From the NCBI GenBank assembly GCA_964016885.1, contig OZ024744.1, positions 102,610,001 through 102,674,000 on the forward strand: a stretch of 64,000 nucleotides of DNA, in the 5' to 3' direction. The translations under genes were made by a program, and so were the position numbers. Each line of letters starts with the position of its first letter. The first letter of the stretch is position 1. Below, one piece after another: positions 1-64,000 of the stretch. The DNA comes from Eledone cirrhosa (taxonomy: Eukaryota). The notes beneath the pieces were generated by a model that saw only the letters and a program-made list of their open reading frames with translations, made no database searches and was not told where the DNA came from.

Positions 1-343
1 CCAGATATTGATTATAGGGCCTCCCGGCAGATAACCCCCTTCAACCGCTTCCTTGGAGTCGACTGAAGCACTGCAGTGCAATGCAACAAAACGTCATAAC
101 TTCTGGAGTTTGCAACCGATTTTCACAAAACTTGACACATGGGCCACGTTTGTTCTACAGATGAATGTTAACTCTCAGAATTGGCACATATTGAATAGAG
201 GAACCCTGGGGGAAGAAACCCTCTTTTGGAAAAAGCCGATAATTTTGTAAAAGTATAGTTTTCAAAGCAGCACTGAAGTATTTACATAAATGGTATACAT
301 AACTGCTATTTAATACCCGAGCAACGCTGGGTACTTCTGCTAG
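1..343 (+). mobile_element. 3' end of non-autonomous Helitron-like element (5' part outside window)
   Basis: Subterminal hairpin acccgagcaacgctgggt followed by terminal CTAG|T at 340-343; very similar end at 8717-8745. Confidence 0.65.
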
Positions 344-866
344 TTATGAATAAATTGCTTTATAAACATGCTGACAATCTTTAGTTATTCCGGATATATT
401 GATTCACTGAGAACTGTTGTGTTCAAGTTAAACAGCAAAAATATATATAAAAAAATAACAAACATGAAACTTAAAATGAAATTTTACTCTTATTTTTTTT
501 GTCTGGAAAAGCAAGCTTTTTTTCTTCTTCAAAATAGTGTGCTAATTTACATATAATTATTTCTTTAATCAGTAACTTTTTCCAATGCCTATTGCAGAGC
601 TTAGTGGTATCAAATATTCTTTTTTTATTTTACTGACAGGAATTAATAATAAAATACTTGTGAACGTCACTTAGACTATGGCATTCTTCCCCAAAAAGAT
701 ATGTCACTATCAAAAATTTCAGTTACTTTGGTGCAAAACTATGGCCTACAACTTGGAACATACATACGTATGTATGTTTATATACATCATATATATATAT
801 ATATATTTGAAAAAAAGGAAAAGAATGACTTCACTTGTAGTGCTAAATAATTTTATTTAATTTTAT

Positions 867-1050
867 AATTGTTTCTACTTTTGGCACAAGGCCAGCAATT
901 ACCCAGTACATTACTGGTACTTTATTTTATCGATCCCGTAAGGATGAAAGGCAAAGTCAACCTCGGCGGCATTTGAACTCAGATCGTAAAGGGACGTAAC
1001 TATGCTGGAAAGCATGGTGCCCGACCCTCTACCGATACTGCCAATCCAAT
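867..1050 (-). mobile_element. tRNA-derived SINE, family A (Meta-domain-like core)
   Basis: Reverse complement of the copy at 1065-1256. Confidence 0.85.
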
Positions 1051-1064
1051 ATTATATTATGAGT

Positions 1065-1256
1065 AGGGCGGTGGATTGGCAGTATCGGTAGAGGGTCGGG
1101 CACCATGCTTTGAAGCATAGTGTTACCTCCCTTTATGATCTGAGTTCAAATCCCGCCGAGGTTAACTTTGCCTTTCATCCTCACGGGGTCGATAAAATAA
1201 AGTACCAGTAATACACTGGGTAATTGCTGGCCTTGTGCCAAAAGTAGAAACAATTA
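1065..1256 (+). mobile_element. tRNA-derived SINE, family A (Meta-domain-like core)
   Basis: A box tggcagtatcggt, B box gagttcaaatccc, core gcctttcatcct..ggggtcgataaaataaagtaccag; TSD-like attatattatgagt on both sides. Confidence 0.85.
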
Positions 1257-1467
1257 TATTATGAGTTGGTAGATCTAGTAAGTTCTTTGTTAGGGATCTT
1301 TAAAATTCTTCCCACCTAAGTTAACAAAGAACTTACTAGATCTACCAACTCATAATATTATAATACTATAAAATTAAATCAAATTATTTAGCACTACAAG
1401 TGAAATCATTCTTTTCCTTTTTTTTTCAAATATACCTAACTGTACCAAGCATCTCACACATTTTCCA

Positions 1468-1532
<65 letters not shown>

Positions 1533-1536
<4 letters not shown>

Positions 1537-1745
1537 GATAACAGATTAAAGTTTAAGCAAAGAAGCGCTGCTTTCACCCTTAACGGGATAGAAGATCCCG
1601 TTAAGGGTGAAAGCAGCGATTTTTTGCTTAAACTTTAATCTGTTATTTTAATAAATATTTGCTCTACGGTTCTTATATATTTGATATATATTTATCCTTA
1701 TCGAGCCCTCTTTGGATTTTAGTCTTCAAATTTATTATTATTACT
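1533..1745. repeat. Fold-back insertion with hammerhead-like motif and one-sided tail (family also at 7965-8043, 53358-53545, 61646-61720)
   Basis: Arms ~1533-1588/1595-1652; agaaga-tccc-gttaa-ggg-tgaaa motif; tail 1653-1745; TA-flanked. Confidence 0.65.
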
Positions 1746-1815
1746 ATATATATATATATATATCATCATCATCATAATCTTCGTTTAACGTCCATCTTCC
1801 ACGCTAGCATGGGTT

Positions 1816-1873
<58 letters not shown>

Positions 1874-1940
1874 CATTCATGCATGCATACATGCATATAC
1901 ACATACCTACATACATACATGACATACATACATACATACA

Positions 1941-1973
<33 letters not shown>

Positions 1974-2677
1974 GATGGCTTCCCCCTCGTTATTGAGTAT
2001 GACCATTGCACAATATAGCATTATTAATATGTTATTGTGAAATGCTTGAGCGTGAATTTTTTTTTTAAAGTGAGTCAATCCCACTCTCTGAGCGACAGTA
2101 GCTATAACACGAAAAGAAGAAAAGATCAACATCATCGGTAACTACTGAGCTGCAGGTTTTATGTTGGAGTTATCCCAGTTTCCTGAGTTGCCTTCTCCTA
2201 GAACAAAGGTTCTCAACGGGGGGCATATGCACCACCAGGAGGCGTTTCGGAACTCCAGGGAGGCGTTTGGGAGCAAGGGGGCATTAGGGGGGGCGTTTGG
2301 AGCTTTGGAGTGCACTGGAAGGCTCTTTACTTTGGTAAGTTTTATAAGCCATATCTGTATGTCTTTGAGACAGCCAGTGTGAATACATTTGAATGAGCAT
2401 GCACACAGCATAACTATGGTCTGACCGCAGCTGTGAGCAGGTGTGCAGGCGTGTCTAGACATTAACCGGCAATTGAGATCCTACCAATGGAAAAACCCAG
2501 TCAACAGGTTCAATGACACTTCAATCGCAGCCAATTAAAATTTTGTCTTTCATTCACCGATAACAATGTATTTCATGTCTGAAATTATTGACTCAACCGT
2601 AACGAGTTAACACTATGTAGATCTATTTTATTCCCTATTGTATAAATAATATTACAAATAAAAAAAACACAGAAGCG

Positions 2678-2952
2678 GGTAGCACACACATCTAGGACCG
2701 CATACAACACATAATCAGATAATACACACATCTAGGATCATATACAACACATAATCAGGTAATACACACATCTAGGACCACATGCAACACATAAGGAGGT
2801 AGCACACACATCAAGGACCACATACAACACACAGGCAAGTAATACATACATTTAGGACCACATACAACACATAAGCAGGTAATACATACATCTAGGACTA
2901 CCTACAACACACAGGCAGGTAATACATACATCTAGGACCAAATACAACACAT
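2678..2952. repeat. ~40-bp minisatellite, about 7 copies, inside hAT element
   Basis: Unit like ggtaatacacacatctaggaccacatacaacacataagca repeated in tandem. Confidence 0.9.
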
Positions 2953-2965
2953 TGTATCATGTGCT

Positions 2966-4016
2966 ATGGACGACGCTAGAGAAATGGTCGGCCAACATAA
3001 GGGTTTCGTCACTCTTCTGAAGAGAGAAAATCTATCTGTATTTGTTGTTCATTGTGTCATTTATCGACAACACTTGGCTGTGAAGAAACTCAGCAAGCCA
3101 CTGAGCAAGTCCTTGCAGGTGGCCCTTGATGTCATCAATTTTATCAAACGGCATTCCCTCAATGAACGAATTTTTCGGCAAATGTGCCAAGATAATGACG
3201 AAGAATTCGTTAAGTTGCTCCTTCATAATGAAGTGAGGTGGCTTTTAAAGGGCAAGTGCCTTACTCACTTCTTTGAACTGTTCGACTCTATCATTGAGTT
3301 TCTGCGAGGACGCATCACAGAACTGTACAAGAAAACCCTTGATGTGAGGCAAAACTGCGCCTACCTCACCGACACCTTTGACAAATGCAATAGCGTCATT
3401 TTGGCTTTGCAGGGGAAGAAGATCACCTTGCTTAAAGCAAGGAATGCTGTGAAAACATTCCTGGCCAAATTGAATGTCATCGAAAGGAATCTTTGTTGAC
3501 GGAATTCTATAATTTTCCTAGTGTCGCCAATGTTCAAAACATTGTAAGCGATGACCAACTCCAAATTTATACCGCTCACCTCCGTGCGGTACAAGACAAC
3601 ATGAGAGAACGGTTTGTCGACCTTTTGCCGATAGACATCCCAATGTGGGTAGCAGATCCCTTCATAGCTAACGTCGATGATTTGGACGTTATATTTCAGG
3701 AAGAATTCATTGAACTTCAAGCAGATTACATGATCAAAATTAGATTTCCCAAAATAGGTGAACCCCTTTTTTTGGATGCAAGAGGAAATTCAGCGTCGAT
3801 TTCCACACCTACATGGCAGAGGCTAAGAGATTTGCTCTGCCTTTTCCAAGCTCATACTTAGTCAAGAGGAGGTTTGGTGCTGTTTCCAGACTGCACAGTA
3901 AGGCTCGCAACCGCTACAATGTAATTACATGTGGAGATCTCCGGCTACATCTTACGAAAATCCAGCCTGACGTCAAAGAGTTAGCTAGACTCCATAAAGT
4001 TCAAGGGTCCCATTGA
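2966..4016 (+). pseudogene. Buster-type hAT transposase C-terminal two-thirds, frameshifted
   Basis: Motifs HCVIYRQHL, LLLHNEVRWL.KG, AYLTDTF, PFPSSYLV.RRF, DLRLHLT.IQPD across three overlapping ORFs. Confidence 0.9.
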
Positions 4017-4806
4017 AATGAGGTCAAAGTTAAAGTAAGTTGATTTATCCAAAAACTTAGATATGCTATTGTTACAAAACAAACTTAACACATTTTATTT
4101 GTAGTTGCAGTCTGACTGGACTGGAAACCATCTACTACAATTCACTTACTCATTTGTTGTATATATTTTACCATTTACTAATAAATATACCCTCCCGCGT
4201 GGTCATGAAAACCCTCTTCCGTGGTCTCTAAGCTCACAAAGCAGAGGAGACATCAAGTTAGATATCAACATTTATTCTGTCTGTTTCATTAAAGGGAAAA
4301 TTGGAAAGCTTTGAAATTATATAATTGCCACTTTCTTTCAGATAAGAGCACTTTGGATAGGCAGAGTTGCTCTTGTATAAATGTTCAAAATAGTTGGTAT
4401 CGCCTGGTGGGAATATAACAAATTCAACTGGTCCTTATTCATAAAAAAGAACATTTATGTTCCTTTTTTTGAAATTTATATATTTCCTTTCAAGGAATGT
4501 ATACTCTCAGCTGCCTGCAATGGTATCTTTGGAAAATTGTTAATCAATTTTTTAATAATCTACTGATATCAAAATCAGTAGTATATTGAAAAATGGAAAA
4601 ATAGGGGGGGGGGGGGGGGGGGTTCGTGATTTCGAGGGACAAAAGGGGGCGTTTGGCCTAAATGGGTTGAGAACCTGTGTCCTAGAAGAATGCCCTGACA
4701 AAGGCTAGGGGTCCTTCACTCCCAGTGGTTTAACTGTGCGATCGCGTATCCAGCCCGATTATTTCTATTTCCCCGCACATATACATACACATGTATACAT
4801 GTATAC

Positions 4807-5091
4807 CAGTGGCGAAGGGTAACCTGGAAAGCAGGGCATGCAGTCCAATCGCCATGGCGGAAAGTGGGGCTGTGCAGCCTACACCCCCACCCCCCACCCC
4901 AATTCCCTCTAAATGACCCTCCCGGTCAAAGCCGCATGTAATGTTATCTAGTGTGTGTGTGTTATCTTTTTATGTGTCTACGTTTTAGTAAGCAGCCAAA
5001 ATTCTGCTTGCTTCAACCGACGCAATTGATCAACTCAAGATTCTATAACGCATGCACTGCATGTGTTGCATGCACAGACCCTTCGCCCCTG
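4807..5091. mobile_element. hAT-type MITE
   Basis: TIRs cagtggcgaagggt/acccttcgcccctg; 8-bp TSD atgtatac/ctgtatac (7/8 match). Confidence 0.8.
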
Positions 5092-5327
5092 CTGTATACA
5101 TGTATACACATACATACATATACACATATATACACATGCATACATGTATACACATATTTACACATTTTTGGATGGCCGTTGACTCTTATGAGTTCTTCCG
5201 TCCTTTGTCAGGTTTTGCTTTTGCCTACCAGGGTGTCCAAAATCACCCGCCGGTTTAGTCGCCGAAGACCCAACGAGGCATACATACATGTACACATACA
5301 TACATAAATACATGCATATATATATAC

Positions 5328-5885
5328 ATGGTGGCTGCCAACTCGTTTTCGAGTACGGCCACTACTTTATATCCATGTAGGAGAACCCCTGCCGATGCGC
5401 TGAACGAGTGTGACTTTTTAGTCCAGCCAGCGACTTGAAAACTCTGGTACGAACACTACACCTCTGACAATTATTGACACATAGTGCTGGGCCCATGGTA
5501 CCATGTGACGACAAGTGCAGAGAGATCTCCAGATATAAAGCAATGCCTGTGCCGTGAAGCTTTTATAGTGAGCAAAGGCACTGCACAAAGCCAGTCCACT
5601 CTCTTAACCAAGATGATATTTACCAAAAAGAAGAACAAGTCAACGTCATTGGATACCATCAGGGTTGCAGGTGTTATATCAGAGTTTTTCTTCTCATAGA
5701 ATTCTGCCTTAACAAAGGCTAAGGGGTCATCTCTCCCGATGATTTTGGATGGCCATTGACTCTTAAGAGCTCCCTTGCCCTTTGACAGGTTTTGTTTTTA
5801 GTCCTGCAGGATGTCCAAAGTCACCCTCCTAACCAAGAAACCTTGGTGGGGTTGCCAGTTTAGTCGCCAACGACCCGACCATATG
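5328..5885 (-). mobile_element. Unclassified ~550-bp interspersed repeat (family Q)
   Basis: Near-identical copies at 14209-14820 and 62030-62445 (opposite strand); all share the same microsatellite-abutting end atggtggctgcc. Confidence 0.75.
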
Positions 5886-5899
5886 CATACATACATACA

Positions 5900-5988
<89 letters not shown>

Positions 5989-6123
5989 AGTGTAATTTTC
6001 TACACAAAACGAAGGTTATAGAGAAAATTGAGGTTGGTAATGGCACATGGAATATATAAGAGACAGAATACTTTTTTGTGAAAAAACATAATTTTATAAG
6101 GTAAGGAAATAATAAAGGGTATA

Positions 6124-6172
6124 AAAAATGACCGGTTTCGATGGGTCTGCAAAAGCCATCTTTTCAAATGTT
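6124..6172 (-). ncRNA. Degenerate minimal hammerhead ribozyme (Penelope-type)
   Basis: Minus strand: ttgaaaa-GATGG..CCATC-GAAAC-CG-GTC; core differs from CTGANGA; its 3' half recurs at 7251-7271. Confidence 0.55.
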
Positions 6173-6484
6173 GATTAATATTAAGAAAAATTAATAATAC
6201 GAAGAGTTAAAATTTGAGACTTGAAAATTCAAGTATAAAATTCATTGTGGGATTTCATAGCAGTTTTCATCTAGGTAGCAACAACAGGCTGACTGCTGTG
6301 TCCCTTTCTGGTAGTGAATGAGAAGTTATTTGGGGTGTGGGTTATTTTATAAAGGTCAGATTTAGCAATCACCAACTGGCCAGCTGCTGGTCAGTGAGGG
6401 GGTGGAAGCAATATACATACACATATCTTCCTGTGGTGGGTAGGAGAGTGGAGCGTGATAGAAAGGGATTTAGTGCACTTACAC

Positions 6485-6528
6485 CTATATATACACACAT
6501 ACCTTCATCCACACATACATACATATAC

Positions 6529-6569
<41 letters not shown>

Positions 6570-6634
6570 CACACATACATACACACACACATACATATAC
6601 ATACACACATACACACACACACATATATACACAT

Positions 6635-6689
<55 letters not shown>

Positions 6690-6754
6690 TATATATACAT
6701 ACACATACATCCAGATACACACATACATACACACACACACACATATATATATAT

Positions 6755-6822
<68 letters not shown>

Positions 6823-7160
6823 CCCCACACATACATACACGCACACACACATATATATATACATACACACATACAAACATACACACACACACACATATAT
6901 ATACACACATACACACACATATATATACACACACATATATATACACACACACACACACACACGCATATATATATATATATATACACATACGCATACATCC
7001 AGATACCCACATACATACACACACACACACACGCACACACAATACATACATCCACATGCACACACATACACACACACACACATATGCACATACATACACC
7101 CACACACAGAGAAATGGCCTTCAAATATATATATATATATATATATACATACAGACATAT
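6485..7160. repeat. Compound (TA)n/(CA)n microsatellite
   Basis: Directly visible; explains the [12 protein letters not shown] ORFs. Confidence 0.95.
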
Positions 7161-7249
7161 ATTTTTTCCATAATATAAGAAGTTGGGGCAGTGAAATTAA
7201 AATACAAGTCATTCTGATCACATTGAGTTCTTCATGTAGATTGGGCCCC

Positions 7250-7530
7250 GCTTTTGCAGACCCATCGAAACAACACAATATGTAACTACTCCATTACCAA
7301 AGGTTTCAGGACCCCAGACAATATTAATATATGTCTAGATCGTTCATCAGACAGAGATGTTATGAATAGAAAATATGAAATGAGATTATATATTGTCTAG
7401 GGTCCTGAAACCTTTGGTAATGGAGTAGTTATATATTGTGTTGTTCACTTTATAATTAAATAGCTCTGTTCCATATATAGAGCACTCTTTTTTCCTTTGC
7501 TTTTTCTTCGGAATTGCCTAACATAAATAC
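7250..7530. repeat. Fold-back insertion with hammerhead fragments and tail hairpin
   Basis: Arms ~7268-7324/7390-7446; tcatcag (minus-strand CTGATGA) in spacer; gctc..gagc tail 7463-7483. Confidence 0.55.
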
Positions 7531-7535
7531 ATATC

Positions 7536-8788
<1,253 letters not shown>

Positions 8789-8791
<3 letters not shown>

Positions 8792-9257
8792 TTTGTCCTT
8801 CATCAGTGGTCTTCCAACCGTCCTAGGCATTTCATCGCTTTAAAGACCATATACCTCAGGTTGGTGCGAGCAACGGCTAAAAAAAGTCGTTGGGACACGT
8901 AAATAAAGGGGAGGCTAGGGTAAACAAACAAAATGGTTTAAGCAACAGAAAGTGATGAAGAAAGAGACAAGTCCCAGATTTCTATGAATATAAATTCGGT
9001 GAAATCGTGAACGAGAGAATAAAGACCATCAAACCTGGTTGAAATGTGAGCAAGGAAGGAATTTCGCACAGGTCTAACGGGAGGAAGAAGTCACTTTCTG
9101 TTGCTTAAACCATTTTGTTTGTTTACCCTAGCGTCCCCTTTATTTACGTGTCCCAACGACTTTTTTTAGCCGTTGCTCGCACCAACCTGAGGTATATGAT
9201 CTTTAAAGCGATGAAATGCCTAGGACGGTTGGAAGACGACTGATGAAGGACAAACTT
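8789..9257. repeat. Fold-back insertion, ~167-bp arms, ending in 5' half of a hammerhead core
   Basis: Arms 8789-8955/9091-9257; ctgatgaagg at 9240-9249; TA-flanked. Confidence 0.7.
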
Positions 9258-9298
9258 TTTCATATGTAACCCATTTGCAACGCTGCAGCTCCATTATT

Positions 9299-10039
<741 letters not shown>

Positions 10040-10093
10040 ATGTATATATAAATATGTATGTATATATATATGTATGTATATATATATATTATA

Positions 10094-10129
<36 letters not shown>

Positions 10130-10145
10130 CACTAATATATTAAAA

Positions 10146-10282
10146 TTACATATGTTACTGATGATGACCTAAATTCTGTACACTCTTATATTACTAATCA
10201 CATCTCCGTAACAGGTCAACAAATGAAAAATATACTTTAGCAACTCTTATACTAGGTACGAAACATCTGATGTATATTTGTG
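10146..10282 (+). ncRNA. Hammerhead ribozyme, extended helix II, imperfect helix I
   Basis: CTGATGA (10158)-TGACCTA..TAGGTAC-GAAAC-ATCTGAT-GTA. Confidence 0.6.
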
Positions 10283-10395
10283 AGAACATGTGACTGTCTC
10301 TATATAATTTACTGATATAGAAGAAACTAATATATACATATATATATATGTAGGGAAGAGCGGGCGTAAAATGATGATGATGATGATGATGATGA

Positions 10396-10513
<118 letters not shown>

Positions 10514-10898
10514 ATATATAAATTAATAAAAACAATGAATAAAAACAAAGAACAACTTCCTTATATTAAAAAATTCATCATTTTACGATCGTTTCTAGGA
10601 TATATATGTGTGTTGGTATGTAAAAATATTACAAACTATCAGAGGAAATATACATACCTTCACATATATATGTTTATGTATATATATATATATATATGTA
10701 GATAAATCTACCAAGAGTTTACGGTAGTGTCCAATCCGTATGAAGAACTCAATGTAATCCGGATATCATGGAAAGAAGAGATGCAATGAAAAATCACTTT
10801 CGGTGAAAGATAAACGGAATACAGAGTCAAGATAAAATATTAAAAAAATAATGAATAAAACAATGAAACAGTTCCTTATATTAAACAAAAAAAGTTCA

Positions 10899-11044
10899 TT
10901 ATTTAACGATCGTTTCTAGGATATATATGTGTTAGAATTGGCATGCATATTCAACAGATCTATGTACAAAATTATACAAAATTATACAAACTATCAAAAT
11001 TAAATATACATACCAACACATATATATGCCGTCTTCAGAAATAA
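10899..11044 (-). ncRNA. Type I hammerhead ribozyme with very long helix II
   Basis: TTATTT-CTGAAGA-C-GGcATATATATGTGTTGG..CTAACACATATATAT-CC-TA-GAAAC-GATC-GTT-AAATAA; 6-bp helix I; partial second copy at ~10520-10672. Confidence 0.8.
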
Positions 11045-11069
11045 TATATATGCCGTCTTCAGAAATAAA

Positions 11070-11143
<74 letters not shown>

Positions 11144-11284
11144 TTAGGTTAATAGGAGTTAGGTATTGTATACCCGTGTCCCATTAAGGTATTGACAGCA
11201 TAATAATTAGCTCTATGCTTTGGAGCAGAGCCGTATATATGAAAAAGAACACAAGAGCGTCTACAACATCAAAAGATTTCTATT

Positions 11285-11326
11285 GGCTTACAATGTTTCT
11301 TCCTTACGTAACCGTAGGATTCGTCA
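11285..11326 (-). ncRNA. Hammerhead ribozyme truncated at the first core base
   Basis: (a)TGACGA-A-TCCTACG-gtta-CGTAAGGA-A-GAAAC-ATT-GTA, abutting a microsatellite. Confidence 0.7.
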
Positions 11327-11388
11327 TATATATACGTGTGTGTGTGTGTGTATATATATATGTGTGTGTGTGTGTATGTATATATTTA

Positions 11389-11468
<80 letters not shown>

Positions 11469-11523
11469 ATATAAATATACATATATACATATATAAATAT
11501 ATATATATATATATATAATAAAG

Positions 11524-11597
<74 letters not shown>

Positions 11598-11654
11598 ATT
11601 TCTTTATTATATATATATATATATATTTATATATGTATATATGTATATTTATAT

Positions 11655-11723
<69 letters not shown>

Positions 11724-11774
11724 GTATATATATGACGAATATATATATATATATACATATATAAATATATACAT

Positions 11775-11824
<50 letters not shown>

Positions 11825-11942
11825 GTATATATATATATAAACGGAAAAAAATGAAACGAAATTTCATTTCTGACTCTTACGGCTGTTACTTAAATATAAG
11901 TATGTATACGTACATACATATACGTATACAGACGTACAGTAG

Positions 11943-12013
<71 letters not shown>

Positions 12014-12158
12014 GCATGCACATATATATATATATGTACATATGGATTCACCGAACATATATTATAATGCTCGGTGTGTTTGTAAACAAACATTCCGAAT
12101 TAAGCCGTACAGTGTCTAGCAACCATCGTTGCTCATTTGTTCAACACTGACAAAGGAA

Positions 12159-12199
12159 CGCTGTACTAGTTTCAAGCTTATTAGCTATCGTCAGCAACG
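12159..12199 (-). ncRNA. Intact minimal type I hammerhead ribozyme (Penelope-type)
   Basis: CGTTG-CTGACGA-T-AGCT-aata-AGCT-T-GAAAC-TA-GTA-CAGCG; all helices pair. Confidence 0.88.
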
Positions 12200-12923
12200 T
12201 ATACCTTCCTGCCAGATGGTTGAACGTCTGAAAGTATATACTTTCCTTATGCATATTAACGGCTGAGCAGCCTAATTTGCATATCGAGTGAGTTAATTGG
12301 CCGGGGTACCGAAAACGATAAACAGAAAAAATTAAACGAAATTTCATTTCTCACTCTTAGTACGGCTGTTACTTAAATATAAGTATGTATACGTACATAC
12401 ATATATGTATACAGACGAGAGCAATTAAGGAATTGTGTGTATGCACGGGTGGGCGCGTTTTAGAATGTGTATTGATTGGTCAGTCAAAGACTAGCTTTGG
12501 TGTAAACAGGAAGCAGGGGTTTGTGGGGGTGTGCCATGCTTGGACGACCCGATGCTAGTTTATCATGTTGGTAAAGACAGTTCAAGTTTTTGTCAAAGAA
12601 TTTAAAAAAAAGAAGGGTTGGGGGTTGTGGATAATATTGATAGGAAGAAATAATTGTAAGATGTAGAAAATCAACAACATAGAGAAGCAGGCATAGATAT
12701 ACAGATGTGCACAGACATGTATATATACTCATCCATACACCAGACACATGACTCCGCATACACATATAAGTGTGTGCACACACACACATATATCCACACA
12801 AACTCTCATATACACACACACATATATATATATACATATACATATATATGCATATATATATATATATATATTTATTTATATATATATACACACACACATA
12901 CATATATCCACACAAACTCTCAT

Positions 12924-12970
<47 letters not shown>

Positions 12971-13606
12971 TATAAAGAATTATAAAGAATTAGTATATCT
13001 ACCAACATATATATACAGATGTATACCTATGCTAGCAAATATATAGGTTTTGTCTTAGTAACTTTGTGGTTCAACGCAAGGGAATGCAGAACAATTATAT
13101 GAAAGACGTAAAATAAGAAAATTATAAAAATTAACTTACTTACTAAAATTTCACTCCAACTAATTAGTTTCTGAAAGGGAATAAACATGGTTTACGAATG
13201 GAACCATGGAGAAAATCCTTTCGTCATCAGGAAGTCTATTCTCAGCTAAGTTCCCAGGCAATGCGTGGACACAGGGAACTTATACAAAAATAATTCAGTG
13301 GAAGGAAAAAAGCAAGCGAGGACTACATTCCAGGACATTGAAAAAAATCACTGCCTACTTGGTCGGTGGCAAATTCAAAAGAATCAATCACGTGACATTG
13401 AGGTTAATCAGTGAGGAGTGGGGTGCTAATAAGACAGGAGCCTGACTATTACTATGAACCATAGTAGTAGTTTTGGCAAATTTTTGCTCAACAAAATAAT
13501 TTAGAGATAATTATAAAGAATTAGTATATCTACCAACATATATATACAGATGCATACCTATGCTAGCAAATATATAGGTTTTGTCTTAGTAACTTTGTGG
13601 TTCAAT
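12971..13606 (-). mobile_element. Partial-tandem (pseudo-LTR-like) Penelope-type insertion
   Basis: ~95-bp direct repeat 12981-13075/13512-13606 bracketing a hammerhead and a tail hairpin. Confidence 0.65.
13153..13235 (-). ncRNA. Type I hammerhead ribozyme
   Basis: ACTTC-CTGATGA-C-GAAAGG..CCTTTC-A-GAAAC-TAATTA-GTT-GGAGT. Confidence 0.85.
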
Positions 13607-13739
13607 ACATACATATATATATTTATACACACAGACATTTACATACATGTACATATATATACATGCACACACACACATGTGCACCCATACATACACACTT
13701 ATAAGTACATGCATACACACATTCATAGATCCACACACA

Positions 13740-14028
13740 CTAAAGTCTAAAGTCTGTCTTAAGCCAGAAGGCTCATTTGGTCGGTGCTTATCCCAGTTAA
13801 TTGCGTGAAGCGACTGAGAGTACAAGACCCCCTCCCCCTGGATAGGACACCAGTCCATCGCAGGGTTAAACTTCCAGCTATTGCTGGTACTCATTTTCAG
13901 CTGAGTATACTGGAGCAACGTGAAATGAAGTGTTTTGCTCAAGAACACATCACGCAACCCAGGAATTGAACCCATGACATTATGATCATAAGTCCAACAC
14001 CCTTACCACTAGGCCACGTGCTTCCACT
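13740..14028 (-). mobile_element. tRNA-derived SINE, family C (CORE-like plus V-domain-like)
   Basis: A box tggcctagtggt, B box ggttcaattcc, cttgagcaaaacac core, ccctgcgatggactgg..tccaggg segment, (ttagact)n-like tail. Confidence 0.75.
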
Positions 14029-14208
14029 ATACATACACATACATATATATATATACACACACATACAAACATGTACACACAGACATATACATACATGTAC
14101 ATATATATACATGCATACACACACATGTGCACCCATACATACACACACACTTATAAGTACAGCCATACACACATATATGTATATACACACACATATATAT
14201 ATATATAT

Positions 14209-14819
14209 ATGGTGGCTGCCAACTCGTTTTCGAGTACGGCCACTACTTTATATCCATATAGGAGAACCCCTACCGATGCGCTGAACGAGTGTGAATTTTT
14301 AGTCCAGCCAGCGACTTGAAAACTCTGGTACAAACACTACACTTGTGACAATTATTGACACATAGTGCTGGGCCCATGGTACCATGTGACGACAAGTGCA
14401 GAGAGATCTCCAGATATAAAGCAATGCCTGTGCCGTGAAGCTTTTATAGTGAGCAAAGGCACTGCACAAAGCCAGTCCCACTCTCTTAACCAAGATGATA
14501 TTTACCAAAAAGAAGAACAAGTCAACATCATTGGATACCATCAGGGTTGCAGGTGTTATATCAGAGTTTTCCTTCTCCTAGAATTCTGCCTTGACAAAAG
14601 TTAAGGGGTCATCTCTCCCGGTGATTTTGGATGGCCATTGAGTCTTAAGAGCTCCTTTGCCCTTTGACAGGTTTTGTTTCTAGTCCTGCAGGATGTCCAA
14701 AGTCACCCTCCTCACCAAGAAACCTTGGCGGGGTTGCCAGTTTAGTCGCCAACGACCCGACCATGTGTCAGGTTGTGCTGGGATACATGTTACCAGTAGC
14801 ACCAACTGGTGACCTGACC

Positions 14820-14820
<1 letters not shown>
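14209..14820 (-). mobile_element. Unclassified interspersed repeat (family Q), longest copy
   Basis: Homologous to 5328-5885 and 62030-62445. Confidence 0.75.
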
Positions 14821-14849
<29 letters not shown>

Positions 14850-14861
<12 letters not shown>

Positions 14862-15398
14862 GACATTTACATACATGTACATATATATACATGCATACAC
14901 ATACATGTGCACCCATACATACACACTTATAAGTACAGCCATACACACATATATATACACACACACATGCATATATATATATATATATTTATACACACAG
15001 ACATATACATACATGTATATATATATACATGCATACACACACATGTGCACCCATACATACACACACACTTATAAGTACAGCCATACACACATATATGTAC
15101 ATACACACACATACATATACATATATATATATATATATTTATACACACAGACATATACATACATGTATATATATATACATGCATACACACACATGTGCAC
15201 CCATACATACACACACACTTATAAGTACAGCCATACACACATATATATACACACACACATGCATATATATATATATATATATATTTATACACACAGACAT
15301 ATACATGTACATATATATACATGCATACACACACATGTGCACCCATACATACACACTTATAAGTACAGCCATACACACATATATGTATATACACACAT

Positions 15399-15430
<32 letters not shown>

Positions 15431-15682
15431 TTATACACACAGACATATACATACATGTATATATATATATACATGCATACACATACATGTGCACCCATAC
15501 ATACACACACACTTATAAGTACAGCCATACACACATATATGTATATACACACACACATACATATATATATATACACACAGACATATACATACATGTATAT
15601 ATATATACATGCATACACACACATGTGCACCCATACATACACACACACTTATAAGTACAGCCATACACACATATATGTATAT

Positions 15683-15714
<32 letters not shown>

Positions 15715-16075
15715 TTATACACACAGACATATACATACATGTATATATATATATATACATGCATACACATACATGTGCACCCATACATACACACTTATAA
15801 GTACAGCCATACACACATATATTTATACACACAGACATATACATACATGTATATATATATACATGCATACACACACATGTGCACCCATACATACACACAC
15901 ACTTATAAGTACAGCCATACACACATATATGTATACACACACACACATACATACATATGTATATATATATTTATACACACAGACATATACATACATGTAC
16001 ATATATATACATGCATACACATACATGTGCACCCATACATACACACACTTATAAGTACAGCCATACACACATACA
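14850..16075. repeat. Microsatellite-derived minisatellite, 9 units of ~110-155 bp
   Basis: Anchor cttataagtacagcc recurs nine times; related units at ~13620-13710 and ~14070-14200. Confidence 0.9.
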
Positions 16076-16177
16076 TCACCTTCAGCCAATCCTCTGCGAA
16101 ACGCATGTAACAGGTTGATACGCAATAAATATTTTTCATATGTAAACAGAACTTCCTCATTTTTTCTATTATATCAG

Positions 16178-17620
16178 CATCATCATCATCATCATCATCA
16201 TCATCATTGTTTAATGTCCATCTTCAACACTAGCATGGGTTAGAAGGGAGTTGTCCCACTTGAGGGAAGGTTGGTCGGGTGACCGTGTCTCACTCATATA
16301 GGACTATCTGGCAGGTTTTCTACGGCTGGATGCCCTTCCTAACACCAACCACATTTACAGTGTGGAACTGGGAACTTTTTACCGTGTTTACCTACACGGC
16401 CACATTACAGCGTGGACTGGGTGTTATTTTTGTCGTGACACCTACACGTCTGGCAGGTTTTCTACGGCTGGATGCCCTTCCTAACACCAACCACATTTAC
16501 AGTGTGGAACTGGGAACTTTTTACCGTGTTTACCTACACGGCCGCATTACAGCGTGGACTGGGTGTTATTTTTGTCGTGACACCTACACGTCTGGCAGGT
16601 TTTCTACGGCTGGATGCCCTTCCTAACACCAACCACATTTACAGTGTGGAACTGGGAACTTTTTACCGTGTTTACCTACACGGCCACATTACAGCGTGGA
16701 CTGGGTGTTATTTTTGTCGTGACACCTACACGTCTGGCGGGTTTTCTACGGCTGGATGCCCTTCCTAACACCAACCACATTTACAGTGTGGAACTGGGAA
16801 CTTTTTACCGTGTTTACCTACACGGCCACATTACAGCGTGGACTGGGTGTTATTTTTGTCGTGACACCTACACGTCTGGCGGGTTTTCTACGGCTGGATG
16901 CCCTTCCTAACACCAACCACATTTACAGTGTGGAACTGGGAACTTTTTACCGTGTTTACCTACACGGCCACATTACAGCGTGGACTGGGTGTTATTTTTG
17001 TCGTGACACCTACACGTCTGGCGGGTTTTCTACGGCTGGATGCCCTTCCTAACACCAACCACATTTACAGTGTGGAACTGGGAACTTTTTACCGTGTTTA
17101 CCTACACGGCCACATTACAGCGTGGACTGGGTGTTATTTTTGTCGTGACACCTACACGTCTGGCAGGTTTTCTACGGCTGGATGCCCTTCCTAACACCAA
17201 CCACATTTACAGTGTGGAACTGGGAACTTTTTACCGTGTTTACCTACACGGCCACATTACAGCGTGGACTGGGTGTTATTTTTGTCGTGACACCTACACG
17301 TCTGGCAGGTTTTCTACGGCTGGATGCCCTTCCTAACACCAACCACATTTACAGTGTGGAACTGGGAACTTTTTACCGTGTTTACCTACACGGCCACATT
17401 ACAGCGTGGACTGGGTGTTATTTTTGTCGTGACACCTACACGTCTGGCGGGTTTTCTACGGCTGGATGCCCTTCCTAACACCAACCACATTTACAGTGTG
17501 GAACTGGGAACTTTTTACCGTGTTTACCTACACGGCCACATTACAGCGTGGACTGGGTGTTATTTTTGTCGTGACACCTACACGATCTCAGTTCGGACTG
17601 GATGTTGTGGTACCAACATA
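16178..17620 (-). mobile_element. Retroposon 3' region with (ATG)n tail, containing an internal tandem array
   Basis: Monomeric relatives at 55858-56085, 59830-60070 and 60556-60901. Confidence 0.7.
16307..17584. repeat. 142-bp tandem repeat, 9.0 near-identical copies
   Basis: Unit starts tctggc(a/g)ggttttctacgg every 142 bp; 1278 bp = 9 x 142. Confidence 0.97.
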
Positions 17621-17865
17621 ACTTTCTAGAGAAAGGGTGGTGTTGGTGGGAGTGCGAGGATGGAGTAGGGGTAGTGGATATATATATATGAACACACATA
17701 TATCATATATATGGACACATATATATTATATATATAAAATGAAGGAAGTGTGATAAGGAATCGGGTGGACCATAACGCACCAGGCCACTCGATACTTAGG
17801 GTAGTAGAGTGGGTAACTGGGCTCCTGACTCTTTTCCTATATATATATATATATATACATATATG

Positions 17866-17925
<60 letters not shown>

Positions 17926-17927
<2 letters not shown>

Positions 17928-20790
17928 ATCATCCTCTTCATCATTTTACGTCTGCTTTTCCCTGCTTGCAAGGGTGGGGACGGGTCCTATTCAGCACAGC
18001 ATCTCTCCATTCGTTACATTCCTTCATCTCCTCTGTGAACTTCAGCGATCTGAGGTCTGCTCTCACCACCTCTGCCCATGTTTTCCGTGGTCTTCCTCTA
18101 CTACATCTTCCTTCTACTGGCATTTCTTGGCACTTCTTTACCCAGCAGTCATCCTCCATGCGCATCACATGTCCTTACCATCACAGTCTTCTCTCCTGCA
18201 CACCACAACTTATCCCTCTTATACCCAGTTTCTCTCTCAACTCGTCTATGCTTCGTCATTCACACACATTGACATTGCACATCCAACGGAGCATACTTGC
18301 TTCCTTTCTCTCCAGCCGTCGCATATCCTCCGCAGTTGCTGCCCATGTCTCACTACCATGCAGCGTCGCACATCTCACACAGGCATCATATAACCGGCCT
18401 TTCATTCGTAGGGAGAAGCCCTTCTTTGTCAACAGAGAAAGCAGCCCCCTAAACTTCTTCCAACCCATCCTTATTCTAGATACTATGTTCTCGGAACACC
18501 CTCCTCCCTTGCTCATCTGATCACCTAAGTATCGGAAGATAGCAACCACCTCTATAGATCCTACCTGCATTTGAAAAATGTGTCTATCATTGTGACTGTC
18601 AAATTTCCATGTACATTTACTGCATATGTAGTTTTCCCTACCTGTTAGTTTGTCTACTATCCCACTACATCTCTTATGTACCCAAGATCTGCATCGTGTA
18701 CATTTTATAGAATTTATACCAACTCCTTTTCTACATACTGAACATGGCTATTTCCCTGACGGAATCAGAGTTTTGTCCTCTTTTCTACTCATCAACACTT
18801 TTGTCTTAGCTAGGTTCACTCTCAGTCCTCTTGCTTCCAACTGCTGTTTCCATATCCAGAATTTATTCTCTAGCTCCTCTACTGATTCTGCTATAAGAAC
18901 CAGATTATCAGCACAGAGAGGTTCCCATGGGCAGCCAGTCTTAAACTCTTCTGTTATGGCTTGGAGGAGTATAATGAACAAGAGCGGGCTGAGGACCAAA
19001 CCTTGATGTACTCCTAATTGTATCTGGAATTCCTCACTAAACTCCATTCCTACCCTGACTTTACTGATAGCTCCTCTGTACATAGCTTGCACTGTCCTCA
19101 CAAGCCATTCCTCAACAACTAGTTTCCTTAGGGACCACCAGATGACAGATCAGGGTACCCTATCAAAGGCCTTCACCTAGGTCAACAAAAGCTAAATATA
19201 GTGGCTTATTCTTCTCTAAGAACCTCTCTTGTAGTTGCCTCACTATGAAGAGGGCATCTGTTGTACTTTTCCCAGGTACAAGACCAAACTGCATTTCATC
19301 TAATTTGACCCTTTCTCTAATCAGATCCATCAGTTTTATGCCCCTATAATTGCTCCTCTCTAGATCCTCCCCTTAACTTTTGTAGCAATTTATAAGAATA
19401 CTGCTGCACCACTCTTTGGGTATGACTCCGCCATATATATCTTGATTGATGATGCGTGCAACTAGTTTAGTTCCTACTTCTCCTGCTATCTTCAGCATCT
19501 CAGCAACTATACCTGATGGTCCAGCGGCCTTACCCCTTTTCATTTCCTAATTGCCTCTTTGACCCTATATTCGTCAATCTCAATAACTGGTCCCTCTGTT
19601 GGGTCTACTGGGGGTAGTTTCTCTCTGTCCCATTCATTCTCAACATTAATCAGTCTCTCATAACGACATTTCCAGGCCTCCTTTTTCTAAACATCAGTGA
19701 CACTAAGTACACCAGCATAATTTCGGACACACTTATCTCCAACAACATCTTGATTTACCCTGACACATTGCCTTGCAATGCGGAACATCGCACGTCTCTG
19801 ATCTTCTCATCACAGAACATTGGCAAACCTCCTACTCTCAGCTTCCCTGCATGCTAAGTACACCTGGCACCTAGCTTTTCTTTTAGCGGCTGAGTATCAG
19901 TCTCTACTCCCACCATTTTCCAATCCTTCCATGCTAGTTTTTTGTCTTTTTGGCTCTATCTACTGTGCTGTTCCACCACCAGGTCACCTTCTGTCTGGTC
20001 GGAGCTCTGCTCCAGCCACAAGTTTCTTCAGTAGCCTGCAGTAAGTTGTCACGTAAGAAATTCCAGTTATCCATGTCATATGATTCTATCTTGTCTTCTT
20101 TTTCGTCATACACACCTTGAAGGGCTTTCCTAAATTTATATTTTAGTGAAAGGTCTTTTAGCTTCCAGACCTTCCTTTTCTACCCCTTGCTGTATATCTA
20201 ATTTTGTCTCTTGCTTATTGAGATGTCATTAATGATTAACCTATACTGGAGGGTACATTCTTCCCCGAGGTATGCCTTAGTATTTGACACCATCTGTCTG
20301 TCTCATTGCCTAACTAGCAAGAAGTCAAGCTGGCTTATGTGCTCGCCTGATTTGTAGGTTATTAGGTGGTTGGTAGGCTTCTTGAAGTTAATGTTGCAAA
20401 TGGTTAGTTCAGTTACATCATAAAATTCAAGAAGCCTCACTCCTTCATTTCTTGAACCATAACCATGCCCACCATGTACTCCAGTGTATCAATCCTGGAG
20501 CTGTCCTACATGACCATTGAAGTCCCCTGCTAGTATAACGATGTCTCTGTCCTCTGTCATTGCAGCTGTCTGTAAAAGTTGCCCATAAAAGCAGTCTTTC
20601 TCTTCTTTACCTAGGCCCACCTGGGGAGCATAGGTAGAAATAATTGTCAGCAGTCTCTTGCCTACAACTAATCTAATCTTAATGATTCTATTACAGACTC
20701 TAACTACCTCTATTGTCTTATTGATCCACCTCTCGGGCAGTAAAATACCTACCCCACCTAACCCATCATAGTTCTCGCACATGGCCACAC
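17926..20790 (-). mobile_element. RTE-clade LINE, decayed, APE + RT with Cys-rich insert
   Basis: APE motifs (YAPQVG, AGDFNGHVG), RT motifs (GVHQG..LSPLLF, CPWE.L.AD.L), 3' GRPRKTW and (ATG)n tail; frameshifts and stops. Confidence 0.9.
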
Positions 20791-21249
20791 TAGCCACGCC
20801 ACTACCCTGCGCAGCCCTAACATGGTTAATGTTATTGCTGTTAACGCAGTTATTGCTATATAAATTTGTTGTTGCGCTCATAATAGTTTTGTCATTAATA
20901 ATCAAATTTTTGCGGAAAAAATGTATATAGTTTTACTAATTATAGTGTATATATACTGAACATATTACTGGCAGTGTACAATAGTACAGAATGTTAAGAC
21001 AGAATGTTATAATGGAATTTTTAAATAATTGTGAATGTATAGTATACTGTATAGTATACTGTATAGTATACTGTCTTACCTTCTCCAATAAAAAGTATAC
21101 ACATCCAGGGACTTTCAATAATGACCTTTTGTCTTTCACACTCAATATATATATATGGGAATGTGTGTATGTGTGTACATGTACATGTGTATATATATAG
21201 ATTTATATATATGTATACATACATGTTGTCAACTTGTTCAAATTTATTT

Positions 21250-21362
21250 GACTATCCCGCTGAGGTTAACGTTGCCTTTCATCCTTACGGGGTCGATAAA
21301 ATAAAGTACCAGTAATACACTGGGTAATTGCTGGCCTTGTGCCTAACGTAGAAACAATTATT
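21250..21362 (+). mobile_element. SINE family A, 5'-truncated
   Basis: Core and tail match 1150-1256. Confidence 0.8.
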
Positions 21363-21593
21363 TGACTCATTCTCCCTCGGGACTTTAGACTGAAGAACTG
21401 ACCACTAATTGATTTTACATATGTCTTTAACTCATTTGATATCAAACATTTTTTGGCCAGCAGCTCATGGCAGCTTGTGTGTATGTGTAGTAGAAATATC
21501 CTAGGTCCCCAGTAGACAATTGATGAGGACCCCCCCCCCCCTCCCTGTTCTTGCTTTCTTTGTATTCCCACTGCATTTTAAGTTACTTATATA

Positions 21594-21797
21594 TAGAAGT
21601 GGTTACACAACAGTTAGTTCACCATACCGAGAACAATTGTTTCACCTTAGCGGATCCTCAGCTCGCAATCTCGGATCTGCTAAGATGAAACAATTGTTCT
21701 CGGTATGGTGAACTAACTGTTGTGTAACCACTTCTACCTAACTCGTCCCATGGACTGAGTGCTCTACCACTACGGATATTACCTTCCAGTGTTCTAC

Positions 21798-21800
<3 letters not shown>
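21594..21800. repeat. Fold-back insertion with 3' half of hammerhead and tail
   Basis: Arms 21594-21657/21673-21736; GAAAC-AATT-GTT; actc..gagt tail 21741-21760. Confidence 0.72.
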
Positions 21801-21843
<43 letters not shown>

Positions 21844-22125
21844 GAATAATCGAGAATCGGAATTTCAGCCCACGAAATCACGATAAACAATATCCGATAT
21901 ATGTGGCAGAGGGCTCAATAATTTGGAAAAATCAGAGCTATATATTCAAATGAATATTTCCAGCTCTGTGCACCTAACCTCTGCATGAACCCAGCCACCT
22001 AGCTGCCTTCCACTGCATATTGCACATTGAGCACATGCCTTTACGCTTTGGCTTCTAACTAATTTACCAATCTCTCTTCTCCTCTCCTATCTCCATCTCT
22101 CTCTTTAAGATTGGTTACTCTTGAA

Positions 22126-22253
<128 letters not shown>

Positions 22254-22384
22254 GTTTATAATGGTAGCTAAGGTGCTTCCATAGGCAGTATGCCAAAATT
22301 AGCACTCGATATTCATCAGAGTAGAGTGTAGATAGTATAAAGGAAACAAAAAAAATCAGTGATACATCTGGACTTAATTTATTG

Positions 22385-22475
22385 CGTGTTACAATTGTTT
22401 CTTCGGCAGGTAGCTCGAGACGTGGTCCTTGTATGGATCCGGCTGATTCTACTTCTGCAGGTTCATTCAGACACG
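22385..22475 (-). ncRNA. Hammerhead ribozyme variant (core CTGAATGA)
   Basis: CGTGT-CTGAATGA-..GCAG/GTAG..CTAC/CTGC..-GAAAC-AATT-GTA-ACACG; 3' half repeated at 30142-30215. Confidence 0.7.
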
Positions 22476-23159
22476 AGTATTTCGTTTGGAGCAAATTTTA
22501 TTACTGGGGTGTTATCATCAAAAAACACCCTCAAGAAACCCTACTTCCACTCCTGTCATGCCATTGGCTGTTTTTACTCCACGTCATCACAAGTTCTGGT
22601 CAGTATCTACTGCCACACGGGTCATCAGCCATTTTCCGTCCGACACATTTCAATGGAGTCATGCTGGGTTCAGCATCCCACATGTCTGTTCACACTTCAG
22701 AGTAAGCACCCACACATACTAGTATATACACACATGCAGACACCGACATCTCTATGCACACACACACACGTACGTCTACATGCGCAGACACAACACCCCC
22801 CCACATACATACATATATGTGTATATATATACACACACACTCTCTCCCTCACCTCCACGGACGCAGTCACACCCACAGATACATATCGCCACAAGCCTTA
22901 TGGCGGCTGCTTAATTCGCCCCCTGTATCCGGTTGGAATAAGCATGGCCTATTCAAACATACACACATATATATATATATACACATACATATACATACAT
23001 ACGCGCGCACACATACATACGCCCAAACTTGTATATATTTATATATCTATATATACACACTCATACACACACATATATGCATACACACATACATGCACAT
23101 ACATACGTATATACACACACACATGTATGTACATATATACATATATATAAATATATACA

Positions 23160-23507
23160 TGGAGGCACATGGCTTAGTGGTTAGAGCATTGGCCTTGCAA
23201 TCGAAAGGTTGTGAGTTCAATTCTTAGACCGGGTGATGTGTTGTTTCCTTGAACAAGACACTTTATTTCACATTGCTCCAGTTTACTCAGCTGTAGAAAT
23301 GAGATGATGGGGACTGGGGTCTCTATCATTCCACTGCAAAGTGGTCGTGTAGGTGCCACGGCAAAAAAATGCACCCCACACTCACTGTAAATGAGGTTGG
23401 TGTTAGGAAGGGCATCCAGCTGTAGAAATCAAGCCAAAATCAGTTCCCGTCCCACCCTTGCAAGCAGGGAAAAGCGGACGTAAAATGAAATGATGATGAA
23501 ATGATGA
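23160..23507 (+). mobile_element. tRNA-derived SINE, family B (CORE-like, RTE-type tail), full length
   Basis: A box tggcttagtggt, B box gagttcaattct, (ATG)n tail; about 7 copies in window. Confidence 0.88.
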
Positions 23508-23614
23508 TATACATACATACATACATACACACATATATATATATATATACTCACACATGCCCACTCATACATACAAAATACGCATATGTACTCAAACATT
23601 ACATACACATACAT

Positions 23615-23657
<43 letters not shown>

Positions 23658-24303
23658 AAAAAACAACAACCTAACATGCATACGCACAGTCACATATATA
23701 TACATATATATACCCACGCATTTGCCGGGACATATACATCTTTATATGCATATGCACATATGCTGCCACACGCATACACCTGCACATATGTATATTTGCC
23801 TGCACACATATGTGCTTCCACATATACAAATATAAACAAAACCGTGAATAAAAGTTCATTATACAATAAAAAGCAATATACCATAAACTAAGGGTACATT
23901 ACTGTAACATAAAATATAATACATAAAATATAATATACAATATGATATATATATATATATATATTTGCCTGCACACATATGTGCTTCCACATTTACAAAT
24001 ATAGACAAAACCTTAAATTAACAGTTAGAGATACATTATACAATAAAAAACAATATACCATAAACTAACGGTAAATTACTGTAACATAAAATATAACATA
24101 TAAAATATACTATACAATATGATATGATATATATATATATATATATATATATACAGTTTTTTCCGTTGTGTTGTAATATAAATATTACACACAGTAGATT
24201 ATCAGCTCACGTAGAGTTTGCTCGACGGTTCTAGTTGTAGTTCCAAAAGTAATCCGGAGAAAAATAGAAAGATTTGAATGGATACAGTTTAGTTGAAAGG
24301 AAT

Positions 24304-24420
24304 TTATTGACACGTGTTTCTATAACAGTTACATAACCTAAAACAGCTATCTACAAACTTTTAGTTATGCAGACATTCAATATTTCAATGTTATTGTTTA
24401 CTGTCATTTCATCAGAATAA
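24304..24420 (-). ncRNA. Type I hammerhead ribozyme (mirror copy)
   Basis: Reverse complement of 27118-27234. Confidence 0.85.
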
Positions 24421-25010
24421 TATTACTGAGGACCTATTTAGTTTTTATAGAGAATATTAGGAGGAAGGGGTGAAGTTGTTAGAAGAATAGTTGAAGGAGT
24501 GGTTTTTCGATAGCAGTGAGAATTCTTGGTGGCAGTGAGTAATTAGATTCCCATCTGTTGTTTTGACATTTTTTATAGAATATATTATTGGTTATTTTTC
24601 TAAATCTATAGAAGGATTAGAGATAGTAAAGATATGCGTGGTTGGTTTTGTGTTTGCACTTAACATTCAGACTTAAATTTTTCTTTCAAGTGTACGTATT
24701 CTTTCACCCACGCATTCACACACAAATATATTTGCACACCTCTACAAAATACATATACTCACAATTCACATATTCATACTTACATATATATACACATGCA
24801 TACACATATATATACACACATGTATTCATGTACATACATACGCGCTCATGTGTATACATTTTCATACTCAACTTATCTTTATATATACACACGTATAGAC
24901 ACACACATATATACATACATACTCTAGTCCATGTGTACACACATACACATACATACACATCCATATACACATACATACATACACATATATATATACATAT
25001 ATACATATAC

Positions 25011-25055
<45 letters not shown>

Positions 25056-25056
25056 C

Positions 25057-25105
<49 letters not shown>

Positions 25106-25374
25106 AGCACTTTAATACATGAATACACTTACATCTAACTATACACATCAAACATATATATATATTTACTTATTTATATACATTTTCACATATATATACA
25201 TACTTATGGACGTTTTTAGACACATTCATTATCGCATATTTGTACCTATTCTCATCAGCATATCTTTTCATTATTAGTATGGTAATTTAAGGTTATTAAT
25301 ATATGTTGAAAAGAGATTGTTTTTATATTTTTCTAACTAGATTAAGGTTTATATAGTTGGGGGATGTCCCTCTT

Positions 25375-25759
25375 TTATGTAATATTCGGCTTGTAGTGGG
25401 AAAAAAGGGTTTTAGTTCTGTGACGGCAGAATAATGTTCGTTCAATTCTGTTATTCAGCAGTTTCTTCTTGTGTGTGATTATGTAATAAATCTCAAGATT
25501 ACACAATTTGCAGAAATTTTGGCTCCTGGAAAAGCTTTGGGTTTTAGCTAATTTTTCCCATTTTAGGGTAAACTTTTGATTGCTATCCCTGAGCGTCCAA
25601 GCTTTCTCTGCTAAAGTTGTTACATTTCTTTGGCTCTGGTGTTTTATTGAGTAAGAATGCCTATACAATCGAGATTTAAACGATGTTGCCGTTGATCCCA
25701 CGTAATACCACTCGTTGCCTCCGGATTTAATGGTACACTTATAAATAATATTTTTTTCC
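25375..25759 (-). pseudogene. GIY-YIG endonuclease domain (inverted copy)
   Basis: Identical mirror of 25779-26163. Confidence 0.85.
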
Positions 25760-26163
25760 CCCTCGGCAATAACTGCCTGGAAAAAAATATTATTTATAAG
25801 TGTACCATTAAATCCGGAGGCAACGAGTGGTATTACGTGGGATCAACGGCAACATCGTTTAAATCTCGATTGTATAGGCATTCTTACTCAATAAAACACC
25901 AGAGCCAAAGAAATGTAACAACTTTAGCAGAGAAAGCTTGGACGCTCAGGGATAGCAATCAAAAGTTTACCCTAAAATGGGAAAAATTAGCTAAAACCCA
26001 AAGCTTTTCCAGGAGCCAAAATTTCTGCAAATTGTGTAATCTTGAGATTTATTACATAATCACACACAAGAAGAAACTGCTGAATAACAGAATTGAACGA
26101 ACATTATTCTGCCGTCACAGAACTAAAACCCTTTTTTCCCACTACAAGCCGAATATTACATAA
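25759..26163 (+). pseudogene. C-terminal GIY-YIG endonuclease domain of Penelope-like element (5'-truncated ORF)
   Basis: Frame reads PLGNNCLEKNIIYKC..WYYVGST..FKSR...H..KW..CKLCNLE..LLN.R.E..CRH to stop; open through the palindrome spacer. Confidence 0.88.
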
Positions 26164-26432
26164 AAGAGGGACATCCCCCAACTATATAAACCTTAATCTA
26201 GTTAGAAAAATATAAAAACAATCTCTTTTCAACATATATTAATAACCTTAAATTACCATACTAATAATGAAAAGATATGCTGATGAGAATAGGTACAAAT
26301 ATGCGATAATGAATGTGTCTAAAAACGTCCATAAGTATGTATATATATGTGAAAATGTATATAAATAAGTAAATATATATATATGTTTGATGTGTATAGT
26401 TAGATGTAAGTGTATTCATGTATTAAAGTGCT

Positions 26433-26481
<49 letters not shown>

Positions 26482-26482
26482 G

Positions 26483-26527
<45 letters not shown>

Positions 26528-27117
26528 GTATATGTATATATGTATATATATATGTGTATGTATGTATGTGTATATGGATGTGTATGTATGTGTATGTGTG
26601 TACACATGGACTAGAGTATGTATGTATATATGTGTGTGTCTATACGTGTGTATATATAAAGATAAGTTGAGTATGAAAATGTATACACATGAGCGCGTAT
26701 GTATGTACATGAATACATGTGTGTATATATATGTGTATGCATGTGTATATATATGTAAGTATGAATATGTGAATTGTGAGTATATGTATTTTGTAGAGGT
26801 GTGCAAATATATTTGTGTGTGAATGCGTGGGTGAAAGAATACGTACACTTGAAAGAAAAATTTAAGTCTGAATGTTAAGTGCAAACACAAAACCAACCAC
26901 GCATATCTTTACTATCTCTAATCCTTCTATAGATTTAGAAAAATAACCAATAATATATTCTATAAAAAATGTCAAAACAACAGATGGGAATCTAATTACT
27001 CACTGCCACCAAGAATTCTCACTGCTATCGAAAAACCACTCCTTCAACTATTCTTCTAACAACTTCACCCCTTCCTCCTAATATTCTCTATAAAAACTAA
27101 ATAGGTCCTCAGTAATA

Positions 27118-27234
27118 TTATTCTGATGAAATGACAGTAAACAATAACATTGAAATATTGAATGTCTGCATAACTAAAAGTTTGTAGATAGCTGTTTTAG
27201 GTTATGTAACTGTTATAGAAACACGTGTCAATAA
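27118..27234 (+). ncRNA. Type I hammerhead ribozyme in PLE 3' UTR, 70-nt helix II loop
   Basis: TTATT-CTGATGA-A-ATGACAGT..70 nt..ACTGTTAT-A-GAAAC-ACGT-GTC-AATAA. Confidence 0.87.
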
Positions 27235-27268
27235 ATTCCTTTCAACTAAACTGTATCCATTCAAATCT

Positions 27269-27309
<41 letters not shown>

Positions 27310-27589
27310 CATATATATATATATATATATATACAGATACATATATATACCCACACACACATGTACACAGATTCATACATACATATACGGATATATACAA
27401 TGGATATGTGATAAAGTAATACAACAAGAATAATAGTAATAATAAAGAGCATATATATATACTCCATATATAATCATCCGCGCACATTCATGTGAGATGC
27501 ACATAAACACCTACATGTATGCACAAATACACATACACACATATAGAGGCCCACATATGCATATACCTGCACCCACACACACACACATA

Positions 27590-29265
27590 TCTATCTATCT
27601 AAGGCGGGTAAAATTCCCGAGATCCATGGACGAGTTCTCTCCAGCGGTCTCTATCCCTCATTATCGCTGCCATATCCTGCATCTCCAACAGACCAGTGTC
27701 TGTCCTTAGGGCATCAACATATGTTAACCTTGGTCTTCCTCTTCTAGTGTGTCCATGTAGGGGCTCCCAAAGGAGCACTGAGTGCAATGTCAACTCTGGA
27801 TGTCGGTGAGCATGTCCAGCCAACCTCAGTCTCCTCTGTGTCACTTTTGAGCTGACTTTTGGGATGCTCCCATACAGCTCTGAGTTTTTCATCCTCAGTG
27901 TATACTGATTAATGTTGAGAGCCATCCTCAGCATTCTCGTGTAGCACCCATCCACAATCTGAGTGAGTCTCTTGGTCAGTGTCCAAGTCTCAGACCCATA
28001 CAGCAGCACAGACTCCACTACAGCAATGAAGAGGCGGATTTTCAGGTCTCTACGAAGGTCCGACTTCCACACCGATCTCAAGCTGTGACACGCCACCCAG
28101 GCCTTGCTCTTCCTCTCAACCACATCATCTTCCGTATTCCCAATCTTTGCTCCCAAATACAGGAAGTCCTCAACCAATTCCAGCGGCTTCCCGCCTACAT
28201 TAGTGATCCCCTCTGGCTTCTCAACATTCTCTACCAGATATTTTGTTTTAGTCTCATTCATTCTCAGCCCCACACTCATCGACACAGTCTCAACCTCCCG
28301 CATCAAATCCTCTGCCTCCTTCACTGTATTTGTCACCAAAACTATGTCGTCGGCAAATTCAGCATCCGATACCTTTTTCGCCCCAACTCTCCTGCTCTGA
28401 GCCGGTGCTACAGTAAAGCCAGAGTCCTGGTGTTTCTCCAGAGCAAGGCGCATACAATAGTCCACTACGATGATAAAAAGGTAGGGAGCCAATGTATCTC
28501 CCTGGAGCACTCCAGCCAGTATCTCAAGTCAGATCCAGGGAACGGGGCCCAAGGATAGGAAGAGGAAATGGCTAGACCATTTTAGGACCCTACTAGGAGA
28601 GCCACCCTCCACAGCCCAGAGCACTGGGGAGATCAGGCGGCTGTTTGAGGAACTGGATGTTGAGACAGAGCCCTTCACCAGAGAGGAGCTTCAGAGAGCC
28701 AAGAAGAGGATCAAGGAGGGCAAGGCTCATGGAGAAGATGGAGTGGCATCAGAGATGATGAAGAGGTGTGATTTTGATGATATCATCCTGGGGTTCTGTA
28801 ACGGGGCACTGGAGAAAGGAGTTGCCCCGAATCAGTGGAGGATCAGTAACATCGTCCCAGTGCCAAAGAAGGGAGATCTCTCTAACACCAACAACTACCG
28901 GGGGATCTCACTGACGTCACTTGTGGCAAAGACCCTCAACAGGATGATTCTTAACAGGATCCAGCCTGAGATGAAGAAGAAGCTCAGGGACAACCAGAAC
29001 GGCTTCAGAGAGGGTAGATCAACCACCAGTCACATCCTGATGCTGAGGAGGATATTAGAGGGAGCTAGAGCAAAGTGCCTTCCTGCGGTCATGGTTTTCA
29101 TTGACTTTAGGAAGGCCTTTGATTCTGTGGACCATTACTGCCTGATGAAGATCTTACAGGCTTATGGAATCCCCAAGAGGATAGTGGACCTGATATCACT
29201 GCTCTACACCAACACCAAAGCCCAAGTCATTACACCTGATGGGATGACAGAGTTCTTTGAGATAC
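27590..29265 (-). mobile_element. RTE-type LINE with inverted 5' segment
   Basis: Minus ORF 27599-28510 (LQGDTLAPYLF, EFADDI) and plus ORF 28743-29265 (NYRGISL, DFRKAFDSV) are consecutive RT parts; ttgagatac shared at both breakpoints. Confidence 0.92.
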
Positions 29266-29830
29266 ACATATATATATATATATATATATATACACGCATA
29301 CACATATGCACACATATATAGACATACATACATATATATATTCACACATACACATACATATACACACATTCCGCCACATATGTACATAATACATGCACAT
29401 GTCTGCACATACATGCGCATATAAGCTCATGCACACAAGCACCCATGCCCATACCCCCCCCCCGCCGCATATATATACATATATACATATCTACACACAC
29501 ACACACATACATATGTCTACGCACAAGTCCACACATAAAAACACGCGAATATAAACACAATATGATAATAAAGCAATATAAATAAATAAATAAATAAATA
29601 AATAAATTTACAATATTTTAGGGTACATTAAAATCTGTATGTAACTGCATAAATAGGTAGAATAAAAAAAGGGGTAAGATAAAAAAATAGGTAAAATAAA
29701 AAAAACAGGGGGGGGGGGTACAGGAGAAGGTGCGTGCGTCCATGTGATATACTACACACGGGTAGTATGAGGTGCAAACCTGTGTCCGAGTGTAAAACAG
29801 GTAACAGTAACAGAACAATAATAGAACAAT

Positions 29831-30019
29831 AATTGTTTCTACTTTAGGCACAAGGCCAGCAATTACCCAGTGCATTACTGGTACTTTATTTTATCGACCC
29901 CGTAAGGATGAAAGGCAAAGTCAACCTCGGTGGGATTTGAACTCAGATCGTAAAGGGACGTAACTATGCTGGAAAGCATGGCGTCCGACCCTCCACCGAT
30001 ACTGACAATCCACCGCCCT
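29831..30019 (-). mobile_element. SINE family A, full length
   Basis: Matches 1065-1256; TSD aatagaacaataat at 29820 and 30020. Confidence 0.88.
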
Positions 30020-30211
30020 AATAGAACAATAATGATAGTAATAATCATTGTTCCAAAGTGGAACAGGTGGAGAGTATATAGTCACGACTGATGGGGTATA
30101 CGTTCACGGGGACGCCCGTCCCGGTCGCCATGGGGCAACAATTGCCGAAGAAACAATTGTAACACGCAATAAATTAAGTCCAGATACATCACTGATTTTT
30201 CGTTTTCTTTA

Positions 30212-30259
<48 letters not shown>

Positions 30260-31469
30260 TTATATATACAGATATATATACGTGTGTGTGTGTGTGTGTG
30301 TGTCCATGTATGTATGCATGCATGAATGAATACAGTAAGCCTGTGACTCTAACTGTTAGTACTATCACACATTTTGGTTTCTATTAATTCCCCAGGGAAT
30401 AGTTTGACCAAATGCTTTACTTATTTGTTTATTTATTAAAAAAAAAATTTTTTATTCTTTCTCTGAGACATTTAAAAAAATATATTTTTTGAAAGCAAAG
30501 CATTGGCGCCTAAAATACTACTGTGGGCCCCCTCGGGCTTGTAGCAAGCAATGGCACTACTTTATTAATTGCTTTATGCTTGGTCAGTTGCCAGTCCTCT
30601 AGCTTGGTGGCGTAGGAATACTAAGAACGACTTTCGCCCAGTAGGCGAATTTGCACCTAGGTATCAATTCTCTGTCAGTTATGTTCCTGATTTTTTATTC
30701 AGCCTACTTCACAGTGAAACTATGTGTTAATTTGTTTTGAAGAAAATAAACCATTATTATAAGTTTAAATATGCCTTCGGATTCTTTCATCAAGTATGGA
30801 ACTTATTTCTAAACATAAACATGCAGCCTAACAATTTATATCATACTTAAGAATATCCTCTCTGCCATCAATAGAGAATACAGCATCACCATGGACAATA
30901 CCAATATACAACCAAATATCTTCTTTTCAGATCCTTTCTACCACCAACATTAAACACAGTAAACAACTAAATGTATTCTAGCTAAAGGCACACTTGCCAT
31001 TTGGCAACCTGGCAATCTGACCAGTCCGCCACTGTATATGCATGTATGTATGTATATAGAAATGTGTTTGAGAGTGTGTGATATGTTCAGTGTTCAGTGT
31101 TATGTATATTTATGAATCATACAATGTAAGAAATGTTTTAAACATTTATCTCATCAAAAACATAATAGCTAATGATGATACATTTAATATTTTGATATAT
31201 TTACCATTTGAAGATAAAAATCTGAAGATAAAAATTGTTGCATATTAAACTGTTTTTATATAGAGTGGATGTTGTTCTCTACTCTCATTTATGGTGATCG
31301 ATGAAAGCCTTAATATAACCTCTCTAAGGAACCTGTTCACTGACACTATGCATCTTCTATCAGAAACCTAAAAGACCCTGTTCGATTGTGAATGACCATG
31401 GGTTTTACACCTAGAAGGTTCTATTCCAAGGACAAGCCTTGCCAATGTGTTTTTGTGGAAGACCAGCAG

Positions 31470-31822
31470 TCACCCATACATCTAACACCCGTGGGTATGC
31501 CTACAAAGTCAGAAAACAGCACAGCTCCCATGACTTTCAGAAACATTTTTTCTTGCTCAGAGTTGCTGAAACATGGAACAAACTACCTGCGTCAGTTGTT
31601 AGCTGTCGAGACACTGCATCCTTTAAAACCTCCATGTTTCCTGAAATTTGCCAACACTACACCTGCTATTTCTCCCTTCCATACACACGCACACCTGTAT
31701 ATCATGACTCATACACTGTTCACTTTCCTGACAATTGTACATTATTCTATGTACCAAACATGCATCTTTGATGAGTTGTAGTGCACCTGAGCACTGTACA
31801 CAATAATTTCATTATTATTATT
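31470..31822 (+). mobile_element. CR1/L2-group LINE 3' fragment
   Basis: HFF..RVAETWNKLP C-terminal motif; (att)n tail. Confidence 0.65.
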
Positions 31823-32963
31823 AAAGCAGTCTATCCTCTTCACACCACTGATATTTTCCAAAGGAAAGGCAAAGGTCAATGTAGCATACCACCAGTGATA
31901 TCATAACTAATATATACACTATATACCTATGTATACTACAGCGGGAAGTGAACAAACCTACCTTGCATCTCCCCCTTGAATCCAGACTGAATGTCCATTG
32001 CGCTGATGTTCACATGACTTGTGTCTAGCAGAGAATTACAGAGCCTTTCTCCCTCACAATCATGACACATCCACGCCACGCTATGACCTGATAAAACAAA
32101 GCAACAGGGGTGTGAACCCTAATGTGACACCTCTGGTCCCTCGCCTCTGGCAAGACACCCTCCACACTTCTGGCATTCCTTTTTCAGCAGCCCCCACAAC
32201 CCCACTCATTTCCTGATCTCAAGAATAAATCACCCTATCATATTACCCCATGTCAAAATCTGTCATCCACCTTTACCCTCTCCCTGATTTCACGCATCAT
32301 GGCCACAATCTTCTCTTCTGCCCTGTCTCCCCAGCTCACCCTATCAGCTCATCTCTTGGCGTAGCTGCATGCTGTTCAGAGCCATCCTGCAATTGGATAG
32401 TGGCCCACCAATTTCTCACATATTCAGAAAAGTTATTGTCTGTCCATGTCGGTTCCCAGTTTTATCTGAAATTCCAGTGTGTCCATCTTGTCTCTTTGCA
32501 GCTTCAGTCCCAGTGTGGCTCTTCTCTCCACCATCTCTAGGCAGTTTCGCAGTTAATCCGAACCTTCCTAAGTGGCTTGAGATCCCTGCTGTCGATACCA
32601 TGGTCTCATCTACCAAGATGTAGGAATTGGTGGCTCTCTTCACCTGATCTACCTTCCCCAGAATGGCCTTGAGGACCGTTGCCATGATCTTTGCTGCTGA
32701 GTTCAACCTGAAGCCAAGCCTTGTCAGGCAGTATGTCTGGTTCTTATACCTGACCAGCTGATATTTCCACAGTTTCTTAGTTACATGTAGCTGCAGATAT
32801 GCTAACTTTAAGTCGACAATTGCGAAGGCCCTCATCATTTGTTTTCACTCTGCAGACATCCATGACCTCACTACCTCTGTGGCATGACACATATTTGTTC
32901 CGTTCACGAAAAGTCCAGCACTGGTCTGACCTTGTTCTTCGATGGTTACTCTACTGCCATTAA

Positions 32964-33303
32964 AGGCACATGGCTTAGTGGTTAGAGCATTGGCCTTGCA
33001 ATCGAAAGGTTGTGAGTTCAATTCTCAGACCGGGTGATGTGTTGTTTCCTTGAGCAAGACACTTTATTTCACATTGCTCCAGTTTACTCAGCTGTAGAAA
33101 TGAAATGATAGGGACTGGGATCCATATCATTCCACTGCAAAGTGGTCGTGGAGATGCCATAGCAAAAAAGCACCCAGCACTCACTGTAAATGAGGTTGGT
33201 GTTAGGAAGGGCATCCAGCTGTAGAAATCAAGCCAGTATCAGTTCCCGTCCCACCCTTGCAAGCAGGGAAAAGTGGACGTAAAATGAAATGATGATGATG
33301 ATG
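32964..33303 (+). mobile_element. SINE family B inserted in Gypsy RT
   Basis: Matches 23160-23507. Confidence 0.88.
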
Positions 33304-34533
33304 ACTCCACTCTTTATCTCCTCCCACAAATGGATCAATATGCCCTCCTTGATCCATCTTTGCACCTCTCCCTCAAACTCACTTCTAGCACCCCCTTTCA
33401 AGGTATGCTGATAGCAGCTCACTCTGTTCTTCAATGTCGGGGGTCTCTCCTTTCCAGTACCACTCAACTATCCACCATAGCCCATCGAACACAACCCTGA
33501 AATCCTTGTCTTGTATGGTGTGAGCAGCATGTTTTTCTTCGTGGATCTCCCTGTTCTGCTGTTGCACACTCATGGCACATGGTGTTCCTGCACTACCAAA
33601 TCTTACCCTGACCTCACTACACTAACTATAACACCGCCTAAGCAGCCTTTCACATCCATGCACATTACTACATTGATTCCGTCCACCACATTGTCAATCA
33701 CGATCACCCGGAGCTTTATTTTCCTTCCCCGTATCACCATCTCCACCTCACTTCTACCTCTATATCTAATCTCCCTGCCATCGACTGCCCTCACACTACT
33801 CCTCCTGCTCTACTTTTTAACCACCTTTGAGGTCACTAATGTCATTGTGCAACTCATGGGCATGAGGCCTTGTGACAGCTTCCCCACACCAGAACTTCCA
33901 CCAGAAGCACTGGGCTCAGAAAGCCCATGGCTGAGCGTTCATGGGAGCTCTTCTCCCCTTGACATTCATCAATTGCTGTTGAGTGCTATGGGCTTCTGTC
34001 TCCGTGAGCACTGCAACATTCTGCTCAGTGCCTCATGTCACTATGTGGGCCTGTGCGAATAGCTCGCTCATGGTCATTTTCCTGTTGCACAGCAACTGTT
34101 GGACCCTCTCCAAAATTTTGTTGGGGAACCCATTCACGAATGCCATCCACACAGCCCTTTCAATGTTTTCCACTGTCAACTCGGCTAGTGTTGCCAACCT
34201 CCCAATTTCTGCTGAAAATATGTGCACCTGCTTTCCCGTCTATCTCACTTTGCCTGGCTTGGTGAAAGCAGCATAAGGCGCCTCAGTGAATGCTTCCTTA
34301 AGATATTGCTCTATCTTCTCTATGTTCAATTTGGTCTGACACGTCCATCTTAAGGTATAATGCTAGTGTGTTGTCGATAAGATAGAGAGCCTTTAGTCCA
34401 GCCATATTTTTGATGCCTTGCAGCATGGCGACCAATTTAATGTTTCTCATCCAGGCGCTGACAACCCCTCACTGTTGAATGCTTTGATTGCCTCACTACT
34501 TATTCTCGTTTTTATCACCATATCGTCTGCGAG

Positions 34534-34571
<38 letters not shown>

Positions 34572-34895
34572 TTTACGTCTGCTTTTCCCTGCTTGCAAGG
34601 GGGGGGGACTGGAACTGATTCTGGCTTGATTTCTACAGTTGGATGCCCTTCCTAACACCAACTTCATTTACAGTGAGTGCTGGGTGCTTTTTTGCCGTGG
34701 CACCTCCACGATCACTTTACAGTGGAATGATATGGACTCCAGTCCCTATCATCTCATTTCTACAGCTGAGTAAACTGGAGCAATGTGAAATAAAGTGTCT
34801 TGCTCAAGGAAACAACACATCACCCGGTCCGAGAATTGAACTCACAACGTTTCGATTGCAAGGCCAATGCTCTAACCACTAAGCCATGTGCCTTC
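34534..34895 (-). mobile_element. SINE family B inserted in Gypsy 5' region
   Basis: Matches 23160-23507. Confidence 0.88.
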
Positions 34896-35344
34896 ATAGA
34901 AAATAAATAATAACAAAAGAAAAAAGAAAACGCTGTTGAAAAATAAGAATGCCTGGAGTAAGAAGAGCGCAGACATTAGTTTGTGGTGGGAAGTGAATGG
35001 ACCTACCTTGTGTCTTTGCTTCAATCCAGACCGATGTTCACATGACTTACATCTGGCTGAGAATTATAGAACCTCGCTCACACTCAATCATGACACATCC
35101 ACAATGAAAAAGCGAAGGCAACAGGGACATGAACCCTAATGTGACATCACTGGTCCCTCGTCTCTGGCAAGACCGCGCCTGTACTTCTGGCATTCCTTTT
35201 TTGGCAGCCCCACATATACATTATATATTATACACTATACACTATATATGATGTTGTTTAGGTAAAGACCAATAGAGCTTGGCACCAGTAATATCACAAC
35301 TAATATATACACTATATACATGCTATGTATATATTATATATTAT

Positions 35345-35560
35345 GGGAGATTGGCAGTATCGGTAGAGAGTCGGACGCCATGCTTTGCAGCATAGAGTTA
35401 TGGCTGTTTATGATCTGAGTTCAAGTCCCGCCGAGGTTAACTTTGCTTTTCATCCTTACGGGGTCGATAAAATAAAGTACCAGTCACGCACTGGGGTCGA
35501 TTTAATTGACTTTCCCTTCCTCCCAAATTGCTGGCCTTGTGCCTAAATAAGAAACCATTA
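35345..35560 (+). mobile_element. SINE family A variant
   Basis: Same head and core, with ~30 extra nt before the tail. Confidence 0.82.
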
Positions 35561-37048
35561 TATATACACTATATATGATGCTGTGTTAGGGAAAGGCAAA
35601 GACTGATACAGCTTGGCACTAGTGACGTCACAACTAACATATATACTATATACACACAATGTGTGTACACTATATATTATACACTATACACTATATATGA
35701 TGTTGTCTAAGGCAGTGGTCGCCAACATGGGTTCCACGGAACCTTGGGGTTCCGTAAAACAAACTCCGGGTTCCTTAAAAAAATAAATATTTACATTACC
35801 ATTAATATTTTGGGTTTTCTGAAAAAGGTGCAAAGAAAATGCCAAAGGTGCAATGTATAAATGAACGAGTACTATTGTAGTGTACACAGGTTCTCCACTC
35901 CAATTCGTGGAAAACACTACTTTCAGTTTCTCACTTGAATTAGCAGAAAGACACTGTTCTGAGATTCGTGGAAATTGAATACTTTCAATTTCACATCAAT
36001 TCTTGGAAAGACATGGTTTTCTGAATTCCGAGGATTTGACTACTACTGATAATACACTAATTGAACGTAGAAATTGACCAATCATGAACAAGTAAATGTT
36101 GGTCGATGACAGCATAACTTTAAACTGAAAACTTCAGTTCAGCGAGGTCTCTCAGGCGAGATACAGGGTCAGTTCGCTGTTCTCACAACGTAAGTTCAGT
36201 AGAATGTTTTCAATAGCGAACACGTTTTAATCTGCTGTCCTCACAAAAGCTTTAAAGTCGCCTAAAGTTTCCTCACAGAGTGAACTCGCTTACTAGTCGT
36301 TTTCAACATGCATCCAGTTCCACAGACAATTCTAAATAAGAACACGTTACATTCTGTTGTACTTTGTACAGAAAATATAACGCCTGTAAAGTTTCGACTA
36401 CTAACAAAGGTAATTTTGTATTCCATGCATACACTATAAACTTTGCCACACAATTATGTATTCATTTGATGACAATTGAGAAATTACTTCATACAATAAA
36501 TATATATGTACACAAACATTTAACTAAACTTTATTTGTTCCAATCTAATGTATGTTTAACGCAGCCTAAAGCCTTCTTATATTATATCTAACTTTGAGTC
36601 AAAATAGATAGAAGATATCTGAATTAATTTCCAATACCATCGTCACATCTTCTACACTACCAGCTGATTTGCATTTTTTACACCTTTTAGTATGGCGGAT
36701 ATTTAAATATATTTACATTACCAATAATATTTAATACGACCCTAAAGAAGTATATGCAGGAAGTGCTGGACTCTGAAAAAAATTTCTTCTAGCTGTTTAT
36801 AAATTTGCACCTTTTTCAGTAACCCCTAATATTTTAATATTATTATAAGACTTTAAATAATATGTTTGCCATCCTAAAATGGAGAAATTTCAATTTTTAA
36901 AAATTAAAATTTTTTTTTAACTAGTTAAGTTTTTCCAAATATCTAAAATTAAAGTTAATTTAAGTACTTTTTGTAATTAAAAAAACTTAATTTCTCTTGT
37001 TTATTAATGTCATATTAAAAAGTTTAACTGTAGATAAATAACATTGAT

Positions 37049-39583
37049 ATGATGTCTACTGCAAAGAAGCTGAAGTTAGATACCAGCAGTAAGGTTAGAC
37101 AGTCGTGTGATGATTATGTTAGATATGGATTTCAAAAAGCTGACACTAAAAAAGATACACCAGATCAGCCCATGTGTTTGCTATGTTCAAAAGTTCTATC
37201 AAATAGCTGTTTAAATCCTGCAAAACTTAAAGACACCTTGATACTAATCACACCAATGATAAAAACAAGTCACTGGAATACTTTACTTCGCTGAAAAACA
37301 ACATAAAAAAATCACAAGCTAATATGTATGACTTGTTTTGTAAAAAGTCAGATAGAAATAAAGCTTTGGCGATATCCAATTTCAGTGGACTAAATGCTGC
37401 TTACGTGCTGTAGTTGCTGTTTACTTCAATGTATGAGGCTATTCCAACAAATTTACATTCCCTTTTTTTTAGCCGTTAAAAGAAATATAAATTTATTTAT
37501 TGGTTTTTTTTTTGCGATTTATTTGCCACTGGGGCATAGATTTCTTTATTTGCCACGGGGGAAGTTTTTACAAAAATCAAGTACAAACATTTAACGAGTG
37601 ATTAAAAAGGAATATAAAAATTAAGTCCTCAATAGAGAGGCAGCCTTTTGGGGTCACACACACCCCCGTAGAAAGTGTGCGACCTTTCTGCCAGGGAGCA
37701 CAGAGAGAGAGAGGGGGGTGCTCCCTTCTTCTCTTACCTGTACAAGCCGATATAGAGAGATGGCCCACTTACACGGGCATTATTGCTACTTTCACCCATC
37801 TTTCATGGAATTGGCTGGGACTGAGTGCCTTTCTCTCCACCTTGATCCTTCTTTCGAAGTGGTATCGGAAGAAGAGGACCATTTGTTGGCCGGCGACATA
37901 TCCCCACAGATCGGCAAAAAAAAATCAAACAAACAAACAAAAACGTGGCAAATAAAGAAATCTATGCCCCAGTGGCAAATAAATCGCAAAAAAAAAAACA
38001 ATAAATAAATCTATATTTCTTTTAACGGCTAAAAAAAAGGGAATGTAAATTTGTTGGAATAGCCTCATACATTGAAGTAAACAGCAACTACAGCACGTAA
38101 GCAGCATTTAGTCCACTAAAATTGGATATCGCCAGCTGCAGTATTAAGGACAAAGAAAAATTAAGCCAGTTACCATTGTCAGCAAATACTGTAAAAAGAA
38201 GGATAATTGATATTTCTTCTGATATAGAAAATCAGATACTAACTGCACTAAAGAAAAGCACATGTTTTGGTCTGCAAGTGGATATTAATAACAAGGCTCA
38301 ATTAATTTGCTATGTACGGTTTGTAGACCTTGATAAAAAAGAATTAGTAGAAGAGTATTTGTTTTGTCTGGTATTAGACATCACAACTAAAGGTCAAGAT
38401 ATATTCAATAAAATTGAAGAGTATTTTTTAAAAAATAGTGTATCTTGGAGCAAGTTGACTTCAATAACAACAGATGGAGCAGCTGCAATGACTGGTAAAA
38501 ATTCTAGTTTGATTGCAAAAATTAAAGAATAGACCCCAAATTGTATTTCAAATCATTGTATGATTCATCGAGAGGTTTTGTGTTAAAAAAAATTCAAAGA
38601 CAGAGATGCTCAAATATTAAATGACCAGCTGAAAAACATTGTCAAAATTATCAATTTGATCCATGCAAGAGCAAAAAATTCTAGAATGTTTGAATCTATT
38701 TGTGAATCTTCTGGAAGTAATTATAATAGATTGTTATTGAACAATGATGTGCGTTGGCTGTCTTTTGGGGATGCTATGAAGAGAGTTTTTGAACTGAGAG
38801 AAGAAATAATAGTTTTTCTAAAAAAACAATGATGAAAGAGCAAGTGTATTAGAAACCAATGAATGGAATGTGCAACTTGCTTATTTAGTAGACATTTTTG
38901 GTGAACTGAACAAACTAAATAAGTGTCTTCAGGGTAACAATGCAGATATTTTTACTTCAATCAATTTTATTACATATTTTCAATCAAAATTAAACATCTT
39001 TATAAAAAGAATTGAATCGGATAATTACTCATTACTTTCAAACCTTGAAATAGAGCTTAAAAAGAGAGAAGGTTTTGACTCCAGCAATCTAAAGAAGATT
39101 ATTCTTTCTCATTTAAAATTGCTTTCCACAAGTTTTTCAGATTATTTTGACTTGATGGAAAAAGATATTGTTAGCGGAAATTTATGGATAAAAAACCCGT
39201 TCACCGAGATCGAGCAGTTAGTGTCAGAAAATGACGCTGGAAATTGTAAAAATTTACTACCTGCACAATGCTTACATCAGTTGATGGATTTGAATTCAAA
39301 CGAAGACCTGAAAGTGATATTCGAAAGCAGAAAGAAAGAACTATGGATCGACTTATTCTTGATTGGGGAGTTTAATAAAATCAGCCAACTTGCATTGAAA
39401 TATTTGACTTTATTCCCATCTAGCTACTTGTGCGAAAAAGGGTTTTCGCAGTTGGTAGAAATCTGCACAAAGAAGAGGAATAAACTGTCAGCAATTGACG
39501 AGTGTATGAGACTGGCATTAACTAGTGTTGAACCTCGATTTTCTAAACTCACTGATGAGGCGCAGCAGCAGAAAAGCCACTAG
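37049..39583 (+). pseudogene. Buster-type hAT transposase with BED-like finger, disrupted
   Basis: YV.YGF, PMCLLC.KVLSN, PLSANTVKRRI, TTDGAAAMTG, HCMIHRE, LAYLVDIF, FPSSYLCEKGFS; stops, frameshifts and an insertion. Confidence 0.92.
37367..38134. mobile_element. Non-autonomous long-TIR (fold-back/MITE-like) element
   Basis: ~190-bp TIRs 37367-37558/37944-38134 starting tggcgatatcc; non-coding spacer; no TSD seen. Confidence 0.78.
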
Positions 39584-40105
39584 TTAATTGTGTTCGATTA
39601 CATACACACGCATGAAACACTAAAATAAATAAATATTTTATAATTTTTTTTTGAAAAGTTTTGTATTGTATAGGTTCCATGAAGAATTCAAAATATTTAG
39701 AGGGTTCCTCGGTTTTAGAAAGGTTGGCGACCACTGGTCTAAGGGAATGTTAAAAGCCAATACAGCTTGGCATTAATGACGTCACAACTCATTTTTTTTC
39801 CAGCTGAGTGAACTGGAGCAATATGAAATAAAGTGTTCATGGACACAACACACTGTCTGCTCCAGATGTCAAACTCACAAGACATATTCCTTCAGAAAAC
39901 CTAAGACTAGTAAATAGGTAGTTGTTCTGAATTTCAGCAGAAACTACTTGATGTGGTGGCAATGTGAGTCAGTGTACAAATCACCAACCACCAATGTTTC
40001 TGTAGGATATAGGCCTGGTATATCTTATTTGTAGAACTTATAGTTCAACCTGGTAACTAAGAAGGCTATTTTACCCCTATAACTTCAAACGACTTGCAGC
40101 AGATA

Positions 40106-40292
40106 TAATTGTTTCTAGTTTTGGCACAAGGCCAGCAATAACCCCAGTACATTACTGGTACTTTATTTTATCAACCCCCGTAAGGATAAAAGGCAAAGTT
40201 AACCTTGGTGGGATTTGAACTCAGAACGCAAAGGGCTTTAACTCTATGCTGCAAAGTATGGTGTTTGACGCTCTACCGATACTGCCAATCCA
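40106..40292 (-). mobile_element. SINE family A
   Basis: Matches family; TSD-like acttgcagcag on both sides. Confidence 0.85.
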
Positions 40293-40938
40293 CTTGCAGC
40301 AGCAGATACAATGCAATATAGTTACACGATAGATATGAAGATAATAGTTTTCAATTACCTTTTTTTGTTGTTTTTCTTAAAATTTCTTTTATTCCTAAAA
40401 GTTTTTATTGGGTTTCTTATTCCATAAACAAAAACACACAAAAAAAAAAAATTAAGTTTCTAAATTGATTAGAAGCCAAATTACTATGAAATATCTATTT
40501 TATGTTAGCCATTTTGAAAATCTGAAGTGGCAGCCACGCAGGTGTTTGTAAATGCCTACATGAATTTTTTAGATTCTTCATGCTTTGGTGATTCTAAAAA
40601 TGTATAGGGTTGCTGTTCTGCAAAGATTTTGACCTAAATTATATTTGTTAACAGAGTTAAACTGACTATATATATATATATATATATATAAATGAAAAGT
40701 ATAGAAATTATTGTGAGCAAGAAGCCAACAGTATTCCATAATATATAAGTGACTATAGCGTCAAAATGGAAAATAGTTAATATAAGATGTGGGAAAATAA
40801 TTCAAACTCAATTCAAAAAGAATCAGGATATAGATTCATCCACAGAATTTAGTGAAATCCAGGGTAAAATCAATAGAGCCCTAACTCAGAATAAAATAAA
40901 ATAAAGTTTAAAATATATATATATATATATATATATAT

Positions 40939-41131
40939 TTTTAATATAGATGAGATTCTACAGGACTAGTACTGTTTCATTCTTTAGAAATCATCAGGAG
41001 ATTCCTGATGAATTCTAAAGAATGAAACAGTTCTAGTCCTGTAGAATCTCATCTATATTAAAACTTTTATACTCTGCAATGTATTGAGTACCTTACTTAC
41101 TGTGGTTACCTCCGATTCAACCCGGAATAAC

Positions 41132-41132
<1 letters not shown>
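40939..41132. mobile_element. Fold-back Penelope-like remnant with back-to-back hammerheads and tail
   Basis: Arms 40939-40998/41004-41063, tail to 41132, TA-flanked; relatives at 59568-59748 and 60355-60420. Confidence 0.8.
40999..41049 (+). ncRNA. Hammerhead ribozyme variant with displaced helix I
   Basis: AGATTC-CTGATGA-ATTC-taaa-GAAT-GAAAC-AGTTCTA-GTC-ctgta-GAATCT. Confidence 0.75.
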
Positions 41133-41182
<50 letters not shown>

Positions 41183-41375
41183 CGGATGCTGCATGGTAGT
41201 GAGATAGGACAAGGAATGTGGAAGCTGAGTGGAATGTTGAGAAAAAAAACATTGTGTAAGTAATATTAACCTTCATGAGAGGCAGGAAAACAAGTGGACT
41301 GAGATGATGATTTGACATTAAAGGTATCAGATGAAGTGTGTATAAGAGAGATGGCTGTACTGGCATGTATATGAC

Positions 41376-41678
41376 ATCATCATCATCATCATCATCATCA
41401 TCACCAGCAGCAGCACTGCACCCATCGCCACCACTGCACCCACCATCACCAACACCAACACCATCACTACCTCCACCACTACCACCACTACAACCACCAC
41501 CACCACAGAAACCATCACTACCTTCACCACTGCAACCACCTCCACCACCACCACTGCAACCACCACCACCAACAACAACAACCACCACCACCACAGAAAC
41601 CATCACTACCTTCACCACTGCAACCACCTCCACCACCACCACTGCAACCACCACCACCTTCATCATCATCATCATCAT
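41376..41678. repeat. Compound (CAT)n/(CAC)n trinucleotide repeat with internal duplication
   Basis: Directly visible; adjoins a decayed retroposon tail. Confidence 0.9.
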
Positions 41679-42161
41679 TCAACATTTTCCATGCTTCCAT
41701 TATAAGGGCAGACAAGTCAGGCGAACACATTTTGTTCATACATATCATTTTTGATTCGGTTTTCTATGACTGGATGGATGCTCTTCCTAATGCTAAACAC
41801 CTTAGAATGTCGACTGGATGGTTTCTCCTTGGCGCCAGCACGATCAACTTACAGTGTGGACTGGGAGCTTATTGTCGTTATATACGTACAACCATTTTAC
41901 AGGGTGAATTAGGTGCTTTTTTTTTATTTTGTGGACCAGTAATATAGAGAGTGAATAACATTCCCACCAAATCAATAACTCATTCTTGAAGGGAGTTAAT
42001 AAGTACTGTGTGAAAATGTTTCATATGTTCAGCAAACGATTCCTGGGAAAAAAAATCTAGGAGGCTATGGAATGTGGTAGAGACAGATGTTACGATGAAC
42101 TGATATAGTATCTAGAGAAATGGCAATATAAAATTATGCATTTATCCTGTGATTTTGATGA

Positions 42162-42389
42162 TTAACCCATTAGCATTTACATTACTCTATATTTACTATT
42201 ATATTTTCATGGTAAAGGCTTTACCTCACATAATTATCGCATATAATATTGAATCTATGAGATTTTGATAGTATTTATTTTGAGAACAATACTTTAACAT
42301 CAGTATGCATGGCCAGTTACAGCTGGTTTGTACAGAAAGAGGTGAGAGAATTCTGGTTAGTTATGGCTGGTTTAAATGCTAAGGGGTAA
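42162..42389. mobile_element. Possible piggyBac-type MITE
   Basis: ttaa-cccattagcattta ... taaatgctaaggg-gtaa termini. Confidence 0.5.
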
Positions 42390-42976
42390 AATAAATAACA
42401 AACAAAAAAAATGCACAATATTGGATGCAACAAAATGGAAATTGTTCAGTGTTGGTGAATACTACAGACAAACATTTTAATGATAATATATAACAAAATA
42501 AGCAATTAACCACTTAACGATAAAATTCCTCTTTTTAAAACTAACATTTAACTTTTTTTAAAAATCAGAATAAACCAATGATTTGCATATCTTGCTCATA
42601 CATTCTCATACACCAACATTGAGGCTCAGCATTCTCATACCCAATCAGTGAGGCCCAACACACTCACACACACACAATGAGGGCTCAACATTCTCATACA
42701 TACACCAACGTTGAAGCTTAACACTCTCATACATTAACAGTGAGGCTCAACATTCTCATACAGCCTCAGTGAGGCTTAACATTCTCATACATCATCAGTA
42801 AGGTTCAACATTCCCATACATACACCAACATTCAAGCTTAACACCCTCATATATTAACAGTGAGGCTCAACATTCTCATACAGCCTCAGTGAGGCTTAAC
42901 ACTCTCATACATTAAAGGTGAGGCTCAACATTCTCATACACAAACAGTGAGGCTCAACTATCTCATATTTAATTGC

Positions 42977-44393
42977 TTAAACAAGTCTTGTTGGGATGCC
43001 ATACAAAGGTAGAATTTCAAACAGAATGTCTCTGTTTATGCTGTCAAAAGCTTTTCTAAAGTCAACAAAAACTTGGAGTTTCTCATCTCTTCTCAAGACC
43101 AAAATCTGTGCACATGTAGATCTACCATACCTAAAACTGTTTTGGTTGATGCGAAGGATTGGATCAACATATAGAACTATACAGTTGAGGATTAGCTTGT
43201 TGTAGATCTTGGCAGCAATGGACATAAGTGATATTCCACGGTAGTTTTTGAGGGATGATAGATCACCTTTTTTTGAGAAAGGAACTATGCTTGCTTTTAA
43301 CTAACTTGTTGGAGGAGTTTTGTTGCTTAAGGTGTTGTTGCAGATTTATAATAGAATTGAAGTAAGGTTTGGGTCTTTCCAAATTATACTGGGTATGTTG
43401 TCGAGGTCTGTATCTCAACACAAGTGCTACTATCATCACCCCTGATGGCCCAACAGAGTTTTTTGACATCTCAGCAGGTGTGCTGCAGGGTGACACTCTT
43501 GCCCCATTCCTCTTCATCATTGCCCTAGAACACGTCCTGAGATTCCCAATTGACAAAATCAATAACAAAGGTATAACCATCAAACCCCGCATGAGCTCTA
43601 GGCACCCCTCTAGGCACCCCTCTAAACATCTCACTGAGCTTGACTTTGTGGATGACATTGTGCTTCTTGTAGATTACCTAGAAAATGCACAACTTTTGAC
43701 ATCTCTCCAGGAACCAGCCACCCTCGTTGGCCTTCATCTCAGTGAGGGTAAAACAGAGTACATATGAAACTGTACAGGTAACAGCATCAAAGCAATCAAC
43801 AGCAGTGGCATCAAGCAAGTCGAGGATTTCAAGTATCTTGGGTCCTGGATCATGGACTCTGAGAAGGATTTCGCACCAGAAAGGCCCAAGCATGGTCAGC
43901 TTACAACAAGATGGATCGAGTTTAGCACTCAAATTTTTCCAACCACAACAAAATAAGACTCTTCCAAATAACAATTCAACTAATTTTACTATATGGAAGT
44001 GAAACATGGACGCTTTCATCCAAACAACAAAAGCACCTTGATGGTACCTACAGTCGCCTGCTTCAATGCATTCAGAACATAAGCTGGCAACATTTGACCT
44101 TGAGAGAGATATATGCTGGCCTCCCATGCATATCTGTTGTTGTACGTAAAAGGAGAGCAAGATTTGCTGGCCACTGCCATCGTGCCACCTCTGGGGCTGT
44201 GTCCCCCATTAGTGCTTTGGAAACCACAAGCAGTCACTAATAACAGGGGTCACAAGCTCTCCTACCCTGATGTCATCTCCAGAGATTCTAGTATTAAAAT
44301 CGAGGACTTGGCAACAGAAATGAACGGCAGACCCACGTGGAGATCAATTGTTGAGTCAATTTCAGCTGAGGCTGTCGGATGATGGATAATGAT
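42977..44393 (+). mobile_element. RTE-type LINE, decayed, with inverted 5' segment
   Basis: Minus part 42977-43280 (DFRKAFDSI..YGIPTRLV) precedes plus part ~43404-44393 (GVLQGDTLAPFLF, LDFVDDI); (gat)n tail. Confidence 0.85.
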
Positions 44394-44482
44394 CTCATAC
44401 ACCAAAAATGAGACTTAACACTGTCATACACTATCAGTTAGGCTTGACAGTCTTATATTTCATCAATGAGGCTCAACATTCT

Positions 44483-47400
44483 TGTGGGGATGGTGTGGTG
44501 GTGTGGAGGAGGTGACTGGAAGTTGGGGACGATCGACCGGAGGCAGAAGAGGAAGTGATGTGAGATGCGTACCCAGGAGCATCCATGGGCCCTCTTTTTC
44601 GGCTGTGACCCGCGACGAATGGATGATACCCATGTGGATGAGCCTAGTTCGTTGAGTGAGCTAGCAGAATTGCAGTAAGTGCAGTAGCTTTCTCATTACA
44701 AACTATTTCGGCATCTGAAGATTTACAATTGAAAAAAAAAAGAAAAAAAAGGAAGAATTTTTTTTTTAAGACAAAGCTACTGGAAAACAGAGAGGATTCT
44801 GTTGTTTGTTACTTACCGCAGGACTAAGGAGATGGTGATGAGATTACGGATGAACGGAGAAGTAATTAGAGCTTTTACCGGTGAAGGTGACGTCGTCACC
44901 TGGATGCGAAAGGTTCGGCTGGTCGCTGAGCTACAAAAGATAGATGATGTAGCGGGCCTCATCGCACTTTATCTCGAAGGTGACATGCTAGCATTGCACC
45001 ACGAGATGGACGACCTCAGCCAGAAGGACGCGCAAAAAATTGAGCAGCGTATGATATAAGGTTCGCAGTGGGACCGCTTACCGCGTTTGCTAAGTTGGCA
45101 AGGATTAGGTGGAATGGTGAGCGTGTGGATATTTTTGCAGCGGTGATAAGGCGATTGGCCATGCTGGCTGGGTTTCAGATGGAATGTGAATATACAGTGC
45201 AGTTGGCGTTCATAAACGGATTTCTGGATGACATCGCAGTGAAACTGCAGCAAATACCCGGCTACAAGGAAATGGAGATGCGTGCATCATAGCAGAGGAT
45301 GCCAAGAAGAGTGTTGCAGCAATAGCAGCGACAGGGGCCCGGGGCAGCTGACAGCAAAATGGCGAAAGGGAGACAAACATGGCGCGCAGTCGCCCGCGAA
45401 CGTTTAGAGGTCATTGTTTTAGGTGCCAGGGCGCGCACATGGCGAGAGACTGTAGAGAGTCAAGGCCGGACATAATGTGCTACTGGTGTAAGCGGCCAGG
45501 CCACATCGCTACCAATTGCGACCAGGGAAATGGTCCAAGGGGGGCTACTGCCCTCACGAGTAGAGGTGCTGCCCATGGTGAAAGTCTTTGTGAGGGGAAA
45601 GCCATTACGAGCCCTCGTGGACATGGGCTGCACGACAACGCTAGTGACCACGAGGGTGGTGCAGAAGTGGAGAGGGAAGAGTAGAGTAAAGGCAGTCGAC
45701 GGTAGGAAGATTGAATGCTGAGGTCGCAGTGAGGTGGAGATGGTAGTACGGGGAAAGAAAATAAGGCTTTCGACCATTGTGATCGACTGCGTGGTGGATG
45801 GAATCGGCGTAGTTATGAACATTTACGCGATTGGCTGTTTAGGAGGCATCACAGTGAACGATGGCGGCGTGACGTTTGGCAGCGCTGTGAGTACGCGACA
45901 GGAGAATGAGAAGGCCCACAAGGAAAAATAAGCCGCTTACACTATACAGGATAAGAACTTCAAGGCCGTGTTCGACGGGCAATGATGGGTTGTTGAGTGG
46001 TACTGGAAGGGAGAACCACCAACACTGAAGAACAAAGTGGGCTGCTATCAGCACACATTGAAAGGAGACACTAGGAGAGAGTTTGAGCAAGAGGTAGAGA
46101 GATGGATCAAGGAGGGCATACTGCTTCCCTGGAAAGAGGAGGTGATGTGTGGGGTACTGCTGTTAATGGTGGTGGCGCAACCCACGAAGAACAAGGTGAG
46201 ACCAGTATTGGATTTTTGGGAGCTGAATGAGCACGTGTCATGCCACATGTGTGGCGAGGTCACGGATGTCTGTGGGGAATCCCTGCGTGAGTGGAGACGT
46301 ATGACGGGGGCTTCCACAATCATCGATTTAAAGTCGGCATATCTACAGCTACACGTGGAGGAGAAGCTGTGGGAGTATCAGCTGGTCAGGTATAAGGCTC
46401 GGACATATTGCCTGACCAGGCTCGGCTTCGGGCTGAACTCAAGACCATTCTGGGAAAGGCCGACAAGATGAAGAGAGCTACCAATTCCTACATCGACGAC
46501 ATCCTAGTGGACGAGACTGCAGTGTTGGTGGCGGAGGTCACGAGCCATTTACAAGGGCATGAATTGACTGCGAAGCCGTCGGAGGCATTGGAGGGAGGAG
46601 CCGCGCTGGGACTTAGGCTGCGAAGAGACAGGACGGGCAAGTTAGTATTTCGAAGGGGAAATGAAGTCCCGGAACTGGGCCCAAATATGAATAGACGGGA
46701 ACTCTTCTCGGCATGTGGAAAATTGGTGGGTCACTACCCAATCGCTGGGTGGCTCTGGATGGCATGCAGCTATGTCGACGAGCAGATGCGGTGACTTGGA
46801 GTGATAAAGTGGGAGAGAGGATGATGGCCATGATGCAGGAGATCATGGGGAGGGTGAAGGCCGATGACCCGGTGCGAGGACGCTGGTATGTCCCCGAATC
46901 GCAGAGCGGAACCGTATGGTGCGATGCCAGCAGCATTAGCGCTAGGTGTCACGCTGGAAATAAGAGGTGTCGAGGTCGAGGATGTAGCCTGGCTCAGGAA
47001 GAAAGATGATTGAAACCACATCAATGTGGCCGAGCTGGACGCGGTGTTGAGAGGGGTGAACCTCGCTTTGAGGTGAGGACTGCGCACCGTTGAGATTCTC
47101 ACCGACTTGGCCTCTGTACTCGGATGGGTGAGATCAGTACTTACCAGTGAGAAGAGAGTGCAAACGAGATGGGCAGCAGAAATGCTGATAAAGCGCCGCC
47201 TGGGAACTCTAGGAGAGCTGGCCGCCGAGTTCGACCTGAGCTTGAGTGTAGTCCTCGTGCCCTCAGAGAAAAATAGAGCAGACGTTCTAACCAGGGTGAA
47301 GAAAACCTGGATGGAAGTGCCGGAGGATGTAGAAGAAGGGATAGCTGCTGTGTGTCGGCTGAGCGAGTCGGAACTTAAAGGGTTGCATGACATGCACCAC

Positions 47401-48245
47401 ATGGGAGTGGATAGGACCCTGTTCCTAGCCAGGAGAATTGACTCCGGTGTTAGCAGACACAGTGTCCAGAAAGTGGTCAGAGGCTGCGTCCGATGTCAGT
47501 CTATCGATCCCGCCCCGGGTGCGCACAAGACGGGAAGTCTCCCGGTGGATCGCAACTGGAAGTGATTGGCGGTGGACATAACACACTACCGACAGGGACC
47601 ATACCTCTCGATGGTTGACTGTGGACCGGGATGGATGGCGATATGGAGAGAAATGAAGACGGGAACTGCGGAGGAAATCACACCGACGTTGAGAGAGATA
47701 TTCTTGGAGCGGGGCCCTGTGGAGGAACTGCTGATGGACAACAGCACAGCGTTCCACTTGGAGGCGCTGAGGGAGATGCTTGATGGGTGGAAGGTGGGCC
47801 GCTTCTTCAGAGCAGCATACAGGCCGAACGGAAATGGAATCGTGGAGCGACACCACTGCACAATCAAAATGGAGCGGTGGCACATCTCACCAATGGAGGC
47901 AGTGTTTTGGTACAACATGTCCCCTCGGGTGGGACAGGCTGAGGAATCGGTATCACACAGAGCAATATACAGATACGAGTGGTGGCACCCGTGCACTGTC
48001 CCACAACAGCCAGTGGAGAGAGAGAACGCATTCGTACAGGTGGGCGAAGAAGTCTGGGTTAAGCCCCCAGATGTACGTTGCACATCTCAATGGGGAAAAG
48101 GAATGGTAATGGCCGTAAATTCCCAGAATAACGTGTCCGTGGACGGAGTGCCACATCATATCCTGGATGTCCGTAGAGTCGTTGTGTCGACGGACTCCGA
48201 GGAAGAGGAAATCCAAAGCGCCGCCCCAACATTACGGAGATCGTC
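44483..48245 (+). mobile_element. Gypsy LTR retrotransposon (putative 5' LTR 44483-44727, gag-pol pseudogene, 3' LTR missing)
   Basis: Two Zn knuckles, protease ALVDMGC, RT DLKSAY/YIDDI, RNase H WCDAS, integrase HHCC and D-D-E (NGIVER); multiple stops. Confidence 0.92.
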
Positions 48246-50557
48246 AATGTGTCTCAAGACTCTCATACAAAAAGAATGAGGTTCAACATTCTCATGCATC
48301 ATCAGTGAGGCCCATCTCAAAATTCACCAGTGAGGCATAACATTCTCATATATCTGAGTGAGGTTCAAAATTCTCATACATCATCAGTGAGGCTCAACTC
48401 GCCTACATCATCAGTGCTGTTCAACATTCTCATAACTCATCAATGAAACTCAACAATCTCATACAACATCCATGAGACTCAAGTCTCCTATATCAACAGA
48501 GGGGCTCATTATTCTCATATGTCATGAATAAAGCTCTATATTGTCATACAACATCAGTGTGGCTCAACATTCTCGTACAGCATCATGAGGCTCAGCATTG
48601 TCATAGATCATCAGTGAGTCTCAATTTTCATATCAGTCATCAGTAAGGCTCAACACACTCATACACCATAAGTGAAGCTCAATATTATCATACGCTGTCA
48701 GTGAAGCACAACAACCAATAAAAGTAAGCTCAACATTCTCATACTCTAACAGTGAAGCTCAATGCTCTTATCTCAAAAATGAGGCTCAACATTCTCATAC
48801 ACCATCACTGAGGCTCTACCTACTCATACACCATCAGTAAGGTTAAACACTCTCATACTACATCAACAATTTGGCTCAACATTCTCATACATCAACTGAG
48901 AGGCTCACCACTCTCATACCTAAAAAATGTGGCTCAACATTCTCATACACCATCAGAGGGGCTCAACACTCTCATACATCAGCAGTAAAGCTCAACATTC
49001 TCATACATCAACTGAGAGGCTCACCACTCTCATACATCAAGAATGTGGCTCAACATTCTCATACACCATCAGAGGGGCTCAACACTCTCATACATAAACA
49101 GTGAGGCTTGAGATTCTCATACATCAATAGCAAGGTTCAACATTCTCATACACCATCAGAGGGGCTCAACACTCTCATACATCAAGAGTGTGGCTCAACA
49201 TCTCATACACCATCAGAGGGGCTCAACACTCTCATACATCAACAGTGAGGCTTGAGATTCTCATACATCAGCAGCAAGGCTCAAAATTCTCATACACCAT
49301 CAGAGGGGCTCAACATTCTCATACACCATCAAAGGGGCTCAACACTCTCATACAGCAATAGTGAGGCTTGAGATTCTCACACATCATAAGTGTGGTTCAA
49401 TATTCTCAGACAACATCATGAGGCTCAACATTCTCATACAACATAAGCATAGCTCAACATTCTCATACAACAGCATGAGGCTCAACGTTACCATACACTA
49501 TCACTGAGGCTCAACATTGACATACATAAACTGTCAGGCTCAACATTCTCATAAATCAACAATGAAGCTGGCTCAACACTCTCATGCATCAACATTCATA
49601 AACCATTGCTGAGGCTCAACATTCTTATACATCAAGTGTGAGGCTCAACTTCCTCATACATCAACAGTGAGGCTCAGCTAAGTCATACACTATCAGTGAG
49701 GCTCAAAATTCTCATACACCATCAATGAAACACAACATTGTCATACATCATCAGTGAGACTCAACATTCTCAGACACCAAAAGTGAAACTCAGCACACTC
49801 CTACATCATCAGTGAAACTCAACATTCTCATACCCCAACAGTGATGTTTAACCCTCTTATGAGGCTCCATAATCTCATTTATCAATAGTGAAGCTCAACA
49901 CATTAATATGTTATCAGTGAGGCTTAACATGCTCATATACACAATTAGTGAGGCTTAACATTCTCAGTGAGGCTCAACACTCTCATACCTCAACAGTGAG
50001 GCTTAACGCTCATATATCAACGGTGAGGCTCAAAATGCTCATACACAATCAGTGAGGCCCAACATTCTCATACCCCAACGGTGATGTTCAACCCTCATAT
50101 ACAGCCTCAGTGAGGTTCAACATTCTTAGATATCAACAGTGAAACTCAACACTCTCAGACACCATCAGTGGGACTCAACATTCTTATACATCAACAGTGA
50201 GGCTCAAAATTGTCATACATCAACAGTCATATATCATTAGTGTGGCTCAACATTCTGAAACAACAGCAGTGAAGCTCACCAATATGACACATCAACAGTG
50301 AGGCTTAACATTCTCAGACACACAGTGAGGATTAACTTTCTTATACATCATCAGCGAAGCTCAACATTCTCATACATCAACTGTGAGGCTTTACAATCTT
50401 ATATATCAACATTGAGGCTCAACACTCTCATATATCATTAGGGAGGCTCAACACTCACATACACCAACAGTGAGGCTCAACACTCTCATACATCATTAGT
50501 GGGGCTCAACATTCTCATGGGCTTCAATGGTAAATATGTTATTTATATTGTCTAATG

Positions 50558-50628
50558 GATTCTGAAGAAACCAATACAGAGGAAAATAATGGAATACCTT
50601 ACTGTATCGATAGAAATGTTCGTAAATC
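50558..50628 (+). ncRNA. Type I hammerhead ribozyme, partly decayed
   Basis: GATT-CTGAAGA-A-accaATACAG..CTGTATcgat-A-GAAAT-GTTC-GTA-AATC. Confidence 0.72.
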
Positions 50629-50686
50629 AATAATATAATTTAATGTAATTTAATACTGGTTTTTATATATATATACACAGATACAT

Positions 50687-50737
<51 letters not shown>

Positions 50738-50740
<3 letters not shown>

Positions 50741-51016
50741 ACATCATTTTATGTCCACTTTTTCCCTGCCTGCAAGAGTGGGACGGGAACTGATTCTGGC
50801 TTGATTTCTACAGCTGAATGCCCTTCCTAACACCAACCTCATTTACAGTGAGTGCGGAGTGCTTTTTTGCCGTGGCACCTCCACGACCACTTTGCAGTGG
50901 AATGATAGGGACCCTAGTCCCTATCATCACATTTCTACAGCTGAGTAAACTGGAGCAATGTGAAATAAAGTGTCTTGCTCAAGGAAACAACACATCACCC
51001 GGTCTGAGAATTGAAC
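50738..51016 (-). mobile_element. SINE family B, cut by assembly gap
   Basis: Matches family B. Confidence 0.85.
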
Positions 51017-51216
51017 NNNNNNNNNNNNNNNNNNNNNNNNNNNNNNNNNNNNNNNNNNNNNNNNNNNNNNNNNNNNNNNNNNNNNNNNNNNNNNNNNNNN
51101 NNNNNNNNNNNNNNNNNNNNNNNNNNNNNNNNNNNNNNNNNNNNNNNNNNNNNNNNNNNNNNNNNNNNNNNNNNNNNNNNNNNNNNNNNNNNNNNNNNNN
51201 NNNNNNNNNNNNNNNN
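51017..51216. other. Assembly gap (200 N)
   Basis: Run of n. Confidence 1.
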
Positions 51217-52085
51217 AATCAGGGTGGAATATCTGCAGATTTCTCATCAGTTCTGCATAAATATTCTCCTTTTCGCTAATCTTTGATATTATATTGGCAT
51301 CTGCTGGGCAACTAATTTCCACTACTGAGCATGCTTTCTTCTCCCTGTCCCATATCATTATGTCTGTTATGCCTGCATTTTATTGGGGTTTTTACTGAAA
51401 CATTCCATTTGTACTCTTTCAAATTATGTACATGGATGTCTTCCACATTGCTGTAGCTTTTAATGTGTTTATTATCGGGGCTATCTTTTTTACGAACTGC
51501 ATTGTACAGTGTTTTGGCTACTACATCATGCCTCATAGGTAGATAGTACCGCGATGACATCTTTGGATAGCTGCTGATGACATAGGTGATATCCTCGATG
51601 TTAGTTCTGCAGAGTCTGCACTTATCACATCTAGGTGTTTTGCCTGCATCCCTATTTCTTTTGTGAATCAGGTATTTCGTGTTAATCTCCTGTTCTTGGA
51701 TTGCAAAAGTGTATCCTTCAAAGTGGGAGCCAATATAGCGGTTGTTGGTCCAAGATAGACTACTTTCCTTATCTATATTACTCTCACTCTGGAGCTTCCT
51801 GGCAACATATCCATGCATGATTTTTGCTGATAGGCATGCAGTTTTTCATTCATGGATTCACTGCGATACTGCTGAGTGACATCCCTGGGTGTGAGTTTTT
51901 GATTATCACACAGGGAATATCTCTCGAGGAGTTCTTCCCAACTCTCATCATCTTATCTGTTTCATGCAGATAGACTTGCTCAATAGATGGGCCCCTATGT
52001 TTGGAGGTTTGTAGATGTTGTCGGAGAGATATGATGCGACATTCAAATGTTGTCTGGACTGATGTTAGGCCTCTGCCTCCCTGTT
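51217..52085 (-). mobile_element. RLE-type LINE fragment (R4/Dong-like)
   Basis: GGRGL, MHGY, AIQEQEI.TK, CRLC...E, RHD.VA, VEISCP motifs. Confidence 0.8.
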
Positions 52086-52337
52086 TATATATATGTATGT
52101 ATGTATGTAAGATCATTCCCCCTCTCTATAATTTACTCTCTTTACTCTCTCTGTTGCTCTTCACTCTCTATATGACAACATTGTTTTAGTTTCCATATCT
52201 CCCTTCAATATATACACATAGAGAGAGAGAGAGAGAGTCGGAAGGACAATGTGACACGGGAGGGTGTGTGGTATCTTTGCAATGGAGTGGTGGGGGCAGG
52301 TATACCTAGCTGGGCACCAGCCAGATGGGCCAGCTAG

Positions 52338-52369
<32 letters not shown>

Positions 52370-52374
52370 TATAT

Positions 52375-52845
52375 ATAATTAATCAATGAAAAATTGAGTT
52401 AGTTATTTGTAATCAACTGACTCTTATATACCACAGTTGCTAAGCACTCAACGGTATATATTTATGCGGAGTATTATAATAATAATAATAATAATAATAG
52501 TAATAAATGAAAGATATATATTTTATATCATCTCTATTTATTTCATTATATATATTTCGGAGATGCAAAGTTTTATGTATAACATGAACCTAAACATGTC
52601 CTCTTCAGACAAAATACATATGAGATGTATGAATTTTCATGATATGCTGTAGTCACCGATCTGTCCAGCTCGTTTGGCTCCCAGCATATCATGAAAAATC
52701 ATACATCTCATATGTATTTTGTCTGAAGAGGACATGTTTTGGATCATGTTATACATAAAACTTTGCATCTTTGAAATATCTATATATATAATATATAAAG
52801 TAAATAGAGATGATATATCTTTCGTTTATTACTATTATTATTATT
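52375..52845. mobile_element. Fold-back Penelope-like remnant
   Basis: Arms ~52490-52648/52682-52845; tail on left with cactc..gagta; hammerheads in both arms. Confidence 0.75.
52541..52614 (-). ncRNA. Type I hammerhead ribozyme
   Basis: TTTTGT-CTGAAGA-GGA..TCC-GAAAT-ATAT-ATA-ATGAAA; decayed mirror from 52717. Confidence 0.78.
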
Positions 52846-53092
52846 GCCTTTCAGCCTTACGGAGTCGATAAAATAAAGTACCAGTAATGCACTGGGTAAT
52901 TGCTGGCCTTGTGCCAAAAAGTAGAAACAATTATTATATATAATAGAGTTAGGGCCCTTGCCATTCTGAGTTCAAATCCCGCCGAGGTTAACTTTGCCTT
53001 TCATCCTTACGGGGGTCAATAAAATAAAAAGTACCAGTAATACACTGGGTAATTGTAATCTCTGGCCTTGTGCCAAAAGTAGAAACAATTAT
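52845..53092 (+). mobile_element. Two 5'-truncated SINE family A copies
   Basis: Core and tail at ~52845-52935 and ~52965-53092. Confidence 0.78.
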
Positions 53093-53540
53093 TATATATA
53101 TATATAGTGTTGGTATATATATATATAAATATATAAATACATAATCGGAGAAAGCTAATAGCGATACTCCGGCTAAATTCCAACTCACTCAACAAACATT
53201 AGGAAATACCTGAGTATATTCCTAATTAAACGTTCGGAGTGCTAACTAATTGTATTGTGTGGAAAATTGGCTGTATCATTTCATATGAGATATATCAAAT
53301 ATATATATATATATATATATACATCATTTTATGATCGTTTCTATATATATATATATATTATTAAAATAACAGATTAAAGTTTAAGCAAAGAATCGGTGCT
53401 TTCACCCTTAACGGGATATTCTGAAACTAACAAATTTGCTCTACTAACTATTTGCTCTACGGTTCTTATATATTTGATATATATTTATCCTTATCGACCC
53501 CTCTTTGAATTTTAGTCTTCAAATTTATTATTATTACTAT

Positions 53541-53578
<38 letters not shown>

Positions 53579-53619
53579 GTAATAGTAATAAATTTTTTGG
53601 CCATCAATATATATATAAT

Positions 53620-53739
53620 TAGGGATGGCCAAAAACGATGTGTCTTGACATGTGAACTCTCATACAAATCCCATGCCATGAACCCCCTCCCCAACCCTCT
53701 CATTCACATGTCAAGACACATCATTTTTGGCCTTTCTCA
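53620..53739. repeat. Small MITE-like hairpin
   Basis: 30-bp inverted repeat 53627-53656/53703-53732; starts tagggatgg (hAT-like). Confidence 0.55.
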
Positions 53740-54029
53740 CCTGAAAGAAACCAGCCTCATTCATTTTCTATCCAACACCTTTGCAGTTTGGTAGACATGC
53801 CCCCCCCCCCCAACCACCTGTTACTTTTCACAGCTACCGTGTTACATTGTTATATGTATATGTATTGTACATAGACATATATATGCGCATAATGTGTGTG
53901 TGTATATATGAATGATGTATATATATTATAGATATGTGTTATGTTATATATGTATATATTGTATATTACATCCATAAATGTAGTTGGTGACAGGAAGGGC
54001 ATCCAGCATCTATTAAAACCCTGCCATAA

Positions 54030-54640
54030 CTGAAGCAGGTAGAGAAGTTTAAGTATCTTGGGGCCGTGTTCACGAGTGATAGAAGGCAGAAGGCTGAATT
54101 AAGTGCAAGAAATGCACCATCTTCAGTAATGAGAAAAAAGGGAGGTAGGTGTAAAAGCTAAACTTGCTATCTTCAATTCAGTTTCCATGCCAACCCTTAC
54201 CTATGGCCATGAATCTTGGGTAATGGCTGAAAGAATACGATAGCGAATACAAGTGGCCGAAATGGGATTCTTCTGAAGTGTCTTTGGAGTAACGTTTCTC
54301 GATAGAGTGTATAGCTTGGAGATCAGAGAGTCACTCCAGGTAGAGCCGCTACTTCTCCAAATTGAGACATCACAGCTCTGATACTATGGACATGTGGTTA
54401 GAAAGTCTTAGGAAAGAATCACTGGACAGATTTTATGGGCAAAACCAACTGGTAAAAGACCCAGAAGTAGATCCTAGCAAGATGGTTGGATAACATCCAT
54501 GAGTTTGGCTGGTCTCGCTTGGGGATCCAGCCTTATCAGTTGGAGATGGTTGCTTCTGACAGGACCTCCTGTAAAGAGTGTTTGAGGACTCTGCCCCTAC
54601 AACCTTCTCAGGAATAAAGGGGCAAAGAAGAAGAAGCAGA
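54030..54640 (+). mobile_element. RTE-type LINE 3' fragment (related fragment 58285-58629)
   Basis: KQVEKFKYLG.VF, LTYGHESW, YGHV.R motifs; (aga)n tail. Confidence 0.75.
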
Positions 54641-55063
54641 CCTCCGTATGCGTGTTAATGTATATTATATATGTATATTGTGTATTATGTATTATGTATT
54701 TATATACATACATTATGTGGTATATATATTGTATAAACACCTACCCAAAACATCACTAAGAGCAGGTATGGTGTGGCCAACTGGTCAGGCTTGTCTCATA
54801 ATAGTGCCACCCAGTTCAACAACTGTAAACGTGGTTGGTTTTAGGAAGGGCATCCAGCTGCAAAAATCCCAGCCAAAGTACATTTCTGTTTGAACAAAAT
54901 ATGGCACAGCTAACTGGCCAGACTTGTCTCATAACGTGGACGAGCTGTCTAACCCATGCAAGCATGGAAAAATGGATGTGAAAAGAATGATGATGCATCC
55001 ATATATACATGCACACACACACGTGTATATATATAATATATTTATAGATGTATATATATATAT

Positions 55064-55829
55064 TCTATTCTATTCTAGGGCGGGTAAAATTCCGGAGATC
55101 CATGGACGAGTTCTCTCCAGCGGTCTCTGTCCCTAATTATCGCTGCCATGTCCTGCGTCTCCAACAGGCCAGTGTCTGTCCTTAGGGCATCAACATACGT
55201 TAACCTTGGTCTTCCTCTTCTAGTGTGTCCATGCAGGGGCCCCCAAAGGAGCACTGAGTGCAATGTCAACTCTGGATGTCGGTGAGCATGTCCAGCTAAC
55301 CTCAGTCTCCTCTGTGTCACTTTTGAGCTGACTTTTGGGAGGCTCCCATACAGCTCTGAGTTTTTCATCCTCAGTGTATACTGATTAATGTTCAGAGCCA
55401 TCCTCAGCATTCTCGTGTAGCACCCATCCACCATCTGAGTGAGTTTCTTGGTCAGTCAGACCCGTACAGCAGCACAGACTCCACTACAGCAATGAAGAGA
55501 TAGATTTTCAGGTCTTTACAAAGGTCCGACTTCCACACCGATCTCAAGCTGTGGCACATCGCCCAGGCTTTGCTCTTCCTCTCAACCACATCATCTTCCG
55601 TATTCCCAATCTTTGCTCCCAAATACAGGAAGTCCTCAACCAATTCTAGCAGCTTTCTGCCTACATTAGTGATCCCCTCTGGCTTCTCAACATTCTCTAC
55701 CAGATATTTTGTTTTAGTCTCATTCATTCTCAGCCCCACACTCATCGACACAGTCTCAACCTCCTGCATCAAATCATCTGCCTCCTTCACTGTATTTGTC
55801 ACCAAAACTATGTCGTCGGCAAATTCAGA
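55064..55829 (-). mobile_element. RTE-type LINE 3' fragment, same family as 27.6 kb
   Basis: Near-identical translation to 27599-28370. Confidence 0.9.
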
Positions 55830-56088
55830 TGTATATATATATATATATATACACACACATCATCATCATCATCATCATCATCGTTTAACATCCATTTTCC
55901 ACGCTAGCATGGGTTAGACGGGAGTTGTCCCAATTTGAGTCAAGGTTGGTCGGGTGACCGTGTCTCGCTCATATAGGACTATCTGGCAGGTTTTCTACGG
56001 CTGGATGCCCTTCCTAACACCAACCACATTTACAGTGTGGAACTGGGAACTTTTTACCGTGCCACATTACAGCGTGGACTGTGTTTTT

Positions 56089-56125
<37 letters not shown>

Positions 56126-56296
56126 CGAAGGAAGTGTGGTAAGGAACCAGGTGGACCATAATGCATCAGATTACTCAATACTAAGGGTAGTAGAGTGGGT
56201 AATAGGATATTTATTACCACACTAAAAATCTAATTTAGTCTAGAAATAGCCATCGAAACGGCTTGAGCTCTGCCGTCGGGGTCTTGAACATTTTTC

Positions 56297-56327
<31 letters not shown>

Positions 56328-57215
56328 GAGACATGGGCAGCAACTGCATAGGATATGCGATGGCTGGAGAGAAATGAGGCAAGCATGCTCTGTTGGATGT
56401 GCAGTGTCAATGTGCGTGAACGACCCAGCATGAATGTGTTGAGAGAGAAACTGTGTCTGGAGGATGACCGATGGGTGAAGAAGTGCCAGGAAATGCCAGT
56501 TGAAGGAAGACGTGGTAGAGGTAGACCACGAAAAACATGGGCGGAGGTGGTGAGAACAGACCTCAGATCGCTGAAGCTCACGGTGGAGATGACGAAGGAC
56601 TGTCAGTGTTTTGAGATCACCTTGCTTTTCAACTAAAAATGGATTCAATAGGGTTTTACCAAAATTAACCTGGGCCTTCATGTCCTTCTGAAGAATCACA
56701 GTTATATTTACAAACTTTTCAAAACAGCCAAATTTCTTCAACACTAGCCATAGTATGTTCTTGTTAACCATGTCAAAATCATTACTAAGATCTATTAAAC
56801 AATGGTATAAGCTCATATTTTGTTCATTCCATTTCTCTTGTAGTTACTGGATGGTGAAGATCATATTAATTGTCCCTCGAGAAGGGCAGAAGCCACATCG
56901 TGACTCTGCTACAACTCTACAATGAATTTATCAAGGTGTTCTAAGGGAATACAAGAAAACACCTTTCCAACAACTAACAACAAAGATATTCCATGGAAAT
57001 TTCCACATAGGTCCTTGGGAGCAGAATTATACAGGGAAATGAGTTGACCAACCCCATGTAGGCATGTCTCCGAGAGAGCTACTATATCCAATGGATATCT
57101 TTTCAATTCATGAGTGATCAATGTTGTTTGTTTCTCTGGGATTTAAATCTAATAGTCTTCCACTAGAGTAAGCACATTCCACCAAGCAAGTTTCATAGTA
57201 TGTTTAACTTTCTCA
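56328..57215. mobile_element. Decayed RTE LINE fragments (plus 56328-56606; minus 56615-57215)
   Basis: GRPRKTW fragment matching 17.9-18.4 kb; DIVALSET, GISLL.V.GK and DLS..FD.V motifs. Confidence 0.7.
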
Positions 57216-58879
57216 CGACAGGATAATGACTGGGCCCTGCCTGTGGCACACTGGGTGACATGTGAAGCCACACCTGTTCATGAGTCATTCCCAAGTCCTT
57301 ATTGCCATTTACTGATTTTATTTGAAACATTTCCAATGAGTTTCAAGAGCACTTTAAGGTTAGTACTAACCATACAGCTAGTAACTGTGTAGTTAAACAT
57401 ACTTGGAATCGATAATAGTTTGCACAGACCTACCCCATTTCTTGATGATAGAAGATTTTTATTGTGTGATATATTGTGTGACATATTGTGTGACATATTG
57501 TGTGACATGGAATAACAAGACCAAGAACATCTAGGGCTTTTATTTCAGAGTTTTCCATTTCCTATATGACATCTGGCGTCACGCAGTAATACAGAAGATC
57601 CGACTTCCCACGGGTACAAGCTGAAGCTGAAGCATATAGACAATATGCCCTCAATGTGGTCATGGAGGTGTCACGACAAAAAGCACCCAGTACTCACTGT
57701 AAATGAGGTTGATGTTAGAAAGGGCATCCAGCTGTAGAAATCAAGCCAAAATCAGTTCCCGTATGAGCAAGACAAGATCACCTGGCCTGGCAATGCCCAC
57801 AACAGGACAACCCGTCTAACCCATGCTAGCATGGAAGAATGGACATAATACGATGATGATGATATATATATATATCACCATCATCATCATCACTGTTTTT
57901 AAATCTGTTTACCTCTATGCTTGTATGAGTTAGATCAGTCATTTCTAGCACAGCATCCCTCGACTTATCATGCTCCTTCATCAACAGTGATTCAGTGATT
58001 TGAGATCAGCTCTCACTTCCTTGATCTTCTACTTTAATTCCCTTCCACTGGAATGTCTTGTCACTTCTCCAACCAATGGTATCAACCATATGCATCACAT
58101 GACATTACCAGTGCAGTCTTTTGTCCTGAATACATTTGATTCCCCTTACATCCAAATTTCCTCTTGCATTCTTTGTCATATGTATGCATGTGTATGTGTG
58201 TATGTTTGTGTAAACATGTTGATAGAGATGCAGATATACATACACACACATATATCTTCTTCTTCCTCGCCCACTTATTCCTAAGAGGGTCGTGGAATTT
58301 GCAGACGACATAGTGTTACTTAACTCAACAGAAGGCGATCTCCGACTTGCACTCAGTATGTTTGATGCCAAGTGTTACATAGCTGCAATGAAAACAGTGC
58401 TGTAAAAACTGAGACACTCATCCTCTCAATGAAGCCTGCGCAGTATACCCAACATGTGAATGGAGTTCCACTGAAGCAGGTAGAGAAGTTCAAGTATCTC
58501 GGGGCCATGTTCATGAGTAATGGAAGTCAGGAGGCTAAATTAATTGCAAGAATTGCAGGAGCTGGTGCAGTAATGCACTGGCTTCAGCATTCGGTAATCA
58601 GAAAAAGGGAGGTAGGTGTAAAAGCCAAACATATATATATATATATACCACGATACATTAACGGAGCCATAGACTCTCGCTGTTCCCTGTAAATAATGTG
58701 CTCAAAAGGAGAGGAAATCCTGGGCACTTTAAAATACAATATGTTGAAAAGGTAACACACTAGAGAGAGATACAGTGCGCCATCAATAAAACAGGGAAAA
58801 AACCACCAGTGTATGGAATCTATAACCTATGAAAGGCAGAATATAGACACGATAATTAATATATATATATATATATATA

Positions 58880-59213
58880 TCATCATTTCATTTTACGTCC
58901 GCTTTTCCCTGCTTGCAAGGGTGGGACGGGAACTGATGCTGGCTTGATTTCTACAGCTGGATGCCCTTCCTAACACCAACCTCATTTACAGTGAGTGCTG
59001 GGTGCTTTTTTGCCGTGGCACCTCCACGACCACTTTGCAGTGGAATGATAGGGACCCCAGCCCCTATCATCTCATTTCTACAGCTGAGTAAACTGGAGCA
59101 ATGTGAAATAAAGTGTCTTGCTCAAGGAAACAACACATCACCCGGTCTGAGAATTGAACTCACAACCTTTCGATTGCAAGCCCAATGCTCTAACCACTAA
59201 GCCATGTGCCTCC
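58880..59213 (-). mobile_element. SINE family B, full length
   Basis: Matches family B. Confidence 0.88.
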
Positions 59214-59217
59214 ATAT

Positions 59218-59545
59218 ATATACGATATTAAATAAATGGAAACTATATTTATAAAACCATATTTATTTCATTATACATATTTCGGGGATACCAAATTAAA
59301 ATATGGCATGCCTTCGTCAGATAAAATACAATATATAAACAGTTATATTGTATTTTATCTGACGAAGGCATGCCATATTTTAATTTGGTATCCCCGAAAT
59401 ATGTATAATGAAATAAATATGGTTTTATAAATATAGTTTCCATTTATTTAATATCGTATATCTACTCCAAAAACTTGTCGAGTGCTTTATATCAGTTATA
59501 AAATATTTACTTGTTGTATCCCAACAATTTTAAATAAAACTTTTG
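59218..59545. mobile_element. Fold-back Penelope-like remnant with 118-bp arms and tail
   Basis: Arms 59218-59335/59344-59461, 8-nt spacer; tail 59462-59545. Confidence 0.82.
59353..59413 (+). ncRNA. Type I hammerhead ribozyme (mirror copy on minus strand 59266-59326)
   Basis: TTTTAT-CTGACGA-A-GGcATGCCA..TGGTAT-CC-C-GAAAT-ATGT-ATA-ATGAAA. Confidence 0.85.
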
Positions 59546-59580
59546 CATATATAGATATATATATATATTTAATATAGAAA

Positions 59581-59631
59581 GGCTTCTACAGGACTAGAAC
59601 TGTTTCATTCCAGAGAAATCATCAGGAAGCC
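59581..59631 (-). ncRNA. Hammerhead variant with displaced helix I, in fold-back 59568-59748
   Basis: GGCTTC-CTGATGA-TTTC-tctg-GAAT-GAAAC-AGTTCTA-GTC-ctgta-GAAGCC. Confidence 0.75.
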
Positions 59632-60086
59632 CTGAAATGAAACAGTTCTAGTCCTGTAGAAGCCTTTCTATATTAAATATTTATACTCTGCTTTGTATTG
59701 AGTACTTTACTTACTGTGGTTACCCCCAATTGCACCCAGGATAAACTTATATATTTATATATATCATCATCATCATTTTACGTCCGCTTTTCCCTGCTTG
59801 CAAGGGTGGGACGGGTCTTATTCAGCACAGCATAATGTGGCCGTGTAGGTAATACGGTAAATGTAATGTGGCCGTGTAGGTAACACGGTAAAAACCTCCC
59901 AGTCCACACTGTAAACGTGGTTGGTGTTAGGAAGGGCATCCAGCCATAGAAAACTGCCAGACAGTCCTATACGAGCAAGACAACCAATCTTACCTCAAGT
60001 GGGAAAATTCCCATCCAAACCCATGCAAGCGTGGAAGATGGACGTTAAACAATGATGATGATGATGATGATATATATATATATATT

Positions 60087-60327
60087 ATTTCACATTGCTC
60101 CAGTTTACTCAGCTGTAGAAATGAGATGATAGGGACTGGGGGTCCCTATCATTCCACTGCAAAGTGGTCGTGGAGGTGCCACGGCAAAAAAGCACCCAGC
60201 ACTCACTGTAAATGAGGTTGGTGTTAGGAAGGGCATCCAGCTGTAGAAATCAAGCCAGAATCAGTTCCCGTCCCACCCTTGCAAGCAGGGAAAAAGCAGA
60301 CGTAAAATGAAATGATGATGATGATGA
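60087..60327 (+). mobile_element. SINE family B, 5'-truncated
   Basis: Matches family B 3' two-thirds. Confidence 0.85.
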
Positions 60328-60513
60328 TTTCTATATATATATATATGTGTGTGTGAGTCCCGGGTTCAATCGTGGGTAACGACAGTTAGTAAGGTACTCA
60401 AGACATTTCTATATTAAATATGATATATCATCATCATCATCATTTTATGTTCGCTTTTCCCTGCTTGCAAGGGTGAAACGGGTCCTATATATATATAGGA
60501 CCCGTCTCACCCT

Positions 60514-60544
<31 letters not shown>

Positions 60545-60555
60545 ACCTACTACAG

Positions 60556-60901
60556 TCAGTAGGCATCTCTAACAAAATACACACCCCCCCACCCCTTCAA
60601 TGTAAAGTTATGTTGGTGCCACACCATCCAGGCCGAAACAAATGAGGTCGTGTAGGTGTCACGTAAAAAAAACACACAGTCCACGCTGTAATGTGGCCGT
60701 GTAGGCAACACGGTAAAAACCTCCCAGCCCCACACTGTAAATGTGGTTGGTGTTAGGAAGGGCATCCAGCTGTAGAAAACCCGCCAGACAGTCCTATGCG
60801 AGCAAGACAACCACTCTTGCCTCAAGTGGGAAAACCCTCCGTCCAAACCCATGCAAGCATGGAACACGGACGTTAAACGATGATGATGATGATGATGATG
60901 A
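60556..60901 (+). mobile_element. Retroposon 3' region, monomeric relative of the 142-bp array
   Basis: Single copy of the 142-bp unit in reverse orientation, with (ATG)n tail. Confidence 0.75.
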
Positions 60902-61249
60902 TATATATATATATATACATACATACACATACATACATACACATACATACATACATATATGGACATTAAATGGTGATTATGATGATGATTAAACTAGTTT
61001 AATGCTTTACAATTATTTTATCCGAATTCAAAATAATTGTAAAGCAATGAACAAGTTAAAAACTTGACTCCATCTCTTTGTTTAGCTATACTCGGTCTTT
61101 ACATCTCTCTTTCTCCTTTAAAATGTCTCTCATTTCTTCTAACCATCACTACATAAACATATTGAGCTCTGTATAAAACTAATTGCCAATTATATACTCT
61201 CTTATATAGCTTTCTACAGACAAATATATTTTTACCCATGCTATATATA

Positions 61250-61289
<40 letters not shown>

Positions 61290-61292
<3 letters not shown>

Positions 61293-61621
61293 CATCATCA
61301 TCATCATTTTACGTCCACTTTTCCCTGCTTGCAAGGGTGGGACGGGAACTGATTCTGGCTTGATTTCTACAGCTGGATGCCCTTCCTAACACCAACCTCA
61401 TTTACAGTGTGGGCTGGGTGCTTTTTTGCCGTGGCACCTCCACGACCACTTTGCAGTGGAATGATATGGACCTCAGTCCCTATCATCTCATTTCTACAGC
61501 TGAGTAAACTGGAGCAATGTGAAATAAAGTGTCTTGCTCAAGGAAACAACACATCACCCAGTCTGAGAATTGAACTCACAACCTTTCGATTGCAAGGCCA
61601 ATGCTCTAACCACTAAGCCAT
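61290..61621 (-). mobile_element. SINE family B
   Basis: Matches family B. Confidence 0.88.
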
Positions 61622-62029
61622 ATATATATATATATATATATGTGAAATAATAATAAATTTGAAGACTAAAATCCAAAGCAGCGATTCTTTGCTTAAACTT
61701 TAATCTGTTATTTTAATAAATATATATATATAGTACCTATTCACGTGACATTCAACAACCAACCAAATCTTAATACCTCTGGAGCCACTTTTTTCACATA
61801 AAACAGTAAGAATTTCCAAAACTGATCAGATTAGAGCCAAAATCACGAGCGCTCTATCTCAAAATTATTTTTGAAAAGCATTAGAAATGCGCAACCGGTA
61901 AAAACTTAAAACTAAAACTGAATACTAACTAATATTTATTACTAATTTATACTTATTCTTAATTAAACTATTTTTCACTGGAAAAAATTTGTCAGCATTT
62001 TCTTTTCCTTTTTACTAATATATATATAA

Positions 62030-62445
62030 TCAGCAGGAGAGATGACGCCTTACCCTTTGTCAAGGCAGAATTCTAGGAGAAGGAAAACTCTGATATAACA
62101 CCTGCAACCCTGATGGTATCCAATGATGTTGACTTGTTCTTCTTTTTGGTAAATATTATCTTGGTTAAGAGAGTGGGACTGGCTTTGTGCAGTGCCTTTG
62201 CTCACTATAAAAGCTTCGCGGCACAGGCATTGCTTTATATCTGCAGATCTCTCTGCACTTGTCGTCACATGGTACCATGGGCCCAGCACTATGTGTCAAT
62301 AATTGTCACAAGTGTAGTGTTTGTACCAGAGTTTTCAAGTCGGTGGCTGGACTAAAAAGTCACACTCGTTCAGGGCATCGGTAGGGGTTCTCCTACATGG
62401 ATATGAAGTAGTGGCCGTACTCGAAAACGAGTTGGCAGCCACCAT
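62030..62445 (+). mobile_element. Unclassified interspersed repeat (family Q), truncated
   Basis: Reverse complement of ~14209-14620. Confidence 0.75.
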
Positions 62446-62466
62446 ATATATATATAAATAAATATA

Positions 62467-64000
62467 AAGTAACAGAAAGAGTTATAGCACAGTTGATTAG
62501 GGACCGGGTAAAACTAGATGAGATGCAATTTGGGTTTGTACCAGGAAGAGGCACCACTGATGCCCTCTTCCTTGTAAGGCAGTTACAGGAAAAGTACCTA
62601 GCTAAAAGTAAGCCACTCTACCTGGCATTTGTCGACCTTGAGAAAGCCTTTGACAGAGTTCCACATGCTGTAATCTGGTGGGCTCTTAGAAAACTAGGAG
62701 TAGATGAATGGCTTGTGAAAGCGGTACATGCCATGTAGAGGGGAGCAGTCAGCAAAGTTAGGATTAACAATGAGTATAGCGAGGAATTTAGCGTATAGGT
62801 TGGGGTCCACCAGGGCTCTGTTCTTGGCCCCCTCCTGTTTATCATAGTCCTGCAGGCAATAACGGAGGAGTTTAAGACCGGATGCCCATGGAAACTCCTG
62901 TATGCTGATGACCTCGCACTTATAGCTGAATCTATGGTAGAACTAGAGAAGAAATTCCAAACTTGGAAGCAGGGACTTTGTCAACATGACAAAGACTAAG
63001 GTCCTTGTAAGTAGATGAGAAAACAGAACCCAGATGCCCTCAGGGAAATGGCCTTGCTCAGTATGTAGGAACTCCATTCTCTGCCCCAAATGCAACCAAT
63101 GGGTACACAAGAGATGTAGCGGGATCTCAGGAAGCTTAATTAAGAATGTAGGCTTCACATGCATCAGCTGTGCTGGGACAGCAAGCAGCAAACAGCCACA
63201 GGAAACAAGTACCACCAATCTCTGGGAGGGCTCTGTAGAAACAGTAGACAGCTTCTGCAACCTAGGTGACCGAATTAGCAGCGGAGGTGGGTGTTCAGAA
63301 AGTACAATAACTAGGGTAAGAACGGGATGGAAGAAGTTTAGGAAACTACTACCACTGCTAGCTGCAAAAGGCTTCTCCCTCAGAATGAAAGGCAGACTGT
63401 GTGATGCGTGTATCCGAACAGCGATGTTGCATGGTAGTGAGACCTGGGCGCTGAAGGTGGAAGACTTACGTAGGTTAGAGAGAAATGAAGCCTGCATGCT
63501 CCGATGGATGTGTAACAGTAATATACGTCAACGACAAAGCATAAATGAATTGAGAGAGAGACTGAGCATAAGAGGAAACAAATGCTGTGTGCAGGAGAGG
63601 CGGTTGCGCTGGTATGGACATGTGATGCGTATGAAGGATGACAGCTGCATAAAAAGGTGCAGACACTAGAAGTCGATGGAAACCGCGAAGTGGGGAGACC
63701 CAAGATGACCTGGGATGAGGTGATAAAAGCCGACCTTACCCAATTACACCTCTCAAAGGCAATGACACATGACCGTGACCTCTGGCGTCACGCAGTAATA
63801 CAGAGTACCCGACCTCCCATGGGTACAAGCTGAAGCATATAGACAATATGCCCCCCCCCCCCACCGCAAGGTGGTCGTGGAGGTGCCACGGCAAAAAAGT
63901 ACCCAGCCCACACTGTAAAGTGGACGTGTAGGCACCACGAAAAAGCACCCAGCACTCACTGTAAATGAGGTTGGTGTTAGGAAGGGCATCCAGCTGTAGA
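62467..64000 (+). mobile_element. RTE-clade LINE 3' half with Cys-rich insert and SINE-B-like 3' UTR
   Basis: QFGF.PGRGTTDA, DLEKAFDRV, LLYADDL, KWPCSVC..C..C..WVHKRC, RLRWYGHV; stops and frameshifts. Confidence 0.9.

Follow-up and report, generated by a model that had tools for sequence, protein, structure and literature searches.

A palindromic pair of 5′-truncated Hydra-type Penelope-like retrotransposon copies within a (TA)n microsatellite

This study analyzed a 64-kb stretch of DNA (64,000 nucleotides, referred to here as the window) and found that its large palindrome is two back-to-back 5′-truncated copies of a Hydra-type Penelope-like retrotransposon (PLE) within a (TA)n microsatellite. 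A palindromic layout of this kind is already published for PLEs, Hydra included, and the palindrome is therefore a new family of a known type. What sets it apart is its long 3′ end, which carries an intact hammerhead ribozyme motif and a second one that is likely dead. On the basis of the evidence presented below, the most probable origin is a non-autonomous head-to-head pair of Hydra-clade copies that arose in a single insertion, in which both target strands were nicked and the two resulting cDNAs were then likely joined through microhomology.

Results

Layout of the palindrome and its flanks

The left arm (24264–25759, minus strand) is an inverted 5′-truncated copy, and the right arm (25779–27274, plus strand) is a direct one. 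Comparison of the two arms, each 1496 nt long, revealed exact reverse complements with 0 differences in 1496 positions, microsatellites included. This confirmed, at 100% identity, the identical arms of approximately 1496 bp and the 19-bp spacer described in the sequence-only reading of this DNA. That reading had placed the start at 24154; the palindrome is present, but positions 24154–24263 form a 110-nt one-sided 3′ extension on the minus strand (a PLE "tail") that is carried by the left arm only. We infer that the distal end of this tail is the distal reverse-transcription start site and that the right-arm end at 27274 is the proximal one. Both ends of the palindrome adjoin (TA)n, the target typical of Hydra insertions, with the left run at 24127–24153 and the right run at 27272–27305, the first 3 nt of the latter being common to the arm end. 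A target-site duplication is unreadable within (TA)n. Contigs of this family with (TA)n loose ends were also found in public run X3.

The claim of very recent activity is consistent with the absence of differences between the arms, the intact reading frame, and an identity above 99% to contigs in two runs; however, arm-to-arm conversion or assembly polishing could yield the same identity. The perfect match even over unstable microsatellites would also be expected if a single 5′-truncated copy had gained its mirror image through a fold-back read or through polishing, and the inversion junction was seen in none of the four public runs, which include no long reads and possibly derive from other individuals or species than the source; contigs, moreover, drop rare variants. 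From run X20, raw Hi-C data of which roughly 1 in 100 reads was scanned, came one matching read, which was uninformative. Such an assembly or read artefact is nevertheless very improbable. The mirroring ends at the ends of the element, and neither the differing flanks nor the tail is mirrored despite the exact arms. The tail is one-sided, as in published PLEs and in the older neighboring fold-backs (81–98% self-match), and in-frame element sequence makes up the spacer, with microhomology at the junction.

The center of the palindrome

The 19-nt spacer (25760–25778, plus strand) is genuine element sequence and is matched by contigs of three runs. It continues the plus-strand frame, as had been claimed, the translation from 25759 being PLGNNCL-EKNIIYKC. 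The spacer encodes the end of a CxCX5C-PLxGxCL linker, for which the consensus of the relatives is CPLxGxCL, and homologues align with the 134-aa query from residue 1. The contigs of X1, X2, and X3 match the window from 25758 and diverge upstream of 25758 within the palindrome. Their upstream loose ends, translated by eye, encode C-N-C-x5-C in frame with PLGNNCL, which is the CxCX5C linker preceding the endonuclease (EN) in Hydra elements and is cut off in the window. The X1 contig extends 1924 nt upstream of 25758, which leaves room for a whole reverse transcriptase (RT). Because the contigs of three public runs extend upstream of the spacer into the linker, the center is a real 5′ truncation point, in agreement with the sequence-only reading, and the right copy has its true 5′ end at 25758. 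The inversion junction contains a 2-nt microhomology (CC, 25758–25759, plus strand), both bases of which form the end of the left arm as well. It is the tail-less arm, not the tail-bearing one, that the spacer continues.

The endonuclease fragment

Relatives, alignment, and predicted fold identified a Hydra-type GIY-YIG endonuclease fragment of 134 aa on the plus strand (25759–26163). The frame ends with a stop at 26161–26163, directly after the domain, which places the endonuclease at the C terminus, and it has no start codon and no RT. The left copy of the coding fragment (25375–25759, minus strand) runs 127 aa to its stop without PLGNNCL. All of the motifs noted previously (IIY/YVG, KW, CxLC, and CRH) were found in the 134-aa frame, and the single Cys between GIY and YIG bears out the remark that no CCHH was obvious. 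The conserved residues Y13, Y26, G28, R37, H41, E96, and N109 are all present. In P0002, C90, C93, E96, N109, C118, and H120 are invariant or nearly so in alignment A1, such that CxxC and CxH flank the conserved E and N. The predicted structure of the fragment (pLDDT 92.3) resembled I-TevI (Z 10.6, rmsd 2.2, 89 residues aligned), T4 EndoII (Z 8.5), and UvrC (Z 7.0).

Sequence and structure databases contributed little. Pfam returned no match for P0001, P0002, or any of five long relatives, and PF01541 was matched by 9 of 62 alignment members. The PDB sequence search gave weak matches only (best E 0.065; EndoII 0.14), and Foldseek found nothing for the model at E ≤ 0.001. Word-index homologue searches with P0002 alone yielded none of 51 longer and none of 6 near-length candidates, and metagenome scans for its relatives produced 253 pattern-matching stretches, of which 0 were confirmed. 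No stretch of alignment A1 was conserved enough for a locus scan.

Relatives and assignment to the Hydra clade

At E ≤ 0.001, 2893 relatives of the 134-aa domain were recovered. Among the best 150 of these, CxxC..E occurred in 147 and CxH in 140, a CxxC between GIY and YIG was found in 0 of the 127 that could be scored, and in none of the 150 did more than 150 aa follow the EN. In the 83 longer relatives, the EN ended a median of 0 aa from the C terminus. The 48 of these with at least 650 aa all carried DK[TS], YxDD, CxxC..E, and a C-terminal CxH, with RW[RKQ] in 38 and CxCX5C in 34. In Craig et al. (2021, PMC8557442), Hydra elements are defined by a C-terminal GIY-YIG without CCHH, a CxCX5C linker, and CxxC/CxH around E and N, together with a single ORF containing RWK and DKT motifs; a length generally below 3 kb is a tendency rather than a strict criterion. 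The motif pattern of the long relatives thus matches this definition. Together with the I-TevI-like predicted fold, it supports the assignment of the 134-aa frame to a Hydra-clade C-terminal GIY-YIG endonuclease, as initially proposed from its motifs.

Other classes of element were considered and rejected. Canonical PLEs with a C-terminal EN (Penelope/Poseidon, Neptune, and Nematis) have a CCHH with two Cys between GIY and YIG, which is absent here, and Naiad/Chlamys PLEs need an N-terminal EN followed by RT, whereas here a stop follows the domain at once. A non-LTR retrozyme is non-coding and is built of tandem direct repeats that all carry a type I hammerhead (bioRxiv 10.64898/2026.07.22.740005); the window has an inverted pair with coding sequence and no tandem units. 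The asymmetric ends and a content that is PLE 3′ sequence argued against a MITE or Foldback DNA transposon. A domesticated or stand-alone functional nuclease was rejected on the missing start codon and the halved linker. Because the fragment is without a start codon, without RT, and has only half its linker, it likely makes no functional protein. No RNA dataset was listed as containing element words, a result with no bearing on expression.

Horizontal transfer was weighed because eight organism labels contained at least 0.30 of the element words (runs with small shares were ignored). It is not claimed, since only four runs were examined and carry-over is possible; X1 and X2, which belong to one study, gave single clean contigs each that could be carry-over from a high-copy source.

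An apparently composite 3′ region with two hammerhead motifs

The 3′ end looks composite, with an altered hammerhead at the usual Hydra position, microsatellite DNA, and an intact hammerhead-plus-tail module. The motif scan identified a proximal hammerhead-shaped motif at 26276–26333 (plus strand), which the sequence-only reading did not mention; its mirror copy at 25205–25262 (minus strand) follows from arm identity. The core of the proximal motif lies 117 nt past the stop, and the motif has an 8-bp stem II, a 4-bp stem I, and no loop III. A replaces G at position 12 (26322), and the motif is accordingly predicted from its sequence to be inactive. None of 3000 shuffles of 26164–26431 reproduced the motif under thresholds set post hoc. 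A degenerate, host-like (TA)n/(TG)n microsatellite block follows at 26432–26863, and then A/C-rich unique non-coding sequence at 26864–27117, in which six-frame translation and tblastn of full-length relatives found nothing.

The hammerhead claimed earlier was recovered by the motif scan with type I topology on the plus strand at 27118–27234 and as a mirror copy at 24304–24420 (minus strand, core at 24415). This distal motif has an intact CUGAUGA and GAAA core, a 5-bp stem I, a non-canonical 88-nt stem II hairpin, and a stem III formed by the palindromic ACACGUGU; cleavage is predicted at GUC, after 27229. With post hoc thresholds, none of 2000 shuffled versions of the 1221-nt 3′ region contained such a motif. 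Rfam called neither hammerhead motif, at the gathering score or at E ≤ 10, and its miRNA matches at E ≤ 10 were hairpin or microsatellite matches below the gathering score. Metagenome scans with a 34-nt hammerhead pattern gave 0 matches. We estimate the element at approximately 2.6 kb to the first (TA)n block, or approximately 3.5 kb should the distal module prove native.

Neighboring fold-backs and the ownership of the distal module

The distal module matched the non-coding fold-back at 9333–9947 (64%, E 0.002), with a score of 103 against a null maximum of 77 in 200 shuffles, and this fold-back carries a similar extension of 113 nt. The shared module may be non-native to the Hydra element. 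A common 3′ end with the fold-backs at 52487, 59215, 8778, and 40939 was unsupported, four of the five tested being within the null range. The proposed link, through the palindrome, between the non-coding fold-backs and an autonomous partner is weak: this copy is without RT and shares its 3′ end with only one of the five, by way of the distal module. Among the 12 fold-backs examined, 6 had one side abutting (TA)n and 33–113 nt extra on the other, and in 7 at least one end lay no more than 15 nt from a (TA)n run (null mean 1.3, maximum 6, 5000 replicates), which is in keeping with the origin preferred here.

An alternative is that the Hydra fragment was a passenger, mobilized along with microsatellite DNA by another PLE family to which the distal hammerhead-tail module belongs; in that case the Hydra protein did not make the palindrome. 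The relic of a proximal hammerhead at the usual Hydra spacing with (TA)n approximately 100 nt later, the match to the fold-back, and the host-DNA capture described ahead of the 3′ pLTR of Pen1_Av (PMC3846280) are in keeping with this explanation. By contrast, no variant is listed at 26322 in the X1–X3 contigs, so in the sampled family a canonical ribozyme seems to be missing from the proximal site, and the distal one would be required. Moreover, a palindromic stem III such as the distal one is known in published Hydra hammerheads (PMC8557442), and no further PLE coding sequence was found in the window. We consider the passenger explanation improbable.

Discussion

Origin of the insertion

In the preferred reading, two cDNAs made in one insertion would have been joined head-to-head. 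A full-length RT-EN protein, produced from another locus of the genome, would nick both strands of a (TA)n run, and each nicked strand would prime one cDNA. Reverse transcription would start at the internal sites 27274 and 24154, separated by 110 nt, and would stop at nearly the same point for both cDNAs. That point was probably where a single broken RNA had its 5′ end, and this would account for arms that are identical and whose ends are just 21 nt apart. The 3′ ends of the cDNAs would then anneal through GG/CC, followed by fill-in. The opening steps have a biochemical precedent: a PLE protein nicks and extends both strands in vitro, and its two internal start sites bound the tail, which is the interval between them (PMC11167929).

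Alternatively, the same element may have arisen by self-priming. A single cDNA, or an antisense template, would then have folded back through the 2-nt microhomology and served as its own template, and the asymmetric tail and the orientation of the spacer would stem from resolution or from a later flip between the arms. This mechanism, proposed for PLE inverted junctions in the Discussion of PMC3846280, accounts directly for the 100% arm identity and the near-equal lengths; several nearby fold-backs have a short spacer or none, and an arm crossover after snap-back could have flipped the spacer. However, the strand that is antisense through the spacer begins tail-less and finishes with a 110-nt tail missing from its own first half, so an extra event is needed. 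One tail-bearing cDNA folding back would not give a spacer that continues the tail-less arm, and the spacer therefore fits two cDNAs joined head-to-head better than a simple snap-back. Self-priming is thus unlikely.

The composite 3′ region of the template may reflect two changes: loss of the general base G12 from the ancestral hammerhead, which sat at the position usual for Hydra, and read-through over microsatellite DNA that reached a second PLE terminal module, the source of a working hammerhead and of the RT start sites. A broader and more tentative proposal, which we rate as possible but doubtful, is that a young Hydra family has swapped its ribozyme in this way and that its palindromes are two cDNAs primed from opposite nicks at the two RT start sites of one RNA and joined head-to-head. 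The captured terminus, common to the non-coding fold-back family, would comprise the long-stem hammerhead and the 110-nt tail, reached across host microsatellite DNA.

A palindromic Hydra copy adds one more family to a little-sampled clade and is conceptually nothing new. Nevertheless, the formation of inverted structures by PLEs is treated as an open question in PMC8557442 and PMC11167929, and this palindrome is a clean specimen in which both ends, the truncation points, and the microhomology are all readable. With approximately a dozen fold-backs per 64 kb, tallying spacer orientation against tail side would separate two-cDNA joining from snap-back. If the reading of two cDNAs and a ribozyme swap is true, spacer orientation in the many fold-backs of this genome would directly record how the second half of PLE integration proceeds; a family-wide swap would argue that selection keeps a working hammerhead-tail module, which bears on the role of PLE hammerheads. 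If transcribed, the palindrome would form a 1.5-kb dsRNA hairpin.

Comparison with known systems

Inverted 5′-truncated copies, one-sided tails, hammerheads, and (TA)n targeting have all been published for PLEs, including Hydra. Literature searches, with most subscription papers and Repbase outside their coverage, found no description of this family, of ribozyme replacement, or of PLE twin priming. In the supplement of PMC8557442, one of six short motif terms matched an unrelated place in the Naiad file and the other five matched nothing; line breaks can hide matches there, and the only consensus sequences in its File S7 are those of the six new Hydra elements.

The palindrome resembles the Hydra clade (PMC8557442) in its C-terminal GIY-YIG without CCHH, its CxCX5C and CxxC/CxH motifs, the predicted hammerhead in its 3′ region, and its (TA)n insertion; Penelope-13_HM likewise has a 5′-truncated inverted copy (nt 1–966) and a mirrored hammerhead. 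It differs from that clade, as described in the same source, in a 3′ region of approximately 1.1–1.2 kb (versus a few hundred nt), an inferred full length of approximately 3.5 kb (versus <3 kb for most elements), a tail of 110 nt (versus 30–40), an 88-nt stem II (versus the short stems of File S2), and a pair of hammerhead motifs, of which one carries A at position 12. Hydra-1_Obim of Octopus bimaculoides shares the clade motifs and the (TA)n target, and its hammerhead, approximately 126 nt past the stop as counted by eye, is placed like the proximal motif. By eye it is a different family, since its EN sequence, hammerhead, and 3′ end all mismatch.

Among rotifer elements (Arkhipova et al. 2013, PMC3846280), Pen2a_Av of Adineta vaga has an inverted pLTR offset by a few nt and an optional one-sided tail, and Pen1_Av has a 0.9–1.5-kb spacer of captured host DNA before its 3′ pLTR. 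Both belong to the Penelope clade, with inverted parts of approximately 200 nt compared with 1.5 kb here, and the available text describes no ribozyme relic. The minimal PLE hammerheads of Cervera and de la Pena (2014, PMC4209133) have a helix II of 7–8 bp, compared with the 88-nt hairpin of the distal motif, the activity of which is predicted; they resemble it in a short helix I, a long helix II, a helix III that is palindromic or absent, and motif pairs on opposite strands. Poseidon PAc of Anolis carolinensis (Frangieh et al. 2024, PMC11167929) belongs to another clade with a CCHH-type EN and has a much shorter tail, and the joining of two cDNAs is not described in the available text. Its nicking of both strands of AT-rich DNA and its two internal RT start sites bounding the tail provide the model for the likely insertion here.

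Structure of the palindrome and its flanks

The sequence-only reading had described apparently identical arms of about 1496 bp around a 19-bp spacer, and direct comparison confirmed both: the arms (24264-25759 and 25779-27274), each 1496 nt long, were exact reverse complements, and the spacer measured 19 nt. With 0 differences in 1496 nt, the 95% upper bound on divergence was 0.2%. The left arm carried a 110-nt extension (24154-24263; the tail) followed by a (TA)n run, and the right arm ended directly at (TA)n. The outer flanks were unlike each other: to the left lay a tandem duplication, and to the right a microsatellite and a LINE-like reverse transcriptase (RT) fragment. The duplication (23786-24142, unit 177 nt, 88% match) adjoined the insertion, and the LINE-like RT (27599-29321, minus strand) comprised two frames (309 and 278 aa) with the order of parts scrambled and (TA)n at one end. 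Self-comparison revealed no high-identity match to the arms elsewhere in the window. The surroundings, rich in (TA)n and SINEs, may be similar to those in octopus genomes. An assembly or read artefact is an unlikely source of the palindrome because the limits of the mirror are biologically meaningful and the layout recurs in neighbouring fold-backs that are older and diverged.

A Hydra-type endonuclease in the right copy

The plus-strand frame 25759-26163 encodes P0002, a 134-aa fragment of a GIY-YIG endonuclease (EN). A Pfam scan of P0002 returned no match. A profile search of this domain, which the sequence-only reading had proposed, yielded 2893 relatives in a full HMMER scan at E<=0.001, the best with 40% identity and aligned from residue 1. 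When P0002 was aligned with 61 sequences, chiefly shorter ones, drawn from the best 150 matches, the consensus was CNCR-x4-CPLxGxCL, VY, YIG, FKxR, H, W, W, CxLCxxE, LNxRxE, and CRH; 9 of the 62 members matched PF01541 (GIY-YIG). The predicted model (pLDDT 92.3) resembled I-TevI (Z 10.6, rmsd 2.2, 89 aligned), T4 EndoII (Z 8.5), and UvrC (Z 7.0). Foldseek returned weak matches only, and the nearest ESM Atlas clusters scored 0.94-0.97, one of them carrying the name GIY-YIG.

A profile search for longer relatives identified 83 proteins. DK[TS], YxDD, and CxxC..E with a C-terminal CxH occurred in all 48 relatives of at least 650 aa, RW[RKQ] in 38, and CxCX5C in 34. Craig et al. (PMC8557442) define the Hydra clade by these RT and EN features; together with the fold matches, they support the proposed C-terminal GIY-YIG of that clade. 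The suggested lack of CCHH also held, as CxxC between GIY and YIG occurred in 0 of 127 scorable proteins among the best 150 relatives. None of these 150 had a long region downstream of the EN.

The centre of the palindrome

Eight of the 24 public sequencing runs listed contained at least half of the sampled words, and we compared positions 25725-26430 with four runs: X1, X2, X3, and X20 (raw Hi-C). X1 and X2 each yielded a single contig, which aligned to 25758-26353 and had 3 differences, and X20 yielded one matching read. X3 yielded 298 pieces (153 at >=99%) with (TA)n loose ends and a very high summed depth, which gives no copy number; the pattern is as would be expected of a large family of truncated copies. 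In each of X1-X3 the match began at 25758, and the loose end upstream, translated by eye, read C-N-C-x5-C in frame with PLGNNCL. These observations agree with the earlier claim that the spacer continues the reading frame and that the centre is a real 5' truncation point. The shared match start and in-frame linker show that the spacer is genuine element sequence, that the right copy is cut at 25758 and the left copy 21 nt further in, and that CC/GG forms a 2-nt microhomology. The X1 contig contained 1924 nt upstream, which would accommodate the 565-604 aa located ahead of the same point in each of three full-length relatives. Of the three ORF variants, two were third-position changes. Counting against this reading, the inversion joint was not found in these four runs, none of which is long-read and which possibly derive from individuals other than the source.

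The element was near-identical under the three organism labels of X1-X3; two of these runs gave a single low-depth contig each, and the third gave hundreds of pieces. This near-identity could reflect a burst within the lineage, close kinship, transfer, or carry-over.

Formation of the palindrome

In PMC11167929, a purified Penelope-like element (PLE) protein nicks AT-rich DNA on both strands, extends both, and begins reverse transcription at two internal RNA sites bounding the tail. The two ends of the palindrome correspond to two sites 110 nt apart. Two cDNAs, one per nick and RT start site, may have stopped at nearly the same point and then joined by microhomology; if both were copied from one RNA broken at its 5' end, the identical arms would be explained. 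Possibly, self-priming, as proposed in PMC3846280, and a later flip of the spacer made the palindrome instead. However, the strand that is antisense through the spacer starts at the tail-less end and finishes with the tail, and therefore could not have copied the tail from itself. Microhomology joining of two cDNAs is the simplest reading, and we infer it as a somewhat probable one.

Hammerhead motifs and the 3' region

The reported hammerhead was found as a type I motif at 27118-27234 (distal) with an intact core; stem I has 5 bp, stem II is an 88-nt hairpin (-24.8 kcal/mol), and stem III is palindromic. Rfam did not call this motif. The constrained active fold lay 3.8 kcal/mol above the free fold, and 0 of 2000 shuffles reproduced the motif under thresholds set post hoc. 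Minimal PLE hammerheads of this type are believed to function as dimers, with poor cleavage in vitro (PMC4209133).

A proximal motif at 26276-26333 had the CUGAUGA core and stems I and II of 4 and 8 bp, respectively, but three bases ahead of stem II were unpaired and position 12 was occupied by A. Shuffles, again with post hoc thresholds, reproduced it in 0 of 3000 (26164-26431) and 5 of 3000 (whole 3' region). This motif is predicted to be inactive because the general base, G12 (PMC6155905), is replaced by A; no variant at that base was listed in X1-X3. It lies 117 nt after the stop, similar to the hammerhead of Hydra-1_Obim (approximately 126 nt, counted by eye), and a (TA)n block begins about 100 nt further on. 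Downstream, degenerate microsatellite occupies approximately 430 nt and is separated from the distal hammerhead-tail module by 250 nt of A/C-rich, non-coding sequence; this arrangement makes the 3' end look composite, in this copy at least.

Neighbouring fold-backs and other repeats

Twelve local inverted repeats (fold-backs) were taken from the self-BLAST list, excluding nested matches, SINE pairs, and three short or weak matches. A (TA)n run lay within 15 nt of an end in seven, against a mean of 1.3 and a maximum of 6 in 5000 under the null; six had (TA)n abutting one side and 33-113 nt extra on the other, and eight contained a CTGANGA core. Three besides the palindrome passed the hammerhead topology scan (41005, 52608, and 59625). 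Only 9333-9947, one of five tested, had the 3' end of the palindrome (score 103 vs null maximum 77). The fold-backs thus probably arose through one kind of process that also made the palindrome, but mostly belong to other families. The palindrome had been proposed to tie the non-coding fold-backs to an autonomous partner; this copy lacks an RT and is not that partner.

The non-coding fold-back 9333-9947 had the break point of the palindrome and a one-sided 113-nt tail, and retained the 3' half of the hammerhead, with CTGANGA absent within its arms. Further fold-backs (802-1434, 1526-1658, 7269-7445, 8778-9268, 21594-21736, 40939-41063, 52487-52845, 59215-59464, and 59560-59685) were also present, most of them at a (TA)n run; several contained hammerhead cores and had a one-sided tail of 33-110 nt. 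By eye, the fold-back at 40939 appeared related to that at 59560, and the one at 52487 to that at 59215. Lone hammerhead-shaped motifs occurred at 12194 and 13230 (minus strand), outside the listed fold-backs. In the inverted repeat 37367-38134, 191-nt arms (98%) enclose 386 nt; it lay far from any (TA)n, lacked a hammerhead core, and was more MITE-like.

The window also contained nine 142-nt tandem units (16307-17584, 99% identity), kin of a dispersed repeat at 55930-56061; LTR retrotransposon frames (45986-48279; RT, RNase H, and integrase-like, named by eye) next to a 29-nt satellite (42594-42967 and 48277-50518); and transposase-like fragments at 2936-3499 and 38822-39583, presumably hAT/SPIN-like. 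A tRNA-headed SINE family (about 300 nt, 84-97% identity) was represented at 59147-59204 (minus strand) and near 23152, 32964, 34570, 50745, 58888, and 61304. An assembly gap of 200 N spans 51017-51216.

Comparison with known elements

Our literature search, with most subscription papers and Repbase outside its coverage, returned no description of this Hydra family. The palindrome is real and explained, and its value as a mechanistic specimen is moderate. Published PLEs have inverted 5'-truncated copies and one-sided tails as standard features; the PMC8557442 supplement records a 966-nt inverted copy of the Hydra element Penelope-13_HM and an octopus Hydra element. Compared by eye, P0002 was unlike Hydra-1_Obim and the other Hydra rows examined in the supplement. 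An earlier example of host-DNA capture upstream of the 3' repeat is Pen1_Av (PMC3846280). The element is a new family within the known Hydra clade, distinguished by its long 3' region that looks composite, 88-nt stem II, 110-nt tail, and apparent ribozyme relic.
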